In this document: piece after piece, positions 1 through 64,000 of the stretch
How the letters are laid out: each line of letters starts with the position of its first letter
How positions within the stretch are numbered: the stretch's first letter is position 1
IMG/VR virus record: IMGVR_UViG_3300038393_000351
Span: 53,392-117,391 of that record
Direction: 5' to 3' (one strand)
DNA: 64,000 bases
From: a virus
Translations under genes and position numbers: made by a program
The notes under the pieces: generated by a model
What the model saw: the letters and a program-made list of their open reading frames with translations, nothing else
What the model was told of the DNA's origin: nothing
Database searches by the model: none

Positions 1-176
1 TCCTTCATACGACGAGAGAAGTCGAGCACTCCCTTTGAGTCCGGACCGCGGTCGATGTAGTCGCCGATGAAGACGTAGCGAGTCTCCTCACCCGGAAAGT
101 TCTTTTCATAGGCTGCTATGAGCGCCTTGAGTTGATCAAGGCACCCATGAACGTCGCCGATTGCAAGTGTTTTCAT
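1..176 (-). CDS. PPP-family Ser/Thr protein phosphatase / metallophosphoesterase (5' part only, runs off window)
   Basis: Manual translation from ATG at 176: MKTLAIGDVHGCLDQL...FIGDYIDRGPDSKGV, with the GDxHG and GDxxDRG motifs. Confidence 0.9.
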   Translation of the reverse strand, partial: MKTLAIGDVHGCLDQLKALIAAYEKNFPGEETRYVFIGDYIDRGPDSKGVLDFSRRMK

Positions 177-177
177 T

Positions 178-333
178 TTACTCACTCAAGATCGCCACGA
201 TGTCCTTGGAGATCGAATCGAATACTGCGTTAGCTTCTTCCTGCGACAGATTCTTGTCGTCGATTAAGCCGTGCTTTGCAAGAGCTGTTACAACGCTAAC
301 AACGATTAAAACTGCGATCACTTCGGTGTTCAT
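178..333 (-). CDS. small protein with N-terminal hydrophobic helix
   Basis: MNTEVIAVLIVVSVVTALAKHG...; ATG at 333 overlaps the upstream stop; 3' part of ORF 178..543. Confidence 0.55.
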   Translation of the reverse strand: MNTEVIAVLIVVSVVTALAKHGLIDDKNLSQEEANAVFDSISKDIVAILSE

Positions 334-1334
334 GATGCTAATTCCTTGTTTCCTTGATAAAGACGAACTCGACCTTCCGCTTCTGCTTTGATGAAGCGGG
401 CTACGTAGTCGTCGTTGTACATAGCCAGAACTTGGTAGTAGTGTTCCCAGGCATACTCCCTCCACCATCCGGAGGTGATCGAAGTGCATACCTTCTCCAG
501 AGCGATCAGGAACGAAGTCCTCGGTGCGATCTCGAAGTTGCACGGAATCTGGCTGCGCTCCAGAGCGAGAACGTAGGACTCTTCGAGAACTGAGAGGAGC
601 TTGACGTGAATCGGAAGTTCAAAGAACTTCTTCTTATCGGTTTTAACTTCTGCGCCGTCGGCTTGAAAATACTTGTACGCCGGAGAAGTTTTTTGCATAT
701 CTTCGTCCATGCAAAACGGCCAATCCGGATCTGGAAGCGTGGCTAAAGCCGCGTGTATGTCGTCGTGCTCATACTTGTACTCGACTCCATCACCTGAGAA
801 GAACTGCTCCTTGTTCCGTTCAAGAGACGGGTGCTTATAATAGTACGTTGCCTTCTCACGTCTCTTGAACCAGTCCTGAAGCACTGGGGGTACGCTGTAA
901 CCAAGTCCCCTCAGAGCCAGGATGTCGTCCATCGTCTTCCTGAAGTGTGGATTGTTCTTCAGATAGCGGTGAGACAACTTCAGTGCTAGAACAACGTTCG
1001 GATCAGCAAAGTGAACGACGCCGAACAGATCATCTAGAAACTTTTTGTTAAACTCTGTAAATAGCGCTCGGTCTGTTCTTTTCAGTTCCCATCCAGTTGG
1101 ATTCTCGATCGGATCGGCAACCTCAAACTCGATCGGCCTGGCACCTCTCACGTGAAGATGAATGATGATCTTTAGCAACCGAGAATCATCGGTGTGAAAC
1201 TCGATTTTCTTTTCCCTAAGGCGATCTTGAAAACCATTGATTTCATCCATCGTAGCGATGGCGTCTACATCCGAGGGAATCCTCCCCAGGCGAACGCCGT
1301 GAGCGATGAGTGCATGAGAACCGATGATGAGCAT
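330..1334 (-). CDS. putative nucleotidyltransferase-fold protein (conserved phage protein)
   Basis: N-terminal IIGSHAL...R.PSDVDAI matches the pol-beta hG[GS]..DxD signature; start reassigned to ATG 1334 just after the upstream TGA. Confidence 0.6.
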   Translation of the reverse strand: MLIIGSHALIAHGVRLGRIPSDVDAIATMDEINGFQDRLREKKIEFHTDDSRLLKIIIHLHVRGARPIEFEVADPIENPTGWELKRTDRALFTEFNKKFLDDLFGVVHFADPNVVLALKLSHRYLKNNPHFRKTMDDILALRGLGYSVPPVLQDWFKRREKATYYYKHPSLERNKEQFFSGDGVEYKYEHDDIHAALATLPDPDWPFCMDEDMQKTSPAYKYFQADGAEVKTDKKKFFELPIHVKLLSVLEESYVLALERSQIPCNFEIAPRTSFLIALEKVCTSITSGWWREYAWEHYYQVLAMYNDDYVARFIKAEAEGRVRLYQGNKELAS

Positions 1335-1335
1335 G

Positions 1336-1629
1336 TCAGCAACCCGCATCCGATGATAGCCAACCTTCTAAGGCACCATGCCCTTCGAGAGGCCAATAGT
1401 CGTTCCGTACATCAGAACTATACCATGGTGTTCCATCCGATTGAACCGGAAAATAATACCCAGAGTTTCCAAATTCATCAAAGGGAGGAAGTCCAGTAAA
1501 CGAAACGATGATGCCGTGTTCATCGGCGATCTTTTCGATCTCCCAGATCTTCCTCTTAACGTAGTCGCGAAGCTCAACTCGGATTCCCTCGATCTTCGCC
1601 TGAGCTTCAGCTTTCGGATCATTAGTCAT
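1336..1629 (-). CDS. WxSS..C paralogue family member 5
   Basis: KIADEHG...GYYFP...WLSSDAGC; motifs shared with four upstream paralogues. Confidence 0.8.
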   Translation of the reverse strand: MTNDPKAEAQAKIEGIRVELRDYVKRKIWEIEKIADEHGIIVSFTGLPPFDEFGNSGYYFPVQSDGTPWYSSDVRNDYWPLEGHGALEGWLSSDAGC

Positions 1630-1810
1630 CTTGATACTTCTCCAGGATCAAGGTGAATTTCTCACCATTGATTTCGAAATTGCGATAGCTAACGTGTTCA
1701 CCGTGTTTTGAAGCTTGAAAGAATCGCCTATCTTCATATCGATCCATGACGTCTTCTATCCCATTATCGATAGAAGACGTTAGTTCATCTAGAATACTCA
1801 CGCTCAACAC
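1622..1810 (-). CDS. hypothetical protein
   Basis: 62-aa ORF filling the gap between paralogues with overlapping start/stop. Confidence 0.55.
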   Translation of the reverse strand: MLSVSILDELTSSIDNGIEDVMDRYEDRRFFQASKHGEHVSYRNFEINGEKFTLILEKYQDD

Positions 1811-2133
1811 CTTTCGGACGAACTGATCCAGTTACCGTGACTCCAGTCACGTTCGTATTCTCCGCAGTTGTTCCATGGATGATATTCATGGTGTTCCGGA
1901 TGATTTTTGTTTGGATCTTCTTCGTAACCTTCCGGAAGATCATATGCATAATCATCCCAGACTACCCAATCATCTGGACGCTTCGGGTAATAAGTTCCAG
2001 AATGCTGGTTGTCTGGGCTGGAGTAGACAAAAGGCACTATATGATCGTCGGCGATCTTTTGTGCTTCTTTCCATTTTTCTTTGATCGAATCGATGATATC
2101 ATCGATTCGATTGCGCGCTTGTTGTTGATTCAT
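1804..2133 (-). CDS. WxSS..C paralogue family member 4
   Basis: MNQQQARNRI...KIADDH...GTYYP...WISSSERC; ATG at 2133. Confidence 0.8.
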   Translation of the reverse strand: MNQQQARNRIDDIIDSIKEKWKEAQKIADDHIVPFVYSSPDNQHSGTYYPKRPDDWVVWDDYAYDLPEGYEEDPNKNHPEHHEYHPWNNCGEYERDWSHGNWISSSERC

Positions 2134-2135
2134 CT

Positions 2136-2384
2136 TCAGCAATAGATCGAAGATGAAGACCAGGACGAAGGATACCACTCACCTTCACCTGAAGCACCAC
2201 CGTCTGCGTACGGATGATTTTCCGAACCGGCCGGGTAGTAAGTACCGATGTTGCGAGGCTCGAAATCGAACTCTTCACCAGTCTCATCGGCGATCCTCTG
2301 AGCCGCGTCGATCAGTTCCTGAATCTGACCACGAATCTCAGCGAACTTCTTTCGCGCGTATTCCTTCTTACTCATACCGTCCAT
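2136..2384 (-). CDS. WxSS..C paralogue family member 3
   Basis: RIADETG...GTYYP...WSSSSIYC; GGAGG RBS before ATG 2384. Confidence 0.8.
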   Translation of the reverse strand: MDGMSKKEYARKKFAEIRGQIQELIDAAQRIADETGEEFDFEPRNIGTYYPAGSENHPYADGGASGEGEWYPSSWSSSSIYC

Positions 2385-2395
2385 TTCTTCCTCCA

Positions 2396-2656
2396 TCAGC
2401 AAGTCGACGCTTGCCAGTCAATGTGTTCATGAGACCAATGAGCGTCTGCCCATTCATCTGACGCTTCCCATTCGCACCCGCCCGACGCTTGCCAGATCAG
2501 CTCACGAGGGTGATACGTGCCCAGCGTACTCGGCTTGAAATCAAACGAGATTTCATGCTCGTCGGCGATCTCAGTCGCCTTATCGAGAAGATCGTTGACT
2601 TCAGCCAGGATCTTCTTGATATCTTTCTTCGCTTTTTCCTTCTTACTCAGCGTCAT
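2396..2656 (-). CDS. WxSS..C paralogue family member 2
   Basis: EIADEHE...GTYHP...WQASTC; AGGAG RBS. Confidence 0.8.
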   Translation of the reverse strand: MTLSKKEKAKKDIKKILAEVNDLLDKATEIADEHEISFDFKPSTLGTYHPRELIWQASGGCEWEASDEWADAHWSHEHIDWQASTC

Positions 2657-2667
2657 TCAGTTCTCCT

Positions 2668-2925
2668 TTAACAGTTCTGCGACGATGAACGCCAGAAACC
2701 ACCATCGTCTCCATACTCATTCGATGGAAACAAGTAATCGTCGGGATCACCTTCCCACTCGCTTTTTCTTGCAGGATCGGGATAATACGATCCGCCCATG
2801 CCATACGCAACACTGAAGAAGAACTCGATACCGTGAGCATCGGCGATCTCAGTAGCTTCCTTGATGAGGAGCTTTGCTTGATTCTTCAGTTCCTGAATCT
2901 TTCCTCTCGCTTCGTTCTTATCCAT
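2668..2925 (-). CDS. WxSS..C paralogue family member 1
   Basis: EIADAHG...GSYYP...WRSSSQNC; GAGGA RBS before ATG 2925 (ORF track starts at 2940). Confidence 0.8.
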   Translation of the reverse strand: MDKNEARGKIQELKNQAKLLIKEATEIADAHGIEFFFSVAYGMGGSYYPDPARKSEWEGDPDDYLFPSNEYGDDGGFWRSSSQNC

Positions 2926-2954
2926 CCGTTCCTCTTCCATATAAAGACAGTGGG

Positions 2955-2984
2955 ATTATACGTCCTAAATACTCATTCGTGAAC
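2955..2984 (-). promoter_or_regulatory. sigma70-type early promoter of the paralogue operon
   Basis: gTTCACG-17 nt-TATAAT on the minus strand, similar to T4 early GTTTAC...TATAAT. Confidence 0.65.
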
Positions 2985-3076
2985 TTATCGTTGAAAGTCT
3001 TTTTGAACCGTAAAATAGTTAACACTCATCCCTGTACAATGCCGATGATAAGGTATATGTATGATCTAGAAGGAGA

Positions 3077-3343
3077 ATGATCATGAGTATCTGGTCAGAC
3101 ATGCTTAGAGGAGCTTTTTATGGACTCTTTGGGAGCGGTTCATACATAGACTCCGATCATCCGAACCTCGATCCAGTCAAGATCGAGATCATGGAACCCA
3201 ACACTCTTCAGTGGGCTCCGGTTGGAACATCGGTACCAAACATCAACGCCGTGAGCGTCAGGCTTCGAGAAGAAGTTAGAAAAGTTCCCGGCAGGCGAGC
3301 TCGGGCTGTTGATTCTTCCGGCCGAGTAATCGACATCGCGTAA
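3077..3343 (+). CDS. hypothetical protein
   Basis: 88-aa ORF with AAGGAG RBS. Confidence 0.7.
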   Translation: MIMSIWSDMLRGAFYGLFGSGSYIDSDHPNLDPVKIEIMEPNTLQWAPVGTSVPNINAVSVRLREEVRKVPGRRARAVDSSGRVIDIA

Positions 3344-3344
3344 A

Positions 3345-3400
3345 AATAAAAGTTTCTAGATCAACTGCACTGTGGTTATAATCTGGCCACAGTGCAGTTG
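3345..3400 (+). promoter_or_regulatory. early-type promoter embedded in a 14-bp inverted repeat
   Basis: AATAAAAGTTTC...GTGGTTATAAT; arms CAACTGCACTGTGG (3362-3375) and CCACAGTGCAGTTG (3387-3400) flank TATAAT. Confidence 0.6.
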
Positions 3401-3430
3401 CTGTATCTATAACAAGGAGAACACTATACG

Positions 3431-3628
3431 ATGACGACCAATAAGACTACCAAGCTTCTGAATGAGTTCTTGAAGGGCAAGGTCCTGACCGTTGCTCAGA
3501 TCCGTTCGAAGTTCGGCGTTCGCAATGTTTCGGCACACATCTCGTACATCCGCCAGAAGCACGATCGCCGCATCGTCACTTCCCGCAAGGGAAACAAGAC
3601 CTACTACGGGTTTCAAGCTGTAGCCTAA
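3431..3628 (+). CDS. small winged helix-turn-helix DNA-binding protein
   Basis: LTVAQIRSKFGVRNVSAHISYIRQK HTH pattern followed by beta-wing; AAGGAG RBS. Confidence 0.7.
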   Translation: MTTNKTTKLLNEFLKGKVLTVAQIRSKFGVRNVSAHISYIRQKHDRRIVTSRKGNKTYYGFQAVA

Positions 3629-3655
3629 TCACTTAAATATCAAGTGGTTCGTAGG

Positions 3656-3678
3656 GCCGGCGCATAGCCGGCCTTTTT
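3656..3678 (+). terminator. rho-independent terminator
   Basis: GGCCGGC-gcata-GCCGGCC followed by TTTTT. Confidence 0.75.
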
Positions 3679-3691
3679 CGTATGAGGAGGG

Positions 3692-3877
3692 ATGATGGCA
3701 AAGAAGAAAGAAAAACAATGGAAGCTTCATGCGATGACCAAAGAGGGTTGCGCTACTCTCTTCAAGTTCTATAAAGACAGATACAACGTCAGACTGATTA
3801 AAGATCGTGAACTGGATACCAACGGAGTCACGTGGACGTTTACGATCACACATCCGTTTCCAGATGAGGTGGACTGA
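3692..3877 (+). CDS. hypothetical protein
   Basis: 61-aa ORF, GAGGAGG RBS, TGA/ATG overlap with next gene. Confidence 0.65.
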   Translation: MMAKKKEKQWKLHAMTKEGCATLFKFYKDRYNVRLIKDRELDTNGVTWTFTITHPFPDEVD

Positions 3878-4308
3878 TGAAGATAGGATTCACTGGAAAC
3901 CAACACGGAATGAGCAAGGCTCAGAGAGTAGCGTTCGCTGAGACGATCATATCCTGGGATTCAAAGCAGTTCCCAACTGAGTTTCATCATGGAGACTGCA
4001 TAGGTTCGGATGAACAAGCACACTTCATCGTGAAAGAAGTGTGTCCTCACTGGAAGATCGTAATCCATCCTCCCATCAATCATACGAAGAGGGCGTTTGT
4101 TCTGGGCGATGAGTCTCGGATCTTACGGGATTATCTACCGAGAAATCGAGACATAGTCAGCGAAGCTCTGAGGATGATAGCTACACCGGCTCAGTATCTG
4201 GAGCAACTCAGATCTGGTACGTGGTACACTATTCGGTATTCGAGAAAAAGAGGCAGAATGATCCGAATCATCTTTCCGGATGGATCGTTTCGAGACGAAA
4301 ACGTATAA
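3877..4308 (+). CDS. SLOG/DprA-YspA-like Rossmann-fold protein
   Basis: IGFTG...HHGDCIGSD...RNRDIV...SGTWYTI motif set typical of the SLOG superfamily. Confidence 0.7.
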   Translation: MKIGFTGNQHGMSKAQRVAFAETIISWDSKQFPTEFHHGDCIGSDEQAHFIVKEVCPHWKIVIHPPINHTKRAFVLGDESRILRDYLPRNRDIVSEALRMIATPAQYLEQLRSGTWYTIRYSRKRGRMIRIIFPDGSFRDENV

Positions 4309-4336
4309 ACCCGGGAAATTTCCCGGGTTTTATTTT
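4305..4336. terminator. bidirectional terminator between convergent genes
   Basis: perfect palindrome AAACCCGGGAAATTTCCCGGGTTT with T/A tails. Confidence 0.75.
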
Positions 4337-4436
4337 AACTTCCTAATATGTAGGGAATGATGATTCGAAGAAGTCCGGTATTATTAGCAATCACCATCAG
4401 TCCAATGAAGATGAGTACAGCAGTTACCCAGCGCAT
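4335..4436 (-). CDS. small membrane peptide (33 aa)
   Basis: Manual translation MRWVTAVLIFIGLMVIANNTGLLRIIIPYILGS; start overlaps regA stop. Confidence 0.5.
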   Translation of the reverse strand: MRWVTAVLIFIGLMVIANNTGLLRIIIPYILGS

Positions 4437-4837
4437 CACTTCTTCTTTCCGATAGCGTACTTTGGAGACAGTGTCCATTCCTTCTTCTCGTCGAAGTGGA
4501 TTACTTTAATCTTCTCCCGAAGGGGTCCTTCAATCTTTTCCGAGATAGCGTTCTTAGGTGTCCTGATCTTGACCAGATCCCATTGCTCAAGTAGGTCCGC
4601 GATCGTGTTTCGACGTGCTCGATCCTCATCATCGAATCCAGCATCCATGCCATCGAGCAGCCTCATCTCCTTGTAGTGAGTGATGAAGTATCGACCGCGC
4701 TTCTGTAGGATGTGGCAGGACTGATAGAGCGTCTTATCTTTTGAAATACCAATTCGAGTGAGCGTTTCCTTGACTTTCAGGAACTGCGGGCGATCTAGCG
4801 GCTCAATCTCAATAAACGTATCAATCAACTTCTGCAT
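4436..4837 (-). CDS. regA: translational repressor RegA
   Basis: FLKVKETLTRIGI...LYQSCHIL.K.GRYFI.HYKE; located after gp62. Confidence 0.95.
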   Translation of the reverse strand: MQKLIDTFIEIEPLDRPQFLKVKETLTRIGISKDKTLYQSCHILQKRGRYFITHYKEMRLLDGMDAGFDDEDRARRNTIADLLEQWDLVKIRTPKNAISEKIEGPLREKIKVIHFDEKKEWTLSPKYAIGKKK

Positions 4838-4884
4838 AACCAAAGCCTTCTTATTTTATATTGGCTTTGTATTTAGGCTTTTAC

Positions 4885-5271
4885 TTAGTTCTCGACACCT
4901 CGACTTCTGGACTCCCGCATCTCCTCGATCTGCTCGGGAGTGAGGATAGACGCCGCTTGCTCAGCTTTTACTCTGGAAAATGAGTAGGCTTCCATCAGGA
5001 ACTTAACGTCCTCAGATGAGTTCCTCTTTCCCCACTTAGCAAACCTCTTCTTAGGACGAATGGCTTCTCGATAGTAGTCGTACTGAAGCTTTGGATCAAG
5101 ATACTGATAGAGGTTGATCTCAGCTGCATGAAGAATCGTATCGGGATAGTAGGAGAGGGAGCGGTTGACCATAAACGCTGGATACTCCTTCTCTCCGTAC
5201 TCAGCCATAGGATCACCCTTCTTCTGAGTGATCGCGTCGACCCATGTAAACGGTGATACCTTCTCAGCCAT
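4885..5271 (-). CDS. gp62: clamp loader small subunit
   Basis: YPAFMVNRSLSY...QYDYY...KRFAKWGK; synteny 45-44-62-regA. Confidence 0.92.
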   Translation of the reverse strand: MAEKVSPFTWVDAITQKKGDPMAEYGEKEYPAFMVNRSLSYYPDTILHAAEINLYQYLDPKLQYDYYREAIRPKKRFAKWGKRNSSEDVKFLMEAYSFSRVKAEQAASILTPEQIEEMRESRSRGVEN

Positions 5272-5274
5272 CTG

Positions 5275-6219
5275 TTACTTCCACATCCCCGATCCCTCGA
5301 TCATGATCTCAGCCAGACAAGCCGAGAGGTTGATCTCCGGATCTACACTGAAAGCAGCCTGGTACTGATACTTCGCCAGAGTCACAACCAGAGCGGGAAT
5401 GAATCTCGGATCGAGCTGCTCAGATGCGGCGTCGTAGAACTTACGAAACACCGCTTGCTGTGAAGTATCGGAGTTCTCCGCAACCCACTTCCGTACGTTG
5501 GAATACTCCTTCTTCTTCATATAGCCAATGAGTTCATCTAGTGAAACTGACTCAAGGTTGACGAGAATTCCCGAATCGATCTTTCCGGTCGCTGAGTATC
5601 GCTGAAGTTCGTTGAGAATACGTCTCCAGTCGGGAAACCACTTCTGGATCACCGCAGCGAGAGCTTTCTTATCGTACTCGACACTCTCTTGTTCAAGGAT
5701 CACTTCCACTCGCTTCATGAACTGAACAGCGAGCTTGGCCATATCACTCTTCTTGATCTTGAAATCGATGATGGAACACCGACTCTGCAGAGCTTCAATG
5801 ATCTTATTCGGATAGTTCGCCGTTAGGATGAAGCCGCAGTTGTTCGAGAACTCCTCCATAAAGTTGCGAAGAGCCGGCTGAGTGCTGTTGGGATTCAGGT
5901 GATCGGCTTCGTCTAGGATCACGTACTTTCGTCCCTCGGAGAACGAGATAGACGACGCAAACTGAGTTATCTCATTTCGAAGAGTGTCGATGTTTCGATC
6001 GAGCGATCCATTCACGACGATGTAGTCGGAGCCAATCTCCTTAAGCATCGCTTTAGCGACAGTAGTCTTACCAACGCCGGCGTTCCCAGTCAAGAGGAGG
6101 TTCTGTACGTTCTTCTGGTCTACGTACGTTTGGAACACTTTCTTAAGATCTTCCGGCAGAATAACATCGGCGATCTTATTCGGTCTAAACTTCTCAGTCC
6201 AAAGATATTCGTCAGACAT
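5275..6219 (-). CDS. gp44: clamp loader AAA+ ATPase subunit
   Basis: WTEKFRP, Walker A GNAGVGKTT, ILDEAD, SRC motif. Confidence 0.97.
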   Translation of the reverse strand: MSDEYLWTEKFRPNKIADVILPEDLKKVFQTYVDQKNVQNLLLTGNAGVGKTTVAKAMLKEIGSDYIVVNGSLDRNIDTLRNEITQFASSISFSEGRKYVILDEADHLNPNSTQPALRNFMEEFSNNCGFILTANYPNKIIEALQSRCSIIDFKIKKSDMAKLAVQFMKRVEVILEQESVEYDKKALAAVIQKWFPDWRRILNELQRYSATGKIDSGILVNLESVSLDELIGYMKKKEYSNVRKWVAENSDTSQQAVFRKFYDAASEQLDPRFIPALVVTLAKYQYQAAFSVDPEINLSACLAEIMIEGSGMWK

Positions 6220-6256
6220 TCTAACTCCATAATATAAAGGCTCAGTTGATTTTACT

Positions 6257-6409
6257 CTACTGAGCCTGACTTTGATACTTTTTAACTAAATCGATTATAG
6301 CTTCCGCTTGCTTAGACCAATGAAGTCGATGTTCTTCTTTATAGTGAGTCGGCCACGATCCTCCATTATGGAGAATCGCAATCTGCTCAACCAATTCATC
6401 ATACGTCAT
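6257..6409 (-). CDS. hypothetical protein (50 aa)
   Basis: Manual translation MTYDELVEQIAILHNGGSWPTHY...SQAQ; ATGA overlap with upstream stop. Confidence 0.55.
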   Translation of the reverse strand: MTYDELVEQIAILHNGGSWPTHYKEEHRLHWSKQAEAIIDLVKKYQSQAQ

Positions 6410-6693
6410 TTCACATCGATCTCGACGCCGACTAGCTCAGCGATCTTCTTGATCAGAGCAGTCTTCTCCTCGAGCTCACACTCAGGCTCATTGTTGTCGA
6501 TGTCGTACTGTTTAGCGCGAATGATCCAGTCCTTAAGTTCAAGCACTTCACGCTTTAGTTCATCGAAATCTTCTTTACTAATCCGATCCGATTCGGGAAA
6601 TTGGGTAGAGGGAATCGTTGGAAAAGGTTGAAAATAAGGACGGTCTTTCCAAATATCAGTGTATCGATCTGAGACCATGCTAACTGCGCACAT
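6406..6693 (-). CDS. hypothetical phage protein
   Basis: MCAVSMVSD... start at 6693 with AAGGAG RBS; C-terminal coiled coil. Confidence 0.65.
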   Translation of the reverse strand: MCAVSMVSDRYTDIWKDRPYFQPFPTIPSTQFPESDRISKEDFDELKREVLELKDWIIRAKQYDIDNNEPECELEEKTALIKKIAELVGVEIDVK

Positions 6694-7037
6694 TATAGTT
6701 CTCCTTCTGAATGGCGAGCTTCGGCTGAACGAATGTCTCCTGTGTAGGGTTCGTTTGTATATTCGAAAATATCGGGTTTCACCGGCCAATACTCTCCCCT
6801 GACACCTCGACAGATGTAGTCGCCTACGTGAGCCGTCATCACACCTTCCAGAGTCTCGATACGAATCGTGTACTCCAGAGTGAAGATGTCGCGACTGATG
6901 GAAGCTTCGACACCTGAAGCCTTGATCTCATCGAGGATCGGCTTCGCCGTGAGTCCAGCGAACTTCATCGCCTCAGTCGTCCACTGGATCGCCTCAACGA
7001 CAACCGGCTTTCTCTTGTACTTCTTAAATACTGTCAC
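6693..7037 (-). CDS. conserved phage protein (KP-VEA...TLEG...GDY family)
   Basis: KYKRKPVVVEAIQW...IETLEG.MTA..GDYI.RG..GEYWPVKPDIF. Confidence 0.75.
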   Translation of the reverse strand: MTVFKKYKRKPVVVEAIQWTTEAMKFAGLTAKPILDEIKASGVEASISRDIFTLEYTIRIETLEGVMTAHVGDYICRGVRGEYWPVKPDIFEYTNEPYTGDIRSAEARHSEGEL

Positions 7038-7711
7038 TTCTTCTTTGACTCCGTCGTCACGAGGTAAGTAATGTTCTCCGATCCAAAGCGGGCGATTCCT
7101 CTAGATGAATACTTCACAGTATAATCAAGTGGTAGGAACTTGATGTTCTCCGATTTAAACAGAGCTGTGAACGCCTCCGTTGTAGTATCGAGCTCAGCTT
7201 CGTATGTATCTCCCGTCGGATTCTTAGAATCGAGAGCACGGAGCTTAACGGTCTCGCCGTCACCCACGACCTCAAACTCAGGAAGCTTCATGATCAGCAG
7301 AGCTTTGTTGACGTCTGCAAACACGTCGTTGCTCCAGGGAAACTCGATCTCACCCTTCTCAACGACCGCGATCAGCTTCTTGAACGTCTCGGGATCAACT
7401 GAGTTGATGTGCCTGGGATCAGCGAACGTATAGTTGAGCTGCTTCTTTCCCTCTTCGATGGTGATGAACTTATCACCGATCAGGAGCTCAGGATCTTCAA
7501 AGTGCGACATCACCGCCAGAAGACGATTGATGTCGTAGATCGCAAAGTCGCTCTCGAAGCTCTCAGCAATGGTAGCCTTAACCATGATGCTCTTGGCTTC
7601 TGAGATGGTGTAGATCTCGTTTCCCTGACGAAAGAGCAGGGACTTATTGATCGAAGCGAAGTTGCGAAGGATCGCGATCGTCTCCGGTGATAGCTTAATC
7701 TTCTGTGTCAT
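7034..7711 (-). CDS. gp45: DNA polymerase sliding clamp
   Basis: KLSPETIAILRNFASINKSL...FAIYDIN; synteny with gp44. Confidence 0.95.
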   Translation of the reverse strand: MTQKIKLSPETIAILRNFASINKSLLFRQGNEIYTISEAKSIMVKATIAESFESDFAIYDINRLLAVMSHFEDPELLIGDKFITIEEGKKQLNYTFADPRHINSVDPETFKKLIAVVEKGEIEFPWSNDVFADVNKALLIMKLPEFEVVGDGETVKLRALDSKNPTGDTYEAELDTTTEAFTALFKSENIKFLPLDYTVKYSSRGIARFGSENITYLVTTESKKK

Positions 7712-7730
7712 AATCTAAATTTCTTCTCCG

Positions 7731-8585
7731 TTAATTCTTTTTCTTCTTGAGTTGAGCTGGATCGACAGTAGCCGATGCGCCAATCGTAGCTAGATCAGCT
7801 AGTGAACCACCGAACACGTACGTTCCTACATGGTTCATCGACATCCACGGACAGAGCCACACTTTCAATCCCGCGTCGATACACTTCTGTGTAAACCAGT
7901 AGTCCTCAGAAAGATACCGTTTTGTCTTTGGGTCCACGTCGGCTTGGAAGTACATACCGATCTCCCTAGACCCATCGAAATCAGCCATGCGGGCGTGGTC
8001 CGGTCGATATGTAGACTCCGGATACGCTTGAAGGAACTTCTCCAGAGTCCTTCGCGGAATCATCATGAAACCAGTACCGATCTCCAAAACTTCAGCTGGT
8101 TCACTGATCTGGAATGAACCAGTGCCTGCTTTAGGATTGAAGACGTAGTCGCCAACGAACTTCTCCAAGATGTTGGGATCGGACTCAGCCTTACCCTGAT
8201 CAACGGCCATCTTGATCTTTTCCCAGGAGATGCACTTCTTAGGATATGGACCACCAATGACATCGTATGGAGAATTGGGATCAGCCGTCATAGCCATCAG
8301 AGCGACAACGTCCTGCGGAGTGAAGCCGATGTCTGCATCGATGAACATCAGGTGAGTAGCACCCGATCGCAGAAACGCATCGCAGCAGTAGTTTCTGGCT
8401 CGAGTAATCAGAGACTCATTCGAGAGAAAATAAAGCATGATCTCGATGCCATTCACCGCACACAGAGCAGTCAAGTCTGCGATTGCTTTAGTGAACATAC
8501 CGGCGCACATCCCACCGTACATTGGAGTCGCGATGAAGAGCTTATTCTTCCTCAGCTCCGACATCGGTACTGTAATTTCAACCAT
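7731..8585 (-). CDS. GT-A fold glycosyltransferase
   Basis: FIATPMYGG, ESLITRARN, LMFIDADI (DxD), TGFMMI, YLSEDYWF. Confidence 0.8.
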   Translation of the reverse strand: MVEITVPMSELRKNKLFIATPMYGGMCAGMFTKAIADLTALCAVNGIEIMLYFLSNESLITRARNYCCDAFLRSGATHLMFIDADIGFTPQDVVALMAMTADPNSPYDVIGGPYPKKCISWEKIKMAVDQGKAESDPNILEKFVGDYVFNPKAGTGSFQISEPAEVLEIGTGFMMIPRRTLEKFLQAYPESTYRPDHARMADFDGSREIGMYFQADVDPKTKRYLSEDYWFTQKCIDAGLKVWLCPWMSMNHVGTYVFGGSLADLATIGASATVDPAQLKKKKN

Positions 8586-8586
8586 T

Positions 8587-9174
8587 TTATCCTTTCTTCC
8601 TTAAGAACTCAGCGACGATGATTGTGATCTTTTCATAGTACTCATTGATCGTCGTGTCGTTGTGTACGTCCACCTCGTTCGGTGAAACGCCGTAGATGTA
8701 TGACCGAGAATCACCGGTAAAGTCGTAACCGGGGCGATGACACCTGATCAGAAGAGTGTTCTCCAAACCAAAAGCATCTGCAACTGGTTTAGCTTCCTCG
8801 ATAAAACCTGAATCCGGAACAACGATCGCGGATGCACTCGTGTTTCTATTTCGCTGAACGAAGAGTCGTGCAAAGATATCCGAGCCATACTTTAGCTTCA
8901 TATATGATTCTGAAAAATCGATCTGCCACTGGCGATATGAACAGTTAAATTCAGGAATGATGTCTCCCTTAGTGCTTTCATATGGTTCTACGTTTCCGTA
9001 TTCATCCATGCCAGCTCCTACAACACCGGCAAAAGCAGCTTTAAGCGGCATTGCAAACCGATCAAAATCAACGTAAGAATCGGCACTTATAGATGAGAAG
9101 ATCTTTTGTACTCTAAGAGCAGCAGTGTCTTTTCCAGAACGCGGTGGGCCGTTAAACAGAATTATCTTGGTCAA
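8587..9174 (-). CDS. deoxynucleoside monophosphate kinase (gp1-like)
   Basis: P-loop NGPPRSGKDT, FAMPLK, VVPDSGF..E. Confidence 0.8.
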   Translation of the reverse strand: MTKIILFNGPPRSGKDTAALRVQKIFSSISADSYVDFDRFAMPLKAAFAGVVGAGMDEYGNVEPYESTKGDIIPEFNCSYRQWQIDFSESYMKLKYGSDIFARLFVQRNRNTSASAIVVPDSGFIEEAKPVADAFGLENTLLIRCHRPGYDFTGDSRSYIYGVSPNEVDVHNDTTINEYYEKITIIVAEFLRKKG

Positions 9175-9355
9175 TGGGTTTCTCCTCTATAATGAGTTTT
9201 CTGTTCCCCCACACATAAAAATGAGCGTAGTCTCCCGGATTGAAGAGATCTGTTCTATCTCCAACGTATACAGAACCGTCTTCAAGCGATTCGACGACGC
9301 GGGCGGAGACGGTGTGATTTCCTCCGCCGTGAATGATGTGAATCTTTGTTGTCAT
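9152..9355 (-). CDS. hypothetical protein
   Basis: 67-aa ORF coupled by ATGA overlap. Confidence 0.55.
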   Translation of the reverse strand: MTTKIHIIHGGGNHTVSARVVESLEDGSVYVGDRTDLFNPGDYAHFYVWGNRKLIIEEKPIDQDNSV

Positions 9356-10563
9356 AGCAAAATGTCCTCGAGTGTTCTAGGTGCTTCCTTTTCATACACG
9401 TGTTTCTGAGTATGATTATATTGAAACACTAGCGGTTTAGTGACCCACTGCCTGTTTCCATTCAGTGCTTCACGAACTTCCACAGCCATGTCGTGTGCCG
9501 TCTTAACGGGAACGTTCTGACAGATGTGATTAGCCGATTTCTTTGGATCGAGAAGCTCAAAGTTCTCGGGAAGTCCCATTATCGACATAGCTTCACGATA
9601 AGTGATGAAGCGATCGTGAATTGGGTGTGTCAGGCAAGTGGGATAATGACCGACAAACGCACCGATGTAGTCCTTGGGAACAACAGTTCCGCGGCGCATT
9701 AAGTTTCCGCCGGCGTCGAGCTTAGCCTGCCTCTTGGCACACTTGGCGACTTCTCTTTCGAGACCCTGCTTCGCCATCCACTCACCGACTTGAGTGTAAT
9801 TATAACCCTGAAGCTCGATATATGACAACGAATCGTTGCCGCGGGCTTTCAAGGGTTCAAGAACTTTCGTCGAGAACTCTCGATGTGAGATACCACCGTG
9901 AATCACTTCCAGAATAAATCGGTAGTATGGATCTGACTCAGAAGGTGTCCTGGGATTGATCGGATCCATCTGGGAGTTTGACTTAACGTTGATTATAAGA
10001 TCTTCAATCTTCTGATGCGGCTCGTTATAGTAGTTCAAGATCGGAGTCTTATCGCCTTTCCAGAAGAAGTAGAACGAACGCTCCCGGACTTGAGGGATGC
10101 CGTGCAGGAGTGATCGCGTACGATAGAAAGAAGCTGTGTATCCATACTTCTTTCCAATGCTGATTAAGTTAGCTCGTACGTTCTGTCCAATCTTTCCGGC
10201 TAGTCCTGGAGCGTTCTCACCGAAGTACGCAGCTGGTTTAATCGTTCCCAGAACATACTCAGCTGCTTTCGGCATCCAATCGTTTGCGGGATTGTTGTCA
10301 CCGTATCCATGGGATAACTGAGACAAGCCCGCACAAGGACACGTGCTGTGAACAACGTCTACTTTAGTGTGCGGAGAATCACCGTTGTCTATTACGTAGT
10401 ACGGAACGTCTTTACCAAGCGTGCTTTGGTAGTGATTGACGATGTGCTTATCGTTATTCCAAAACGCTTTGTACGAAATAAGATATTCTGGATCTTGATC
10501 AAAAGCCTTGGCTGTTCCAATATCCATTCCACCAATGAGTGGAATAATTCCCGCGAATTTCAA
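9352..10563 (-). CDS. C5-cytosine DNA methyltransferase-like protein (atypical motif I)
   Basis: catalytic PCAGLS (motif IV), ENAP (VI), PQVRER (VIII), RFITYREAMSIMGLP (IX), QNVP (X); motif I is IPLIGG. Confidence 0.85.
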   Translation of the reverse strand: MKFAGIIPLIGGMDIGTAKAFDQDPEYLISYKAFWNNDKHIVNHYQSTLGKDVPYYVIDNGDSPHTKVDVVHSTCPCAGLSQLSHGYGDNNPANDWMPKAAEYVLGTIKPAAYFGENAPGLAGKIGQNVRANLISIGKKYGYTASFYRTRSLLHGIPQVRERSFYFFWKGDKTPILNYYNEPHQKIEDLIINVKSNSQMDPINPRTPSESDPYYRFILEVIHGGISHREFSTKVLEPLKARGNDSLSYIELQGYNYTQVGEWMAKQGLEREVAKCAKRQAKLDAGGNLMRRGTVVPKDYIGAFVGHYPTCLTHPIHDRFITYREAMSIMGLPENFELLDPKKSANHICQNVPVKTAHDMAVEVREALNGNRQWVTKPLVFQYNHTQKHVYEKEAPRTLEDILL

Positions 10564-10577
10564 ATTACCTCTTTTCT

Positions 10578-11051
10578 CTATGGCAGTAGAATTTTCTTAG
10601 TAAGAAGGATAGCTTCCTCCATATCGTGAACTGTGAACGGACAAGCCTCACGCATCATAGCATGATCGTGAACGTTAGGTGAATCCTTCTCGGTCAGATA
10701 GACGATGGGAATGTTCCATGCATCGGCCCAGGCTACTTCCATCACAGTACCAATGGAGACTCGGCCAGCACCGATCATATTCACGAAAACGAGATCGGAT
10801 GTCTTGACGTCATTGCGGTCGCGATGAAAGATGCCGCGCTGTGTCGACATGACGGAGAGTGTGTCTGGATAGACATCCAGGATCTCCTTCTCATTGGAGA
10901 GATACTCCTTTGAGCGAAGGGGAGAGTACGCAACGATCCTACCATTGGAGATGTCGTCCAACTGCTTACTTACATACTCACGCCAGTTGGTGCATCCACC
11001 CCAGGAGCAACCGGTAATCGGACCTGCGGTATATACTTTATATGAATTCAT
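10578..11051 (-). CDS. nucleoside 2-deoxyribosyltransferase / nucleotide N-glycosidase family protein
   Basis: VYTAGPI...D...SIGTVMEVAWA motif set. Confidence 0.8.
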   Translation of the reverse strand: MNSYKVYTAGPITGCSWGGCTNWREYVSKQLDDISNGRIVAYSPLRSKEYLSNEKEILDVYPDTLSVMSTQRGIFHRDRNDVKTSDLVFVNMIGAGRVSIGTVMEVAWADAWNIPIVYLTEKDSPNVHDHAMMREACPFTVHDMEEAILLTKKILLP

Positions 11052-11070
11052 AATGTAAAAACCTCTGAGC

Positions 11071-11078
11071 TATTTATA
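11071..11078 (-). promoter_or_regulatory. T4-type late promoter
   Basis: TATAAATA on minus strand just upstream of the NDT-like gene. Confidence 0.55.
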
Positions 11079-11343
11079 CTCGACTTCGATAAACGTCACC
11101 GTTTTCCAACATTTTCTTATCTTCGTATGGAGAAACTACTCGACGAGAGAACTCTAACTTAGCGCACTCCAATGCACCAATGATCTCATTACAACGTGTA
11201 TATGAGATGTTGTGTCCAAGATATGCATCACATATCGTAGTGATGACGTAGTTCAGTTCACCTGGAGTAAAGCACGCAGTACCAACTGAACTTAGGTAGC
11301 GATCACGTAGATTCAGACGTGCTTCTTCACTGATGTACGGCAT
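11074..11343 (-). CDS. conserved hypothetical protein
   Basis: MPYI...PGELNYVIT...IGALECAKLEF.RR...PYEDKK..ENGDVY pattern often seen in nucleotide-metabolism clusters. Confidence 0.75.
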   Translation of the reverse strand: MPYISEEARLNLRDRYLSSVGTACFTPGELNYVITTICDAYLGHNISYTRCNEIIGALECAKLEFSRRVVSPYEDKKMLENGDVYRSRV

Positions 11344-12568
11344 TTTCAATCTTTCTCATTAAATCATCAAAGACAAACTGCGAGTCTTGGTGTGCTTTAT
11401 AGTACTCAAACGCTTTGAGTCTCCATGCATGGCGTTCATGCGGGTCTTCTGAGAGGCGCTTGATGATTTCGAACGCCTGACCCATGTCGCTCTTATTCGT
11501 CGGAAGCCAGATCGTTCCGGAGTCGTCTTCAGTCAAGCGATTACCCGTCACACGATGGGTGCAAGCGTCACCGAACTCCTTCCTGAAAACTGGAAGAGCA
11601 CCAACTGCTGGAATCTCACAATGAGTGTATTCAATCGATTTATCTATGAATTTTGAATCAAGAAGCGAGAGCTGAAATCCAAACGCAGTCTTGGCCATTC
11701 TCTTCAGCATGGCGTCGTTGTTGTATACGGAGAACACTACGGCGTCTTTTCCACGATAGTCCTTCATATCAACGGTATCTGGATCTTTGTTCGCCAGCAT
11801 ATCAACGAAGACGGACTTCGTCTTAAAGTCGAGATACGCAGGCGACTTCTCGATACCCTCTAGAACCGTGGCGAATCCAGCATCGCGAAGGTAGTTGTTG
11901 TGTAAATCGAACATGGGAACGAAGCCTTTCCAGAAAGTCGTTCGTCCGATCCACCGACATAGTTTATCATCTTGTGCCATGACTGGACACCAATATCTCT
12001 CGAAGAGAGCATCAAAGTTGCACGCCGGCTGAAACGTTTCGATCTTTCTTCCAGGAGAAAACAGTGTCTCGAGTCCCTCACCGCCTGAAAACGACGCCAC
12101 TTGCTCAGCGAAGTGACCGGTCGTTGAGTGTGCAAAGATAGCCGCGGCGCGATCTACTAGAATCTCAGTGCCTGCGTTTCTACGCAGGGACAGCTTGTTG
12201 TGATCGTGCTGGATCATGATGATCGGAGGCTTACACTCCGAGATGCACTCCAGAAAGTTATCAACGGCCTTGGCATCGTGTGCTTTGACAGTCTTCTTTA
12301 CTTGAGCCGATGGTAGGGAGTTGACGATGACCACATCGGCTTTATTGATGATGTCCATAGCGTGCTTGAACTGATCATCTTTGGCGAACTTGAATTGAAG
12401 GCAATCGAGTTCGTGGGAATCCTTTCGAGACCACGTTTTATCTTTCAGGGCGATCACTGGATTATTGATGCCCTTTTTCTTTAAGTACTTCTGAAGCTCA
12501 ATAGTGAACTTCGTAACACCACATCCCTCTACACCCCTCCCAAGAAGAGTGACTACATTGCTAATCAC
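11327..12568 (-). CDS. agt: DNA alpha-glucosyltransferase (hmC)
   Basis: RGVEGCGVTKF, QHDH..LSLRRN, RWIGRTT.WKGF, EG.E.SPA, SIEYTH.E, HQDS all match T4 Agt. Confidence 0.92.
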   Translation of the reverse strand: MISNVVTLLGRGVEGCGVTKFTIELQKYLKKKGINNPVIALKDKTWSRKDSHELDCLQFKFAKDDQFKHAMDIINKADVVIVNSLPSAQVKKTVKAHDAKAVDNFLECISECKPPIIMIQHDHNKLSLRRNAGTEILVDRAAAIFAHSTTGHFAEQVASFSGGEGLETLFSPGRKIETFQPACNFDALFERYWCPVMAQDDKLCRWIGRTTFWKGFVPMFDLHNNYLRDAGFATVLEGIEKSPAYLDFKTKSVFVDMLANKDPDTVDMKDYRGKDAVVFSVYNNDAMLKRMAKTAFGFQLSLLDSKFIDKSIEYTHCEIPAVGALPVFRKEFGDACTHRVTGNRLTEDDSGTIWLPTNKSDMGQAFEIIKRLSEDPHERHAWRLKAFEYYKAHQDSQFVFDDLMRKIENAVHQ

Positions 12569-12945
12569 GATTCGATATACTCCTTGCAGCGCTTCAGTTC
12601 AGCGCGTTCAAACTCTTTATCATTCAGAAGACGATTTCTCGGTGATGGGTGCGGGAGCTTAAAGTGCTCCACGTTCAACTTATCGAGAACTCTAGATGCA
12701 AACCCACCCAGTGCGACGATTTTCTCGTGATACTTAGTAACTTCTCGAAGTAGATCCCACTGAACGTACTCCATCTTAGCCGCGCCGCGATCAGGGACAG
12801 AGTTTACGAAGGATATCACGCCAAGATCCATGTCGTCTACCCACGCCGACAGCTTCTTGAACGTTTGGTTGGGCTTCATTCCGATCGTCGGTCGATCCGC
12901 TGGATTCATTCCTACAAAGAGAACGTTTATTTTCTTCCTGCTCAT
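12565..12945 (-). CDS. uracil-DNA glycosylase superfamily protein (minimal)
   Basis: VLFVGMNP, IVALG, LPHPSPRN motifs; ATG at 12945. Confidence 0.75.
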   Translation of the reverse strand: MSRKKINVLFVGMNPADRPTIGMKPNQTFKKLSAWVDDMDLGVISFVNSVPDRGAAKMEYVQWDLLREVTKYHEKIVALGGFASRVLDKLNVEHFKLPHPSPRNRLLNDKEFERAELKRCKEYIES

Positions 12946-13708
12946 GGTCGTGTCTTTCCCAAAAATCTTCTGTGAACTTAAGATTGATCTGCGGCTCTGA
13001 ACTGTATGGGATATTCTCCTTCTGGAAGAGAGGAAGAACTGCTTTAATGATTCCATCTGCATTCGATATGGACAAATACGTTACAGTTATAGGCATCACC
13101 GATTTAGACGGTGGAAACGTATAGGTCGCTTTCAGATCACCGCGATAGAAGGGCAGACGCTTGTATCCTTCATAATCGACTTCATTTGTCTCAACGCGAT
13201 TACCAGCGTACACTTGTCCAGTGTGAATTGAAATATACTCTATTTCCTTCTCGGAGGGAATTTCGTAACACACGAACTCAACACCACACTTATTGAACAT
13301 AAACTTCGTATCTTCAAAGGAAGCAGCCCACTTAGATTTCATGGGCTTATATCTCATGACGACTCGCTTGATACCAGATTGTATCACGGCTTTAGCACAC
13401 TCAGAACAAGTAGCGATACCATCCACAAAGAGCGTAGCTCCTTTTAAGGAAACTCCGTTTCTGGCTGCGTTATAGATCGCGTTCTCCTCGGCGTGAACTA
13501 CGTACTTCAGCTTTATTTCACGATCGTTATAGAGTTCCTCATCATCGGGAAATCCCTCAGGAAAACCGTTGTAGCCTGTCGCAACGATTCGACGATCGAT
13601 AACGGCTACCGCACCTAGCTTTGATCTCGGGTCTTTCGACCACGTAGCTATCTCATTCTTAGCTACGTCGAGAAACCGCTTATCCCACTTGGGAATCTCT
13701 ACTTCCAT
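12791..13708 (-). CDS. cd: dCMP deaminase with long C-terminal extension
   Basis: WSKDP, TGYNGFP, HAEENAI, CSEC zinc motifs. Confidence 0.88.
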   Translation of the reverse strand: MEVEIPKWDKRFLDVAKNEIATWSKDPRSKLGAVAVIDRRIVATGYNGFPEGFPDDEELYNDREIKLKYVVHAEENAIYNAARNGVSLKGATLFVDGIATCSECAKAVIQSGIKRVVMRYKPMKSKWAASFEDTKFMFNKCGVEFVCYEIPSEKEIEYISIHTGQVYAGNRVETNEVDYEGYKRLPFYRGDLKATYTFPPSKSVMPITVTYLSISNADGIIKAVLPLFQKENIPYSSEPQINLKFTEDFWERHDHEQEENKRSLCRNESSGSTDDRNEAQPNVQEAVGVGRRHGSWRDILRKLCP

Positions 13709-14484
13709 GGTGACTCCGGATACTTCTCGCGATACTCAGATTTCTTGATTGAGATCTGACCAGTCTTATCGTAGTGATCGACTAGATAGAAATCCTTCTC
13801 ATAGCAGTGAAGGGAACCGACTTGCCAGTGAATCGTACCAGCTTCGAGCTCACCGCCGAAGCTCTGGTTCAGAACATCGACCATGTTGTGCTGAACGTGC
13901 CTCTGCCAAGCGTAGTCGTTCCTATAGCCCGCCCAGACGTCGTTGCTGCGCATCTGAACTACGACGTCCAGAAGACCATCACGGATCAGGTATTGAACTG
14001 CGTTCGTACAGACGAAATCCGACATACCACCCTTATTGTAGTCTTCGTGCATAGAGGGACGGTTATAGATAGCCAGTGCCCTGCGGGAGAGCGGATTCTT
14101 CTTGAGCTCCTCGATCACGTTCCTCCACTGATAGTAGTTCTCAGCGGAGTATAGAATAAAACCGTAGTTTGAGTTGATGTATCCGGTGCGCTCTGAGTTC
14201 AGCTCAGGAATGATCTCCTTCGACGCGATCTGTTGCCAGATCTTCGGAGGACCACCCGGGATATCATTAACGTTTCTCGACATCGACTGATACCACTCGA
14301 GCTCACGTGAAACGTAGTCCTCGTTCACTTCACCAAAGATGAGGGGTTCATCTGCGATGAAGTCAGCACCGACGATCTCGATCGTCTTGACACCAGTCTT
14401 ATCGATCACGAACTGCTCTCGAAGCAGGAGATCAGTGAACTGCGATCGTACTTCCAGAATCCTATTATCTCGATATCCCTGCAT
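13699..14484 (-). CDS. gp42: dCMP hydroxymethylase (thymidylate synthase fold)
   Basis: MSDFVCTNAVQYLIRD...MRSNDV..G.RNDYAWQ nearly identical to T4 gp42; Asp at the dCMP-specificity position. Confidence 0.9.
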   Translation of the reverse strand: MQGYRDNRILEVRSQFTDLLLREQFVIDKTGVKTIEIVGADFIADEPLIFGEVNEDYVSRELEWYQSMSRNVNDIPGGPPKIWQQIASKEIIPELNSERTGYINSNYGFILYSAENYYQWRNVIEELKKNPLSRRALAIYNRPSMHEDYNKGGMSDFVCTNAVQYLIRDGLLDVVVQMRSNDVWAGYRNDYAWQRHVQHNMVDVLNQSFGGELEAGTIHWQVGSLHCYEKDFYLVDHYDKTGQISIKKSEYREKYPESPWK

Positions 14485-14491
14485 CTTATTC

Positions 14492-14950
14492 CTATCGGCT
14501 CACTGAGGGAATGCGAAAATCCCATTCATCTGTTTTATCAATCGGACAGAACGCCACCGTTGGTTGAGCTTGACCCATCAAACCCTCATAACCCGTCAAG
14601 CTCGGAGTGTTTGAAGCAACTATACATCGGTTAAACATGTCGCGATCGGGCTTCTGACCCTCCATCTTACCGCGAAGCCAAGACACACCGAACGATGCGT
14701 AGTTGATGAGGTCTTTCAGAGAATCCTCGATCGACTCATGCTTGGGTTTTACACCGGCCGCGGAAGCCTCGAGCAGAGACTGAATCCTGAGCATCTTACC
14801 ATTCATCGTATCGAAGATCGTGTCGATGCCTCGGCGATAGTGATCGGCTTGAACAACGTTCGAGTTCGGATTCTGATAATCCTGCGACTTCGCGAGCTGA
14901 AGTTCAATGCATTCACGAAGGACTTTTACCGATTCTCTTTCTTCACTCAA
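14492..14950 (-). CDS. nucleotide-modification-associated all-alpha protein (DUF1599/Nmad1-like)
   Basis: K.QDY...KMLRI.SL...ESIEDSLKDLINYA. Confidence 0.75.
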   Translation of the reverse strand: MSEERESVKVLRECIELQLAKSQDYQNPNSNVVQADHYRRGIDTIFDTMNGKMLRIQSLLEASAAGVKPKHESIEDSLKDLINYASFGVSWLRGKMEGQKPDRDMFNRCIVASNTPSLTGYEGLMGQAQPTVAFCPIDKTDEWDFRIPSVSR

Positions 14951-15579
14951 TTAGCTAACTCCACTAGTCTCCTCAGCTCTGGGCAGAGGGGTTGAAAATA
15001 CTTTGGACGAATGAGCAAGTCTCTATCAAGAATTAACCTCAGAGAGACTGCTAATGAATGCTCTTCAATGTTTGCCTGAATAAAATTCAATATAACCGAT
15101 GAAGCAATTGAAAAAGCTGGCCTATACTTAAATGTCGTTGATCCATTATCTCTATCTGGTTTCACGCCTTTTGTAAAACCAAATAAAAAGAAGTCGTTGT
15201 GTGCAGTTGATTTCTTGATTGAATCATACGTTGCCGGACTGATCCACACCATGTCTCCTCTCTTACTCAAGTGAGTGAAGGATTTAACTTGAACACACTC
15301 CGAACCGTAGTATAAATCCACGGCGATCTCCGACCATGGGTGTTCGTTTGGATTCTCATAGATAGGATTTGCGGGAACAAAGAGGCCGGTCGAAGTGAAG
15401 TAGTCCTCTAGACCGAAGCCAGACGCCGTGTCATATTGAACCTGCTGCAGAGTCCTCTTGTTCGAGACGCGTCCAAAATTATTACGCACCATCTGCTCGA
15501 AACCAACGATATTTCGAGCGTCGATAGTGGCTTCAGGCGTGTTTTGAAGTAAGACTACGTCCAGTTCGTTGATCATCAC
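14947..15579 (-). CDS. hypothetical protein, possible PD-(D/E)xK nuclease
   Basis: E...VDLYY.SECVQVKS resembles a D-x(n)-QxK catalytic motif. Confidence 0.5.
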   Translation of the reverse strand: MMINELDVVLLQNTPEATIDARNIVGFEQMVRNNFGRVSNKRTLQQVQYDTASGFGLEDYFTSTGLFVPANPIYENPNEHPWSEIAVDLYYGSECVQVKSFTHLSKRGDMVWISPATYDSIKKSTAHNDFFLFGFTKGVKPDRDNGSTTFKYRPAFSIASSVILNFIQANIEEHSLAVSLRLILDRDLLIRPKYFQPLCPELRRLVELAN

Positions 15580-16001
15580 AAGTCACACACCGGCTTCTTA
15601 AAGATGATCTCGAGTGTTCCGATGTTGTCCTTATGAGACGGTGCAGTCCATCCCTCAGGCTTCATCAGATCAGGTAAACCCAACGGATTTGGACGACCCT
15701 CTTTGATTCCAGGCTTCTTATTCATATTAGCTTCGAGAACGTTGTCCCAAGCTTGATATGAGTCTACACCGAAAGCATCGAGTGTTCCGATAGCCACAAC
15801 ACAGAGATCGATCAGAGCGTCTACGACGTCATCTGCGTTCTCAGCATTCTTCAGTTCATTGAGCTCTTCTTGGAGAAAGTTGATTCGGAACTCAAGAAGC
15901 TTCTTAGCTTTCTCTCGATCAAGTGTGATCTCGTCGAAAGCATAGTCCATGTTGTAAAACTCATGCATCTCAGCGATGTCATAAACCCAATTACTCGAAA
16001 T
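15576..16001 (-). CDS. MazG/dimeric dUTPase-like NTP pyrophosphatase (candidate dCTPase)
   Basis: LQEELNE...VVDALIDL...ANM.K...KPEGW; probable ATT start at 16001 (ORF track uses ATG 15968). Confidence 0.82.
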   Translation of the reverse strand: MSSNWVYDIAEMHEFYNMDYAFDEITLDREKAKKLLEFRINFLQEELNELKNAENADDVVDALIDLCVVAIGTLDAFGVDSYQAWDNVLEANMNKKPGIKEGRPNPLGLPDLMKPEGWTAPSHKDNIGTLEIIFKKPVCDL

Positions 16002-16035
16002 AACACTTCTCCTTTTTGATTATTACAGAACAAAA

Positions 16036-16110
16036 TGGCGCACCTAGACGGAATCGAACCGCCGACACAAGGGTTGAAAGCCTCCGTTCTACCATCTGAA
16101 CTATAGGTGC
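16036..16110 (-). tRNA. tRNA with atypical anticodon arm (TTC/Glu or TCA reading)
   Basis: GCACCTA/TAGGTGC acceptor, GTTC/GAAC D-stem, GGCGG-TTCGATT-CCGTC T-arm, encoded CCA; anticodon arm imperfect. Confidence 0.8.
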
Positions 16111-16116
16111 TGAAAT

Positions 16117-16231
16117 TGGCTGGGATGGTCAAAGCTTACACGGAAAATCACTTTGACGATAGGCTGCGCGATCTTTATCCGTTATTCAATCGTGCCAATG
16201 TGAACATCGTTACCGAGTCACCAACATCCCA
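16117..16231 (-). ncRNA. 115-nt tRNA-like small RNA
   Basis: 5' TGGGATG pairs with CATCCCA followed by GCCA-3'; internal hairpin GTCAAAG/CTTTGAC; between a promoter and the tRNA. Confidence 0.6.
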
Positions 16232-16237
16232 ATTCGC

Positions 16238-16267
16238 TTTATACTTCAGAACAAGAAGCACGTAAAC
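16238..16267 (-). promoter_or_regulatory. early-type promoter for the RNA genes
   Basis: GTTTACG-17 nt-TATAAA ending 6 nt before the tRNA-like RNA. Confidence 0.55.
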
Positions 16268-16269
16268 TC

Positions 16270-16965
16270 TTAGTTCTTCTCCAGAGGCTCGAGTGCTTGA
16301 TTGAGATTATCCTGAGAGTCATGGAGGTTCTCGATCTTCTCGAGCATCGGACCCTCGCCCCTCCTCATCTTCACAGCCGCTAGGTTTACGGCTTTGACGA
16401 AGTGAGGTTTCTTGATCTTGAAGCGAGACTCGACTTCCTCAGCCGCATCGACTTTGATCGTATCAGCAGTCTGACAGATCTCCTTCTGAAGCTGCTGAGC
16501 ACGGTTCAACAACACCAAAAGCATCTCAGACCGCTTATCGATGATGTCGGATTTAGGAATGCCCGCCGACTCCAGAGCGTGAACGAAGTCTTCTTCGTCT
16601 TCATTAGAGAACGATGATAGAAACGATTCAGGTACGAAGTCTTCCTCGAATTCGATCTTGATACCCATCTCCTTGAAGTAGTTGAGGAGGACAGTCCTTC
16701 CCGACAACTTCTGAAGGTGAAGAAGCTTCGAGACTTGATCAGCCAGAGCGACTTCCTTAGCCGGAGACGTAGGGCTCGGATAGCCTCCCTGATAGTAGAC
16801 TGAATCAGACAAGCGCTTGAAGTCGCTCTTACTGTATCCCAAATCACCGAATAAAATAGCAAATGCTTTCTTGAGTCCGCTAAACGTCGGATGTAGGATG
16901 GTGTCGAGATCTACTCTCGTCTGTGCACACTCATCAACAAAGTCTGAATACCCTAACTCACTCAT
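16270..16965 (-). CDS. hypothetical protein (C-terminus weakly DsbA/GapR-like)
   Basis: 231-aa ORF, ATGA overlap; helical C-terminus. Confidence 0.65.
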   Translation of the reverse strand: MSELGYSDFVDECAQTRVDLDTILHPTFSGLKKAFAILFGDLGYSKSDFKRLSDSVYYQGGYPSPTSPAKEVALADQVSKLLHLQKLSGRTVLLNYFKEMGIKIEFEEDFVPESFLSSFSNEDEEDFVHALESAGIPKSDIIDKRSEMLLVLLNRAQQLQKEICQTADTIKVDAAEEVESRFKIKKPHFVKAVNLAAVKMRRGEGPMLEKIENLHDSQDNLNQALEPLEKN

Positions 16966-17498
16966 AGCGATTTCCGATTCCTTTCTAATTTCTTCAGTCG
17001 ACGATCAGCCTGATCGCGGTGATACTTAGATGCACTGTCGTAGAATATCTGTCCGTTCAAGTGCTCCATCTCATGCTGAAAAACACGAGACGTTAGTCCC
17101 TTGTAAGTCTCCGTCTTCACTTCACCGTTCGGATAGGAGAAGCGAACTCGAATGAGTTTATATCTCTTTATCTTGACGACGTAACCAGGAAAAGATAAGC
17201 AGCCCTCTTCTAGAAGCTCAGTCTCTGGTTCATGATGAATGATTTTTGGATTGAAGACTACTGTGTTCTTCGGTGCCGTTCTCATAGCGAAGACTCGATA
17301 TGGAACACCTATCTGATTAGCAGCTAGGCCAATGCCGTTATAAGCATACATCGTCTTGACGAGGTCTGCGGCTAGCTGGATCGGATCAACTTGAGGATTA
17401 GCGAAATCGAACTCCTCACATGGTTTCAAAAGAGCTGCTCTGCTCTTTACAATCTCATGGAGATTTCCCTGAGGAATAGCGTCTATCTCATCTGTCAT
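16962..17498 (-). CDS. def: peptide deformylase
   Basis: GIGLAANQ, EGCLS, QHEMEHLNG motifs. Confidence 0.95.
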   Translation of the reverse strand: MTDEIDAIPQGNLHEIVKSRAALLKPCEEFDFANPQVDPIQLAADLVKTMYAYNGIGLAANQIGVPYRVFAMRTAPKNTVVFNPKIIHHEPETELLEEGCLSFPGYVVKIKRYKLIRVRFSYPNGEVKTETYKGLTSRVFQHEMEHLNGQIFYDSASKYHRDQADRRLKKLERNRKSL

Positions 17499-17510
17499 AG
17501 CAAACTCATG

Positions 17511-17548
17511 ATAAAAGTTGATCCCGTAAAACGTTTTACGGGATCAAC
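17511..17548 (-). terminator. terminator / 32-bp perfect palindrome
   Basis: GTTGATCCCGTAAAACGTTTTACGGGATCAAC (17517-17548) followed by TTTTAT on minus strand. Confidence 0.7.
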
Positions 17549-17557
17549 GAGGGTTAG

Positions 17558-17701
17558 TTACACTTTTGTAGAAGTCGTGTTAGATACGGGCGCCGGTGCA
17601 GCGTTGGACTGAGCTACCGGAGCGGCCGGCTTCTTACCAAACTTCTTCCAAGCAACGTAGGCACCTACAGCGACCAAAGCAAGCAAAATCAATGTTCCCA
17701 T
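17558..17701 (-). CDS. small single-pass membrane protein (47 aa)
   Basis: Manual translation MGTLILLALVAVGAYVAWKKFGKKPAAP...; AAGGAG RBS; ATAAATA upstream. Confidence 0.7.
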   Translation of the reverse strand: MGTLILLALVAVGAYVAWKKFGKKPAAPVAQSNAAPAPVSNTTSTKV

Positions 17702-17723
17702 TCTTCTCTCCTTTATGATGTGT

Positions 17724-18401
17724 TCATGTACTATTTATCAGATGTCTTGGAAGACAGTCTAGAAAATGCTTCTTATCATCGGGAGACAGAGAATCCCTCC
17801 AAGATTTATACATAGCCTTCGTATCTATCCAGTTCGTCATCGTTCCCTGAAATGGCATAGTGTTGTCCCAGATCCACCAAGCATACGCAACCATTCCAGA
17901 GATAGCAGTCTTTTCAGTATGCCATCTATCCTCATTACATGAAAAGCGGCCTGAGAAGATGAGAATGTCGGACGGCGGTGTCTCTTTAAACATCTTCAAA
18001 CGCCTGTTTGACTCAGCGAACGTCAGTCGACAGAGCATCGCTGTGTATGGAACTAATGAAATCGAGCGTTCGATAAACGCCTGAGCCATATTCTTCCCAT
18101 ACGGTGGATTGGTGATTATACCATCAAAATCACCTTCTGTTTTAAGAAAATCATTGCCGTATTCTACAGGAGAAACTGGATCACGATAGTTATAGAGATC
18201 AGTCGCGTACACTTCTCGTTGATTACGCTTGAGCTCCCAGGCCATCCAGCCTCGACCAGCGGCCGGCTCCCAGATCTTCCTGGGTGGAGCATGATATTGA
18301 ACAAGAGCGTAGGTAGCGAATGGATGTGTGGGGTAGTGATCGTGCTCGTTGCGTTCCTCTGTAACAGTCCGAACACCACCGTACATATTAGCAAATGTCA
18401 T
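17724..18401 (-). CDS. N6-adenine (amino) DNA methyltransferase
   Basis: D.YPT, WEPAAGRG SAM-binding motif, ITNPPY catalytic motif. Confidence 0.88.
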   Translation of the reverse strand: MTFANMYGGVRTVTEERNEHDHYPTHPFATYALVQYHAPPRKIWEPAAGRGWMAWELKRNQREVYATDLYNYRDPVSPVEYGNDFLKTEGDFDGIITNPPYGKNMAQAFIERSISLVPYTAMLCRLTFAESNRRLKMFKETPPSDILIFSGRFSCNEDRWHTEKTAISGMVAYAWWIWDNTMPFQGTMTNWIDTKAMYKSWRDSLSPDDKKHFLDCLPRHLINST

Positions 18402-20110
18402 TGTACCATCTTTGAAAAATTATTGTGCTTCTCAAATTTAATCACTTTCTCAAACTGATCGTAGAGCTGATCGGCTTTATGAGAGATGACGAAGACGTTG
18501 TTGTCTTCGGTGACTTTACCCAATATCTTCATGAACTCCTCGATCCCTGTAGCATCGAGTGAGGAGTCAAACACTTCGTCCATGATGAGAAGGTTCGTGT
18601 TGATCGATGAGCGAAGCTTCGCGACTGCTCTCCAAGCAAAGAGAACGGCCAGATCGATCCTCATCTTCTCACCCTCTGAGAATGAATTGTATGAGAAGTC
18701 GTCTCGTCCCCGCGACTTGATCGTCTCCTCAAAGTTCTCATCCATGTTGAAGTCGACAAAGAAGTCGAGTGAGGCTAAGTACTTATTGATCAGCTTGTTG
18801 ATGATCGGAACATACTGCTTGATGATCTTAGCTTTGATCCCGGTATCCTTGAGAAGGACGGAGACGTACTCCATCATGTACAGTTGGTTCTCAAGTTCCT
18901 TCTTCTCGATCTCAAGCTCTTTCAGATCACTTTCTAAATCATCTAGAGATTCTCCAGATATCTCCTTCTGCTCAACATCGAGCGCTTCTATCTCTCGTTC
19001 AAGTGTTCTGATGTACTTATCTATCGTATCGATCTTTGTTCCGAGAACGTATATCTCAACGTTGATGTCGGCTACTTTCTTATTAACAGCGGTGATCTCC
19101 CGAAGACGCTCCTCTACCTTCGAATACTGTTCTCCTAAAAGCTTCAGACCAGCTTCAGTCTCAGCTACGGCGTCCTTCTTAGAGGACAGCGTACACTCCT
19201 TAAAAGAACCATTTATCTCTTGATTACACGTAGGACAATTATCATGATCGTTTAAAAACTTAACATCCTGAAGAAGAGATGATATCTTACCATCGAGCTG
19301 ATTTCTGATGGATCGCATCTTCTTAGCGCGATTATCAAGTGAATGAAAGTCAGTAATCTGCTCAAGAAGTGCATCGACTTCCTTAGTCTTCTGATGAATG
19401 GCTATTCCGTGATCCTGTCGCTCCTCATACAGCGCTGTGATCTTCTCCTCCTTCTCCCAGATCTGCTTCTGCTTCTCCTCAGCGAGCTGCTCAGTGTGCT
19501 TCTTAGCCATCTTGATCTTGGCATCTAGAACATCTTTTTCACGTTTCCTATCCTGAATTAACTTTTCTACATATGAAAAACGAGTTTTCAGGATTGTGTT
19601 CATAGAAGTAAAGATTTTCAAGTCGAGAACGTCTTCGGTGATCTCCCTTCTCTGACCACCGGGAAGCTGCATGAACGGAACGAATGAAGCTGAACCGAGA
19701 ATGACTATCTGACAGAAAGTCTTGAAGTTAGTCTTGAGGATGTGCTTTTCTAGATGTGCCTGATAGTCTGTATTCTTTGCATCTTGATTGATCAAGACAC
19801 CGTTCTTCCAGATCTCAAAGACGTTCGGTCTCATCCCGCGAACGACTTTATAGTGCGCTCCTCGAGTCTTGAACTCAACGTATCCCAGACAGTCTTTCTT
19901 AGTCGCGCTGTTGCACAGCTGGGGCTTGTTGATCTTTCTGAATGGTTTATTAAACAGAACGAAGCACAGAGCATCGAGCATCGTCGACTTTCCAGCGCCG
20001 TTGTCACCGACGACTAGAGTCATTTTATTCTCAGTCAGGTCGATCTCAGTCATGAGATTGCCCGTCGAGAGAAAGTTCTTATACCCAATTTTAAGAAAAT
20101 AAAGGTTCAT
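18398..20110 (-). CDS. gp46: recombination endonuclease ATPase subunit (Rad50/SbcC-like)
   Basis: KNFLSTGN, GDNGAGKST, CPTC zinc hook, FSEGEK, LIMDE. Confidence 0.97.
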   Translation of the reverse strand: MNLYFLKIGYKNFLSTGNLMTEIDLTENKMTLVVGDNGAGKSTMLDALCFVLFNKPFRKINKPQLCNSATKKDCLGYVEFKTRGAHYKVVRGMRPNVFEIWKNGVLINQDAKNTDYQAHLEKHILKTNFKTFCQIVILGSASFVPFMQLPGGQRREITEDVLDLKIFTSMNTILKTRFSYVEKLIQDRKREKDVLDAKIKMAKKHTEQLAEEKQKQIWEKEEKITALYEERQDHGIAIHQKTKEVDALLEQITDFHSLDNRAKKMRSIRNQLDGKISSLLQDVKFLNDHDNCPTCNQEINGSFKECTLSSKKDAVAETEAGLKLLGEQYSKVEERLREITAVNKKVADINVEIYVLGTKIDTIDKYIRTLEREIEALDVEQKEISGESLDDLESDLKELEIEKKELENQLYMMEYVSVLLKDTGIKAKIIKQYVPIINKLINKYLASLDFFVDFNMDENFEETIKSRGRDDFSYNSFSEGEKMRIDLAVLFAWRAVAKLRSSINTNLLIMDEVFDSSLDATGIEEFMKILGKVTEDNNVFVISHKADQLYDQFEKVIKFEKHNNFSKMVQ

Positions 20111-20490
20111 TCGCCGATCGTGTATTGAGCAAAAAGTCCTTCAGGAAATCCACAAGCAGTTAGATCTCGTTTTAAATCTTTAACATAGAAGTCATGATAT
20201 TCATTATGTAAAAATGACATCTGCGGGACATGAAACGGTTCTTGATTTATATCAAGACTGCAACCGCTAACGGCAGTCAACATCTGTTTATCAAAGAGTA
20301 CTTCAACTACATCATCCGATGCATCACTTTCAATTTTAATAACAAAAGGAAATGATGGATCACCGCGTGTTTTCGCTGGTCGAGTGATAATAATCTTGTT
20401 GTAAAGTTTCTTATTAAGAAAAACAAATGCCAAATTTACGGGATACATGCCCTCACGTTGAGGGCAATGAATTGTATAAAATCTACTCAC
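20107..20490 (-). CDS. hypothetical protein inserted between gp47 and gp46
   Basis: 127-aa AT-rich ORF overlapping both neighbours. Confidence 0.65.
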   Translation of the reverse strand: MSRFYTIHCPQREGMYPVNLAFVFLNKKLYNKIIITRPAKTRGDPSFPFVIKIESDASDDVVEVLFDKQMLTAVSGCSLDINQEPFHVPQMSFLHNEYHDFYVKDLKRDLTACGFPEGLFAQYTIGE

Positions 20491-21562
20491 TTTGTAATGC
20501 CTCGCTATATAATGAACTAATGAATTTGTCTAACTTAATCGGATCGATTCCAGATGTATTCGTCGTGGAGATAGTCTTCTTAAAGATGGTCAGTGTATCT
20601 TCCGCTTCATCTACGATCGTATCATCTTCAGTCACGTTTAAGTTGAGGTGATCGTCTACTACTTGAATATCGAGCGGATTCGACTTCTCGACTCGATCCA
20701 TGAACACGTTGAAGAGAGCGACGTCGTTCCTATCACGAACTACCACCTTGACGTACTTATTCGTCAGCTGAGTAAAATCGTACTCTTCAAGAACTTCCTT
20801 CATATCAAGCTCCACGTCGGTGTAGTGGAGCTTCTCAAACATATGATATGGATTCTCTATGAACTCCAGTTCTCTGGTCACTGTATCGAACACATGAAAT
20901 CCACGTGGGTCTTTGTGATCCGACCACGTAAACTCAGCATGTGCACCGAGGTAGTGAATATTTCCCTGAGAGGATATGTGATGATAGTGTCCTGATCCAA
21001 CGAAATCGAATTTTCTGAAGATGGATGCGTCGTCTCCGTGTGCGGCGATCGTGTGTCTGTCAAAAGCAAAATCCTTCAGCTCAAGGTGACCCAAGCAGAT
21101 CTGAGCTTTTGTCGACTCAATCACCTTCATCGTATGTTCACGGTTTGCGTCGCAGATCCAAGGGACGAACAGAACGTGTGTTCCATCAGATAGCTTAACG
21201 TCCGCAGCCGCATCGTAGATACGCATGTCGTAGTCTTCAGAGTAGCGATGACACAGTTCCTTAACACCACTCACTTCGTTCGTGTTTTTGAAGTACACGT
21301 CGTGATTACCCAGAATAAGGTGCATATAGCAGTCTAATCTAAGATGCGGATTGATGAAGTCTTCTCTCAATCGCTTAGCTGTAATAAAGTTCACATACTT
21401 ACGACGATCGAGAAGATCACCGAGAAAGATCATTTCTCGGATGTCATGTTCGTTGATGTACGGAAAATAAACGTTATCAAAGAAAAGCTTGTTGCTATCC
21501 AACATAGCGGCGTTGTCGTTACGCACACCATAGTGGATATCCGTAATTAACGGTATCTTCAT
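20483..21562 (-). CDS. gp47: recombination endonuclease subunit (Mre11/SbcD-like)
   Basis: TDIHYG, LGDLLD, GNHD, GHLE, SGHYH. Confidence 0.96.
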   Translation of the reverse strand: MKIPLITDIHYGVRNDNAAMLDSNKLFFDNVYFPYINEHDIREMIFLGDLLDRRKYVNFITAKRLREDFINPHLRLDCYMHLILGNHDVYFKNTNEVSGVKELCHRYSEDYDMRIYDAAADVKLSDGTHVLFVPWICDANREHTMKVIESTKAQICLGHLELKDFAFDRHTIAAHGDDASIFRKFDFVGSGHYHHISSQGNIHYLGAHAEFTWSDHKDPRGFHVFDTVTRELEFIENPYHMFEKLHYTDVELDMKEVLEEYDFTQLTNKYVKVVVRDRNDVALFNVFMDRVEKSNPLDIQVVDDHLNLNVTEDDTIVDEAEDTLTIFKKTISTTNTSGIDPIKLDKFISSLYSEALQSE

Positions 21563-21570
21563 CGAACCTC

Positions 21571-22095
21571 TTAGACTGATGCTTTAGGTGATTTACTCTT
21601 CTCGGATTTCTTCTCATCAACGAGAGCGAGTAGTCCTTTTTTATTCTTCTTCTTTTGCTCTGTCAATTTTTTCTCGAACGCTTCAATGACGGCATGGGAA
21701 TGCTCGTTGGGAGCCGAGCCGATGTTGTCGTATCCATTCTGGAAGTTCTTATGCTTGATATAAGTTTCCTTCTTTTCCAATGAGATACGACGAATGAAGG
21801 CTCTCCATGCTACCATCGTAAAGTAAGCGTGCGGGTTCTTGTACTTATATGGATCGAAGTGTTTGACTGCGTAGATGCAGTTCTCCACCGCATCGTCTAT
21901 CATCTCGTCCTTGTACGTATACCCGATGAAGTTGCTCTTATACGACAACCCATGACATATCTTTAGGATCGCATCACCGATCACGTTCGATATAGCACGA
22001 GGCTCGGGTTGTTCCCGGTACTTGATGAACTCAGCGTGTAGAACTTTGTTGTTGACGTAGTTCGTGGTCTTCTTCTTAGTTTTTCCGACTGGCAT
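21571..22095 (-). CDS. gp55: late transcription sigma factor
   Basis: NYVNNK, NFIGYTYKDEMIDDAVENC, NPHAYFT...AFIRRI..EKK; ATG at 22095. Confidence 0.93.
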   Translation of the reverse strand: MPVGKTKKKTTNYVNNKVLHAEFIKYREQPEPRAISNVIGDAILKICHGLSYKSNFIGYTYKDEMIDDAVENCIYAVKHFDPYKYKNPHAYFTMVAWRAFIRRISLEKKETYIKHKNFQNGYDNIGSAPNEHSHAVIEAFEKKLTEQKKKNKKGLLALVDEKKSEKSKSPKASV

Positions 22096-22693
22096 TCTTT
22101 CCTTTACCCGCTTTCTCCGCCAGTTCAACCAGGGAATCAATGATGTCGCTTCTAGTGCGAACGCTATCGGGAACAGACGAAGAAGCTTTGATGGTCTTTC
22201 CCTTCTTCTCCTCATTCTCGATTTCTTGAAGATCATCATCGGTCGGATCAAAGAGACCGGAGCGACGCGACTGAAGACGACGGTGGGATTGAATGGAATT
22301 GAAGATGCGCTGATCGAAATACATCTTATTCAGATCGTAGCTGTCGTGAGCAACGGCGTGCAGGATCTTCATCTGCTCATCTACTGGGTAGATTGAGACG
22401 ATGTGATACATTGGAAACGTAAAGATGTCTGGATTCTGAGATGCGAGACCCCATGGTGATAGGATGATCTGTTCACCGTAGAACATCAGACGCATCGGTT
22501 TAACCACAACTATCAGTCCATCGTCGTAGAACATCGTCTCATCGACGTGACCTATGATCTCATCTCCAGTAATGAGCTTAAAGTAACAGAGCTCAGTCTT
22601 CAGCTCGGGTTCCTCAGTCTTCAGCTCGGGTTCCTCAGTCTTCTTAACCGAGGCCGGAGGCTTCCTCTTAGTCGCGGGTTTCTTAACGGCCAT
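22076..22693 (-). CDS. conserved T4-like protein between uvsW and gp55
   Basis: FKLITGDEIIG motif and position. Confidence 0.7.
   Translation of the reverse strand: MAVKKPATKRKPPASVKKTEEPELKTEEPELKTELCYFKLITGDEIIGHVDETMFYDDGLIVVVKPMRLMFYGEQIILSPWGLASQNPDIFTFPMYHIVSIYPVDEQMKILHAVAHDSYDLNKMYFDQRIFNSIQSHRRLQSRRSGLFDPTDDDLQEIENEEKKGKTIKASSSVPDSVRTRSDIIDSLVELAEKAGKGKNASRKN
22592..22643. repeat. 21-bp in-frame tandem repeat (about 2.5 copies)
   Basis: unit CTCAGTCTTCAGCTCGGGTTC encoding TEEPELK twice. Confidence 0.85.
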
Positions 22694-24156
22694 TATAAAT
22701 CTACCTTATAGATGCGGTACGGGAATAATTCTTGATTGTAGAGCTTGATGCGCTCGACAAAGTGCTTCAGTGTATAGTTCGTCTTTCCCTTCCAAGAAAG
22801 ATCGTCAGCTATATCATATAACACAGCTTTCGATTTTGATACCGTTCGTCTCAATGTTCTTCCGATAGATTGAAGTATCTTTATCCTGGCTTTCGCTGGA
22901 GACGAGAAGATCATGTTGTTGAGGTTGGGAATGTTCGTTCCCATTGAGAACACACCGGATGAAGCGACTGTGATTGAGTCAGTCTGAGAGTTTACGAACT
23001 TACGTATCATCTCACGCTCATCTTTAGGTGTCTTACCAGCAACGAAGAGAACCGGAACCTTCGCTTCCTTCTCGATCATCTTGAAGAGAACTTCACCGTG
23101 CTTCTCCACGAACTGAAAGAGGATCATCGTGTTTCCCTTGAGCGAGAGAGCTAAGTTCTTGATGAATTGATTTCTCTTCTCGCAAGTCACGATGTAGTCG
23201 AGCTCAGTCTGGTAGTCGGCTTTCTTCAGTGAGTCCCTGACATCTTCGGAGTGTCTTAAGACGAGCGCTTTGATCGAGAGCGCGGAGAGCGTTCCCCTCT
23301 CGATAAGCTCAGCGGTTGTAGCTACTCTGAGTATCGGACCAAAGAGTCCTTGAATGACGAGTTCATTCGTCAGAGTACCATCGAGTGATCCAGTCGCACC
23401 GATCCTGATCTCGCAGTCAGTCAGACGCTCCATGATGCCGGTGAGTTCACGGGCTTTAAAGCCGTGAACCTCGTCTCCCAGAACAACTTCAAACTGCCTG
23501 AAGTAGTCTTCATCCATGTCCTGGATAGACTGCCACGTCGAGACTACAACCTGCTTATCAGTGTGCTTAGACTGTCCGCCGAAGATCTTGTGAACGTGAG
23601 TCTCGGAGTCAAAACCATACTCCTCCCAGTCCGAGAACATCTGATCAACTAGTTGGATAGTCGGAACGATGAGCAGCGTCTTTAGATTGAAGAACCTGGT
23701 GATGATGTAGAGGATCAGAGACTTACCGGCTCCAGTCGGTGCTAGAACAGTTAATCTCTGATTGTTAATTGCTTTTAGACAAGCTTCGATCTGCTCAGCG
23801 CGAACGATGAAGGGTTTACCATTCATCTCCTTGGGAAGACCGAGTTCTTCAATGAAGCTCAGCAAGAACTCTTCTGTGATCGGTTCAAACTTCTCAGACG
23901 CTTCGTCTACGAATTCATAGTCTCGAACTTCACAGAACTCCCTGATCTTATCACGAAGACCCGAATAAATGAGAGGTTTGTGAATGGACGTAAGACGTAT
24001 CTTACCGTCCCATACTTTGTTCTTATACTTCGGATTGAACTGATAGTTGGGAACGTAGAAAGTGAACTCATCAGCGAGTTCTTGGATCAAACCCTTATCC
24101 GCGACTATCAGGTCTTTAACGGCGTTGTATTTTTCAAGCGTAATTCTGTCCGGCAT
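22693..24156 (-). CDS. uvsW: UvsW RNA-DNA/DNA helicase
   Basis: WDGKIRL, PTGAGKS, DEVH, QSIGR.LR. Confidence 0.96.
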   Translation of the reverse strand: MPDRITLEKYNAVKDLIVADKGLIQELADEFTFYVPNYQFNPKYKNKVWDGKIRLTSIHKPLIYSGLRDKIREFCEVRDYEFVDEASEKFEPITEEFLLSFIEELGLPKEMNGKPFIVRAEQIEACLKAINNQRLTVLAPTGAGKSLILYIITRFFNLKTLLIVPTIQLVDQMFSDWEEYGFDSETHVHKIFGGQSKHTDKQVVVSTWQSIQDMDEDYFRQFEVVLGDEVHGFKARELTGIMERLTDCEIRIGATGSLDGTLTNELVIQGLFGPILRVATTAELIERGTLSALSIKALVLRHSEDVRDSLKKADYQTELDYIVTCEKRNQFIKNLALSLKGNTMILFQFVEKHGEVLFKMIEKEAKVPVLFVAGKTPKDEREMIRKFVNSQTDSITVASSGVFSMGTNIPNLNNMIFSSPAKARIKILQSIGRTLRRTVSKSKAVLYDIADDLSWKGKTNYTLKHFVERIKLYNQELFPYRIYKVDL

Positions 24157-24210
24157 CGTATCTCATTCTAAAGCGTTGTCTCCTTTATTTATGAGATACG
24201 TAGAAGCGGA

Positions 24211-24378
24211 CTACTCGTTCAGAAGCTGAGGACCAGAGCTTCCATTACCCTCATTCAACTTCTTCTTTTTCTTCTGAGCTTTCTGAATAGCTCTCTCGGC
24301 TTCCTCTCTCGTTAAGTTGCCGGTATCGATCGAAAAGATCCGTCTACCGGAGTCGTCGTTAAGCAACATCTCAGTCAT
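24211..24378 (-). CDS. 55-aa protein resembling the portal clip segment
   Basis: RRIFSIDTGNLTREEAE versus gp20 RRVWYIDVGNLPKAKAE; GGAG RBS before ATG 24378. Confidence 0.55.
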   Translation of the reverse strand: MTEMLLNDDSGRRIFSIDTGNLTREEAERAIQKAQKKKKKLNEGNGSSGPQLLNE

Positions 24379-24622
24379 TAGCCTTCTCCAAATATGTTCT
24401 AGCAAACTCAGCGTCGGTGCGGAGTTTTTCTATGTCTTCACTTATAACGTTTTCTAGTTGATTTAACGAATGAATATCACTAGCAATTTTAAACAGATGT
24501 CTTGAAAGATAATCAATCAGATAGCTTGCGTGCAGCGGACCATTTGGATCGGATAACATTCCGTCTACGTATAGATCTGGTCTCCCCGTTGTTTCATTTA
24601 TCATAATATCGAACTTCTTCAC
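24371..24622 (-). CDS. hypothetical protein
   Basis: 83-aa ORF, GGAGG RBS, GTG start. Confidence 0.65.
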   Translation of the reverse strand: MKKFDIMINETTGRPDLYVDGMLSDPNGPLHASYLIDYLSRHLFKIASDIHSLNQLENVISEDIEKLRTDAEFARTYLEKAND

Positions 24623-25069
24623 TTAACCTCCTTGTATGAATTTTTGCCAGTCAAGCATTCGACCGATTTCCCAATTCCGTCCTTGAACGGCTTTGAGTAT
24701 CATGTCGAGTGCAGCGACTATCTCAGCTTGATAGGCTACTTTCAAGTTCATCGCTATGATGTCTTTATCCGCGTCCATGTAGAGCGGCAGATCACTCTTG
24801 AGGACGATGCCTTTAGCTGGGAGAGTCCAACCCTTGGCCGCGGTCTCCTTGGTAGGACCGAGTGTATAGAACTCATGCTTCTGAAGCCGAAGCTCCTTAA
24901 GCTGTCCCTGAAGTTGAACTAACCTGAGGTTCTCTGTGGACCTGATCCGAAGGTACTTAGCGTGCAGCTTCGCGATCTTTCTCGACTCTTCCCCGAGTTC
25001 AGTCCTATCGATTTCAGTATCCTGATCCCAGGAGTTCAGGATTTCCTCTAGCTTCAATACCTTCGTCAA
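24623..25069 (-). CDS. uvsY: recombination mediator UvsY
   Basis: W.QD.EID..EL.EES.KI.KLH.KY...DW.KF..G; position between gp3 and uvsW. Confidence 0.9.
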   Translation of the reverse strand: MTKVLKLEEILNSWDQDTEIDRTELGEESRKIAKLHAKYLRIRSTENLRLVQLQGQLKELRLQKHEFYTLGPTKETAAKGWTLPAKGIVLKSDLPLYMDADKDIIAMNLKVAYQAEIVAALDMILKAVQGRNWEIGRMLDWQKFIQGG

Positions 25070-25165
25070 CCGATCACCGGAGGAGTCAAGTAAAAGCTTC
25101 GGATGAAGTACAACACTCTCTTATAAAAACGCTTCATTCTCATGTCTTCATTATCTAAATGCTTT

Positions 25166-25194
25166 ACTATACAAAACGAATGTGCCGTTGTTAA
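25166..25194 (-). promoter_or_regulatory. sigma70-type promoter upstream of uvsY
   Basis: TTAACA-17 nt-TATAGT. Confidence 0.5.
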
Positions 25195-25322
25195 TCAAAA
25201 ACAATGCCGTTCTTGGTAACGGGAATGTTATTTTACTTCGGCTGATGATTATGGTACTAATAAGAAGTCTTCCACCCACCACAAGATCCTCTGTTGGAGG
25301 ATTTGTATCAAGATACAGTTGG

Positions 25323-25847
25323 TTAGTTGACTCGCTCTATCTCAAATCGAGAATACATGAACGAGCAAGCAACAGTGATTGGTTCAGGAGACTTGATTCG
25401 AGTATCAAAATCAAGACCAGATAATCCAATTGGAAAGCAGCCGTGGTAGTTTACATGGAATGCTGGATTCTTAGCATTATCCATTACCGTCAGAACGATC
25501 TCAGACTTGGTTGCCAGTGAAGTCCACTCCGGATTCTTCAAGAGATCTGCATACTGCTGAAAGTCGTTTGGGAAACCCAGGGACATGAGCCATGTATACA
25601 ACTCCAGGTAGTTGGACATGTTCTCATCGACTGAAAACACGATGTCCAGAGTCTCAAAATCAACGTGATCACCTGAGAATGGAATATTTACGAACGGTGT
25701 CGGATACGCTGTCGATTTGATAGAAAATCCGGGTATGTTCGCTTTCTGAATGTAGAACTCACAGTTCGGCGCTCTTCTCAGCTGGAACTGGAAGTTGATC
25801 GGTGATAGGAAATTTGTAGTCGATGGGTTTCTATCTAGAACCGTCAC
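25323..25847 (-). CDS. gp3: tail tube terminator / tail completion protein
   Basis: NFLSPINF.F...ANIPG...VDENMSNYLELY.W...FP..LSGL.FD. Confidence 0.88.
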   Translation of the reverse strand: MTVLDRNPSTTNFLSPINFQFQLRRAPNCEFYIQKANIPGFSIKSTAYPTPFVNIPFSGDHVDFETLDIVFSVDENMSNYLELYTWLMSLGFPNDFQQYADLLKNPEWTSLATKSEIVLTVMDNAKNPAFHVNYHGCFPIGLSGLDFDTRIKSPEPITVACSFMYSRFEIERVN

Positions 25848-26290
25848 TCTGCTTCTTTCACTCCAGGATGAAGAGGTTTCTCTTCCGATGGTTTGTCTTT
25901 CCTGTATTTATGATTCTTCTTATCATCGAAGTTGGTGACATGAGCTCTGATGTGTTCATGACCGTGAACAAACGCTGAAGCAGCTCTGTGATTCCCATTA
26001 GCGATTACCAGCTTACCATGAATCTGATGCACTTTAATAGGCGGATAGTCTTTCTCAAGCGGTCTGATCTTTTTTGAATCTACGCCGCTCTGCCAAGCGT
26101 GAAGGTGTTTGACTGGAACGTGATACACTTTATGTTGATTTTTATCTTCAGCTTCGTATTTGTTTTTCTTCAGGTGACTGAGAGAATCATGAAGAGGGAA
26201 TGGTGTTGAATCAAAGTCCGATTTAGGTGTGTGATGAGAACCGAACTTCCATTCGCTGTTTTCTTTGATGAACTGTGAGAACTTCTTCAT
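25844..26290 (-). CDS. putative internal head protein with ParB/Srx-like domain
   Basis: N-terminal MKKFSQFIKE capsid-targeting-like signal; PPIKV...IANGNHRAAS. Confidence 0.65.
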   Translation of the reverse strand: MKKFSQFIKENSEWKFGSHHTPKSDFDSTPFPLHDSLSHLKKNKYEAEDKNQHKVYHVPVKHLHAWQSGVDSKKIRPLEKDYPPIKVHQIHGKLVIANGNHRAASAFVHGHEHIRAHVTNFDDKKNHKYRKDKPSEEKPLHPGVKEAE

Positions 26291-26997
26291 TTATCTTTGT
26301 ATCCGTAGTGTGCCATCAGGCGCTTCCTTCGTTCGACGAAAGTTCTGTGCAGCTCTTCGTGATTCGGAAGCCCAGATGTTTTGAACAAGTGATGGATGTG
26401 ATCCATATCCATGTGTCTGACGCTGTGCATCGCTCTGTGAATCGCACCCGGATCTTTTCTGAAGACATGAGTGAAGACGCGTCCAGATGGATGATCCTTC
26501 TTAAAGTCCTCGATCTCAGGTGATGGATCGTGGTGGTATTCTTTGTGTTGACCCTTAGCTTTGAAGTTGAAAGAAGAACCATGATCGATTGAGTGAAGAT
26601 CACCAGTCTTCTTGTGTTTCATGACGTTGTCGTACACTAGACCAAAAGCGTCTTTATTATTTGTTAGTACGGCAGCGTGGTGTAAGCGACCTACTTGTGT
26701 GTGCTGTTCATGGTTGAGGTTTTGAAAGTGCTTGAGATGCATTGGTTTTAAGTGAGGATTCCACTTTGATTTAACCGATGGCTTTCCATCGTGGTCGACT
26801 AAGTGGTGATCGGGAGTGTGGATTCCCATGTGTTTATAGATCTTTGAAGTCAGCACTTCTGAGCGAGTCTGATTCGGATCTTTATAGGACTTGATGTAGT
26901 GCTTACCCTCGTGGTCCTCATAAGTACCGCCCTCGTTTGAGCCGAGTTTTTCACCGACTTTCTTCATCTCAGCAATGAACTCAGAGAACTTCTTCAT
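26287..26997 (-). CDS. putative internal head protein with PI3/PI4/HipA-like kinase fold
   Basis: MKKFSEFIAE signal; LGSNEGG..Y...YIK...E...D.FG..DN...IDHGSSF. Confidence 0.65.
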   Translation of the reverse strand: MKKFSEFIAEMKKVGEKLGSNEGGTYEDHEGKHYIKSYKDPNQTRSEVLTSKIYKHMGIHTPDHHLVDHDGKPSVKSKWNPHLKPMHLKHFQNLNHEQHTQVGRLHHAAVLTNNKDAFGLVYDNVMKHKKTGDLHSIDHGSSFNFKAKGQHKEYHHDPSPEIEDFKKDHPSGRVFTHVFRKDPGAIHRAMHSVRHMDMDHIHHLFKTSGLPNHEELHRTFVERRKRLMAHYGYKDK

Positions 26998-27013
26998 TTG
27001 AATTTATACCTTA

Positions 27014-27451
27014 TTATCGCGTCTTTTTACGAAACGATGTATCAGTTGATAACTCCACACCTCTCTTTTTCAGAATGCGAGCGGCACCTGGTGATAAACG
27101 TTTAGATTTCTCTGATGGTTTACGCTTCTTAAGTGATGGACCAGTAGTCACTGCTTTTTCATCGTAACCGCTGACTTTATTGACTTCCTCCTTCACGACT
27201 TTCTTTGTCTCTACGCGGTGAACGGCGGCGTTTTTGTATCCCGAGATCGGATGCGGAAAACGAGAGATCTTATCCAGAGCTCTCTTCTTAGCGTGCTCGG
27301 GATTCTTAGCACTGACCGGAACGCGGATCGAAGCTGTTCCTTTACCAGACGGATCATCGTACTTGATGTGGACGATGTGAGTGGATTCGGAGATGTCTTT
27401 AGAGTGCATCTCCGAGAGTAGTTTCTTTGCGTCTTCGATGAGCTTCTTCAT
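27014..27451 (-). CDS. basic putative internal head protein
   Basis: Lys/His-rich; MKKLIEDAKKLLSE leader. Confidence 0.6.
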   Translation of the reverse strand: MKKLIEDAKKLLSEMHSKDISESTHIVHIKYDDPSGKGTASIRVPVSAKNPEHAKKRALDKISRFPHPISGYKNAAVHRVETKKVVKEEVNKVSGYDEKAVTTGPSLKKRKPSEKSKRLSPGAARILKKRGVELSTDTSFRKKTR

Positions 27452-28062
27452 TTCTCGCGTACTCCAAGATACTTAACAGAGTTGATTTTTGAACCTTTTT
27501 TCTCTTTAAAGAAGCGATGATTTCTTGCAGCGTCTTCTGATTTTTCTTTCGTTTGAACGGTTACGTTTTTATTCCGCCATCGACCGTGATTATAATTTAC
27601 GGCCCATCGATGATGACCAATACCGATAAATTCGTCATAAGACAGTTTCTTATGTTCAACGTTTTCTGAGATGTCATGATCAGTTGAGATGTCTTCACCA
27701 CCGAACTTCTTAGCAGCCCATTTGTGATTAGCAGCTACGTCTCGAGGATGAACGCGTCCTTTGAATCTCCACTCAGAGCCGCTGTATCCACCACGTGATG
27801 AAACGAGAGTGTGACTCTTAGTGTGATGTACATGAAGCTCCTTAGCGTCCGGATCACCTTCAGCTCGATGAATCTTGATTACGTGATCGGCTTTATGTTT
27901 AGAGATGTGATTGTAGTCTCTATCAGTGAGTTCACCACCATTACCGAGCTTAGACGGGTGTGAGATCTTTCTATAACCACTTTCATCGTGCTCTTCATTC
28001 AGCCGTTGCTCGCGAACTTGAGCGATGATTCTCTTAGCTTCCTCCAGATATTTCTCGTTCAT
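27448..28062 (-). CDS. His-rich putative internal head protein
   Basis: AAGGAG RBS before ATG 28062; LNE/ISE candidate gp21 cleavage sites. Confidence 0.6.
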   Translation of the reverse strand: MNEKYLEEAKRIIAQVREQRLNEEHDESGYRKISHPSKLGNGGELTDRDYNHISKHKADHVIKIHRAEGDPDAKELHVHHTKSHTLVSSRGGYSGSEWRFKGRVHPRDVAANHKWAAKKFGGEDISTDHDISENVEHKKLSYDEFIGIGHHRWAVNYNHGRWRNKNVTVQTKEKSEDAARNHRFFKEKKGSKINSVKYLGVREK

Positions 28063-28125
28063 TGTGATAACTCCTTTTAAAGACTCGTGATTTATTATAT
28101 CATCGGTGGCCAACGTGTACATGTC

Positions 28126-28157
28126 AGAAAAAAGGCCGGGAACAGAATCCCCGGCCT
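28126..28157 (-). terminator. terminator after major capsid gene
   Basis: AGGCCGGG-loop-CCCGGCCT followed by TTTTT on minus strand. Confidence 0.8.
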
Positions 28158-28199
28158 CGAAAGGTCGACCGGTTTGTTCCGGTCTTATTCTTGTGTCTC

Positions 28200-29600
28200 T
28201 TACGAGAGGTGTGTAACGAGCACTCGACGATAGTACTTATTGGAATCCTGGTGGATCACACCGAGTCCCTTTGTCAGACCCTCGGCGTACGGGTTCGCAA
28301 CCATGCCGTAACGAGTCTTGAAGCCGATCTTCGGGGCGTAGGTGTTCGGATCGGTCGCGCGGACCATCTGGATCGGAACGTACGGGCAGTAGAAGAGACC
28401 GGCATCCTGCCAACCAGCGCCCTTGTATCCAAGAACGTAGTAGTTGAATCCAGCCGGAGCGTACGGATCGATGTAGAGCTTATACTTACCATTCAAGACA
28501 CCGCAGAAGGTCGTGCCGGTATCGTCGATCTGGAGGTTGTTGCTCAGGCGGTCCTGATTGTTCAGCTTACCAACCGACTCTAGGGCAGACGCAACGTCTG
28601 AGGAGCAGAGGATGATGTTACCCTTACCGCGCCGGGTCTCGGTAGCGATACGGTTAGCGTCACGGTCGATCTGGAACATCAGACCCTTGAACTTTTCGTT
28701 GTGCCAGCGGCCGTTAGCGTCGGTATCGAGGTCAAAGATACCAGGAGTCGTAACGTCGATCTGGGCACCCGGAACAGCGGACATATACACTGTGCGGACG
28801 ATTTCACGGTTGATCTCAGCGATCAGCTCAGCGGAGATGTCGTTGGCCAGCTCAGACTCAGCGTCTAGACCGTGGATCGCCTTAAGATCCTGTGCCATCT
28901 CCATTGAATAGGTTGCCTGCATGCCGCGTGTCTTAGCTTCCACCATGACTTTCTCGATGGTGAACGCAAGCTCGGGGAAGATGGCGTTGGCGTTTGAACC
29001 AAGACCTTCAGCCAGTGAGCGAGCCACACCGCCGGCGTAGTTGTAGTTGTTGTTAGCAACGTTGTTTGAAACACCAAACGTTGTACCGACGTTGCCGTTT
29101 GCACCACCCATCACGGTAGCGTTGGCGTAGCCTGCATCAGTGGTGTTAGCGTTCATGCCCTCGCGAGCGGAGAAGCCGGTATCAACTTCGTTGTAGAAAG
29201 TCTCTGAACCAGCCTGGTTAGCCAGACGAGTGCGCTTAGCAAACACAAGACCAGTCGGACCAGTCATTGCCTGCACGCCGCAGAAGTCGTAGGCGATCAG
29301 GTTGGGCATTGCCCGGCGCAGTAGAGACACGATGATCGGATCATACGTATCAATCGGACCCGCACCAGCGGTTGATGAAGATGAACCCATTGAGTTCGTC
29401 GGAGCAGCCTCGAACAGGTTGAATGAACCGTGCGCCCGCTCAACTGAAATCTCACGCTGAGTATTCTCGAGGATCTTAGCAAGGTCGCGCTTGCGCTTGG
29501 AGTCGGCGATCGCCGGAAGCTCCGGGCTCGTGTGCTCAGTGATAGGTGCCCATTTCTTAAGCAGACCCTCTGAGATCATTTCATTCTGTTCGTCAGCCAT
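28200..29600 (-). CDS. gp23: major capsid protein
   Basis: RRAMPNLIAYD.CGVQ.MTGPTGL.FA, DLKAIHGLDAESEL, PKIGFKTRYG. Confidence 0.98.
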   Translation of the reverse strand: MADEQNEMISEGLLKKWAPITEHTSPELPAIADSKRKRDLAKILENTQREISVERAHGSFNLFEAAPTNSMGSSSSTAGAGPIDTYDPIIVSLLRRAMPNLIAYDFCGVQAMTGPTGLVFAKRTRLANQAGSETFYNEVDTGFSAREGMNANTTDAGYANATVMGGANGNVGTTFGVSNNVANNNYNYAGGVARSLAEGLGSNANAIFPELAFTIEKVMVEAKTRGMQATYSMEMAQDLKAIHGLDAESELANDISAELIAEINREIVRTVYMSAVPGAQIDVTTPGIFDLDTDANGRWHNEKFKGLMFQIDRDANRIATETRRGKGNIILCSSDVASALESVGKLNNQDRLSNNLQIDDTGTTFCGVLNGKYKLYIDPYAPAGFNYYVLGYKGAGWQDAGLFYCPYVPIQMVRATDPNTYAPKIGFKTRYGMVANPYAEGLTKGLGVIHQDSNKYYRRVLVTHLS

Positions 29601-29650
29601 TGTAGTCTTTCTCCCTTTATTCTGTATTTTTATTTATTGTGCGGCAACAC

Positions 29651-31156
29651 TTAGCCGCGAGATGAGTTCATATACCGAGCCGCAGCAGCGACGAACGGAT
29701 CACTGATGACTTGCTTATTATCCGTGAATGATGAGCCCTCTTCATTCAACATATCGACTGAGCCGGATGTTGAAGGAGGAGTCTTCTTATTGAAGTAGTT
29801 CTCACGAACGACTTGAATCTTCTTTGTGTACGACTCGACGTTTCCATCGAACTCCACGTTCTCGATCAGAGTCTTAAGCTTCTCTGAATCCGCGAGTGTT
29901 AGACCCTCTGAGACAGCGTCGATGACGTCTTCACGAGCCGCTTCTAGAATATCAGCCTCAAGCTCAGCCTTAGTCGATAGAGCCTCATCGAGCTTAGCTT
30001 CCAGCTCAACGATCTGATCTGACATCTCACGGACAACGTCCAAGCGCTCCTCGGGAACGTCGATGTATGACTCAATGAACAGCTCCCTGAGCTTATCCAT
30101 GAACTGCTCGGTGTTCTCCAGACGAAGAGTATCAACCACTGCAACTTCGTTCTCCGCGATCCACTGATCAACGGCGTACTCAACGTACTTATCGAGATTG
30201 ACAGCTGTCTCCTCGATGAACTCAGCCATCGCTTCGTTCAACTCGGTCTCATACTGCTCCTGAAGTTCGGCTTCAATGAGTGAGGTACGCATCGTCACAG
30301 CCGCTTCAAAGAGCGCTGAGATCTTGCCCTGAGCTTCCTCAGTCAGAGACTCACCACCGAAGATCGACTCGACTTCCTCTTTAGTCGCATCCCATAGAGC
30401 CGGTTTCGGACCCAGGGACTTCATAGCACCGTCCGCTGCTGGACCAGAACCGCCCTTTGCATCCGAGGGTTTCATGTTCTGAGTCGCTTTGTTGGATTCC
30501 GCGGAACCCTTAGCAGCGTTCGTCTTCCATTTTTCGTATTGAGTCAGAAGCTCCTTGGCGTGATCAAGAACCCAGGGAGTCGGCATCGCACCGAGTGCAC
30601 CGAGAACTGAAGCCATAGCTTCGGGTTTTGATTTCGGATCGTTTACTGGAGCCGTACCGGGATGAAGAGAATCAATAGCTGCTTCATCAAGCGCTGCGTC
30701 AACATCTTCCTCAATGTTTAGATCAACTTCATCTTCCATGTCTGTGTCCTCTTTAGTTAGCTTATCAGTAGCTTTATCGATACCAGCTAAACGCTTCTTC
30801 GATTTATCTAAACTTTTTCTTTGTGGAGAATTCTTAAATGTATATGAATCTCCAGCACGGCGTGAATGTTTAGCTGCATCTACTGATGCTTTCTTGACGT
30901 AAGAACCAAGCGTCTTCTTGGAGATTTCGTCAATCTGTTCATCAGACATATCTGTATCCTCTTTTGTTAGACGATCAACGGCTTTATCGATGCCACTTAA
31001 TCTATTAGACAGTTTTCTCTGTGCTTTATTAGCTTTTTCTTTGGTTGAAAATTTAGACACTACGTCAACAGATTTATTTGGAACATCTTTGGAAGCTTTC
31101 TTGACGTAAGAACCAAGCGTCTTCTTAGAAATCTCGTCGATCTGCTCGTCAGCCAT
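29651..31156 (-). CDS. gp22: prohead core scaffold protein with N-terminal repeat modules
   Basis: acidic coiled coil, LFEAAV, LDKYVEY.VDQW..EN..A, LFIESYIDVPEE; position between gp21 and gp23. Confidence 0.9.
   Translation of the reverse strand: MADEQIDEISKKTLGSYVKKASKDVPNKSVDVVSKFSTKEKANKAQRKLSNRLSGIDKAVDRLTKEDTDMSDEQIDEISKKTLGSYVKKASVDAAKHSRRAGDSYTFKNSPQRKSLDKSKKRLAGIDKATDKLTKEDTDMEDEVDLNIEEDVDAALDEAAIDSLHPGTAPVNDPKSKPEAMASVLGALGAMPTPWVLDHAKELLTQYEKWKTNAAKGSAESNKATQNMKPSDAKGGSGPAADGAMKSLGPKPALWDATKEEVESIFGGESLTEEAQGKISALFEAAVTMRTSLIEAELQEQYETELNEAMAEFIEETAVNLDKYVEYAVDQWIAENEVAVVDTLRLENTEQFMDKLRELFIESYIDVPEERLDVVREMSDQIVELEAKLDEALSTKAELEADILEAAREDVIDAVSEGLTLADSEKLKTLIENVEFDGNVESYTKKIQVVRENYFNKKTPPSTSGSVDMLNEEGSSFTDNKQVISDPFVAAAARYMNSSRG
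30740..31156 (-). repeat. duplicated DEQIDEISKKTLGSYVKKA...GIDKA.D.LTKEDTD module
   Basis: two peptide copies; identical DNA TTCTTGACGTAAGAACCAAGCGTCTTCTT near 30891 and 31098. Confidence 0.85.
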
Positions 31157-31190
31157 TGGTTCACCTGTTTCTATTCTTTGCCAATATTTA

Positions 31191-31865
31191 TTAGTTACGG
31201 TTTCTCAAGATGAGGTTCTTCATAAATGACTTGAAGACGTCGACTTTCTGCTCTGAGATCTGAGATAGAGACATCTTTGAGATCACTTTCTTCGTATCGT
31301 CGAGCTTCTCAGCGATCCAACCGTTACCCTCAGTCAGGTGCCACTCGACTCCCTCCATCACTCCTCGAACGAACGCATCGGGTGCCGATGGATCAAGAAC
31401 AACGTCGGCCGCTGTAGCGATCCTAAAGTCCTTCTGAACTTCCATGATGCCGCTCATGTTCTCCTTGAGAGAACCCATACCTCTAGATGAGACACCGATC
31501 GAACCACCTGAGTTGATCAGACCAGCGACGATAGCACCTGGACCGTTCTCAGTGATGACGAGAGCTTTACCCCTGAAGTTCGTTCCCTCTTTGACCAGGG
31601 AGATGATTCGATGTGAGACGTTTCTGGGATCGATCTGAGGACCCTGCGGGTGTGTGAGCTCACCCCAACCCTTGTTGGCATTGACCGCTTCGATTACGTA
31701 TCGATTGACTTCAGGCTCAAGGACTTCCATCGGATAGACGCGCCCGTTGCGGTTCTTGATAGCACCCTGCAGGAACGTACCCTCGATGTATAGCCTCTTC
31801 TGGCCATTCGCTTCCTCGATCATCTGAGGAGCGGCGTCTTCGATCTTCTCTATGATTAGCTTCAT
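31191..31865 (-). CDS. gp21: prohead core protease
   Basis: YIEG.FLQ..IKNRNGRVYP, GELTHP, GVSSRGMGS, D.V.DPSAPDA. Confidence 0.96.
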   Translation of the reverse strand: MKLIIEKIEDAAPQMIEEANGQKRLYIEGTFLQGAIKNRNGRVYPMEVLEPEVNRYVIEAVNANKGWGELTHPQGPQIDPRNVSHRIISLVKEGTNFRGKALVITENGPGAIVAGLINSGGSIGVSSRGMGSLKENMSGIMEVQKDFRIATAADVVLDPSAPDAFVRGVMEGVEWHLTEGNGWIAEKLDDTKKVISKMSLSQISEQKVDVFKSFMKNLILRNRN

Positions 31866-31869
31866 CTGA

Positions 31870-32124
31870 TTACCACGCTGAGACTGCTACGGCTACCGTT
31901 GTAGCTGAGTTTGATGTAAGAGTATCGGTAGGATCTTTCCTAAAGTAGAATTCATTACCCTGACGAATCGTGATCGTTCCGATGGTGTTTCCACCTGCAT
32001 CCTTATGTGTGATCAGCGCATTGCCTGTTCCCGTTTCAAGGACGCGCACCGCTTTACTGTTATTCACTGTATTAGCTGTGCTGAGTGCGATTTCAGATGA
32101 CTGAAGACGAATTGTTTGATACAT
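31870..32124 (-). CDS. conserved hypothetical virion-region protein
   Basis: 84-aa beta-rich ORF ending K.PTDTL, upstream of gp21. Confidence 0.7.
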   Translation of the reverse strand: MYQTIRLQSSEIALSTANTVNNSKAVRVLETGTGNALITHKDAGGNTIGTITIRQGNEFYFRKDPTDTLTSNSATTVAVAVSAW

Positions 32125-32411
32125 TATTTCTTTCCTTTAGCGTCGATTCTCGCCTTGATCTTCTTAGCTTCTTTACCATCCTCGATCGAGAAACCGAGAT
32201 TTCTCTTCCAGTCGGGTGACTTCTTCAGATCAACGTGCGATACTGAGCTCTTTTTATCTCTGAGAAGTTTATCTCTCTTTGCACGCATGAGCTGCTTGGA
32301 GTGATATGCTTCGCTGTCAGAACGTCGTTTAGAAGCTTTCGCAGCATCTCCATGATGCTTGATGATGGCTTCTAGACTTCCCTTTCCGACGATTTCGCGA
32401 AGCTGCTTCAT
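32124..32411 (-). CDS. basic putative prohead core/internal protein
   Basis: MKQLREIV leader; Lys-rich. Confidence 0.6.
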   Translation of the reverse strand: MKQLREIVGKGSLEAIIKHHGDAAKASKRRSDSEAYHSKQLMRAKRDKLLRDKKSSVSHVDLKKSPDWKRNLGFSIEDGKEAKKIKARIDAKGKK

Positions 32412-32902
32412 TACTTCTCTAGTCTCTTATCAGCCATTGCTAAACCTTTTCGTCTTTGACGACTTTTTTGAAACAGAGCTTTTGCATTACGACTGTGTCT
32501 ATCTTGTTTATCAGGATTTCGATTTCCATCAGTCGACATCGCTTTATCTTCTTCCTGATCAGCTTTCTTTTCAAGACGATCGACGTGTGTGGCTGCTTTA
32601 CGGCGATAAGACTTCAGAGTTTTCTTATCAAGTTCATCGATCTGATCAACGTCCTCACCGAGCTTCTGCGAAAAACCACGACCCGGTGACTTCTCAGAAT
32701 CATCTTTCTTCAGAGACGTCTTGTAGTTCTCGCCCGAATCGTCTTCCGGATTCGTTACGTCCGTTGCGGGAGACGTATTCTGCCTGACCCACTCCTCTTC
32801 GTCTTCCTTTGCAGGAGAGCGATTTGGATTCATGGGAATGTTGATTTTAGTCGGAGACGGTATCGGCTTCTTACCGACTATTGCTCGAAGAGGTTTCACC
32901 AT
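32411..32902 (-). CDS. putative prohead core protein
   Basis: contains QIDELDKKTLKSYRRKA module; gp68-like position. Confidence 0.6.
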   Translation of the reverse strand: MVKPLRAIVGKKPIPSPTKINIPMNPNRSPAKEDEEEWVRQNTSPATDVTNPEDDSGENYKTSLKKDDSEKSPGRGFSQKLGEDVDQIDELDKKTLKSYRRKAATHVDRLEKKADQEEDKAMSTDGNRNPDKQDRHSRNAKALFQKSRQRRKGLAMADKRLEK

Positions 32903-34059
32903 TAGTCGGTCAACTTTCCTGTTTCAAGTTTCTTCAGCGCTTTCTCAACACCGCGTTGACGTTTTCCAAAAGCTGTAGTCTTACGATGATTTGGATCTAG
33001 CTTATCCATCGCTTTGGCTTCTTTATCGTAAGTCTTCTCAATTTTAGCGCGATGTTTACTTTCACCATATTTGTTATATTCACGTCGATTATAATAATCA
33101 CGCCGTTCATCTGAAAACTTCTTTACTGAAGGATGATTCTTCATATCGTTATAATGAACTCGCTTCTTCTCAGCATCGACGCGAGCTTTCTGAATGTATG
33201 ATCCGAGAGTCTTACCCGAAATCTCATCGACTTGCTCGACGTCTTCCTGAATGTCCTCGTCGTCGAACGTAGCCTGTGCAATGTCGATCTTGATCTCCTC
33301 GATACGATCCAGAGCCTTACGCTGCATCAGGGATGCGAAAGCAGATGAGAAGGCACCCGGCTCATTGTCATAGAGCGCATTGAGCATATCGACGTGTTCA
33401 GTTAAAGCTTCCTCCTCGATGTACTCTTCATCTAGATCTTCATAGTCCATGTCCATATCCTCTGTTACGTCTTCTTTGATGTGCCTATATGTATAAACGG
33501 AATGATGTGTGCCGTGTTGCGCATCAAAGAAGTGTTTTCCATCTTCATCGCGAATTATTCCACCAGAACGTCCGTACTCACCTCCGTGCTTCAGAACATG
33601 CTCTTTGAATTTTTTATTAAAATCAGGAGTATTTGTATGAAGTGCGCCGTGATGCGGCGCACTTAATATGTGTTTACTACCAGAAGTGTGACCAAGCTTT
33701 TCATATCTAATGTGATCTTTGCTAGTCGAATCTGATTTAAACAACTTATGTGTTTCATCCGCTATTTTTGATTCACCGAGATCATCAACGTTTTCATTTA
33801 CTTTCTTATTAGCCATGTTCTCCGCTTTCTTCTTCATTGCACGGTTGAAATCATTCGATGTATGCACCCCGGCGATCTGACTCAGAGCCGCTGAGATGGT
33901 CTTGTGAAAGCGTCCAAGCTTCCGGTGAACTTTTGCTTGTTCGGGATCGACTGACTTCGCCGAGATAGCATACTTCTTAGCAGCCTGATCATGAGCTTGC
34001 GAGTGCATATAGTACCTCTGTGCACCGCTCAGACTCTTCTCGTTGATTTCATCGACCAT
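32902..34059 (-). CDS. putative prohead core polyprotein (gp67-like position)
   Basis: directly downstream of portal; acidic segment plus His-rich and DEISGKTLGSYIQKA modules. Confidence 0.6.
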   Translation of the reverse strand: MVDEINEKSLSGAQRYYMHSQAHDQAAKKYAISAKSVDPEQAKVHRKLGRFHKTISAALSQIAGVHTSNDFNRAMKKKAENMANKKVNENVDDLGESKIADETHKLFKSDSTSKDHIRYEKLGHTSGSKHILSAPHHGALHTNTPDFNKKFKEHVLKHGGEYGRSGGIIRDEDGKHFFDAQHGTHHSVYTYRHIKEDVTEDMDMDYEDLDEEYIEEEALTEHVDMLNALYDNEPGAFSSAFASLMQRKALDRIEEIKIDIAQATFDDEDIQEDVEQVDEISGKTLGSYIQKARVDAEKKRVHYNDMKNHPSVKKFSDERRDYYNRREYNKYGESKHRAKIEKTYDKEAKAMDKLDPNHRKTTAFGKRQRGVEKALKKLETGKLTD

Positions 34060-34080
34060 TTAACACGCCTTTTCAATTAT

Positions 34081-35838
34081 TTAGGAGGGATGCTTTTTCT
34101 TCCGAGGATCACGGCGCTGCTGAGTCTTGATTCGCTGATCCTGCTTCTCAGAGGGAAGCGGTTCATCTGGAGGAGGTTGATTGGTGTCACCACCATATTG
34201 ATTATCGGGAGGACCATCGGATCCATCTTGAGGACCATCCATCGGCATCTCCTCTGGACCCATTCCATCCAGACCATCCATCATCGGGTCTTCGGTTCCA
34301 GGCACCGGCTGGGAGTAGATCGGATCTGACTTCTCCTCTTCGATCTGATCCTTCATCATCTCGACTTCTTCTTCAGTCAAGCGAAGGATGTTCTTATTGA
34401 CCCATTCATTTGAGTAGTAGTATCCAACCCACTTTGACGCAGCTTCAAGTAGATCAAAGCGGTTCATCTGAACTTCAGATTCCTTCATCTCCATGAAGTA
34501 GTTGTCGTGAGCGAAGTCGTACTTGATCTTTGGTGCGATCTTCTGGAAGTCCTCAAGGGACATGATCTGCTTCAGGACGATGTGTCTCTCCAGAAGCTTA
34601 GTGAAGAGGTATGAGAACTGATTGCGCATCCTCTGGATGAACTTACCAAAGGAGACTTCGTCCTGAGTGATCTCGGTCGCTCGTCCGAGTGTGAATGGTG
34701 TATCGGTGTTTAACCTAGACTGCGGGACTTGAAGAGTATCGAAGAGCTTCTTCTGGAAATAGAGAACGTCGTCCATCTCACCCAAGTTCTCACCTGCGGG
34801 AAGCGTCTCGACTTGCGTTCCCTTGGAGTTCTCACGACGGGGAAGCCAGTAGTCTTCAAGCATCGTCATGAACTTCCGATCATCGCGATACTCGCCGGTG
34901 CCGGCGTCGTACGTCAGGCGGTTCTTGTGTTTATTCATGATCGAGGCGACGTACTGCTCGGCTTTCGCCTTGGGTAAGTTACCCACGTCGATGTACCAGA
35001 CTCTCCTCTCCGGTGCACGTGCGAGTCGATAGATGACTGAAGCGTCCTCGATTGCTCGAAGCTGGTTCAGTGCCTTGATCGCGTAGTGAAGGTATGATAG
35101 GACCATCGATCCATTGGCGTCAGTCAGACCCGATGTGATCAGGGCGATTGAGTCCTCGGCGATCTTTAATCCAGTCGCGGTAGCTGCAATGGGAGTCTGG
35201 TTGCTGACCGATGTAGCGAAGCCGCGCTCGTTGTAGAGATAGTACTCATTCTTGATCTCTGTTACGGCTGCGTCTGCTCCACCTCCGCTCGACGCGGACT
35301 GAGAAGCGATCCGGCGCTTGGTGACTTCACGGATCTTCCTGATCTTTCTGGGATCAATGTATCGAAGTTCTTGAATACCGTCCTTGGGATTATTAACGTC
35401 GATGATCGTGTGATAGTAGAGGCGTCCGTCTATGTACCATCGACGAATGATGTTGTATGATTGGTTGTTGAAGTTGAGGAGAGTCATGATCTCCTCGAAA
35501 GCCTGCTCGACTGCGTCCTTGACTAAGTCGGTGGCGTTGCATTCCTCGAGCTTGATCTTTACCGCGACTTCTTCCTCGATCGCGACCATCGAGTTGACGA
35601 TCTCGTTGATGCCTTTATTGACTTCGGCATTCAGGGACATCTCCCTGTACTTAGTGATGAGCTCGGCTTCTGATCTGACAGTTCCCTCAAGATCTACGAA
35701 CGTACCGTAGCCGCCTGAGGGAGCGACTACTACAGCACCGTCGTCGTTCTCCTTCTGAACAAAGGAGGGTTTAGCGATCTGCTCCTCGGAGTCGCTCTTC
35801 TTCTTTACTAGTTCGTAGCCGAATAAATCAAAGCCCAT
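34081..35838 (-). CDS. gp20: portal vertex protein
   Basis: WYIDGRLYYH, IYRLARAPERR..YIDVGNLPK.KAEQY, MLEDYWLPRRE. Confidence 0.98.
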   Translation of the reverse strand: MGFDLFGYELVKKKSDSEEQIAKPSFVQKENDDGAVVVAPSGGYGTFVDLEGTVRSEAELITKYREMSLNAEVNKGINEIVNSMVAIEEEVAVKIKLEECNATDLVKDAVEQAFEEIMTLLNFNNQSYNIIRRWYIDGRLYYHTIIDVNNPKDGIQELRYIDPRKIRKIREVTKRRIASQSASSGGGADAAVTEIKNEYYLYNERGFATSVSNQTPIAATATGLKIAEDSIALITSGLTDANGSMVLSYLHYAIKALNQLRAIEDASVIYRLARAPERRVWYIDVGNLPKAKAEQYVASIMNKHKNRLTYDAGTGEYRDDRKFMTMLEDYWLPRRENSKGTQVETLPAGENLGEMDDVLYFQKKLFDTLQVPQSRLNTDTPFTLGRATEITQDEVSFGKFIQRMRNQFSYLFTKLLERHIVLKQIMSLEDFQKIAPKIKYDFAHDNYFMEMKESEVQMNRFDLLEAASKWVGYYYSNEWVNKNILRLTEEEVEMMKDQIEEEKSDPIYSQPVPGTEDPMMDGLDGMGPEEMPMDGPQDGSDGPPDNQYGGDTNQPPPDEPLPSEKQDQRIKTQQRRDPRKKKHPS

Positions 35839-35857
35839 AGATTACCTCATGTTATAG

Positions 35858-35884
35858 GAGCAGGAGATCTAATCCTCCTGCTCT
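35858..35884. terminator. hairpin/terminator after tail tube gene
   Basis: GAGCAGGAG-atctaatc-CTCCTGCTC. Confidence 0.5.
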
Positions 35885-35895
35885 TTATCGCGATC

Positions 35896-36525
35896 TTAAG
35901 CGATCGGGAAAGCGACGCCGGTTCCATCAGTCGGATCAGGAGGAAGTGTACCTGAATAGGGCGCGACTGAAGGGTGGAATATAGACGGAACCCAGTAATC
36001 GTACGATAGCGTAACGTCGAATGTTCCGATTACGTTGCCTGCGTCCCAGTCAAGATTGATCGATGAGACGTCGGAGGGCCAGAGACCCTGAAATGTATAA
36101 GCCCGAACCACACCTGAGTCGTCGCCGGGACCGGCTTTACCAAACTGAAGAACTTCAGCCTGAACTTTGTAGTCGAGAAGGTCTTCTGAATCTGAATCCT
36201 GACGGTTTGAGATCAGTGCGTTGATCTTGTTGTGCCAGGCTTCAAACATATTACGGTGTCTGAAGTCCTCGTCGTTGATCAGCGTGATCGTCCAATCCTG
36301 GAACACTCGGTCTCCAGCCACTTTGATCTTACGACCGAAGTAGGGAACCTCGATCGGCTCAATCGTCGATGACGGGATCTGAGCAGACCGACACATGTAC
36401 TCAAGGTCTCCAGATGCATTCGGAACGCCCGGAGGAAGCGCTGAGAACCTCACTTTGAATAGTGAGGGACGCTGACCACCCCTGATGATACCCTGTGCGG
36501 AAAATTCGTCGATGTTAAAAGACAC
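35896..36525 (-). CDS. gp19: tail tube protein
   Basis: GG.RP.LF.V, IEVPYFGRKIKVAGDR.F.DWTIT.INDEDF, YDYW. Confidence 0.96.
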   Translation of the reverse strand: MSFNIDEFSAQGIIRGGQRPSLFKVRFSALPPGVPNASGDLEYMCRSAQIPSSTIEPIEVPYFGRKIKVAGDRVFQDWTITLINDEDFRHRNMFEAWHNKINALISNRQDSDSEDLLDYKVQAEVLQFGKAGPGDDSGVVRAYTFQGLWPSDVSSINLDWDAGNVIGTFDVTLSYDYWVPSIFHPSVAPYSGTLPPDPTDGTGVAFPIA

Positions 36526-36563
36526 GTTTATGACTCCTTTTTATCTTTATTTAGCCGTGAGTC

Positions 36564-38900
36564 TTAACCGAATTTTCCGATTACTTCTGAGAACGCCACA
36601 TCGTCACGTACGGCAACAAAGTTCAACGTGATAAAGTTGATCGAGTGGTTCGGCTTGATGTAGATGTCTCCAACGAACTGGTTTGACATTCTGATCTGAG
36701 GAGTGTTGTTGTCGGAGTCGCACTTCACATAGAAGTCAGTGATGCCTCGACGTCCCTGAACGTCCTTCAGATACGGATTCACGATGCTCTTGAACTGAGC
36801 GCGGGTGAAGTCGTCGTTGAACTCAAACAGCGTTCCCCTTGAAGCTAGCGAGATGGCTTTACGCAGGACGATGAAGAGTCGACGAACGTTGATTCGATCA
36901 AACGCAGACGCTTGGAACTGCATCGTCTTATCACCGTAGAGGATCGTTCCCTGATTCGGGAAAGCGACGATCGGATTGACACCGTTCTTATAAAGTGTAT
37001 CACGCTCGTTCTTGCGGGGATTATAAGCGAGTCGAACAACGTTCTTGATCTGACCGCGCTTGAATCCAGCAGGTGACCACCAAGCGTCGTTCGTCTGATC
37101 AGTTCTAACGCAGAGACCCGCGATATCACCGTTCAGGGGAATCCAGCGATAGACGTCGTTGTACCGATCGTACTGGTACTTATAACCTGAGTCAAAGACA
37201 CCGTATGAAGTGTCGCGTGAGACTGACTTCGCGTTTACGATGGCTTCCGCCTCACCGTACTTATTGTTAACCACAGCTTCCTTATACGGAGAGATGAAGG
37301 CGATGCAGTCGGTGCGTGCGATGCAGATGTTGTCTAGGATGTAGTTACCGAGTTGAGTGTAGTATGAAGCGGATTCACCCCGTGCCTTACCCTGAAGGAC
37401 GAGCGAGATATCAACAGCTTCCGGCGACTGGAACTTATCGTAAGCGAACGTCAGCGTTGAGAGGGGAACAGTCGCTTCATCCGGACCATCTGATCCACCA
37501 TAGAACTGGACTTCCAGAGGAGCGGTGGCGCTCGATGAGACCACGAAAGCCGCGGTGTTTGAGGGTGCCAGGTAGCGATCGTTGGCGAACCAGATCCACT
37601 CAGATTGCTGGTTGATGACTTCCTTGTAGTAGTTCGTTGAGTTGTCGATCGTCTTAGCGTCAGTAGCGCGTGAGACGTTCTTGTGAACTTCAAGAACCGT
37701 ACCCGGAGAAGATGAGAACGCACCGTCTTCATCCACCACGACGATGTGAAGCTCGTCTAGAGCAGCTGAGTTACCAAACTGAGTGACGTATGCAGAAGTT
37801 CCGGGTGCCCTATCAACGAAGTTGTAGAACTCCCAGTAACGCTGGATCGTGTTTGAAGAAGTGTTTGCACCGAGCTTCACTTCATCCTCGAGCTGAATCG
37901 TGAATGAGAAGACGTTTGCAATAGCCGTGACGCCTGAGACGTTAGCGACTTTCAAGTACTGATAACCGATGCGTGAGTTACCGACTTGGATCAAGTCGCG
38001 AACCGCGATCTGAGCAACGGCGGCTGAGGCCAGATCATTCGCACTTGAGACTTGAGTAGTGTTTGAAGTATCGAGAGGAGTGATCGTTGCTACGAGAGTA
38101 TTTGATCCAACGGTTGCTGCGATGACTGAAGTCGCTGCGTTGAACGAAGCGTTCGGCTGAAGTGAAACGTTGGATGAAAACTGAGTAGGATGATCGCAGA
38201 CTGAGATGCGCAGTGAGTTTCCAGCTCCACCAGCATACCTAGCAGCGTATAGAACTGAGATGTCAAAGAGACCATCAACGTTCTGATATTCATCTTCATT
38301 CCTGACGATCTGGTTGTCCCAGTCGATGGTGATGTCCTGCGTCTCCTGAGCAACGGCTGTGTAGACGATGTTGTCTCGGAAGGTAACCGCGATCGACTGA
38401 ACATTTGCAGTTGCGTTCTCTGAGATCTCAACGGCGCTTGAGTTCAGCACCTGAAGAATAGTCGGAGGCATAGACGTAGATAGAGCATCCACAACATCGG
38501 CAGTGTTTGAGTAGAACAGAACCATGTTCGCCGTGAGGCCGGCGGTGTTTGACAGGTTAAGAACGTTTGAGTTAGCCGTGATCGCCAGTGAAGTAGCGTT
38601 ACCCACGAACGTCTTGCTCACAGTGTTACCAGTGTAGTCACCGGCGCGTGAGACGATGAGGTTGTTTCCATAACCCAGGAAGTTTGATCCAGTGAACCAA
38701 GTCTCAGCGTTGAAGTTTGACGGACCCAGGAAGCGATTTTTCAGAGTTGTTTCGGAGTCGATTGAGACTAGAGAATCCAGAGGACCCCAGCGAAAGACAC
38801 CAGCCAGAGCCGCTGCAGTGGTCGACACCGCCGGGACAATAGCCGTTAGATCAATCTCATTGGTGACGATTCCCGGCGAAAGCTGTGTAATAGCGCCCAT
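36564..38900 (-). CDS. gp18: tail sheath protein
   Basis: SPG...EIDLT, F.WGP, WWSPAGF.RG, FDRINVRRLF, FEFND.FTR. Confidence 0.98.
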   Translation of the reverse strand: MGAITQLSPGIVTNEIDLTAIVPAVSTTAAALAGVFRWGPLDSLVSIDSETTLKNRFLGPSNFNAETWFTGSNFLGYGNNLIVSRAGDYTGNTVSKTFVGNATSLAITANSNVLNLSNTAGLTANMVLFYSNTADVVDALSTSMPPTILQVLNSSAVEISENATANVQSIAVTFRDNIVYTAVAQETQDITIDWDNQIVRNEDEYQNVDGLFDISVLYAARYAGGAGNSLRISVCDHPTQFSSNVSLQPNASFNAATSVIAATVGSNTLVATITPLDTSNTTQVSSANDLASAAVAQIAVRDLIQVGNSRIGYQYLKVANVSGVTAIANVFSFTIQLEDEVKLGANTSSNTIQRYWEFYNFVDRAPGTSAYVTQFGNSAALDELHIVVVDEDGAFSSSPGTVLEVHKNVSRATDAKTIDNSTNYYKEVINQQSEWIWFANDRYLAPSNTAAFVVSSSATAPLEVQFYGGSDGPDEATVPLSTLTFAYDKFQSPEAVDISLVLQGKARGESASYYTQLGNYILDNICIARTDCIAFISPYKEAVVNNKYGEAEAIVNAKSVSRDTSYGVFDSGYKYQYDRYNDVYRWIPLNGDIAGLCVRTDQTNDAWWSPAGFKRGQIKNVVRLAYNPRKNERDTLYKNGVNPIVAFPNQGTILYGDKTMQFQASAFDRINVRRLFIVLRKAISLASRGTLFEFNDDFTRAQFKSIVNPYLKDVQGRRGITDFYVKCDSDNNTPQIRMSNQFVGDIYIKPNHSINFITLNFVAVRDDVAFSEVIGKFG

Positions 38901-38968
38901 GGGTAGTTTCTCCCTTTACATTTTTTTATCGTTCTCAGGTATTTATTAGAACGATACTTCTAAAGGCA

Positions 38969-40627
38969 CTACTGCCCTTCGTTCATCCATTTCTCGAAGT
39001 TTGAGATGGTCTTGATGCCGCCCGTATTGAGATCGGGAACGTGATCGTCGAAGAAACCGAACGGCACTAAGTCCTCGATGATCTGCTCCTCAGTCTTATC
39101 TTTAAGATTCTGGATAGTGTTGATGTCCGTCATGTCCCTGAAGTAGTTCTCCTTCGAGAGCCACGCAAAGAGGACTAGAGCCATGACCATATCATCATGA
39201 TGACCCTCTTCAGCCGAGAACGACTGTTTAGTATCTCGGCTGAACGTTGACAGTTCGGAGATGGTGTGAAAGTCCTGAATCACAAGCTGATTTGACTCGA
39301 TCAGGAGCTTGAGCATCGAGCATCCTGTAGCTTTACTGGACTTAGACGTCTTGATGCCCATGTCTACGTTCGCACCGAATCCCGCACTGATCTTCTTTCC
39401 CTTTGAACCGGCGTTGGCTGTATACAGAACGTTCTCATATTCGAGATCGTCGTGAAGCATTCTGGCACACTCCCAACCCATTGGTACGTTCGTCTCGATG
39501 AGCATCGGCGCGTCTCCATACATCTTTCCGTGCTGGTGAAGGACGTGAACGAAGTCCGGTGTGGCGGTCATGTTGCTTCGGTAGGTGCAGACTTGAAGAT
39601 AGGGCATCGAAGTCACGTCGATGACCTGCATCGTCGAGTAGTCCATTCCCTTACCCTCGGAGACGTCTGCGCATATCACATATCTGTGACCGTCCTTCGG
39701 CATCTGATATCGACGAAGTCCCTGCTTCTCAAAATCGGGATTTTTGTGTGTGAGCTCCTTGAGCTTCCAGCCGGCGATCAGAGTTCCGCTTGAACCCATG
39801 AACTCGACCATGTGCTCCTGAGCGAACTTGTCCTGATCGAAACCCATAGCGGCCAGAGTCTCATTCTTCCACTTCTCATCGCGGCCTGGAATCTTATCAT
39901 ACGTGACCATGACGCGCTTGTAGGAGTTGCGTCCCTCCATGGAGTCGACCCAGATCTTATAAAAGTGATTGAGCCCCTTGGGTGTCGACACGAGGACGAC
40001 CTTAGACGATGTACCCGATGAGATGGTCGGAAACACTGAAGCGAAGAAGTCTTCCCAGTTCTCGATGTGGGCTGCCTCGTCGATGAACAGTAGGTTGATT
40101 GTGTATCCTCGGATGTTGTCGGACGATGTCGCGGTAGCCAGAACGCGAGAACCGTTTTCCAAGACGAACGATCCCTTGTTCCACTCGACGACTCCGTGCT
40201 GGATCCACTTCGGTAAGTGTTGGTACGCGAGCTGGATCTTCGTCAGAATCTCTCGAGCGGTGTCGCCCTTGTTCGCCAGTAGAGCAACGGTCTTTTCTGG
40301 ATGAAAGAGGATGTACCAGAGAATGTATCCGCAGGTCGTTGTTGATTTTCCAGCCTGACGAGCGGTACCGATGATTGTGTATCGGTTGTTCACCATGGCA
40401 TCGAGCATCTCGAGCTGGTAGTCTCTGAGCTTGAATGAGACGAGACCGAGATCGATGTGAACGATCTTCATGTAAGTCTCGATGAAGTAGACCGGATCTT
40501 TGGAGCACTTGATCCACTCAGCCACGAGCTCAGGAGTCCATTTGACTTCTACACCGGCTCGTTTTAGATTAATGTTTCCCTGATAACCCTTGGTATCAAT
40601 TACTTCGGCTTCTATCTGATTATCCAT
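38969..40627 (-). CDS. gp17: terminase large subunit
   Basis: RQAGKST, FIDEAA, STPKGLNHFY, DVSEG.G.DYS, HDDMVM. Confidence 0.98.
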   Translation of the reverse strand: MDNQIEAEVIDTKGYQGNINLKRAGVEVKWTPELVAEWIKCSKDPVYFIETYMKIVHIDLGLVSFKLRDYQLEMLDAMVNNRYTIIGTARQAGKSTTTCGYILWYILFHPEKTVALLANKGDTAREILTKIQLAYQHLPKWIQHGVVEWNKGSFVLENGSRVLATATSSDNIRGYTINLLFIDEAAHIENWEDFFASVFPTISSGTSSKVVLVSTPKGLNHFYKIWVDSMEGRNSYKRVMVTYDKIPGRDEKWKNETLAAMGFDQDKFAQEHMVEFMGSSGTLIAGWKLKELTHKNPDFEKQGLRRYQMPKDGHRYVICADVSEGKGMDYSTMQVIDVTSMPYLQVCTYRSNMTATPDFVHVLHQHGKMYGDAPMLIETNVPMGWECARMLHDDLEYENVLYTANAGSKGKKISAGFGANVDMGIKTSKSSKATGCSMLKLLIESNQLVIQDFHTISELSTFSRDTKQSFSAEEGHHDDMVMALVLFAWLSKENYFRDMTDINTIQNLKDKTEEQIIEDLVPFGFFDDHVPDLNTGGIKTISNFEKWMNEGQ

Positions 40628-41093
40628 TCTTATTCATTTCCGTAAAGATCTTCTGCAGCTCAGCTGTTGAGCCGACGAATAAATTGTTTGTTATCTTGCC
40701 TGGAGCAGTCGGTACATCGTCCTTAGCGGCGCTTCCGGGCTTAAGCTCCTCTCTCTTCTTGTGAAGAGTAAAGATGTCCTGCTGAGCGTCCATAACAGTC
40801 TTGATGAGACCACCCAGGACTTCAAAAGCCCGAGGATGCTGGGACTGATCGGCTATAGCCGCTAGCTTTGTGATGGCGTCTTTAGCGACTTGCGTCATCT
40901 CGATGATGTTAGCGCGCGCTAGAGTAAAATCTGAGTTCACCGACTGATCTAAGTCTGGATCTTCTTCAGTCGCTTCAACGATCTCTTTTCCTGTATCGTT
41001 GTCTATTACGATAGATTTACTCGATGTGATCGGATCGTCGTTGACTCCAAGCGATGCGAGAAACGACGACGTTTCCTTTTCATTATCTTCCAT
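40620..41093 (-). CDS. gp16: terminase small subunit
   Basis: D...AR.N...HPRAFEV...NNLFVGSTAELQK. Confidence 0.93.
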   Translation of the reverse strand: MEDNEKETSSFLASLGVNDDPITSSKSIVIDNDTGKEIVEATEEDPDLDQSVNSDFTLARANIIEMTQVAKDAITKLAAIADQSQHPRAFEVLGGLIKTVMDAQQDIFTLHKKREELKPGSAAKDDVPTAPGKITNNLFVGSTAELQKIFTEMNKNG

Positions 41094-41095
41094 TA

Positions 41096-41953
41096 TTAAG
41101 CGGTTGTACCGACTCCTAAGGCTGTTGAGTTAGACGTGGAGTTTCCTACGTATGGAACTAGATCACTCCGCGTCGTGGTGTAATCCCAGGGATCATCTAT
41201 CCAGATATCGTATGGATCGATTGAGATCTCAGGATCTGTAGTTGGTTGACCATCGGCAGTTAGTCCAGGCGTCTGGAAGAACTGCTCGAACGGCGCTGCA
41301 TCACTATCTGCATAGAACGTTGCGGTAGTGAACTTGATGATCGGATTCTGTTTAACTGGACCATAGAGATATCCCTGAAGCGTGAATGAGAGAGTCCAGA
41401 TGTACGCTCTGTGCTCCTTATAGCTCTCATCTTTGAATGCATTGATCGGTTCAACGGTGTTGAGAACGATCGGGATGTCCTGTCTGATTCCCATTTCTGG
41501 AATCAGTTCCAGCGTTGCAGTAAATTCCGGAGTAAACATCGGAAGGATCTGTTCTACGATCTTCGTTCCATCCTCTGCGTTCTTAACTAAGATGTAGAGG
41601 TTGAAAGTATAATCGTATGGAACGGGAACGAACTGATATTTTACTCGATTCCTATCATCGGATTTTGCAGTAATTTTATTTAGAGTAGGCAACTTTCTAT
41701 CGGGATTGTACTCCACACCATCGAGCTCGAACGCCATAGATGGTAGGACGATCTGAGCCGGCCTATCGATTCGAGGATCTTCTCTTAAGCGTACTAGAAC
41801 CTGCTCCTTTGGAGATAACATGATAGGCACTTTGATGCGAGCACCAAGCGACCCGTCATTGAGTGTACGGTCGATGTAAATTCTTGAGAACAGAGCACCA
41901 AAGTACGAGAGGTACTTACGCGTCAGACCAAAATAGAATTGCTGATTGAACAT
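41096..41953 (-). CDS. gp15: tail sheath stabiliser / completion protein
   Basis: FGALF, IKVPI...PK, LP.M.FE, PVPY, IVEQILP.F.P, YLYGP. Confidence 0.93.
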   Translation of the reverse strand: MFNQQFYFGLTRKYLSYFGALFSRIYIDRTLNDGSLGARIKVPIMLSPKEQVLVRLREDPRIDRPAQIVLPSMAFELDGVEYNPDRKLPTLNKITAKSDDRNRVKYQFVPVPYDYTFNLYILVKNAEDGTKIVEQILPMFTPEFTATLELIPEMGIRQDIPIVLNTVEPINAFKDESYKEHRAYIWTLSFTLQGYLYGPVKQNPIIKFTTATFYADSDAAPFEQFFQTPGLTADGQPTTDPEISIDPYDIWIDDPWDYTTTRSDLVPYVGNSTSNSTALGVGTTA

Positions 41954-41954
41954 T

Positions 41955-42707
41955 TTATGTCACATTCCCTTCTGAGAAAGGATCGACTTCTGACCAATCA
42001 ACGAACGAATCAAAGTCGTCTTTAAAGAAGTCGTTCTGAGCTGCCGGATCATTCTTTTCCAGATCATAGGAGTCAACGATCGTATCACCATCATCTGTTG
42101 TGAGGATATCTCCATCATCAGTCTGAAGAGCTGAGTCGACAATGTTAGTTGATAGTTTATAGATATCATCGATCTCTGGGATAGACGTATTGAACTTCTC
42201 ACCGGAGTATTCAAAGAGCTCGCACGTTAACTCAAACGTATAGAGTGAACCGAGCTGATAGAACATCTCCCTTGAATCAACGAACGTGATCTTGAAGCAC
42301 TTCTTGTTGAGCGGGAAGTAGATCAGATCACCTTCTCTAGGACGAACGAACGGCTGCACTGCGCCGTTCACATCGATGTATGATTTTGCCGGCTGTCCTA
42401 CGTTAGTGTTGAAAGCTCGAGCTGAGACCGAGAACACGACTTCATCTCGAATGTTGGCGCCGAACTGATTCAAGAAGTCCTTGTCTGAACCAAAGCCGTG
42501 AACTGACTTGATATACATCTCACAGTCGTACGTATCTTGATACAACGACTGATCGTCTGCACCATAAAGCGGATCATAGTCGAGTAGAGTTCTGACGATA
42601 TAAATTACGTCGTGACCGTGTATCTGAATCGATTCTTCGATCAAGTCAGCGAGAAGCTCTTGCTCAGCGTCGTTCTCTAGTTGATCAAAGAAAAAATTGG
42701 TTGCCAT
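41955..42707 (-). CDS. gp14: neck protein
   Basis: EQ.L..DL..ESIQ..G.DV.YI, RP.EGDLIYFP, FYQLG, CELFEYS. Confidence 0.94.
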   Translation of the reverse strand: MATNFFFDQLENDAEQELLADLIEESIQIHGHDVIYIVRTLLDYDPLYGADDQSLYQDTYDCEMYIKSVHGFGSDKDFLNQFGANIRDEVVFSVSARAFNTNVGQPAKSYIDVNGAVQPFVRPREGDLIYFPLNKKCFKITFVDSREMFYQLGSLYTFELTCELFEYSGEKFNTSIPEIDDIYKLSTNIVDSALQTDDGDILTTDDGDTIVDSYDLEKNDPAAQNDFFKDDFDSFVDWSEVDPFSEGNVT

Positions 42708-43085
42708 TTAATCAATCTCAATTAAAGGTTTCCATCCGTGTTTAGGATGGTGATGTTCTAGATCATAAGGGCTAACGTGTTTAACTTGTTTTTCATCTTT
42801 CACGTAACCATCTTCAGCGTCTGGATGTTTGTGTTTAGGTGTTCGAAGTAATGTTACGTCTTTATGTTTCTTTTTAATTTCATCATGCCAGTATTTTGCT
42901 TCTTTAGGAGAAGAAGCTAGATGAACTTTATTGCTTTTGAAACCAAAGTTCTTTCCTGCATTACGACTATGCAGTCCATGTTTTCTAATTGATTTTAGAT
43001 TAGATGAAGACGTAGTGTGATAATAGTGATCATCATCAAATCTATCATCGTGATTTTCTAAAATGAATTCGCTATATCTAAGCAT
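42708..43085 (-). CDS. putative internal head protein with ADP-ribosyltransferase-like (Tpt1/KptA-type) fold
   Basis: MLRYSEFILE leader; YYHTT...L.SI.KHGL...VHLA.S...A..W. Confidence 0.55.
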   Translation of the reverse strand: MLRYSEFILENHDDRFDDDHYYHTTSSSNLKSIRKHGLHSRNAGKNFGFKSNKVHLASSPKEAKYWHDEIKKKHKDVTLLRTPKHKHPDAEDGYVKDEKQVKHVSPYDLEHHHPKHGWKPLIEID

Positions 43086-43089
43086 CGAA

Positions 43090-43323
43090 TCAAGTCCTTG
43101 GACGTTCTACGATCTTTCGCATATCAGCGTCTGATATGCCTCGTTCGTGTGTATAGCTTCGACAGATTCGCAGTTTATTCTGACAGAATGTAACAAGCGC
43201 TTGACTATCATCTAGAGCTATTGTCCAGAAATAATCATGAGGAGTTCTCTCCACGAATAGCGCTCTTCCTGAGCCGAGAGGAGTATCTACTGGGATGGGT
43301 TCGTGAAATTCAAGAAAATTCAT
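43090..43323 (-). CDS. conserved hypothetical phage protein
   Basis: IPVDTPLG.G.ALF...W.I.LD pattern. Confidence 0.65.
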   Translation of the reverse strand: MNFLEFHEPIPVDTPLGSGRALFVERTPHDYFWTIALDDSQALVTFCQNKLRICRSYTHERGISDADMRKIVERPRT

Positions 43324-43325
43324 AT

Positions 43326-44066
43326 CTAACCAATCATATCAATCGGAGGAAACGCTGAGTCGTACATCTGCTGCTCGAGCTCCTTGATCTCCTCAACGGC
43401 CTCATCGTAGATCGCTTGACCTTTGAATGTCACGCCTCCAGGTAGTTCCATTCCATCGTACTTCTTCAGATTTGTTCCCCATTGCCGCTTGATTAGAGCA
43501 GTCGCGTACTTAAGCAGGAGTCTGTCTTTCCACGCGTCTACGTATGTATCGGGATCGATCACTTCGTAAGCTTCGACTAGAACGTATTGACCGGAGGCGA
43601 ATCGTGACCAGTCCATATCGAGATAGAGTTTATTCGAGAGCTTATTGTATCTAATGGGCACTTGACCCACGAGGATCTGCTGAATGAACTGAAGATTCTG
43701 ATACGCGATGTAGTAGGGAATCAAGGACATTCCATTCATCGTCATCAGATCAGACATGTACATCTGATATTGTAAGTTGAATGGATTCTCGATCGCGTTG
43801 TGGATGAACGACAGATCGAAGATCTTCACAACACCGATGATGTTTTCAGGAAGCGTGATATACTTGTTTGTAAAATCGATGTCTTGAAGTTGGTACTTGT
43901 AGTACTGTTTCTCAGTACCGTCATACGAATAGTCGTACCAGAACAACAGAGCTTCATCGATGCGGTCATCTACTTGCTCGTCTGATACGTTTACTTTGAT
44001 GACCGGTGCTCCAAGATTCTGGAGGCAGTATTTCTTAAAGGAGTCGCGATCTACGGGTAATGCCAT
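43326..44066 (-). CDS. gp13: neck protein
   Basis: YCL..LGAPVI.VNV..EQ..DRIDEAL, YATALIKRQWG.NL.K..G..LPGGV. Confidence 0.95.
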   Translation of the reverse strand: MALPVDRDSFKKYCLQNLGAPVIKVNVSDEQVDDRIDEALLFWYDYSYDGTEKQYYKYQLQDIDFTNKYITLPENIIGVVKIFDLSFIHNAIENPFNLQYQMYMSDLMTMNGMSLIPYYIAYQNLQFIQQILVGQVPIRYNKLSNKLYLDMDWSRFASGQYVLVEAYEVIDPDTYVDAWKDRLLLKYATALIKRQWGTNLKKYDGMELPGGVTFKGQAIYDEAVEEIKELEQQMYDSAFPPIDMIG

Positions 44067-44130
44067 CTTCTAGTGTCCTTTTTAGTATTTATGGCATCTT
44101 GAACCCTAGAAATCTTTCATCATGAGGCTA

Positions 44131-44159
44131 TTGACATCGTACATACCTATTGGTATTGA
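44131..44159 (+). promoter_or_regulatory. sigma70-type promoter
   Basis: TTGACA-17 nt-TATTGA upstream of ORF 44192. Confidence 0.5.
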
Positions 44160-44191
44160 TTAACTATTGGCATATTTTCAAGGGGAGATAA

Positions 44192-44509
44192 ATGAAAGTT
44201 CATTCCTTCGGTACAAAAAGCGTCTTCACATCGGTGGGACGCTATAAAGATCGTCCAGCGGTGATCATCTGGAATGAGAAACACAACGGTGAAGCTGGAA
44301 CGAGTGCTCCAATAAAGTATAACGAGATGCCTTTCTGGAAGCGATGGTGGATTCAACGCATCGCAACGGTCATCACTTTCGACACACCGGAGCGCGCGGC
44401 GTTCGTAGCAGCGGCTATTCAGAGTGACCAGAGCATCGCTCAAGCAATGGTCGACATGAGTGCGGATTGGTCAAATGCAGTGCAAAATGATCTACTCAGA
44501 TCGTCCTAG
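44192..44509 (+). CDS. hypothetical protein
   Basis: 105-aa ORF with GGGGAG RBS. Confidence 0.65.
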   Translation: MKVHSFGTKSVFTSVGRYKDRPAVIIWNEKHNGEAGTSAPIKYNEMPFWKRWWIQRIATVITFDTPERAAFVAAAIQSDQSIAQAMVDMSADWSNAVQNDLLRSS

Positions 44510-44747
44510 GAAGTACTCAAAACGGGGAAAGAAGTGGGCTCACGTCTGTTCCCCGAATCTTCATGAACTCCTGGCGTATGCTAAGAGACATGGACTTCGG
44601 AGAAAGGACAGGCGTCCCTGGATTCACTTCGACGTTACCGAGGAAGAACTCAATGAGCTTCCAAACATTGAGATAGTATCAAGATATGAATTATCGAAGC
44701 TCATGTCTAGATACAGACAACCCAAAACAGAAAAAGCCCCGAAATAA
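44487..44747 (+). CDS. DUF4031-like protein
   Basis: MIYSD...WAHV...ELLAYA...GL...HFDV pattern; ATG at 44487. Confidence 0.65.
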   Translation: MIYSDRPRKYSKRGKKWAHVCSPNLHELLAYAKRHGLRRKDRRPWIHFDVTEEELNELPNIEIVSRYELSKLMSRYRQPKTEKAPK

Positions 44748-44764
44748 TCGGGGCTTTCGTTTTA
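44730..44764. terminator. bidirectional terminator
   Basis: AAAAAGCCCCGA-aataa-TCGGGGCTTT between convergent genes. Confidence 0.8.
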
Positions 44765-44788
44765 TGTAGTCTTTAGATGCTTAGTGGA

Positions 44789-45301
44789 TTAAGCGGCTTT
44801 CTGAGCGTTGATCCACACTTCGTCGATGCCTGATCGAGGCTGACGCTTATCGGAACCGAAGTGACCATCGGTCTGATAGGGTTGGACTCCACGAAGTCCC
44901 TCCTGCATCCACTGAGCGTATCGCTGGGTAACAACACCCTTGTCCTCACCGGAATAGCGTTCTACCAGGGTCTGGATTCGATTCCAGTCCGGTTGAGTGT
45001 ATGAGAAGGGCTCGGCGCTGGCGTACGGAGTGTTCCGAAGAAAGCATCGTGCCAGGTGTGTCGAGCGAAGCTCCTTGCGGAGTCCCATCCGATGTTCCCA
45101 GAGACTGAAGGTGTTCGTCTCGTAGGGTACTTCAACGAATCCCGATCGATTCGCCAGAGCTTGTGCCTTCAGAACGTTCTGACGTCCTCGTGCTGCCCTC
45201 ATTGCCCATTTGTGTTTCAGTTCCTCCCGACGGATGATCTTCTGCTCAGCAGCCAGGCTATTTTCTTTGATCTTAAGTTTAGCGCGTTCGATATTCTTCA
45301 T
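44789..45301 (-). CDS. conserved hypothetical phage protein
   Basis: KLKIK..SLAAE..IIRREE.K...L.EHR..LR...R.THLA..FLR..PY...E; GGAG RBS. Confidence 0.75.
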   Translation of the reverse strand: MKNIERAKLKIKENSLAAEQKIIRREELKHKWAMRAARGRQNVLKAQALANRSGFVEVPYETNTFSLWEHRMGLRKELRSTHLARCFLRNTPYASAEPFSYTQPDWNRIQTLVERYSGEDKGVVTQRYAQWMQEGLRGVQPYQTDGHFGSDKRQPRSGIDEVWINAQKAA

Positions 45302-45433
45302 TTCATTTCTCCCGAAGATTCAAAAATAGTAAGTTCATAGATCGTGTAGGGGAGTTTTCAGGTGAATCCCTGGACTTAAATTCAAGCGTGCTTCATAGAA
45401 GTTCTCCGAGCGAGTAAATTCCGTTATCGATAG

Positions 45434-45470
45434 TATTTAACCACAAAACATGTTGTATGAAACTTTTATT
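45434..45470 (-). promoter_or_regulatory. promoter sharing the AATAAAAGTTTC...GTGGTTA motif
   Basis: same layout as 3345-3382; ends in TAAATA. Confidence 0.5.
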
Positions 45471-45715
45471 TAACCACCCCAGGGATAGGTATAAAGAAAC
45501 ATACCTAAATTGATGTTAGTACTTGGAAATGTGCCTGTGTATCCAGATGTATTTTGATAATTATGTCCTCTATAAGCACCTAAATTATAAGCTACGTATC
45601 CTCGTGCCATATATACTTGAGTGGGTGGAGATGTGCTGGTATCAAAATAGTAATAGTTATAATAATAGTTGTAAATGCCTGCTAGATCACGCGCTGTATT
45701 TCCCGACACGGACAT
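45470..45715 (-). CDS. small Tyr-rich tail-fibre-associated protein
   Basis: 81 aa directly after fibre gene; FPS.NI.LG.F C-terminal motif. Confidence 0.6.
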   Translation of the reverse strand: MSVSGNTARDLAGIYNYYYNYYYFDTSTSPPTQVYMARGYVAYNLGAYRGHNYQNTSGYTGTFPSTNINLGMFLYTYPWGG

Positions 45716-45716
45716 C

Positions 45717-46889
45717 TTACTTCTTCTCCAATTTCTCTACTTTAGTCTTCAGTTCTTTGATCGCTTCAACGAGAAGAGGTATTAGCTTCTCATATGATAT
45801 AGTGAGATAGTTCTCGCCGCTCTTAGAAGTTCCATCATCGTTTCTGTCAAACGCCGCAAGTGAAATAGCTTCTGGGAGGACTTCTTGAACTTCCTGAGCT
45901 ATAAGACCAACTTGAGGACGATTGTCCTTAAACCCGAGTTTGGCTCCTAGTCTGTTCTGTTTATAGTGATACCCAGTCAAGCTAGATACTTTTGACAGCG
46001 CGTTCTTGATCTTAGCGAAACCAGTCTTCAGTCGCTTATCTGAATAGTAAGCGTACACATTTCCCTGTGCGTAGATGTCTCCATATGAATAGAGATAGCT
46101 CGTGGCTAAGAAGTGAGCTGCAGTCTGATCTGTACCGCTCATGACGTTACTTGGAAGATTTCCGCTGTGATTAGACCGCGCTAGATAGTACGATGAACTC
46201 TGACCATTTAAATTGGAAGCGTTGGTAGCATTGGTCGCTGTTGTGGCTGTAGTTGCTGTAGTCGCCGTGTTAGCTGTTGTAGCATTGGTCGCCGTAGCAG
46301 CTGATCCAGCTGTGTTGGCGAATGTAGCGGTGTTTGAAGTTCCTGTGTAGAAGGTCGCGTTGATGCTCGATGTACCACCCAGCGTAATCTGACCGGAAGT
46401 GATCGTGGTGTTTAAACCGACTTTGACTGAAGTCGTGTTAGCTACCGTGTTTCCAATAGCCAGAGCGGTTGTGTTTGAAGAGACTACACCTATCTGAACG
46501 ACTGAGGAGTTGATGAATGTTCCACCAACATTCACTGTTCCCGATGTTTTATCGAATGTAAAAGCGGGAAATCCAGCAGATGAACCGGAATCGTTGATGA
46601 TGACTTGAGTGTTTGAACCATTCAGAGCACCGGCGATCGGACCCCATCCAGTGCTCGTATATCCTTCAAATGAACCCAGATCGCTGTTGTATCTTAGATA
46701 TCCAGGGATTCCCACTGGACGATTTACCGTATTACCCACAGGTAATTTAACGGCGTCTGTCGCGTTGACTTCCCATGTGACTAATGGAGCGTGTGTATTC
46801 GTCCCAATTCTCTTGGTAGAAGTATTGACGGTTAATGCACCGTTTGCAGCGTTGAAGCCGTTTTTAATCTGGAAACGAATATCTGACAC
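45717..46889 (-). CDS. tail fibre protein with C-terminal intramolecular chaperone (peptidase S74)
   Basis: LPVG....RP...G.LRYN....FEGY; YYSDKRLK...GLIAQEV..VLPEA...LLVEAIKEL. Confidence 0.88.
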   Translation of the reverse strand: MSDIRFQIKNGFNAANGALTVNTSTKRIGTNTHAPLVTWEVNATDAVKLPVGNTVNRPVGIPGYLRYNSDLGSFEGYTSTGWGPIAGALNGSNTQVIINDSGSSAGFPAFTFDKTSGTVNVGGTFINSSVVQIGVVSSNTTALAIGNTVANTTSVKVGLNTTITSGQITLGGTSSINATFYTGTSNTATFANTAGSAATATNATTANTATTATTATTATNATNASNLNGQSSSYYLARSNHSGNLPSNVMSGTDQTAAHFLATSYLYSYGDIYAQGNVYAYYSDKRLKTGFAKIKNALSKVSSLTGYHYKQNRLGAKLGFKDNRPQVGLIAQEVQEVLPEAISLAAFDRNDDGTSKSGENYLTISYEKLIPLLVEAIKELKTKVEKLEKK

Positions 46890-46922
46890 AGTTCACTCTC
46901 CCTGTTTTTGCTTATTTATGAG

Positions 46923-49900
46923 TTATTCAAATGATTGCTTGAAGCGTACTTTAGCCACACGAGATATCGGATTCTTGACGACTGCAACGTCGAGTCCATC
47001 GGATGAATGAACCGTGACTGAGCGAGCTGCAGCTTCAAAGATAGTCACGAAGTCGTGAGGAGGAATAGCAGCATAGGCGCGTACGCTTGAAGAACACATC
47101 GCCGTACCAACGCCATTAGCGTATTGAATAAGACCACTAATAGCCTGCGCTGTGCTCGAATCAACGACTGAATAACTTGCATCTAGAACGGATGTTCCAA
47201 TAGACTGAGCGTCCGATGTTCCTGCAGCAGATCCAGTGATCTCAATGATGGCAACGATAGATGCACTTGCGCTCGATGTAGAATCCGATGAAGCGACCGC
47301 ACTAGCTATAGAAGCACCGACGAATGAAGTACTTGAACCAGCACCGACTGCATACGTACTCGGAATGAAAGCTACGAGAGGAGCTGAAGTCGTTGAAATT
47401 CCAGATGCTTCACCGATGATGGGAACTATAGATCCACCGACACCTGTCACGGTGCTTATCGACTCAGACGTTCCGTCTCCTTCTCCAGACGAATGTGTAT
47501 GAGCGAAAGCTGAAGATGAACCAGAAGATGAAGCAACGGATTCAGCGGTCGATTCGGCTCGAACGTCAGAAGTAGACGTTCCAGTTGCTTCTGCGGCCGA
47601 GGAATCGATTGATCCTCCTGAAACACTTGAAGACGCGCTTCCGGACGCAGAAGCAGCAGCTGGTGTTACTGCACTACCCACAAATGAAGCACTTGAAGTT
47701 CCAGATATAGATGTAGTAGAAGCCGCAGTCGATCTTCCAACGCCGCTTACTCCGGATGTACCACTAGATGATACGGTTCTTAGAGTTACGGCATTGCCGA
47801 TGAATGAAGTGCTCGATGTACCAGATGACGATGATGTTGAAGCCGCAGTGGATTCTCCATCAAACGATGAAGTCGATGTACCAGCGGCGCTCGCTGTGAT
47901 AGAAGTAACTGCTCTACCAACGAACGATGAGCTCGATGTGCCCGCTGACGAAGCGTCGACTGAGTCGATTGAAGCTCCTACTATCGATGTAGAGCTTGCA
48001 CCAGATGCAGTGCCGTGTCCGATCGAGTATAATAAGTTAGTAGCTGATGCCGAAGATGAACCAGAAGAAGCACCGACTCCAGCGATGATAGTCGCTGGAT
48101 CACCGGAAACAGCAGAAGTTCCGATGGAACTTCCAGTTGCTGAAGCGATGGGATTTGCTACACCTGACCCACTGCTTACACCATTTGATGATGCAGTAGA
48201 GCTGGCGATCGGTGCTGCTACAGCCTGATATTTCTTTCCTGCGTAAAGTAGCGCATTATAATCATTGATCCAAATTTTAGTTAAATCGGATGAAGACGTG
48301 ATATAACGGAATTGAGCGTAGTCACTCGGAGATATGATCTCAAGATTCCATGTAATACCAGAATCTTGAGATGTATATAACTTTCCTGGATCAGAAACAC
48401 CGGCTCTTCCATCATCAGCGACAATGAATTTCGTTCCATCTGGTGATACCCAGACAGCTGTGGCGTACATCGTCTGAAGATTACTAAGTTCAGTCCAAGT
48501 CGCACCTGAATCTCTGGATATGTATGCGTAACCATATCCATTATTGCTGTTAGCGTCGTTAGCAGCTATTAGTACACTTCCATCAGCGGATGAAGCTACT
48601 GAATACCAATAGTTACTGGATGTTGAATAGCCTCCTGGATCTCTCTGAGTCCAAGTCGCACCTGAGTCAGTCGATGTGTAGAGATATCCCGTACCGTCAG
48701 CATCCGAGCCTATTAACTTTGTGCCATCAGCAGATGAAGCTAGAACTATGAAGTATTGAGTAAATGGTGTCTGCTGCGTCCAGGTTACACCTGAGTCGCT
48801 CGATGTGTAGATCGAGCCACCATATTCACTCGCGACTAACTTTGTGCCATCTGCAGATGAAGCTATAGTGTACCACTCACGTGAGCCAGATCCAGTCTGC
48901 TGTGTCCACGTTACACCGTAGTCAGATGATGTATAGATATAATCGCTGTAGAATGAAGCCGCGAGCTTACTGCAGTCGCTTGAAGCGACAAGCATTGAAA
49001 AACTTGACGGAAGTGCTTGTCGCTTCGTCCACGTAACACCTGAATCGCTAGAAGTATGAATCGAGTTATCTGTAGAACTATACGCTACTAAATAAGAACC
49101 ATCAGACGAAGTGACGAAGAAGTCATAGTTTATGCTATTATTCTTATCCCAGGAATAATCACCGCCGGCGCTGATGGTGCCGACGACTCCTCGAGTAGAA
49201 GCACCGACTGCGTAGTCTTTCGTAAAGCTTTCAGCGGTGAGTGTATAGATGCTATCATTACCAATGGCGACCGCTAGTTTTTTACCGTCATATGAAGAAG
49301 TTATATCACTCCAAAAGGCTTTTGATCCAATGTCAGTTCGCTTCTTCCACGTAACACCAAAGTCGTTTGAGACATATAGATAATCATTCGTGGCTGCTGC
49401 AGCTACAGTATTACCATCTCCAGAAATAGCGATGGAACTAAAGTTAGCATTAAAACTAATTGAATTGGTAGCTACTTGATTGAACCACGTAACACCCGAA
49501 TCAGATGATAACCACACGTACTGATTATTGATAGCTATAAGCTTTGTGCCATCAGCAGATGATTTTACTTTTCTCCAGCTTTTTGATCCAGATCCAGACT
49601 GTGATGTCCAGGTTACACCCGAGTCTGTTGATGTAATAATGTAACCAGCACTTGGTGCTGCGACTAACTTTGTACCATCAGCAGATGAAGCTACTGATAC
49701 TAAGTTAACGCTACCACTGGTACCTGCAAACCAAGTTGCACCTGAGTCAGTCGATAACCAAATTTTTCCTGGTGCAGCAACGGCAACTAACTTTGTACCA
49801 TCAGCAGATGAAGCGATAGAAGACCATGCGAATACATCACCACCAACGACGTGTTCAGTCCAAGTAACACCGGAGTCAGTCGATGTATAGATGTAGCCGT

Positions 49901-52900
49901 TGTTAACAACAGCTGCGAGCTTAGTACCATCCGAAGACGACGTGATCCACTGCCAAAAGCGTGAACCAGCACCGCTTTGTAGAGTCCAAGTAACACCTGA
50001 GTCAGTTGATGTGTAGATAAACGTATTGTTAACAACGGCGAGCTTAGTACCGTCATCAGATGAAGCAATGTAGTTCCAGCTTCCCGATCCGGTTCTCTGT
50101 ATCCAAGACGTAGCGCCGTCACCAAGAGCGACACCCTGTCCCCATCTTACTATAGCACTCTGTGCTGATGCCGATGATGTTCCTGAGGAACTACCATCTA
50201 TAGCATTGACTGATTGTGCATCACCAGATGCAGAGCTACTTCCAGATGAATTACCACTAAAAGATATAATGCCGTTATCTGGTGTAATTCCAATAAGCCA
50301 TGCTGCCCATGGATCGGAGCCAGTGTTACCGTTATCAGATTGAACCACATCATTTGTTGCACCAGTAGACGCAAATGGTATATCAGCTGCGTATACAAGA
50401 CCATCAAAGCGTTCAGTTAATTCAACTGGTGGAGAAAGATTTCCAGATCCTGTCCAATTATGAGAGATCCAAATGAGCATATCATTTGGTTGAGTAGTTG
50501 TAATTCCGAGTGCATCAGATGATACTCCTACACCAGTATTATGTGATGAAGCATCGATGAATAATCCTGATTTAGAAGCACCAGCATACGCTAATAAAAT
50601 CGCTTGTGATGAAGCACTTGAGTGCGTAAAAGTATAGCTACCGCTTTCGCTTGCGGCTCGTTTCGCGTATACATGCAATTGACCATTAAAATTACCACTG
50701 TCGGTTACGGATGTTGGAGAACCAGGAAGCTCTGTAAATCCAGCTGGAGCTATAACCGATGGCGCGGTCGTATCAGCACCAACGAATATTGCCGCGATGA
50801 TAACATCATCATCCACAAGGCCGCTGGGTGCTGATAACGTAGTATCAGTTCTTACAGCGTATGTCGTTGACGAAGACGAGCGAAATACGATAGTTTTGAT
50901 TGAGTCTCCAACAACAGCTGTAGAAGCTGTACCAGAAGCGCTGGCGCTCGATCCAGCAGCACCCGTGGCTGTTGATGTTCCAGATGATGACCCAGATGAT
51001 GAAATTACAACAGCACTAGTTGATTGAGCTGTGCTCGTGCCAGCAGACGTCGCAGCAGCCCCGTTTATACTTACGCCGTTTGCTACGGTGCTTCGTGCAC
51101 CAGTATAAACGTAATCGTAATAAGTAACGGCTACTATTTTAGTACCATCAGAAGATAGTGCTGTTTTAACCCACCGATTATATCCTGCGGCTGCTTGAGG
51201 AGTCCACGTAGCACCTGAGTCATTAGACATATAGATGTAGTCATATTGACTTGTGTTAACAGTGGCGACTATCTTAGTACCATCAGCGGATATCGCAATT
51301 GATTTCCACTGCTTTGAACCAACGTCTGTGTGTTGAGTCCACGTTACGCCGGAATCTGTAGACGTGGAAATATAAGCCGCTCCTACTAAGCTAGCGATTG
51401 CCAGCTTAGTACCATCAGCCGATGACGCTACAGCGAACCAATATCCAGTTCCAGATCCAGTCTGCCGTGTCCAGGTTACACCAGAGTCACTCGACGTGTA
51501 GATGTAATCACCGTTATCATTGCCGGCGATTAGTTTGGTACCATCAGCTGACGATGCGATCGATCGCCATTGTTTTACGGGAGCATTAGTCTGCTGTGTC
51601 CACGTAACACCCGAGTCAGTAGATGTATAGATGTTTCCATTATAAACAACAGCCGCTAGCTTAGTACCATCAGCGGATGACGCAATCGCTTGCCAACTTC
51701 TTGAACCCGATCCCGTTTGCTGAGTCCAGGTAACACCGGAATCCGTAGACGTATAAACGTAATCGGTGTTGCTGTTAACGATAGCTAATTTGGTGCCATC
51801 ATCGGACGATGCTAGACTTGTCCAAGTAGCGTAAGGTAAGATGCTAGTGCGGAGCGTCCACGTTACACCTGAGTCGGTTGATGTATAGATATAACCAACG
51901 TCTGATGCGATTAGTTTAGTACCATCAGCAGATGAGGCAACTTGATATAAATATTTTACACCAAGACTCGTCTGTTTCGTCCATGATATGTCACCACCGC
52001 CGCCTGCAACACCAGTTGATGATATCGTTTGAAGACCTGCACCAGCACTGGATGCTGCACCGATACCAGATGCTGAAGCTGTAGAAGATGCTGTAGAAGC
52101 ACCGGTAGCAGAAGCAGCACCTACACCTAAAGCACTTGCTTTAACACCTGAAGCGCCGACGCCCGATACTGTGCTTGTGCCAGATGAAGATCCTGCACCA
52201 GTCTGATAGTTAGCTAAAGCACGAACGGTGTACTCATTGTATTTTAAAGTACCGTTATCATTGAGGACATATGGAATGACCATATTAGAACCACTCTGAT
52301 AGATCAGTCCATCTACGGATAAATCACTCTGAGCAGTTTGGGATGCAGAAGAAGTGTAAATCGTTCCGACTAATGTGAACGTGGAGCAGTTATCAACGGA
52401 TTTATAAAGAACCCAGTTATGAGAAGTTTGTAACTGAATTATCCAATAAACAGTACTTCCATCAGCAAATAATCTGTATGGATATGCTTCTGGAGCAGTA
52501 ATAGAAATATTACTGCTAATAACGAAACTTGGGGATACTCCAGTTGGAAATTCAACTACTTTTGGAAAACTCGAAGGATTTCCAGTAAGAGGAATAGCGA
52601 CTCGAGTAGAACCAGTAGTGCCAACAAAACCGATAGCGCGCGTCCGGGAGAGGTTAGCTTGAAGCACACCTCCTGTTGTTGTCAGTGCAGACCCTAGAAC
52701 GTTAGAACTGTTTAAATCACGTTCTAAAAGTTCACTACTGTTACTACCAACATATAGAAAATGTACACTACTAGATGATCCTACGGCACAGTTTGGATTC
52801 GTATAATCTATTGTGCCTCCACCATCAACACCTGTGACTCCTGACCACGTGTTAAGCCCGGTGCGTACTACGTATCCGACACGGGAATAACTTTTTCCCA

Positions 52901-53366
52901 TGGAAGCTGCTTGTGCCGTGTTAAAAAATATTAACGGCATATTATCTGATGTTCTAAACGTTATCGCAACGCCATCTTGACGAACACCAGCGCTTGTAGA
53001 AGTGTTAGGAAATGAACCACCAATCGGTGTTTCAGCGATAGTAAAACTATCGCTGGCCATATTAAAAGCGTAGTACTGTGGTTGAGCGCCCGTTGAAGAC
53101 CCATTAACGGATACGGCGATATGAATAATGTCTCCGACTTGAACAGCCGAGATGTTGTTTATAGCAATCGCACCAACTGTTATAGTAGCAGATTGAGTTG
53201 CTATGCTGGACCAAGAAGTAGATGGAGACGTTGATTTATACGCTTGACACGTTGTAGCTGTTGTAGAGTCTACACCAAATAGATAAAAATTTCCAGCACT
53301 CGATTTATAAGGACCAGCGATTGGTACCGCTGTTGATAAACCGGTTATCGTAACGGGAAGAGCCAT
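46923..53366 (-). CDS. giant virion adhesin/fibre with Asp-box (BNR) beta-propellers
   Basis: 18 S.D.G.TW Asp-boxes in three blocks of six; Ser/Ala/Gly-rich spacers. Confidence 0.8.
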   Translation of the reverse strand: MALPVTITGLSTAVPIAGPYKSSAGNFYLFGVDSTTATTCQAYKSTSPSTSWSSIATQSATITVGAIAINNISAVQVGDIIHIAVSVNGSSTGAQPQYYAFNMASDSFTIAETPIGGSFPNTSTSAGVRQDGVAITFRTSDNMPLIFFNTAQAASMGKSYSRVGYVVRTGLNTWSGVTGVDGGGTIDYTNPNCAVGSSSSVHFLYVGSNSSELLERDLNSSNVLGSALTTTGGVLQANLSRTRAIGFVGTTGSTRVAIPLTGNPSSFPKVVEFPTGVSPSFVISSNISITAPEAYPYRLFADGSTVYWIIQLQTSHNWVLYKSVDNCSTFTLVGTIYTSSASQTAQSDLSVDGLIYQSGSNMVIPYVLNDNGTLKYNEYTVRALANYQTGAGSSSGTSTVSGVGASGVKASALGVGAASATGASTASSTASASGIGAASSAGAGLQTISSTGVAGGGGDISWTKQTSLGVKYLYQVASSADGTKLIASDVGYIYTSTDSGVTWTLRTSILPYATWTSLASSDDGTKLAIVNSNTDYVYTSTDSGVTWTQQTGSGSRSWQAIASSADGTKLAAVVYNGNIYTSTDSGVTWTQQTNAPVKQWRSIASSADGTKLIAGNDNGDYIYTSSDSGVTWTRQTGSGTGYWFAVASSADGTKLAIASLVGAAYISTSTDSGVTWTQHTDVGSKQWKSIAISADGTKIVATVNTSQYDYIYMSNDSGATWTPQAAAGYNRWVKTALSSDGTKIVAVTYYDYVYTGARSTVANGVSINGAAATSAGTSTAQSTSAVVISSSGSSSGTSTATGAAGSSASASGTASTAVVGDSIKTIVFRSSSSTTYAVRTDTTLSAPSGLVDDDVIIAAIFVGADTTAPSVIAPAGFTELPGSPTSVTDSGNFNGQLHVYAKRAASESGSYTFTHSSASSQAILLAYAGASKSGLFIDASSHNTGVGVSSDALGITTTQPNDMLIWISHNWTGSGNLSPPVELTERFDGLVYAADIPFASTGATNDVVQSDNGNTGSDPWAAWLIGITPDNGIISFSGNSSGSSSASGDAQSVNAIDGSSSGTSSASAQSAIVRWGQGVALGDGATSWIQRTGSGSWNYIASSDDGTKLAVVNNTFIYTSTDSGVTWTLQSGAGSRFWQWITSSSDGTKLAAVVNNGYIYTSTDSGVTWTEHVVGGDVFAWSSIASSADGTKLVAVAAPGKIWLSTDSGATWFAGTSGSVNLVSVASSADGTKLVAAPSAGYIITSTDSGVTWTSQSGSGSKSWRKVKSSADGTKLIAINNQYVWLSSDSGVTWFNQVATNSISFNANFSSIAISGDGNTVAAAATNDYLYVSNDFGVTWKKRTDIGSKAFWSDITSSYDGKKLAVAIGNDSIYTLTAESFTKDYAVGASTRGVVGTISAGGDYSWDKNNSINYDFFVTSSDGSYLVAYSSTDNSIHTSSDSGVTWTKRQALPSSFSMLVASSDCSKLAASFYSDYIYTSSDYGVTWTQQTGSGSREWYTIASSADGTKLVASEYGGSIYTSSDSGVTWTQQTPFTQYFIVLASSADGTKLIGSDADGTGYLYTSTDSGATWTQRDPGGYSTSSNYWYSVASSADGSVLIAANDANSNNGYGYAYISRDSGATWTELSNLQTMYATAVWVSPDGTKFIVADDGRAGVSDPGKLYTSQDSGITWNLEIISPSDYAQFRYITSSSDLTKIWINDYNALLYAGKKYQAVAAPIASSTASSNGVSSGSGVANPIASATGSSIGTSAVSGDPATIIAGVGASSGSSSASATNLLYSIGHGTASGASSTSIVGASIDSVDASSAGTSSSSFVGRAVTSITASAAGTSTSSFDGESTAASTSSSSGTSSTSFIGNAVTLRTVSSSGTSGVSGVGRSTAASTTSISGTSSASFVGSAVTPAAASASGSASSSVSGGSIDSSAAEATGTSTSDVRAESTAESVASSSGSSSAFAHTHSSGEGDGTSESISTVTGVGGSIVPIIGEASGISTTSAPLVAFIPSTYAVGAGSSTSFVGASIASAVASSDSTSSASASIVAIIEITGSAAGTSDAQSIGTSVLDASYSVVDSSTAQAISGLIQYANGVGTAMCSSSVRAYAAIPPHDFVTIFEAAARSVTVHSSDGLDVAVVKNPISRVAKVRFKQSFE

Positions 53367-53367
53367 A

Positions 53368-53922
53368 TTACATCACCACCGACGTACCGCGTTCGATGAA
53401 GCTATCATTAGGCAGCAGCGCTTTCCACTCTTCACGTGTTTTCCAATTGAGATTAAGATATCCCGATCCGGTCGATACCCAATGATACACGCGCGGCGCT
53501 ATAAGATGCATAGCTGAACTAAGATTTACGCATTCTTGATCTGATAAGCATGGAAAAACGTCTTCTGAGATGACTATATCTCCAGTTCCAATTAAATTCC
53601 GTCCGTCTGATGTTAAGCAGTCTGCGTTTAGAACATCAATAAGAGAGTTACTCGCTTTATTTTGGTGAATCCACGTAGAAGTATCAACAGCTAGAACGGT
53701 GTAGCCGCTGTTGATCCAATCTTCTGCAACCCATCCAAAAGCCGCACCAATGATTATGATCTTCTGATCTTTACTGGGATTGATTGCTTTAAGTAGAGCC
53801 CAGTGATCGTTGCCAAAATATTCTTGTTTACCAGCTTTTTCAAAGTGATACGTGACTCCATCGATCACGCAGCTATAGAGCGAATCCCACGTTTCTTTTT
53901 GGTCAAAATCAAGCAGAGGCAT
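53368..53922 (-). CDS. SAM-dependent methyltransferase-like protein
   Basis: IIIIGAAFGW..E...VLAVDTS...NAD...DIVISEDVF class I MTase pattern. Confidence 0.65.
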   Translation of the reverse strand: MPLLDFDQKETWDSLYSCVIDGVTYHFEKAGKQEYFGNDHWALLKAINPSKDQKIIIIGAAFGWVAEDWINSGYTVLAVDTSTWIHQNKASNSLIDVLNADCLTSDGRNLIGTGDIVISEDVFPCLSDQECVNLSSAMHLIAPRVYHWVSTGSGYLNLNWKTREEWKALLPNDSFIERGTSVVM

Positions 53923-53937
53923 ATGTCACCTTTGTAA

Positions 53938-53977
53938 AGAAAAAGTCCGGAAGCCTAATAATGACTTCCGGACTTTG
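53938..53977 (-). terminator. rho-independent terminator
   Basis: AAAGTCCGGAAG-loop-CTTCCGGACTTT followed by T-run on minus strand. Confidence 0.75.
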
Positions 53978-54007
53978 AAGTCCTTGATATTTAAGGAAAT
54001 ACGGCTA

Positions 54008-54436
54008 CTAGTCTTCCGTAATAGTCGACGCAGTCGTGAGTCGCGGGGTAACGCCTGTGGATACTGAGATCGACGGGGATACTGCACCGGAGTACAAGAT
54101 CTTCGTCGCACCCGAGGAAGCAACACCCACGGAGAAGTAAGTGATAGTCGCTGTACCACCTGTGCAAGCCGGAAAGTCGATGTTAGCAGCCGGAGAGACT
54201 GAGTTATTCGTCACAGTCCATCCACCAGATGTTCTAGCAACGGCTACTCGAGCATATGAAGTATAAGCAGCTTCTGAAGTGCTCTGCGTGCCCGTCTCGC
54301 CCGGATCAGCTGTGTGAAGAGCGACGTATAGGTTAGTCAGGGGCGAAGTGGCCGCATTGTCGGCGATGTTCGCGATAGCGGTAGCGTTGAAGATCAGCTT
54401 CAACCAGTCGTTTTCAAATGTATCGGACTTACTCAC
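54008..54436 (-). CDS. virion structural/fibre-associated protein
   Basis: LYVALHTADPGE...E..Y.SYARVAV...IDFP...TYF motif; late promoter TATAAATA at about 54460. Confidence 0.75.
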   Translation of the reverse strand: MSKSDTFENDWLKLIFNATAIANIADNAATSPLTNLYVALHTADPGETGTQSTSEAAYTSYARVAVARTSGGWTVTNNSVSPAANIDFPACTGGTATITYFSVGVASSGATKILYSGAVSPSISVSTGVTPRLTTASTITED

Positions 54437-54468
54437 GTTTCAAATCTCCTTGTTTCTTCTATTTATAT

Positions 54469-54801
54469 TCAGGCTATCTTTGTAGCCGCTGGTTTGAGGG
54501 TTACAACGCCCTCGATCGCTCGTGTTACTGTATTCTGAGATGTATCGGTTAGAAGTGCGTCGTAGACGTATCGACCAGGCTCCATGTTAGCGGACTGCTG
54601 GGGTTCTAAAGTCAGAGTCAAGACACCGTCAGTTACGTCGGTCGTAAAATCCACTGCGTTTGAGGAAGCGTATGACTTTCTCATCGAGGCGTTAGCGATG
54701 GTGTTCGCGGTCGATAACGGCACACCGTTCCTATCTTGGAGCTGGATTGAGTATGAAAACGTAGTTCCCTGATCGATCGTAAGAGGTATTCTCTGAGCCA
54801 T
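54469..54801 (-). CDS. baseplate/fibre attachment protein (Ig-like)
   Basis: IDQG.TF...A.MRKSY.S...GRYVYD...R..EG.V pattern. Confidence 0.75.
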   Translation of the reverse strand: MAQRIPLTIDQGTTFSYSIQLQDRNGVPLSTANTIANASMRKSYASSNAVDFTTDVTDGVLTLTLEPQQSANMEPGRYVYDALLTDTSQNTVTRAIEGVVTLKPAATKIA

Positions 54802-55517
54802 TAGATACCCATTGCTTTTCGATTGCCTTTAATAGTGCATGAAGAGCTGCTCGAAGGCACAAACGTCAGGAGGACTTGAGTCGAATTGGCTGAGGCAGAG
54901 AATAATCCTACGAGACTGTTCGAAGTCACCATGCCGTACTCAGTCATATAAGCGTCAACGCCGTCGCTGGTGACGAGAATCTTAGAGACTTGATAGTCTC
55001 CAGAATTGTTGTCCTTGATCTGGAGAAAGTACTCAGCTGATCTATAAACGGTGAAGTCGAACGAATCCACGACTTTAGCGCTCGTGTTCGTTGTAGACGA
55101 CGTAAAATATGAGTCTAAGTAAGCACCAACGGAAACGTGATCAGTCAATGATAAGTTAGCGACTGTCAGGTTGGAGATAACCGCTGTATTCACGGTGAAT
55201 GAAGTGGAGTTGATCGTCGTGTTAACTGTGCTGTTACCGACTGTAAACACGTCACCAAAGACTAGTACGTTGCTCGAAATTCCCAGAACGTCTGAAGTCG
55301 ATACGTTTCCACCGCGAAGAGTTGGTGTCGCGATGATGGTGCTTCCAAAAATTCCAGAGAGTTGAGTGTTTCCAGTTGTAGGAGCACCTACTGTGTTAGC
55401 AGCAGTTGTGATAACTTGAGTCGACATAGCGTTCGCGATTTGATTGAATCGTTGATATAAAATCGTAAGACTATCACCGGTAGGTGTTACGTTTAGCTGT
55501 GATATCGCGATGCTCAT
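54801..55517 (-). CDS. virion structural protein
   Basis: C-terminal VDSF....YRSAEY..Q...EYG repeat typical of T4-like marine/alpha phage virion proteins. Confidence 0.72.
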   Translation of the reverse strand: MSIAISQLNVTPTGDSLTILYQRFNQIANAMSTQVITTAANTVGAPTTGNTQLSGIFGSTIIATPTLRGGNVSTSDVLGISSNVLVFGDVFTVGNSTVNTTINSTSFTVNTAVISNLTVANLSLTDHVSVGAYLDSYFTSSTTNTSAKVVDSFDFTVYRSAEYFLQIKDNNSGDYQVSKILVTSDGVDAYMTEYGMVTSNSLVGLFSASANSTQVLLTFVPSSSSSCTIKGNRKAMGI

Positions 55518-55723
55518 TTTATTCCAAGGGCTTTCTTAATCTGATCCAGCTCGCTCTCAAGACGTGCGTAGTTTACTTTAAGATCATTGAACTCAGTGAT
55601 GTTCTTACGTCCATGTAAGTAAGCCCTGAGCTGATCTTCATTTGCATTGTGAACAAAACCCGTCTTTGGATCTTTGTAGTATCCAGGAGAGTTAGTCTTC
55701 TTCATTCCGTTTGTATTTATCAT
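55514..55723 (-). CDS. small conserved protein downstream of VrlC-like gene
   Basis: Y.KD..TG...N + coiled coil. Confidence 0.7.
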   Translation of the reverse strand: MINTNGMKKTNSPGYYKDPKTGFVHNANEDQLRAYLHGRKNITEFNDLKVNYARLESELDQIKKALGIK

Positions 55724-58362
55724 TACGCAGACGCCGCGATAGCTCGAATGTCGTCTAGACGAGGAACGAGGTTGGGACGATCGGCCATAAGGACGACTTT
55801 GATCTGAACGGTATCAAACGTATCGTAGGGAACCATTCCTGAGTTGTAGTATCGGCTTACGTTTGAGTTTAAGATGTTGCTGAATGCTTGGTGCTTCAGA
55901 TCTCTGATTCTCTCGACTTTAAGACCGTTGATGGCGAAGTTAACATTCGAGATGGGATTATTCAGTACCAGAGACGTCGCGTTGGTGACTGCATTGACAA
56001 CATCAATTGTATACGTATTGACGAACAACGGATTTGAGAGCTTGATCAAATCACCAGCAACGAAGTTCGTATTAAACGCGGTGTTAGCGCCCGTGACTAC
56101 GTTGTTTGAGATGGTGCATGTGGCAGTTCCATTCGATGTGAAGTCTACATCTGGGAATGCTTTGAGACTGTAGCTCAATTCGATCCAGTCGTCTTGATTA
56201 GTCGCGGATGACTGGAGGTTAGCAGTGAAGTTCTCTCCTAGAAGTGTCCAATCCTTATCCTCGAAGTACTCGGAATCCGTTGAGTTAAACACACGAGCAA
56301 AGACTTTGATGTCAGTTCCCGACGGCTTATAAGCCGAAGTGTAGACGAGGATGTCTTCCGCTGGACGAGCGAAGTTGATCTTCGTAGTAAGCTGCCGAGC
56401 CCAAGCGTTTCCTTGATCGGTATATTCATCTGTCCAGTCGTCGTTGACGATGTACGTTGAGAGCGACAGAGACGGAATAGAGTTTACGGTAACGCACGTG
56501 AAATCGGAGTTGGAAGTTGTGTTGAGAACCATCGTCATCACGTTCGACGTTAGTCCCGGAGACGTAGTGTCGTTTGACTTACCGTTAGCATAAGATGTGA
56601 TGAATTCGTTTGATCGAGAAACAAACGCGGGAACTTTAGTGCTCGTGAAAGCGTTCCTCACGAATAAGTTAATGGGAATCGTCATCTCATCCGGATCGTC
56701 GTTGAGATAGTATGCTAGATTTCCAAAAACATTCAGATCATTCTGTAGATAATAGTTGCAGCGCATCTTAACGTCGAATATCGTCCCGCTTGGATTATCG
56801 ATATCAAAGTAGGGAGTCACGTCGGATAGAGCAAAGTTAGCGATGTGGCATTTCGCGAAGATGTTGTTTCTATCTTCAGTCTTGATAGTCGATCCGATGG
56901 TGATGGCTAAGTTTGCTCCAGATCCAGCGGAAGTATTGGTCGCCGGTGCAGCGTTTGCACCAGCTGTAATCACCGGAGCGATGTTGTCTGAATAGACAAA
57001 ACCGCACCCAAGGTTTGAGAAGTACAGCGAAGTGATTCCACCCGTAGAGTTCGTTGAGATGTTTGCTACGGCGTTGTAGCCTCCGGTCACAGCATTCGCC
57101 ACGTTCTCATATCCAATGATGTATAGAACGTCGGAGTTTGAGTAGCCTGTTCCACCCGAGACAACATTGATGGACTCGACTGCGTTGTTCACAAAGCGAA
57201 TGCTTGAGTTCGCTGAAGAATTAGTGAGCACGACGATCGACTGGAATTCACCGAACGGTGATCCCTTGTTGAATGAGTCTACTTGACCGACCGGAGTCAC
57301 AAGGAACTCCGCGGCGGTGTTGACGAACGTAATCGGTTCATCGACTTGAAGAACTGTATTGGAGATGACCGCGACGATTCCTCGAATGTTGACTCCAGTT
57401 GAATCCTTCAGCACAATGTACGGTGAGTCATTTCCATTTGTAGTCAGACCAACGGTGGGATAAATGTCTCGCCATGAGAATGAAGCACCGTTTGGATACT
57501 GAGTGTTAGCGGTTACTCGATCATTTCCTGTGCAGGAGATTTTGATAGACGACGCTGAGTTGTAGTATCCACCCGGATAAGAGAACGTATTCTGATAAGC
57601 CCATTGTCCACCGACGAACTTCTCCTTGACGGAGTCTGTCTGTGAAAAGATCACCATCTCCAAGCATGAAGCGGGATACAAATAGACTTCATTGTTGGCA
57701 TTAGTGTCTTTGATGACCGGAGAGTGAATAATCTGAGTGTTGCTCGGGATAGATGTATTAGATGAGATTGCAAAACCATTCGTCGAGTAGCGAGCGCAGT
57801 ATACTTTAAACTTCAGGTCAACATCGTTGAGAGGAGTCCACTGAGACTGATAAGCAGCGCTCGACACAGCTGAAGTGATCTCACCCTGAGCGTTAAAGTT
57901 TTGAGGTGTGTTGGTATAATTGAACAACTTACCAATGTACTTACCGCTTGTACCGGATGAAATCTTTTTCGTATCAATGAGGAAGTCGCCGACTTTAGAG
58001 CTCCATAGTTGGAACTGCTCGGATCCATCAAACATGAGCACCAGTGCGTACTCAACTCCAGTGTTGACGTGCACTACTTGATTGAAGCGAAAGCGCGTGG
58101 CTAAGCTGGCGTCAGACGTGGTTGCGATCTGATCATATTCACATCGAGCAAAGATGTATGCTGTGTTGTCGATTTTAGGAACACCATAGATAGTCTCAAC
58201 GATGAACAGTGAGACTCCAGGATTATCGATTCCGCTCTGATTACCGGTGCGTGGAGGCTTAGCTTGGAAATACAGATCGACTGCTGATATTCCGATCGAT
58301 GGAGCGTTTCCCACAACACCAGGATCTAGAAAAAATGTCTGAGCGAGATTATAACTTTGAAT
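55723..58362 (-). CDS. VrlC/DUF4815-like baseplate protein, C-terminal part
   Basis: LAQTFF, VDLYFQ.K, EYA.V, DLKF..Y.A, P..DD.RAIA; probable ATT start at 58362 (ORF track 58314). Confidence 0.75.
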   Translation of the reverse strand: MQSYNLAQTFFLDPGVVGNAPSIGISAVDLYFQAKPPRTGNQSGIDNPGVSLFIVETIYGVPKIDNTAYIFARCEYDQIATTSDASLATRFRFNQVVHVNTGVEYALVLMFDGSEQFQLWSSKVGDFLIDTKKISSGTSGKYIGKLFNYTNTPQNFNAQGEITSAVSSAAYQSQWTPLNDVDLKFKVYCARYSTNGFAISSNTSIPSNTQIIHSPVIKDTNANNEVYLYPASCLEMVIFSQTDSVKEKFVGGQWAYQNTFSYPGGYYNSASSIKISCTGNDRVTANTQYPNGASFSWRDIYPTVGLTTNGNDSPYIVLKDSTGVNIRGIVAVISNTVLQVDEPITFVNTAAEFLVTPVGQVDSFNKGSPFGEFQSIVVLTNSSANSSIRFVNNAVESINVVSGGTGYSNSDVLYIIGYENVANAVTGGYNAVANISTNSTGGITSLYFSNLGCGFVYSDNIAPVITAGANAAPATNTSAGSGANLAITIGSTIKTEDRNNIFAKCHIANFALSDVTPYFDIDNPSGTIFDVKMRCNYYLQNDLNVFGNLAYYLNDDPDEMTIPINLFVRNAFTSTKVPAFVSRSNEFITSYANGKSNDTTSPGLTSNVMTMVLNTTSNSDFTCVTVNSIPSLSLSTYIVNDDWTDEYTDQGNAWARQLTTKINFARPAEDILVYTSAYKPSGTDIKVFARVFNSTDSEYFEDKDWTLLGENFTANLQSSATNQDDWIELSYSLKAFPDVDFTSNGTATCTISNNVVTGANTAFNTNFVAGDLIKLSNPLFVNTYTIDVVNAVTNATSLVLNNPISNVNFAINGLKVERIRDLKHQAFSNILNSNVSRYYNSGMVPYDTFDTVQIKVVLMADRPNLVPRLDDIRAIAASA

Positions 58363-58391
58363 TGTAGCCTCCTAAGAAGTACTTCTTGCCC

Positions 58392-58844
58392 TTAGTGGGC
58401 ATGACCCTCGATGCGATTGACGTGAGCCGGTGTAATGAGCAAGCGAAGTGGGAAATAACCAGAAGCATATGCACCACCGACTCCCTTCAGCTCAAAGAAT
58501 CGCTGAGTAGTGAAGTAGTACGGTGTATCTGCGCTCTGCTGATTGTACTGAGCTCCGGTTACCGGCGTAGTCGGAAGATTATCGAACGCATAGTTTCCCT
58601 CAAACTGGAAGTCATATAGAACTGAGAATGAGAGAGTTCCATCGGCTCCTGAGATCAGATCATCACCTAGCTTTTTACCGAACGGTTTAACAGCAAACCC
58701 AAGCTCAACTCCATCGAGATAGAACTTGTATTTTGTAGAAGGCTTCAGACCCTTCCACTGAACGGGGATGTTAAAAGCTTTTGATCTGACGGTATCTGAC
58801 GTAGTGTCGTTGAATACTTCCGCCGATGTTGTCCATAAAGGCAT
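58392..58844 (-). CDS. VrlC/DUF4815-like baseplate protein, middle part
   Basis: GLKP.T.Y.FY.DG motif normally internal in large VrlC-like proteins. Confidence 0.65.
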   Translation of the reverse strand: MPLWTTSAEVFNDTTSDTVRSKAFNIPVQWKGLKPSTKYKFYLDGVELGFAVKPFGKKLGDDLISGADGTLSFSVLYDFQFEGNYAFDNLPTTPVTGAQYNQQSADTPYYFTTQRFFELKGVGGAYASGYFPLRLLITPAHVNRIEGHAH

Positions 58845-58847
58845 TGC

Positions 58848-59825
58848 TTACTTTCCGCTTATCTTACCTACGATCCAACAGATGGGTTCGAAGACTCTTC
58901 GGTAGATTCGTCCTAGAGGATCCATCTTTCCGCGTCTCTCTTTCCAGATGTCAGTTGTTCTGTGCTTGACGACGTTTTCTAGTAGATATTTAAGGCTCTT
59001 CTGCAGAAGATTATCCGCCCCAGAGTAGTAACAGTATCTAACTAGAGGAAGAAATAAGATATGATATCCGCGCTGGTACTCGGGTGATCCAGCCTGAGCG
59101 GACGTCAACCAGACTTTCTGACGGAATGTACCAAAACCATATGCATCGTTCATAGCTGTACACACTATCTTACAGCCGCATCCACCGCCGTCTCCTGTCG
59201 GAATCACTGGTGTCGGTGGAGGAGCCGGAGGAGGAAGGTGAACTGTAATCGGGGGTGGAATACCGGGTGCGGGAGGCGGGATGGGAGGACAACCGATCGT
59301 TAATCCATCTACTGGATATTGAGCGACGTATCTCCAGTTGAAAGAACCCGTTCCTTTAGACGTTCTAATCGTATAGTTGCTACCCAGAGCCGGATTATGA
59401 ATCCATGTTAGCTTTCCTGCATATGTAGCATATGATTTAGCATTTATTGTGCTTAAGACGAAATCTTTCAGATAAAGATCGGGCGAATCGTTGAAGAATG
59501 AACCAAATGTATCGGACAGCAGTGCTGCTTTATCTATGGCTGTAAGTGGAACGGCTGAACCGATTTCAGTGACTAGGGTATTACCCTGATAGACTTCAAT
59601 TCGATCGGGGGAGTTATAGTTGTAAAAATAGACTGTTGCTGGAGCACTTGAATAAGTCGCGAGTTTGATGTTTAAAACGTCGACGAAATCACTGTTCGCA
59701 CTTCCTACTTCTTGTATGTAGCTCTGTGATCGAAACGCTAGAGCGTTAGCTAATCCGGTTCCATAGTAACCATTAGCATAAACGGTTCCGTTCGCTATTA
59801 CTTCATTGATTATAGTATTACTCAA
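58848..59825 (-). CDS. virion protein with poly-Pro linker and C-terminal KIVCT domain
   Basis: PPIPPPAP...GDGGGCGCKIVCTAM...YQRGYH. Confidence 0.65.
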   Translation of the reverse strand: MSNTIINEVIANGTVYANGYYGTGLANALAFRSQSYIQEVGSANSDFVDVLNIKLATYSSAPATVYFYNYNSPDRIEVYQGNTLVTEIGSAVPLTAIDKAALLSDTFGSFFNDSPDLYLKDFVLSTINAKSYATYAGKLTWIHNPALGSNYTIRTSKGTGSFNWRYVAQYPVDGLTIGCPPIPPPAPGIPPPITVHLPPPAPPPTPVIPTGDGGGCGCKIVCTAMNDAYGFGTFRQKVWLTSAQAGSPEYQRGYHILFLPLVRYCYYSGADNLLQKSLKYLLENVVKHRTTDIWKERRGKMDPLGRIYRRVFEPICWIVGKISGK

Positions 59826-59837
59826 ATCGTTTCTCCA

Positions 59838-62800
59838 TTATGATGGATTGTACATCCATGGATCTGCTTGTGTCGGCGGACCTCCAGTTCCAGCATTGCC
59901 GGGTCCGCCACCGTACCATAGTCCCGTCTCAGGACTTACCCAACCCATAATTGGAACGGTTGGTGCTTGTATCGGAATCAGCGGTGGATCTTGAACGTAG
60001 TTGACTTGCTGCGGTATATTTAGATAATATTGCCCGTTGATGACGCGAACGTTATAAGTCACGTATTGAAGCACACAGACTGGTCCAAGAGTATCAGGCC
60101 ATGTAGCGTTGTCCTGGCTAACGACTTGGAAATCGATGTAGTCAGCTCCTCCCGTGACTCCATTGAAATAAACGTCCCACGTTAACTTCTCTGGAACAGC
60201 TGCGTTGTCCTCAATCTGAGCAGCGTAGTTCGGATTATCACGATCGGAGAATGCATATGTTGACAGATCATCGGCAAAGAAACCAAACTTAAATCGATCG
60301 AGACTCGGTGATACGCTCGAGGGAATCGCTAAGCTGGCAACGTTCGACTCGAGTTGGTTGAGTGAAACGTAGTACTCAACGTCAGTCAATCGCCTGTCGA
60401 GGTGTCCGATGTCAGCCATGGTGTAGACTTTAGGAACATCGAACACCGATCCAGCCTGAGACCTCGGCTTTGTGATGGCTTTATCATCTGTACGAGTCTT
60501 GAGGAATCGTCCATTGATGACGTAAGTAGTCAGAACAGTGTTGAGAGTAGTTGAACGGACGATCGGTAGATTCGGATACGTTGGAACGTTTAAGTCCGTC
60601 AACTTCATAGAATCCTGAGGTATAACCGGCGAGTAGCGCTTAGCTGGATCGACGGCCGGTTTACCAGTCAATACATGGAAGTTTCCATCAGAGGCTAAGA
60701 TAACGGAATCAGTTCTACCCAAGAACTGCTCGATGTCGCAGACGAAGGGTGTTCCAGGAAGAGGAAACTTCAGTTCATTTGCTTGTGATTGAGTATTTCC
60801 AAACGATAGCGTAGAAGACGGATTGATCGGCGCCCCAGCAGGAGTCGATGAGGGTGCTGCAGTTACTGAAGCGACTGGTCTGAAGTCAAAGTATTCAAGC
60901 AGATCATACTCAGTACCGATGTTGTCAAAGACTTCTGGAATCTCAAATGAGTTAACGGTTGAAGTCAAGTTCGATAGTGGCTGTGAGTCTACGATAAGCC
61001 TCTGAGCAACGTTAGACGATACGTATGATAGAGTATCAACAACACCGACACCCGAAGTCGTGAAGTAATCATACTCGACGAGAATGTAGGAACTCGAAGT
61101 GATGTTTACTGGAGCTTTAGGAGACTTGTAGAGATATCCTAGATCTAGGAAGTCGGGATTCTGATTGTGATCGACGTAGAACGATGAGATAGCGTTCATA
61201 TTCGTGTTGGAGACAGTCGAGTCGCCTACGTACACACCGCGGACTCGGAAGATGTCTGGAACACCTAGACACCAGGGTCCATTAGTTCCGCCCTCGTTAT
61301 TTGCACAGCAGATCTTCGTATAGTAGATTCGATTCGGCGATTTTGACACTTCAGTCACTTGCGTGCGTCTGATGTTTACACCAACTGCAACGTTAGCTGA
61401 AGTCACAGATGCAAACGTACCACCAAAGTTAAGTGTTAAGATGTTCTGGTTGATGTCCACGTTTGCGGACAGACCATCGCGCGTACCAAATGGAACCGGA
61501 ACGTTTGCGGGGAATGCACGAGCAACACCGGCTGTGGTGTTCGAGAACGAAACGTTTCCATCAAGAACCGCTAACGTCGAGTTGACGATGGAAGTGACTC
61601 GTCTGATCTGATAAGCCGTAGTGTTAGCATATACATACACGAAGTCTCCAGCGCGTAGGTCTGAGAAGAACGACGTTGCTGTGCCGACTAGATTTGATGA
61701 AGTGGTGTTGACTGAGACTGTTCCAGCGATATTTGAGTTGTAGATTAAGTCTACTGACGTAGGAACGACGTAGAGTTCAGTCATCTGCGCACTCGTCAAA
61801 GCACCGGTGTACGGATAAAACTCGTTAGGAGTCGATGCTATAGACTTCACAGCGAGTCCAGTATTAGCAACTGATAGGCTCTGATCGAGAGTTCTGTAGA
61901 TGTATGAGATGTTATTGGCGTTCTTTATAGATTCAGCGCCCGTTGCAAACAGCAGCTGCGACGTGTTTGGTTCATGAATGATCGTCGAGTCGGATGATAC
62001 GACGACGTCAGCGATTCCCTTAGACTGTGTACCGTTGTAATAGACTGATCGAACGTCGGCAAAGTTCTTACCAGAATTCATCACGATGTTGAAAACGTGA
62101 AGTCTATAAAGCGCATCCTGTGAACCAGGTGAACCCGAAGCTAGTACTAGAGAGCGGATGCGTGCGGTACCGATCATCGTTCCCTGAGGCGTTGTGTTGC
62201 CCGTTGCTACTAACGTAGTATTAGATAGAAATCCCTTAGCTGTTGTATAAAGATTGATTGTATCACCAGTGTTGTACTGGAACACGCCACCGAGATTGTT
62301 GATATAGATGTAGTTTCCGTAGTTTAGATTAACGGCGTGTGAGTTAGTCACAAGCGTATCTAACGGTTTATCCGTATCGATAGTAAAGTTTGTCAGAGTC
62401 TGAACGCGTTTTCCAGAAATATAAGCCGTACCTGGATCGATAACCGTTGAGTACTTAGACGCTTCCTGCGTCGTGTCGATAGGTGATCGAGTAGACATCA
62501 GGAATGAATCGACAACGTAGTTGCCGCTCTCCTCCATCGTCCTCTTAGCTAACTCATCATCGATCTTATTGTAGACTGTGGTCTGATTCTGCTTATATGG
62601 ATTACCCTCTGACCACGCAACGATTGTAAAGAAGTCAGCGTTTGCATCGGCATCGGTTGTATTAGCTATGACGAGTTCAGGAATGAGCTGAAGCCTGCTG
62701 GCACCTGGAGCACCTTGGTTTTCAGTGTTGTTTACGGGATCACGAAGAGATGGATCGATGTTGTAATCAACGACTGCTTCATCGGTAAAGAAACCACAAG

Positions 62801-63917
62801 AGACGGCGTTAGGTGTTTGTGCGTATTTGTCTACGATGATTGTCTGAGGTGCGACGCGAAGGAAGAATCCCTTCTGATAGATGACTCCTTCCGTAACAGC
62901 GAAAGCGTATCCATTTCCAACAGCTCCACTTGTAGAAGCAACTCGAACTTGACCAACGTAGTTCTGAGCTTCAAGATCTAGTGAATTGAGGCCGGTTGTA
63001 TTGTTGGCTGACTTTACAGTTACATTCGGTGGAATTGTATATTGCTGACCACGTTGGAATATAGCACCGCCGATGATTTTACCAACGCTGTCTGTGACGA
63101 TGCGGCCGATTGCACCTGTTCCAATAACACCTTCAACACGTGCTGTGACTGTGTTTGATTGGTTTGTGATAGAATCGCCGACTGAAACAGTCCAGTTATT
63201 GGACGTACTCGTTGGAGACGCAAGATCTTCAACACGAGGACGAACAGTTAAGATGATCTGAGATTTTGATGCATACGTAAGAGTATCAATACCGATGATT
63301 GTTGTGTTAGAACCAAACGCGGTGATGACTGAGTCGCCGTTAGCGTACGTTCCAGAAGCTACGTTGACGATAAGCTGAGGTAAGAAAATGACTGGATCGC
63401 TGTTGGAGAATCCGGAACCACCGTTATTGATTTTAATTCCCCAGATGGAGTTGTTTAAGTCACGGCATGTAAGAACGTCTCCAGCTGTAAACGCTTCTGT
63501 ATTAGAGTCGTTTCCTGAATTAATGTATTGAAGATAAAGTGTTTTCAGATCAGGATCAGATGATTCAAAACCGTCTTGATAATTGATGATTTTGGCAGAG
63601 AGACCAGATGTATCGCATGTGGCGATTGTATTGAAATACTTTGAAACGACGCTAGTCGTTCCATCGATTTCATTATCTAATATCTTAACGTAACTGTATG
63701 ATGGATAGAAGATAAAATTACATCCAGAAACGATAGTTCCCTGTTTGAAGATGTTATCTCCAAATCTTTCAATCTGCTTCTGGAGTAGAGTCTGAAGCTG
63801 ATTCAACTCACGAGTCTGAACAGATACTCCTGGTTGAAAGAGCATCTTGACGTAATCTTTTGTAGGATCGTAATCGTCGAACCACGGAGCGGCGTTAAGA
63901 TTTGTAGAAATTCCCAC
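59838..63917 (-). CDS. VrlC/DUF4815-like baseplate protein, N-terminal part
   Basis: N..PWFDDYD..K.Y...LF.PG..VQ.RELNQLQ..LQ.QI..FG, PGA.RL, YTM.DIG.L..R...EYY.SL, RFK.GFF.D. Confidence 0.85.
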   Translation of the reverse strand: MGISTNLNAAPWFDDYDPTKDYVKMLFQPGVSVQTRELNQLQTLLQKQIERFGDNIFKQGTIVSGCNFIFYPSYSYVKILDNEIDGTTSVVSKYFNTIATCDTSGLSAKIINYQDGFESSDPDLKTLYLQYINSGNDSNTEAFTAGDVLTCRDLNNSIWGIKINNGGSGFSNSDPVIFLPQLIVNVASGTYANGDSVITAFGSNTTIIGIDTLTYASKSQIILTVRPRVEDLASPTSTSNNWTVSVGDSITNQSNTVTARVEGVIGTGAIGRIVTDSVGKIIGGAIFQRGQQYTIPPNVTVKSANNTTGLNSLDLEAQNYVGQVRVASTSGAVGNGYAFAVTEGVIYQKGFFLRVAPQTIIVDKYAQTPNAVSCGFFTDEAVVDYNIDPSLRDPVNNTENQGAPGASRLQLIPELVIANTTDADANADFFTIVAWSEGNPYKQNQTTVYNKIDDELAKRTMEESGNYVVDSFLMSTRSPIDTTQEASKYSTVIDPGTAYISGKRVQTLTNFTIDTDKPLDTLVTNSHAVNLNYGNYIYINNLGGVFQYNTGDTINLYTTAKGFLSNTTLVATGNTTPQGTMIGTARIRSLVLASGSPGSQDALYRLHVFNIVMNSGKNFADVRSVYYNGTQSKGIADVVVSSDSTIIHEPNTSQLLFATGAESIKNANNISYIYRTLDQSLSVANTGLAVKSIASTPNEFYPYTGALTSAQMTELYVVPTSVDLIYNSNIAGTVSVNTTSSNLVGTATSFFSDLRAGDFVYVYANTTAYQIRRVTSIVNSTLAVLDGNVSFSNTTAGVARAFPANVPVPFGTRDGLSANVDINQNILTLNFGGTFASVTSANVAVGVNIRRTQVTEVSKSPNRIYYTKICCANNEGGTNGPWCLGVPDIFRVRGVYVGDSTVSNTNMNAISSFYVDHNQNPDFLDLGYLYKSPKAPVNITSSSYILVEYDYFTTSGVGVVDTLSYVSSNVAQRLIVDSQPLSNLTSTVNSFEIPEVFDNIGTEYDLLEYFDFRPVASVTAAPSSTPAGAPINPSSTLSFGNTQSQANELKFPLPGTPFVCDIEQFLGRTDSVILASDGNFHVLTGKPAVDPAKRYSPVIPQDSMKLTDLNVPTYPNLPIVRSTTLNTVLTTYVINGRFLKTRTDDKAITKPRSQAGSVFDVPKVYTMADIGHLDRRLTDVEYYVSLNQLESNVASLAIPSSVSPSLDRFKFGFFADDLSTYAFSDRDNPNYAAQIEDNAAVPEKLTWDVYFNGVTGGADYIDFQVVSQDNATWPDTLGPVCVLQYVTYNVRVINGQYYLNIPQQVNYVQDPPLIPIQAPTVPIMGWVSPETGLWYGGGPGNAGTGGPPTQADPWMYNPS

Positions 63918-63928
63918 TTATAATCCTC

Positions 63929-64000
63929 TTAGAAATTTAGGAAGACTTTAAACGCTTCCGTTTGAGTCGGTTGCCGTGTGATCGGAGATAAGTTTTCGAT
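63929..64000 (-). CDS. gp8: baseplate wedge subunit (3' end only)
   Basis: Manual translation IENLSPITRQPTQTEAFKVFLNF* matches the gp8 C-terminal EN..PI.R...Q.E..K....F pattern. Confidence 0.7.
   Translation of the reverse strand: MENLSPITRQPTQTEAFKVFLNF

Follow-up and report, generated by a model that had tools for sequence, protein, structure and literature searches.

Five tandem genes for small acidic proteins ending in cysteine lie beside a gene for a nucleotidyltransferase (NTase)-fold enzyme in a 64,000-nucleotide stretch of the virus record IMGVR_UViG_3300038393_000351 (the window), and the pairing of such genes is a conserved, widespread, phage-restricted two-part module. We found no published account of it in the literature, and it appears not to have been described yet, even though it occurs in long-studied phages. 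As to what the pairing does, we put at roughly 40% the reading that a MenT/AbiEii-like NTase is accompanied by an array of Cys-tailed client proteins that it modifies. For such clients we infer a physical interaction with the enzyme, a modification of the tail together with its chemistry, and a role as effectors. An invariant C-terminal residue, a repeated serine motif and a dedicated neighboring NTase make this a sharply testable case.

The array and its enzyme

The small genes occupy positions 1336-2940 of the minus strand, encode proteins of 82-109 aa assigned to PHROG 899, and sit in an accessory-gene stretch with clamp-loader and translation-repressor genes on one side and a DNA polymerase gene on the other. 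Paralogue 1 (2668..2940; phrog_899 E 2e-20, independent HMM E 6e-28) is of the YGMGG type, ends in WRSSSQNC and may start at ATG 2940, giving 90 aa, or at ATG 2925 behind GGAAGAGGA, giving 85 aa. Paralogue 2 (2396..2656, 86 aa; E 3e-10 and 1.4e-14) ends in WQASTC and holds a second, internal copy of the tail motif (WQASGGC). The frame of paralogue 3 (2136..2402; E 1e-11 and 9e-15; tail WSSSSIYC) opens at TTG 2402, with ATG 2384 or ATG 2375 behind GGAGGAAG the likelier start. Paralogue 4 (1804..2133; E 3e-9 and 5e-13; tail WISSSERC) has the longest middle of the five and probably starts at ATG 2133, for 109 aa, in a frame open up to 2178. The final 14 bases of paralogue 5 (1336..1629, 97 aa; E 0.022 and 2e-10; tail WLSSDAGC) overlap the enzyme frame that starts at ATG 1349. 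Splitting the array between paralogues 4 and 5 is a putative coding ORF of 62 aa (1622..1810, minus strand) that does not belong to the family: it has no Pfam or PHROG match and is not matched by the small-family HMM. In a 94%-identical relative (L005), only 136 bases (9543-9678) separate the two stop-to-stop ORFs that flank its place.

The first-pass annotation had described these five minus-strand paralogues; all of the ORFs are present, as are the tails, the (K/E/R)IAD and the G-x-Y-(Y/H/F)-P that it quoted, and PHROG 899 and the independent HMM place their paralogy beyond chance. That HMM was trained on 127 representatives drawn from other sources, none of them 60% or more identical to any window paralogue, and among 855 window ORFs it matches exactly the five (E 6e-28 to 2e-10), with no sixth match even at E 10. 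The annotation had also placed one early promoter ahead of the array. A sigma-70-like site, TTCACG-17-TATAAT, does lie in the divergent intergenic gap before the first small gene (2955..2983, minus strand; 10/12 matches), but such sites are no commoner in the region than chance, with four within 1-4500 against 4.8 +/- 2.2 expected from shuffles, so that only its position suggests an early promoter.

The five proteins share 29-38% identity, with A11, I32, A33, D34, G50, Y52, P54, G77, W83 and C90 invariant, and belong to a family of 1027 clusters at 50% identity with a median net charge of -8. Of the 221 positions in the PHROG 899 profile, the window proteins align to only about 138-221. Database records label the small proteins 'hypothetical' or 'uncharacterized'. 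Paralogue 1 is modeled as a folded unit of a helix and a three-stranded sheet (pLDDT 85.2); in the predicted layout, a long N-terminal helix of about 29 residues ending IAD-E-H-G is followed by a beta-hairpin with the G-x-Y loop, an acidic paralogue-specific middle and the heptad units described below. This model had a best Foldseek E of 2.4 against the PDB and a best Z of 3.5 in a wide structural search. The middle, earlier called hypervariable, does differ between paralogues (18-38% identity) but is conserved between orthologues (54-94%), and is therefore under purifying selection.

The tail is itself a W-x-x-S heptad repeat, the last in a series. Each small protein has one to three W-x-x-S-[S/D]-x-G units, the last of which closes the protein in Cys, and the commonest W-W spacing in the family is seven. 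At least two W-x(1,2)-SS units occur in 61 of 176 family proteins, against 0.1 expected from shuffles; the C-terminal residue is Cys in 173 of the 176, and W83, S86 and C90 are invariant in an alignment of 121 family sequences. A short Ser motif repeated in this way resembles a multi-site modification substrate. The last unit is, however, modeled inside the folded unit, as a strand (82-85) and a short helix (86-89) with pLDDT about 75, and its W and S may thus be conserved for structural reasons.

The enzyme (330..1349, minus strand, 339 aa; alternative start 1334) consists of an N-terminal DUF7277 (PF23940, E 1.6e-61) and a helical C-terminal DUF7275 (PF23942, E 1.7e-10) and belongs to phrog_2141 (E 4e-97). 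At E<=1e-10 its family comprises more than 2000 members, and the enzyme itself has matches in 701 GenBank phage records. The predicted model (pLDDT 89.1, pTM 0.85) has the Pol-beta nucleotidyltransferase alpha/beta fold, in agreement with the fold first proposed, and its top PDB matches are all NTases, in structural alignments that span model residues 1-304. MenT1 is the best (Z 10.4, rmsd 4.2, 161 aligned; Foldseek E 1e-4), followed by MenT3/TglT (Z 9.8), MenT4 (8.9), JHP933 (8.8), ANT(2'') (8.3) and LnuA (7.8). At the sequence level, a Pfam scan matched the enzyme to no PF08843 (MenT/AbiEii, DUF1814) profile up to E 1; the whole virus record likewise has no PF08843 match, three control genomes being positive, and a profile of 39 enzyme homologues gave two chance matches only against PDB sequences (E 0.85).

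The GS...DxD signature that had been read from the sequence holds across these 39 homologues (G10 39/39, S11 38/39, D27 39/39, D29 39/39), and their alignment displays the superfamily hallmark of hG[GS], then [DE]x[DE], then a third carboxylate, in a region where E74 occurs in 36/39 (D in the remaining three) and E76 in all. Invariant throughout are G10, D27, D29, E76, K124, S126, H127, D142, H195, D196, H199 and C288, and the catalytic motifs of the window enzyme are intact. K124 followed by D142 is spaced like K137/D152 of MenT1, a comparison of spacing and not a residue-level alignment; K137 of MenT1 and K189 of MenT3 are the motif IV Lys of MenT toxins, located in the helical C-terminal part. 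PMC11375011 and PMC10435456 place a MenT Ser/Thr phosphoacceptor just before DxD (S78 of MenT3, T39 of MenT1). When positions are equated by the residue numbers of those papers, this acceptor is not conserved in the phage enzymes: position 26 is Ser in 11/39 and otherwise K, L, R, G or A. Position 25 is Pro in 35/39.

Linkage across phages

Whether one starts from the enzyme or from the small genes, the two co-occur much more often than chance would allow. Among 80 loci of the enzyme on viral contigs, 64 have one or more small-family ORFs (HMM, E<=1e-3), 127 in total and every one on the enzyme's strand; in 59/80 loci such ORFs are found no more than 3 kb upstream, in many cases only 4-100 bases away, and enzyme genes that have them have one to six. 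Among the loci without an HMM match, 14 were examined, two more being cut at the contig edge and left out, and seven of the 14 have divergent Cys-ended ORFs just upstream of the enzyme. The tail pattern occurs in 182 of 1226 near-upstream ORFs versus 7 of 3946 distant ones. In the reverse direction, the YGMGGxY motif of the small protein led to an enzyme within about 1 kb in 16/17 loci, nine of the 17 being contigs already in the 80-locus set; the remaining contig stops 97 bases past its second small ORF. The first-pass annotation would have given up the link had the small genes mostly occurred apart from the enzyme, or had the enzyme lacked an NTase fold; with strong co-occurrence and a modeled NTase fold, neither is the case.

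Because many of the 80 loci come from phages that are related to one another, they cannot be counted as independent events. With enzymes clustered at 55% identity, which corrects for phage kinship only in part, 23/27 informative clusters have an HMM match and 26/27 have a match or the tail pattern. Across 81 loci, only two families recur around the enzyme, the enzyme itself and the small family, and the pairing persists in genomes whose other neighbor genes differ. The module is present in RB69-like, Aeromonas, Acinetobacter, Pseudomonas and jumbo phages, and RB69 ORF139c and Aeromonas phage 31 ORF064c are among the structural matches. Four loci, all metagenome-assembled, were found among 185,579 species genomes of cellular organisms. 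A few enzyme loci have no small genes nearby (L010, L046, L062, L065), and in those lineages the enzyme must act on something else or serve another purpose. No informative small-gene locus without the enzyme occurred among those found through the YGMGGxY motif, an asymmetry that fits clients needing the enzyme.

Other neighbors are not shared in this way. Downstream of the enzyme lies the 5' part (61 codons) of a calcineurin-like/PPP phosphatase gene (1..185, ORF 3-185, minus strand) that runs past the window start; the fragment matches Pfam Metallophos, for which the complete protein of 241 aa reaches 64.6 bits (curated cut-off 21.5). Its best PHROG is phrog_246, a NinI-like Ser/Thr phosphatase (E 1.6e-44), and all NCBIfam equivalog matches (Pnkp, PrpE, ApaH, PrpA/B-like) are far below their cut-offs. 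A second nucleotidyltransferase, of the RlaP family, lies downstream of the phosphatase, outside the window. A phosphatase homologue is within 10 kb of the enzyme in 13/80 loci and directly downstream in 2/80 (L005, L070), and the initial proposal of the phosphatase as the system's eraser is not borne out by so poorly conserved a linkage. Phosphatase and RlaP nucleotidyltransferase are lineage-specific neighbors outside the module, and we have dropped both from the model.

Clients, regulators and other readings

In the client reading, the small proteins would be recognized by the enzyme through their conserved helix and tail, and the enzyme, with an NTP as donor, would nucleotidylylate or phosphorylate the Ser that is invariant in the W-x-x-S units. 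Once modified, the paralogues would serve as early effectors, each with its own target through its conserved middle. PMC11375011 reports that MenT-type NTases auto-phosphorylate, passing a phosphate from an NTP to a protein Ser/Thr, which provides a precedent. Against the model, the enzyme's known relatives have tRNA 3' ends rather than proteins as substrates (PMC10435456), and Ser modification leaves the invariant terminal Cys unaccounted for. It is tempting to speculate further, although we consider this bolder version doubtful, that the module is a phage protein-tagging system: the MenT-like NTase would put a nucleotide or phosphate on the Ser of the W-x-x-S heptads, with the terminal Cys serving in recognition or a second chemical step, making the small acidic proteins poly-anionic, possibly nucleic-acid-mimicking effectors, each paralogue disabling a different host factor or defense. 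Modification of the small proteins would give phage biology a new protein modification system, and the tagging version a new class of enzyme-activated phage effectors.

A possible alternative, if on balance improbable, is a regulator or adaptor resembling that of MenAT1. The enzyme's true substrate would be RNA, such as tRNA 3' ends, and its small partners would bind it through their long N-terminal helix and restrain, time or retarget it, the paralogues differing in specificity or also neutralizing host MenT/AbiEii-type toxins. The top structural matches to MenT1, MenT3 and MenT4 favor this, and enzyme-only lineages imply that the enzyme functions without small proteins. PMC10435456 describes MenT1 as inhibited by an upstream-encoded 68-aa protein whose 32-residue central helix suffices; the phage proteins are likewise upstream-encoded and small and start with a helix of about 29 residues. 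AbiE is described in PMC11375011 as an abundant anti-phage system, and antitoxin mimics made by a phage would then have a use. Counting against the model, one to six small genes per enzyme is unlike toxin-antitoxin pairs, as is the near absence of the module from cellular genomes, and the presumed phosphoacceptor position, equated by residue numbers, is Ser in only 11/39 homologues. In the small proteins, conservation peaks in the C-terminal tail; MenA1, by contrast, can do without its C-terminus (PMC10435456). MenA1 was also not among the matches of the Foldseek (best E 2.4) or wide structural search (best Z 3.5), short helical proteins being hard to match. If the small proteins do control a tRNA-modifying enzyme, phages themselves use MenT-type chemistry.

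The first-pass annotation had favored a RiPP-like pathway in which leader/core precursors meet an NMP-transferring writer, the PPP phosphatase acts as eraser, and modified peptides are released or diversified. A conserved N-terminal part, variable middle and conserved Ser/Cys tail beside an NTase are in its favor, as is the gene for a phosphatase of NinI-like best PHROG directly after the enzyme in this lineage. AviCys rings in some RiPPs also use such a spacing, with Ser three residues ahead of the C-terminal Cys. In the family, however, the Ser-to-Cys distance is not constant (WQASTC, W-D-S-S-S-C), which speaks against a fixed-size ring. Neighbor scans (Pfam, NCBIfam, PHROG) returned only Metallophos, RlaP, spanin-like and replication proteins, and no known RiPP maturase, recognition element, leader protease or exporter appears in them or recurs across the 81 loci. 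With the phosphatase adjacent in 2/80 loci and within 10 kb in 13/80, a precursor predicted to be folded (pLDDT 85.2) rather than an unstructured leader/core, and middles conserved between orthologues, the leader/core logic seems very unlikely to apply. Least likely of all, we believe, is that there is no functional link, with free-standing acidic early proteins (nucleic-acid mimics or other inhibitors, for example) and the enzyme a mere syntenic neighbor in a hyperplastic region. The net charge and the accessory-gene setting of the array would suit it, but adjacency is kept across phage groups with enzymes less than 55% identical (26/27 informative clusters), amid otherwise different neighbors and with every small ORF on the enzyme's strand.

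Comparison with known systems

The window proteins are plain members of DUF7277/DUF7275 and of PHROG 2141 and PHROG 899, entries that give no function and record neither the pairing nor the tail motif. Like MenAT1 (MenT1 with the 68-aa MenA1) and MenAT/AbiE systems (DUF1814), the module has a Pol-beta NTase fold, closest to MenT1/3/4, and, as in MenAT1, the gene immediately upstream, in the same orientation, encodes a small helical protein. Unlike them, the phage enzyme lacks a PF08843 or PDB sequence match and carries DUF7275 as an additional conserved domain at its C-terminus; the module is confined to phages, with 1-6 partner genes per enzyme, and the phage partner, in contrast to MenA1, has an invariant W-x-x-S...Cys tail. 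In RiPP precursor arrays, too, small paralogues that combine conserved and variable segments lie in tandem beside an enzyme gene, but the phage products are predicted to be folded, at 82-109 aa, their variable segment is orthologue-conserved, and leader protease, exporter and known maturase are missing. In MntA-HepT (a type VII toxin-antitoxin system) and GlnD/PII, NTase-fold enzymes nucleotidylylate a partner protein, on Tyr of a single defined partner. Both have an NTase-fold enzyme encoded next to the small protein on which it places NMP covalently, the chemistry proposed here for the phage module, in which the candidate acceptor is instead a repeated Ser motif on several paralogues.

A conserved array of small Cys-tailed proteins

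Five small ORFs (1336-2940), a 339-aa enzyme ORF (330-1349) and the 5′ part of a phosphatase gene occupy positions 1-2984 of the window, all on the minus strand. The window makes up the final 64 kb of a viral record that is 117,391 bases long and estimated to be 67% complete. T4-like replication genes flank the array (a translation repressor, two clamp-loader subunits and DNA polymerase), and it therefore sits in an accessory stretch between them. Megablast of positions 1-3100 against GenBank phages returned no match, and a sequencing-run lookup gave one DNA run with 0.93 of the words and listed no RNA run.

The first-pass annotation had counted five small paralogues, and that count holds. A non-circular HMM rests on 127 cluster representatives taken from elsewhere, all of them less than 60% identical to every window paralogue. 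It matches exactly these five of 855 window ORFs (E 6e-28 to 2e-10) and no further one even at E 10. The paralogues share ten invariant alignment positions at 29-38% identity and, from likely starts and ribosome-binding sites, are 82-109 aa long with net charges of -7 to -12. PHROG 899 (function not assigned) matches all five (E 2e-20 to 0.022), while a Pfam scan found no family above its cut-off for any of them. The wider family forms 1027 clusters at 50% identity (E<=1e-3). The 176 members collected have a median of 85 aa and a median net charge of -8, and 173 of them end in Cys; W83, S86 and C90 are invariant across 121 sequences. In many members, W-x-x-S-[S/D]-x-G units stand two or three in a row, the last ending in Cys, and at least two W-x(1,2)-SS units occur in 61 of the 176, against 0.1 expected from shuffles. 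Seven is the commonest W-W spacing. Paralogue 2 holds an internal copy of its own tail (WQASGGC ... WQASTC). No fused or longer form scored among 8000 candidates, which is weak evidence.

The middle of these proteins, previously read as hypervariable, is instead well kept: identity is 18-38% between paralogues and 54-94% between orthologues on other contigs, where the middle is often better preserved than the N-terminal helix. Since the middles are kept between orthologues and differ between paralogues, the five represent ancient, separate subtypes maintained by purifying selection rather than a hypervariable cassette. The predicted structure (pLDDT 85.2) has a long helix at residues 8-36, a hairpin (40-43 and 49-53) bearing the G-x-Y loop, a middle of lower confidence, and a final strand (82-85) followed by a short helix (86-89). 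No solved structure resembles this model (best Z 3.5 in a wide search; best Foldseek E 2.4), the ESM Atlas gave no usable match, and its BFVD relatives are all uncharacterized. In the IMG/VR locus L028, five tandem ORFs at 9-10 kb that the family HMM misses end in F-W-[IV]-P-S-S-M-[ES]-C, and L016 and L026 each have three divergent missed ORFs, whose tails include WASSRC and WFPSEIGC; HMM counts therefore understate the breadth of the family.

A 62-aa ORF without a family match (1622-1810, minus strand) splits the array. In L005, a 94%-identical relative, just 136 bases separate the corresponding stop-to-stop ORFs, so this ORF may be a recent insertion or no gene at all. An early promoter had been placed at 2955-2984; a promoter-like site is indeed present (2983..2955, minus strand), but such sites are no commoner here than in shuffles.

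Linkage to a nucleotidyltransferase-fold enzyme

The enzyme contains Pfam DUF7277 (residues 6-77) and DUF7275 (120-313), belongs to PHROG 2141 and has more than 2152 relatives at E<=1e-10. Its AlphaFold2 model, made with 39 homologues, reached pLDDT 89.1. Foldseek against the PDB placed MenT1 first (E 1e-4), then TglT/MenT3, and in an independent all-against-representatives search the top matches were all nucleotidyltransferases: MenT1 (Z 10.4, 161 residues aligned, rmsd 4.2), TglT/MenT3 (Z 9.8), MenT4 (Z 8.9), JHP933 (Z 8.8), ANT(2'') (Z 8.3) and LnuA (Z 7.8). This supports the fold first proposed from sequence. The GS...DxD signature noted at the same time also stands: G10-S11 and D27-x-D29 are fully or almost fully conserved, as are E74-x-E76 and K124-x-S-H-R. 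The C-terminal domain has many (nearly) invariant residues, including H195, D196, H199 and C288. The Ser at the position taken as equivalent to the MenT phosphoacceptor is not conserved, occurring in only 11 of the 39 homologues. Membership in DUF1814/AbiEii was rejected at the sequence level by profile searches; the ESM Atlas leads solely to AbiEii, DUF6036 and ANT(2'') clusters. The enzyme profile found two chance matches only among PDB sequences, and an HD-domain reading of H127, H195-D196 and H199 was considered but drew no Pfam HD match at E<=1.

Scanning IMG/VR with the enzyme alignment gave 197 confirmed relatives, from which 80 loci were kept. The small-family HMM finds one to six ORFs in 64 of these, as expected from the co-occurrence that the first-pass annotation had put forward for checking, and all 127 matches share the enzyme's strand. 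Small ORFs lie upstream of the enzyme within 3 kb in 59 loci, many of them 4-100 bases away. Among the 16 loci lacking a match, two have less than 330 bases upstream and seven have divergent ORFs immediately upstream, ending in W-x-[SP]-S...Cys or W-D-S-S-x-Cys. Clustering the enzymes at 55% identity leaves 27 informative clusters; 23 of these have an HMM match and 26 have either that or the tail pattern, which occurs in 182 of 1226 near-upstream ORFs versus 7 of 3946 distant ones. In the reverse direction, the enzyme adjoins 16 of 17 loci found solely through the small-protein motif YGMGGxY, a motif that covers one subtype only and a set in which nine contigs were already among the enzyme-found ones; in the 17th locus the contig stops 97 bases past the second small ORF. 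Around the enzyme just one further "family" recurs, an artefact read antisense within the enzyme gene; the phosphatase ranks next (15 of 81 loci). Mosigvirus p000v and Otagovirus phiPsa374 have the same gene order; T4 lacks the enzyme. In 185,579 prokaryotic species genomes just four loci turned up, all on metagenome-assembled contigs, two with a small gene upstream. This strong, two-way and strand-consistent linkage across distant phages shows that the enzyme and the small proteins are a functional pair. Complex prediction for the enzyme and paralogue 1, using their respective family alignments, scored 0.00 in two control-less runs and weighs neither way on binding.

In four related phages (L046, L062, L063 and L065) the enzyme is kept, and the HMM picks up no Cys-tailed gene within 10 kb of it. 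Upstream they share a conserved 177-178-aa ORF ending in ...KQH, directly so in L046, L062 and L065, which might be an alternative partner of the enzyme.

Neighbouring genes

The first 61 codons of the phosphatase gene lie inside the window and the remainder beyond its start. The full protein is calcineurin-like (241 aa), and its NCBIfam matches (Pnkp, PrpE, ApaH and protein phosphatases) are all far under cut-offs. Its proposed role as an eraser for the enzyme's modification finds no support in gene order: 13 of 80 loci have a homologue within 10 kb of the enzyme, and just two have it immediately downstream. Right after it, with stop and start overlapping and just outside the window, comes a minus-strand gene for a 327-aa RlaP-family nucleotidyltransferase (L004:6484-7467, record ~51875-52858; PF10127, 41.3 bits; phrog_388, E 2e-82). 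PMC7824862 describes RlaP as an RNA-ligase-associated nucleotidyltransferase and RNA-repair enzyme. An RNA-repair reading of phosphatase and RlaP was rejected on finding no RNA ligase in the 117-kb record (estimated 67% complete): PF09414 had no match there, and PF09511 one sub-threshold match (E 0.0026) with two stops. RlaP occurs in two of the 80 enzyme loci, and among 24 RlaP loci the phosphatase, enzyme or small genes lie within 6 kb only in a near-identical relative. Given the missing ligase and this narrowly shared neighbourhood, we treat phosphatase, RlaP and module as independent neighbours; neither phosphatase nor RlaP qualifies as a conserved module partner.

Pointing away from the array, out of a divergent intergenic region, a plus-strand gene (3877-4308) encodes a 143-aa protein with a weak match to phrog_289 "GTP-binding domain" (E 5e-5), accompanied by three small unmatched ORFs (3077-3343, 3431-3628 and 3692-3877). 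Just past it, at 4307-4330 (both strands), lies a GC-rich palindrome, perfect over 10 bp (AAACCCGGGAAATTTCCCGGGTTT) and flanked by T runs on each side. It looks like a bidirectional terminator and precedes the minus-strand genes that end near 4335-4436. Outside the window, overlapping minus-strand ORFs of 129 and 100 aa (L004:5147-5835), the second matching Pfam LysC (Rz1-like, E 4e-7), look like a spanin pair amid early and replication genes. The single tRNA gene found in the window is tRNA-Glu (anticodon TTC; 16036-16110, minus strand).

Possible roles of the small proteins

We propose, with a probability of roughly 0.4, that the small proteins are clients of the enzyme, which would modify their tail Ser. 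This reading is favored because the terminal residue and one Ser per repeat unit are invariant, because one enzyme serves several paralogues, and because small genes are absent without the enzyme while a few enzymes occur on their own. It is possible, though somewhat less likely, that they are instead regulators or adaptors of an RNA-modifying enzyme, as in MenAT1: MenT1, structurally closest to the enzyme, has a small helical protein encoded upstream (PMC10435456, PMC11375011). The RiPP-with-eraser model of the first-pass annotation drew on the same nucleotidyltransferase and tails, together with a phosphatase and variable cores that fared poorly here, and we consider it improbable. Pure synteny, with enzyme and small genes unlinked in function, is less credible still.

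None of the proteins given to PADLOC (the enzyme, the phosphatase, RlaP and two of the small proteins) matched a defence model. A literature search by family accessions, ORF names (including those of RB69 and phage 31) and descriptive terms, supplements aside, returned no description of the module. In the records covered, database names for its proteins are "hypothetical" or "uncharacterized", save two for the enzyme, once "putative nucleotidyltransferase" and once "HNS-dependent protein". Among known systems, the module may have parallels in MntA-HepT, in GlnD-PII and in AviCys spacing.

Follow-up and report, generated by a model that had tools for sequence, protein, structure and literature searches.

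A contiguous gene cassette predicted to make alpha-glycosylated 5-hydroxymethylcytosine DNA in an uncultured T4-like phage

Introduction

Between the replication genes gp46 and gp45 of the phage studied here lies a run of genes whose composition raises the question of which base they would place in the phage DNA instead of cytosine, and whether that base is more elaborate than alpha-glucosylated 5-hydroxymethylcytosine (hmC). The initial annotation of the window, which is the whole 64,000-nucleotide stretch that was analyzed, proposed glucosyl-hmC DNA and took several extra enzymes as pointing to a further base. Judged from the gene sequences and their neighborhoods, the block probably makes phage DNA carry alpha-glycosylated, and most likely alpha-glucosylated, hmC in place of cytosine. 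The remaining cassette genes are most likely housekeeping functions for an hmC genome and not steps to a further base.

Results

Organization and lineage of the cassette

The ORF list places 13 genes in a tight run on the minus strand, at window positions 7731 to 15968. All twelve cassette genes that had been named initially were present in it.

7034-7711, gp45, flank of the cassette
7731-8585, minus strand, GT-A-fold glycosyltransferase, 284 aa (AF2 model and Foldseek)
8587-9174, minus strand, dNMP kinase of the phrog_139 type with a P-loop, 195 aa (phrog_139, 1.6e-32)
9152-9355, minus strand, ORF of 67 aa
9352-10563, minus strand, C5-cytosine-methyltransferase-fold enzyme, 403 aa (PF00145, 2.9e-17)
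10578-11051, minus strand, nucleoside 2-deoxyribosyltransferase-family (NDT-like) protein, 157 aa (PF05014, 30.8 bits against a cut-off of 28.8)
11074-11349, minus strand, DUF6899 small protein, 91 aa (PF21840, 7.9e-26)
11327-12568, minus strand, DNA alpha-glucosyltransferase homologue (Agt), 413 aa (PF11440, 1.2e-74, positions 1-353 of 355)
12565-12945, minus strand, minimal UDG-superfamily protein, 126 aa from the likely ATG (PF03167)
12791-13708, minus strand, dCMP deaminase, T4 Cd analogue (PF00383, 8.1e-20; phrog_174, 2.8e-47)
13699-14484, minus strand, predicted dCMP hydroxymethylase (5-hydroxymethyl-dCMP synthase) of the T4 gp42 family, 261 aa (PDB 1b49/1b5d, E 2.9e-82)
14492-14950, minus strand, Nmad1 (DUF1599) protein, 152 aa (DUF1599, 2.4e-4, 21.8 bits, below the cut-off of 25)
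14947-15579, minus strand, 210-aa protein, possible DenB (T4 endonuclease IV)-like PD-(D/E)xK nuclease (ESM Atlas, BLASTP)
15576-15968, minus strand, MazG/PRA-PH-type all-alpha NTP pyrophosphatase, 130 aa (PF01503, 6.8e-8)
16036-16110, minus strand, tRNA-Glu(UUC) gene, directly upstream of the cassette (ARAGORN)
18398-20110, gp46, flank of the cassette

Counted from the first in-frame start codons, 8 of the 13 junctions overlap and the other 5 show gaps of 1 to 22 nt. The earlier description of nearly all genes as overlapping was therefore somewhat overstated; packing is nonetheless tight, and promoter-sized gaps are absent from the cassette. A 93-aa ORF at 15851-16132 was discarded as spurious because the tRNA-Glu gene lies within it. 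The 67-aa ORF had no family matches in profile searches, including Pfam and PHROG. With the source contig 67% complete, further modification genes could lie elsewhere in the genome.

The phage had been assigned to a non-T-even lineage, and this was borne out: among 50,697 phage records, the sole nucleotide-level match was Stenotrophomonas phage DLP6, with 74% identity across 3% of the query. The T4 counterparts had been called dispersed, which is partly correct. In T4, 42/b-gt and a-gt lie to either side of the 43-47 block, within about 12 kb. Both phages place these genes within the replication block 43-62-44-45-46-47, but in T4 42/b-gt lie on one side and a-gt on the other, whereas in the window they form one contiguous block between 45 and 46.

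Predicted synthesis of 5-hydroxymethyl-dCMP

In alignments of the thymidylate synthase (TS)-fold enzyme to T4 dCMP hydroxymethylase structures, the catalytic Cys and the substrate-determining Asp were visibly aligned. According to residue criteria for hmdCMP synthases given in sections 24 and 28 of PMC13326640, four positions are diagnostic. In E. coli ThyA numbering, the window enzyme has Asp for L143 and for N177 and keeps C146 and D169; the same holds for all 52 homologues of sufficient length in related loci. The hmdCMP-synthase signature expected from the proposed hmC synthesis is present, and conversion of dCMP to 5-hydroxymethyl-dCMP by this enzyme is well supported at the level of sequence.

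Overall similarity to gp42 alone is no proof of the product, since 5-hydroxy-dCMP was recently shown, in the sections of PMC13326640 concerned, to be made by close T4 gp42 relatives in RB69-like phages. That the window enzyme yields this compound, dTMP, hm-dUMP or 5-methyl-dCMP is nevertheless very improbable. Asp at the N177 position favors dCMP over dUMP as the substrate, and Asp at the L143 position a hydroxymethyl over a methyl product; the D169 position keeps Asp, where the 5-hydroxy-dCMP synthases of PMC13326640 carry Asn. All signature residues are seen both in the T4 gp42 structure alignment and in the 52 relatives, and, with the deaminase and UDG-like genes in between, a homologue of Agt, whose T4 relative acts on hmC, follows as the third gene downstream. 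The four marker residues led us to rule out a dTMP or hmdUMP synthase, which the initial annotation had named as outcomes contrary to its proposal, as well as an RB69-type 5-hydroxy-dCMP synthase.

Predicted glycosylation and the variable sugar slot

The assignment of an Agt-type transferase was confirmed by PF11440, which is matched over nearly its full length, and by identity to a-gt. The protein also matched phrog_2888 (1.1e-87) and was 36.7% identical to T4 a-gt over 96% of the query; for a-gt of T-even and Klebsiella phages, the values were 35 to 39% over 96 to 98%. Transfer of a sugar to the hydroxymethyl group in DNA is well supported as to family. With only about 37% identity to T4 Agt, glucose as the sugar and an alpha linkage are presumptive. 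No b-gt homologue was seen among the cassette genes.

Relatives of the C5-methyltransferase-like enzyme occur on at least 430 IMG/VR contigs, and co-occurrence was counted in 80 fetched loci, many of which are cut by contig ends. The enzyme itself is present in 80 of 80 by construction of the search. It was accompanied by the GT-A gene in 73 loci, gp45 in 66, the deaminase in 64, gp42 in 55, Nmad1 in 39, Agt in 37, MazG in 35 and the UDG-like gene in 32. Gene order was MazG-Nmad1-gp42-deaminase-UDG-like-[variable sugar slot]-C5-methyltransferase-like-GT-A-gp45. The Agt homologue fills the sugar slot in the window, which represents the plain Agt version. Other members hold genes for UDP-galactopyranose mutase, an epimerase, a UDP-glucose dehydrogenase-like protein, TAGT, a cytidylyltransferase or inositol-1-phosphate synthase there. 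The UDG-like, Nmad1, deaminase and C5-methyltransferase-like genes stay constant irrespective of the sugar genes.

Probable nucleotide supply and housekeeping functions

The MazG-like protein scored 33.3 bits against the Pfam PRA-PH cut-off of 21.3 and matched phrog_671 (5.9e-19); where found in related loci, its gene lies upstream of gp42. The enzyme may act as a dCTPase/dUTPase, as a functional analogue of T4 gp56. The earlier proposal that MazG replaces gp56 is plausible only. T4 gp56 falls in the same Pfam neighborhood (dUTPase_2, 2e-5; PRA-PH, 0.019), but BLASTP gave no direct similarity between the two proteins (E 5.6), and hmC-free relatives carry MazG too. In DLP6 and Cr30, MazG adjoins regA (the DLP6 protein is 34 to 36% identical), and this regA-adjacent MazG is absent in the window phage; the cassette MazG may thus be a relocated ordinary house-cleaning enzyme. 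If it does not remove dCTP, cytosine substitution could be partial.

Nmad1 is a constant partner of MazG and gp42. Of 25 family members, 16 match DUF1599 at E of 0.01 or less, and the phrog_18404 profile matches MazG at positions 48-139 and Nmad1 at 161-251. For the 210-aa protein, the ORF was where it had been predicted to be, but it had no Pfam, PHROG or NCBIfam match and the nuclease call is weakly supported. Its nearest named ESM Atlas cluster was T4 endonuclease IV (score 0.93). BLASTP against T4 DenB gave E 0.092, with the invariant D88 and V98-K99 aligned to the D...EVK of DenB, and U6, its positional equivalent in related loci, matched DenB by hhalign (79%, E 1.6e-5). The AF2 model was unusable (pLDDT 39.7). 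On these alignments, a DenB-like nuclease is possible.

The deaminase domain spans residues 7-130, and at least about 100 further aa form a C-terminal extension specific to the sublineage of the window; homologues in other loci have 145 to 220 aa. The final 155 nt of the ORF are shared with the UDG-like gene, which is read in a different frame. The UDG-like protein, encoded directly after the deaminase where it occurs in related loci, barely passed the PF03167 cut-off after trimming to its likely start (25.3 against 24.3 bits). The motifs G-x-N-P-[SA] and H-P-S-[PG]-x-N are conserved in 24 aligned homologues, with G, P, H, P and the last N invariant and the first N in at least 90%. ESM Atlas leaned to UDG, and a PDB profile search gave no UDG at E of 0.1 or less (best match 3ikb, E 0.14). 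The protein is a putative DNA glycosylase.

The cassette kinase would phosphorylate hm-dCMP. Membership in the T4 gp1 family was rejected (Pfam DNMK, E 0.21), and no DNMK match was found anywhere in the contig; the phrog_139 type is widespread, with a relative in 1082 phage records. The description of the cassette as self-contained holds for this sublineage, but of the 80 related loci only one, the near-identical twin L004, has the kinase in its cassette. The 67-aa ORF, DUF6899 and the NDT-like gene are likewise confined to the window and L004 among the 80 loci. NDT-like homologues were found in Tunturi_5, where the gene adjoins ribonucleotide reductase, and in BDU-MI-1 and CRP-7, and in Roseobacter phage CRP-7 a DUF6899 homologue immediately follows the DNA polymerase gene. 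In unrelated phages, homologues of both genes sit in modules for replication or nucleotide metabolism. The NDT-like protein may be a nucleotide or nucleoside N-glycosidase for pool sanitation.

The GT-A and C5-methyltransferase-like enzymes

The GT-A protein had no sequence-family match. Its AF2 model (pLDDT 85.7, pTM 0.85) gave STIV A197 as the top Foldseek match in the PDB (1.8e-9), followed by COLGALT1 and LH3, and D83 and D85 of the DxD motif are invariant. Homologues lie between gp46 and gp45 in DLP6, which has no TS gene, and in Cr30 and phiM12, whose enzymes have canonical ThyA residues. Because these hmC-free phages hold it at the same place, the gene is not hmC-specific; it is a lineage core gene adjoining the hmC cassette. 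Its glycosylation target is probably not DNA.

The C5-methyltransferase-like enzyme shares a fold-level sequence match with DNA cytosine-C5 methyltransferases (M.HaeIII, PDB 3g7u, PF00145), including PC, ENx, QxRxR and motifs IX/X. Across 34 sequences, PLIGG, CPCAGLS, GEN and Q-x-RER are invariant. In contrast to those enzymes, motif I is PLIGG in place of the usual FxGxGG, and the HMMER alignment to 3g7u shows no acidic residue at motif II. As read from the alignments, the catalytic motifs are intact and the SAM motif I is altered. The window enzyme also differs in its constant linkage to hmC synthase and in a C-terminal polymerase-like clamp tail, [ST]-[LI]-x-x-[FIL]-[FL], an ending shared with the gp43 of the respective phage in all 8 phages that were compared; among these, aliphatic residues occur in both tails in the window phage alone. 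T4 gp43 likewise ends in a tail of this type.

A fold test of three gp45 copies with residues 360-403 of the enzyme scored 0.57, against 0.27 for the best of three controls; runs agreed in at least 58% of contacts and partner pLDDT was at least 40. In calibration, 51 of 78 solved complexes reached the mark, compared with 2 of 108 mismatched pairs. Passes at a score of 0.60 or less came from only 5 of the 78 complexes, and from all 4 mismatches, among 180, that passed. Support from this test is weak. The pass may also reflect likeness, because a clamp-peptide complex of this type has already been solved.

Is there a base beyond glucosyl-hmC, or incomplete substitution?

T2 and T6 make gentiobiosyl-hmC, and the window phage might similarly extend its base, with the GT-A enzyme adding a second sugar or the C5-methyltransferase-like enzyme altering hmC or glucosyl-hmC in DNA. 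We regard this as unlikely. The GT-A fold and its DxD are real and directly adjoin the cassette, but relatives unable to make hmC carry the gene at the same position, its structural neighbors are protein or glycan glycosyltransferases, and no T-even phage occurs among the 63 records with a homologue, which rejects it as the T2/T6 second transferase. The C5-methyltransferase-like enzyme is the only remaining candidate among the extra enzymes for extra DNA chemistry. It is constant in the cassette (given how the loci were searched), keeps the catalytic Cys along with ENx and QxRxR, though not SAM motif I, and is found again with TS genes of the Asp177 type in three unrelated groups of cultured phages, two of which (phage G and the S-TIM5 group) also have Agt-like genes. 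Its presence is, however, independent of the sugar genes, which fits a sugar-independent role better than tailoring of one sugar. Most of the extra enzymes cited initially as signs of a further base lose that meaning: GT-A occurs in hmC-free relatives, NDT-like and DUF6899 genes in modules of unrelated phages, and the UDG-like, Nmad1 and deaminase genes irrespective of the sugar.

Somewhat less likely still is that hmC substitution is incomplete and that the C5-methyltransferase-like enzyme is a divergent but ordinary SAM-dependent cytosine methylase, riding the clamp and methylating the remaining cytosines. A Pfam DNA_methylase score of 63.5 bits against a cut-off of 22, PADLOC Type II MTase matches of up to 2.3e-21, the intact catalytic motifs and the conjectural dCTPase role of MazG would agree with it. 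The altered motif I, the missing motif II acid and an NCBIfam dcm score of 35.2 bits, far under the cut-off of 100.65, argue against it, and strict linkage to hmC-synthase genes is unexpected for a generic anti-restriction methylase.

Discussion

We favor glycosylated hmC as the product of the cassette. In the proposed pathway, the MazG-type pyrophosphatase would remove dCTP to give dCMP, which the gp42-type enzyme would convert to 5-hydroxymethyl-dCMP. The cassette kinase and host NDP kinase would then raise it to the triphosphate for incorporation by the T4-type replisome, and the Agt homologue would add a sugar, presumably alpha-linked glucose, to the hydroxymethyl group in DNA. The deaminase would provide dUMP for thymidylate, as T4 Cd does, and the DenB-like nuclease, if it is one, may be directed against cytosine DNA. 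Our best guess for the UDG-superfamily glycosylase is removal of uracil or 5-hydroxymethyluracil arising from deamination, whereas the NDT-family N-glycosidase may clean the nucleotide pool. The GT-A enzyme would be a neighbor inherited from hmC-free ancestors. The C5-methyltransferase-like enzyme, a constant member throughout the clade, may act on DNA while tethered to the gp45 clamp by its polymerase-copying tail.

With the T-even glucosyl-hmC pathway (T4 gp56, gp42, gp1, Cd, alpha- and beta-glucosyltransferases and DenB), the window shares a full-signature gp42 homologue, an Agt homologue, dCMP deaminase and an all-alpha NTP pyrophosphatase in the presumed gp56 role. It differs in a kinase of another family than gp1, in a pyrophosphatase not detectably similar to gp56 and in three constant extra members, Nmad1, the UDG-like protein and the clamp-tailed C5-methyltransferase-like enzyme, that are absent from the T4 region compared. 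The arabinosyl-5-hydroxycytosine pathway of RB69 and DLP3, as set out in parts of PMC13326640, likewise belongs to T4-like phages and joins a gp42-like synthase with a cognate dNMP kinase and with DNA-acting glycosyltransferases. The Asp at the D169 position distinguishes the window from it, as does the absence of NDP-arabinose genes.

Co-localization of thymidylate synthase (Asp177), dCMP deaminase and PRA-PH marks the modified-cytosine metavirome contigs described in passages of PMC8670742 and bioRxiv 10.1101/2024.12.05.627091 (MetaGPA), and the window has this three-domain core, linked just as tightly. The main-text passages mention no C5-methyltransferase-like, UDG-like or Nmad1 partner, whereas the window has all three; the text of PMC8670742 contains methyltransferase, DUF1599, UDG and MazG zero times, and its supplements may list contigs of the clade. 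The deaminase-linked synthases tested in the bioRxiv study, in the portion concerned, mostly made 5-methyl-dCMP, in contrast to the hydroxymethyl signature of the window synthase.

The cassette is not unique to the window phage, an uncultured soil T4-like phage. A cassette whose sugar slot is swappable is common to hundreds of uncultured T4-like phages of the phiM12/Cr30/DLP6 branch, and the block in the window is its Agt version.

Organization of the locus

The window forms the final 64 kb of a 117,391-bp IMG/VR virus record that was judged to be 67% complete. All 13 genes of the cassette (window 7731-15968) are carried on the minus strand. Every gene named in the initial annotation was found to be present, and its description of the lineage as non-T-even is correct, because among cultured phages nucleotide-level similarity was found to Stenotrophomonas phage DLP6 alone. 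Neighboring genes overlap at 8 of the 13 junctions and are separated by gaps of 1 to 22 nt at the remaining 5; with junctions this tightly packed, the cassette is effectively a single transcription unit. Upstream of it follow, in this order, tRNA-Glu, a 231-aa protein, peptide deformylase, a hairpin, an NPPY-type DNA methyltransferase, and gp46. The flanking features are listed below.

Features flanking the cassette (window coordinates)
Further downstream of the cassette: gp62 and regA
5275-6219: gp44, downstream of the cassette
7034-7711: gp45, downstream of the cassette
16036-16110, minus strand: tRNA-Glu(UUC) gene, directly upstream of the MazG-like gene
Between tRNA-Glu and peptide deformylase: 231-aa protein without a family
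17517-17548, minus strand: strong terminator-like hairpin with a GC-rich stem of 14 bp and a T run behind it, upstream of the deformylase gene
17724-18401, minus strand: DNA methyltransferase of 225 aa with an NPPY motif (phrog_799, 1.8e-43), between gp46 and the terminator
18398-20110: gp46, upstream end of the locus

As the point that bounds the transcription unit on its upstream side, the hairpin is the strongest candidate. The 225-aa NPPY enzyme is probably a Dam-like amino-methyltransferase, and for this reason the phage DNA may also bear N6-methyladenine. A 93-aa ORF at 15851-16132 overlaps the tRNA-Glu gene and was rejected as spurious.

Predicted synthesis and glucosylation of 5-hydroxymethylcytosine

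Residue criteria for the thymidylate synthase (TS)-fold enzyme, in Escherichia coli ThyA numbering, were taken from a 2026 paper, which reports that in RB69 and numerous further T4-like phages the gp42-like enzymes yield 5-hydroxy-dCMP, not 5-hydroxymethyl-dCMP (PMC13326640). According to the same paper, a change of N177 to Asp selects dCMP rather than dUMP, an acidic residue at L143 accompanies a hydroxymethyl and not a methyl product, and a change of D169 to Asn is the mark of 5-hydroxy-dCMP synthases (PMC13326640). The gp42-type enzyme of the window matched T4 gp42 structures at an E value of 2.9e-82, and both the catalytic Cys and the Asp equivalent to N177 were aligned. This Cys (ThyA C146) coincided with C148 of T4 gp42 in an SDF-x-CTN segment and was kept in 53 of 53 sequences, the window counted in. 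At positions 143, 146, 169, and 177, the window synthase has D, C, D, and D, a signature found in each of the 52 homologues of sufficient length on related contigs. On these residues, all sequence criteria at hand classify it as a 5-hydroxymethyl-dCMP synthase. 5-Hydroxycytosine of the RB69 type was rejected on the Asp retained at D169, and Asp at both 177 and 143 is not what a TS-fold enzyme making dTMP or hmdUMP, the alternative named in the initial annotation, would carry. The contig contains no other TS-fold gene. A ThyX-like match below threshold (contig 34763-35209; E, 2.1e-5; 20.3 bits with a cut-off of 24.8) lies beyond the window in a 301-aa ORF; the contig offers no other candidate phage thymidylate synthase.

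The Agt protein matched the Pfam AGT family (PF11440) with 251.9 bits (cut-off, 25) over profile positions 1 to 353 of 355, and it is 36.7% identical to T4 a-gt with 96% of the query covered. Judged by this similarity, it would move glucose from UDP-glucose onto hmC in DNA in alpha linkage. The cassette almost certainly makes glycosyl-hmC DNA.

A cassette family with a variable sugar slot

A protein search of IMG/VR found relatives of the C5-cytosine-methyltransferase-fold enzyme (C5MT-like; window 9352-10563, 403 aa) encoded on at least 430 contigs, and the window proteins were mapped onto 80 of these that were fetched. The upstream half of the locus has the constant order gp46, deformylase, MazG, one or two variable genes, Nmad1, gp42, deaminase, and UDG-like; after a variable slot, the downstream half continues with C5MT-like, a gene for a DUF3310-like protein or an Rv2179c-like exonuclease, GT-A, gp45, and gp44. 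Among the 80 loci, GT-A was present in at least 73, the deaminase in at least 64, gp42 in at least 55, Nmad1 in at least 39, an Agt-like gene in at least 37, MazG in at least 35, and the UDG-like gene in at least 32, these counts being lower bounds because contig ends cut many loci.

In the window, the slot is occupied by Agt. In other members, a 365-aa protein is accompanied by UDP-galactopyranose mutase, a TET-associated glycosyltransferase by an epimerase and a UDP-glucose-dehydrogenase-like gene, an Agt-like gene by a cytidylyltransferase, or inositol-1-phosphate synthase by a 5-hmdU-kinase-like protein. The window thus bears the T4-like and simplest form of a cassette whose sugar slot can be swapped. 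In five loci (L011, L013, L046, L057, and L058), Agt is replaced by an inositol-1-phosphate-synthase homologue, a protein with the helical domain of 5-hmdU DNA kinase (E, 1.3e-5), and a protein of ~370 aa, which suggests that hmC in these phages is decorated with a nonsugar group or a cyclitol.

Six genes of the window, encoding the dNMP kinase, the 67-aa ORF, the NDT-like hydrolase, DUF6899, the 210-aa putative nuclease, and the upstream 231-aa protein, were each found in no more than 2 of the 80 loci, mainly in the 98%-identical twin L004. They are recent additions.

Accessory genes of the cassette

The initial annotation had held that several extra enzymes may yield a base beyond alpha-glucosyl-hmC. 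For this window, the analysis points to plain glycosyl-hmC instead, the extra enzymes being mostly general or lineage genes, with C5MT-like set apart as a puzzle. One of them is the 284-aa GT-A protein. Its sole PHROG match was a family of unknown function, it had no match in Pfam or NCBIfam, and its profile had none among PDB sequences; matches came from the fold search alone. A structure model built from a 34-sequence alignment was confident (pLDDT, 85.7) and gave 201 PDB matches at an E value of 0.001 or less, all of them glycosyltransferases among the matches listed. STIV A197 ranked first (1.8e-9), followed by collagen galactosyltransferase and the LH3 glycosyltransferase domain. With its modeled Rossmann-like fold and a DxD metal/nucleotide-sugar motif in which D83 and D85 are invariant, the protein is a GT-A glycosyltransferase. 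In DLP6, Cr30, and phiM12, homologues with 45 to 61% identity are flanked by gp46 and gp45. DLP6 has no TS-fold gene, and Cr30 and phiM12 encode a canonical ThyA (Leu143 and Asn177), so the occurrence of GT-A at this locus is not tied to a pathway for hmC or another hydroxylated base. A role as a second glucosyltransferase of the T2/T6 type was also rejected, as none of the 63 records with a homologue was T-even and the gene is a core gene of the lineage. Because GT-A occupies the same locus in DLP6, Cr30, and phiM12, the hmC cassette was inserted beside a pre-existing core gene. GT-A probably does not change the DNA base.

The MazG-like protein matched the MazG/PRA-PH family with 33.3 bits (cut-off, 21.3). 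In DLP6, a counterpart with 34 to 36% identity adjoins regA, and in Cr30 this position, directly after regA, is taken by a nucleotide pyrophosphohydrolase. The window phage has no MazG near regA (window 4442-5250, compared with DLP6 and Cr30); its only close MazG is that of the cassette. This suggests a lineage gene that was relocated into the cassette, on which account a role as dCTPase, in the place of gp56, is no more than plausible. Both proteins touch the Pfam PRA-PH neighborhood (gp56 only at an E value of 0.019). Comparison with T4 gp56 gave a BLASTP E value of 5.6 and an hhalign probability of 1.1%, and homology to gp56 was rejected.

The Nmad domains were reportedly named in a computational paper of 2013. 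The window Nmad1 reached 21.8 bits against DUF1599 (PF07659; cut-off, 25), and 16 of 25 aligned family members matched DUF1599 at an E value of 0.01 or less (best, 6.2e-7). Its profile gave only weak CodY matches in the PDB, and a cryptic MazG was rejected at an hhalign probability of 0.4%. Relatives of the kinase occur in 1082 phage records, and its family is another than that of T4 gp1.

The NDT-like hydrolase matched PF05014 with 30.8 bits (cut-off, 28.8) and contains a G-T-x-x-E-x-x-x-A segment, the Glu of which is putatively the family nucleophile. One homologue adjoins the ribonucleotide reductase of Tunturi_5. In Roseobacter phage CRP-7, homologues of the NDT-like protein and DUF6899 flank the DNA polymerase gene (L102 4388-4831 and 7610-7852); CRP-7 is an unrelated 58-kb phage, and both lie within its replication module. 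The two proteins may work together. Given such replication and nucleotide settings in CRP-7 and Tunturi_5, they look general rather than base specific, and we did not retain them as signs of an extra base.

The 210-aa protein led to T4 endonuclease IV in the ESM Atlas (0.93). Against T4 DenB, the BLASTP E value was 0.092, with an invariant Asp and (Q/D)-V-K lining up with D...E-V-K of DenB, and hhalign gave the family 0.2%. U6, a different protein in the same position of related phages, reached 79% hhalign probability with DenB. A large protein search with the 210-aa protein returned only two near-identical proteins, tblastn against phages gave no match, and its AF2 model (pLDDT, 39.7) was too poor for a fold search. 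A DenB-like nuclease is a tentative assignment.

The UDG-like protein and the deaminase

A UDG-like gene directly follows the deaminase gene in 32 of the 80 loci and encodes about 120 to 140 aa. Trimmed to its likely start, the window protein matched PF03167 narrowly (25.3 bits; cut-off, 24.3); it had no match in NCBIfam or PADLOC, and its profile found no UDG in the PDB below an E value of 0.1. The conserved motifs G-x-N-P-[SA] and H-P-S-[PG]-x-N presumably resemble the signature of SMUG1, an enzyme that removes 5-hydroxymethyluracil. The UDG-like protein could likewise remove this base where it arises from deaminated hmC or, via the linked deaminase, from hm-dCMP. In a 2024 preprint, seven metavirome deaminases are reported to carry out deamination of this kind (bioRxiv 10.1101/2024.12.05.627091). 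Other specificities are possible, because a defense enzyme of the UDG superfamily that excises glucosyl-hmC has been described (PMC11078745).

The deaminase ORF of the window is 305 aa long, compared with 145 to 220 aa in relatives (window 12791-13062), and enters the UDG-like gene by 155 nt in a different frame. The extension is common to the window and its 98%-identical twin. It may be that the tail is translated, that it arose by recent read-through, or that it marks a frameshift site.

A clamp-tailed C5-methyltransferase-like enzyme

The interest of the cassette lies in its constant partners, above all in C5MT-like, its one real puzzle. The protein matched PF00145 (DNA_methylase) with 63.5 bits (cut-off, 22) and reached only 35.2 bits against NCBIfam dcm, far below the cut-off of 100.65. 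Its motifs were read from an alignment to 3g7u and HaeIII and from an alignment of 34 sequences, in which the catalytic CPCAGLS (motif IV), GEN (VI), and Q-x-RER (VIII) are invariant, as are the motifs of the C-terminal part. The sequence at motif I is I-P-L-I-G-G, of which PLIGG does not vary; the canonical FxGxGG form of this SAM-binding motif is absent.

Among cultured phages, C5MT-like occurs in 8 records that fall into three groups, all of which have a TS homologue of the Asp177 type. The hydroxymethylase signature is seen in the synthases of Pseudoalteromonas phage XG4 and Bacillus phage G; that of the S-TIM5 group combines Asp177 with a Cys at 143. Agt-like genes are also found in phage G and the S-TIM5 group. 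In cyanophage S-TIM54, the protein annotated as ThyA has Asp at N177 and Cys at L143 and is encoded ~2.7 kb away from the gene for the C5MT-like homologue; rather than a thymidylate synthase, it is probably an enzyme that modifies dCMP.

The extreme C terminus of C5MT-like is conserved, with T-L-E-x-F-F as the typical end in 58 distinct homologues. In all 8 phages in which both termini were readable, this tail was of the same type as that of the phage's own gp43 polymerase. The window alone of the 8 has an aliphatic end in place of Phe-Phe, in both tails, which represents one co-varying event. The tail of T4 gp43 is of a type alike to that of C5MT-like, and the C-terminal tail of gp43 binds gp45. 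A fold test with three copies of gp45 and the last 44 residues of C5MT-like gave a score of 0.57 against 0.27 for the best control, with contact agreement of at least 58% and partner pLDDT of at least 40. This is weak support: in the calibration, 51 of 78 solved complexes and 2 of 108 mismatches attained the mark, and at 0.60 or less only 5 of the 78 solved complexes did so, along with all 4 passing mismatches of 180. A similar clamp-peptide complex has already been solved, so the pass may reflect likeness to it. We concluded that C5MT-like works on DNA at the clamp.

A bolder reading, which we consider possible but rather unlikely, is that C5MT-like represents a new kind of DNA-modifying enzyme that rides gp45 behind the fork and performs covalent Cys-C6 chemistry without SAM. 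Candidate reactions under this reading are hydroxymethylation of stray cytosines via a non-SAM one-carbon donor and activation of the hydroxymethyl group of hmC for exchange.

Relation to known systems and significance

The pathway to hmC-glucose is textbook knowledge, and the cassette is a variant of this known system, with no new base here. It differs from T4 in that a soil lineage distant from the T-evens has the T4 chemistry rebuilt as a single portable cassette, and in that its constant Nmad1, minimal UDG-like protein, and clamp-tailed methyltransferase-like enzyme are absent from the corresponding 13- to 40-kb region of T4. The neighborhood of TS(Asp177), deaminase, and PRA-PH in modified-cytosine viromes has been published (PMC8670742 and bioRxiv 10.1101/2024.12.05.627091). 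A literature search that took in a minority of subscription journals found no paper on C5MT-like in hmC cassettes or on a phage SMUG-like glycosylase, and on Nmad1 it returned unrelated papers only. The available portions of the S-TIM5 literature contained nothing on the methylase-like gene of that phage.

A phage's modified cytosines determine the restriction, CRISPR, and glycosylase defenses that it can evade, and the systems that make them are also a source of enzymes for epigenetic sequencing. The product predicted for the window itself, glycosyl-hmC, is an ordinary one. In the slot of the same cassette, relatives swap in other sugar pathways, and the clamp-tailed methyltransferase-like enzyme could be a new DNA-modifying activity. 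If it is, an undescribed reaction would determine how complete the modified base is, or what final chemistry it has, in hundreds of environmental T4-like phages.
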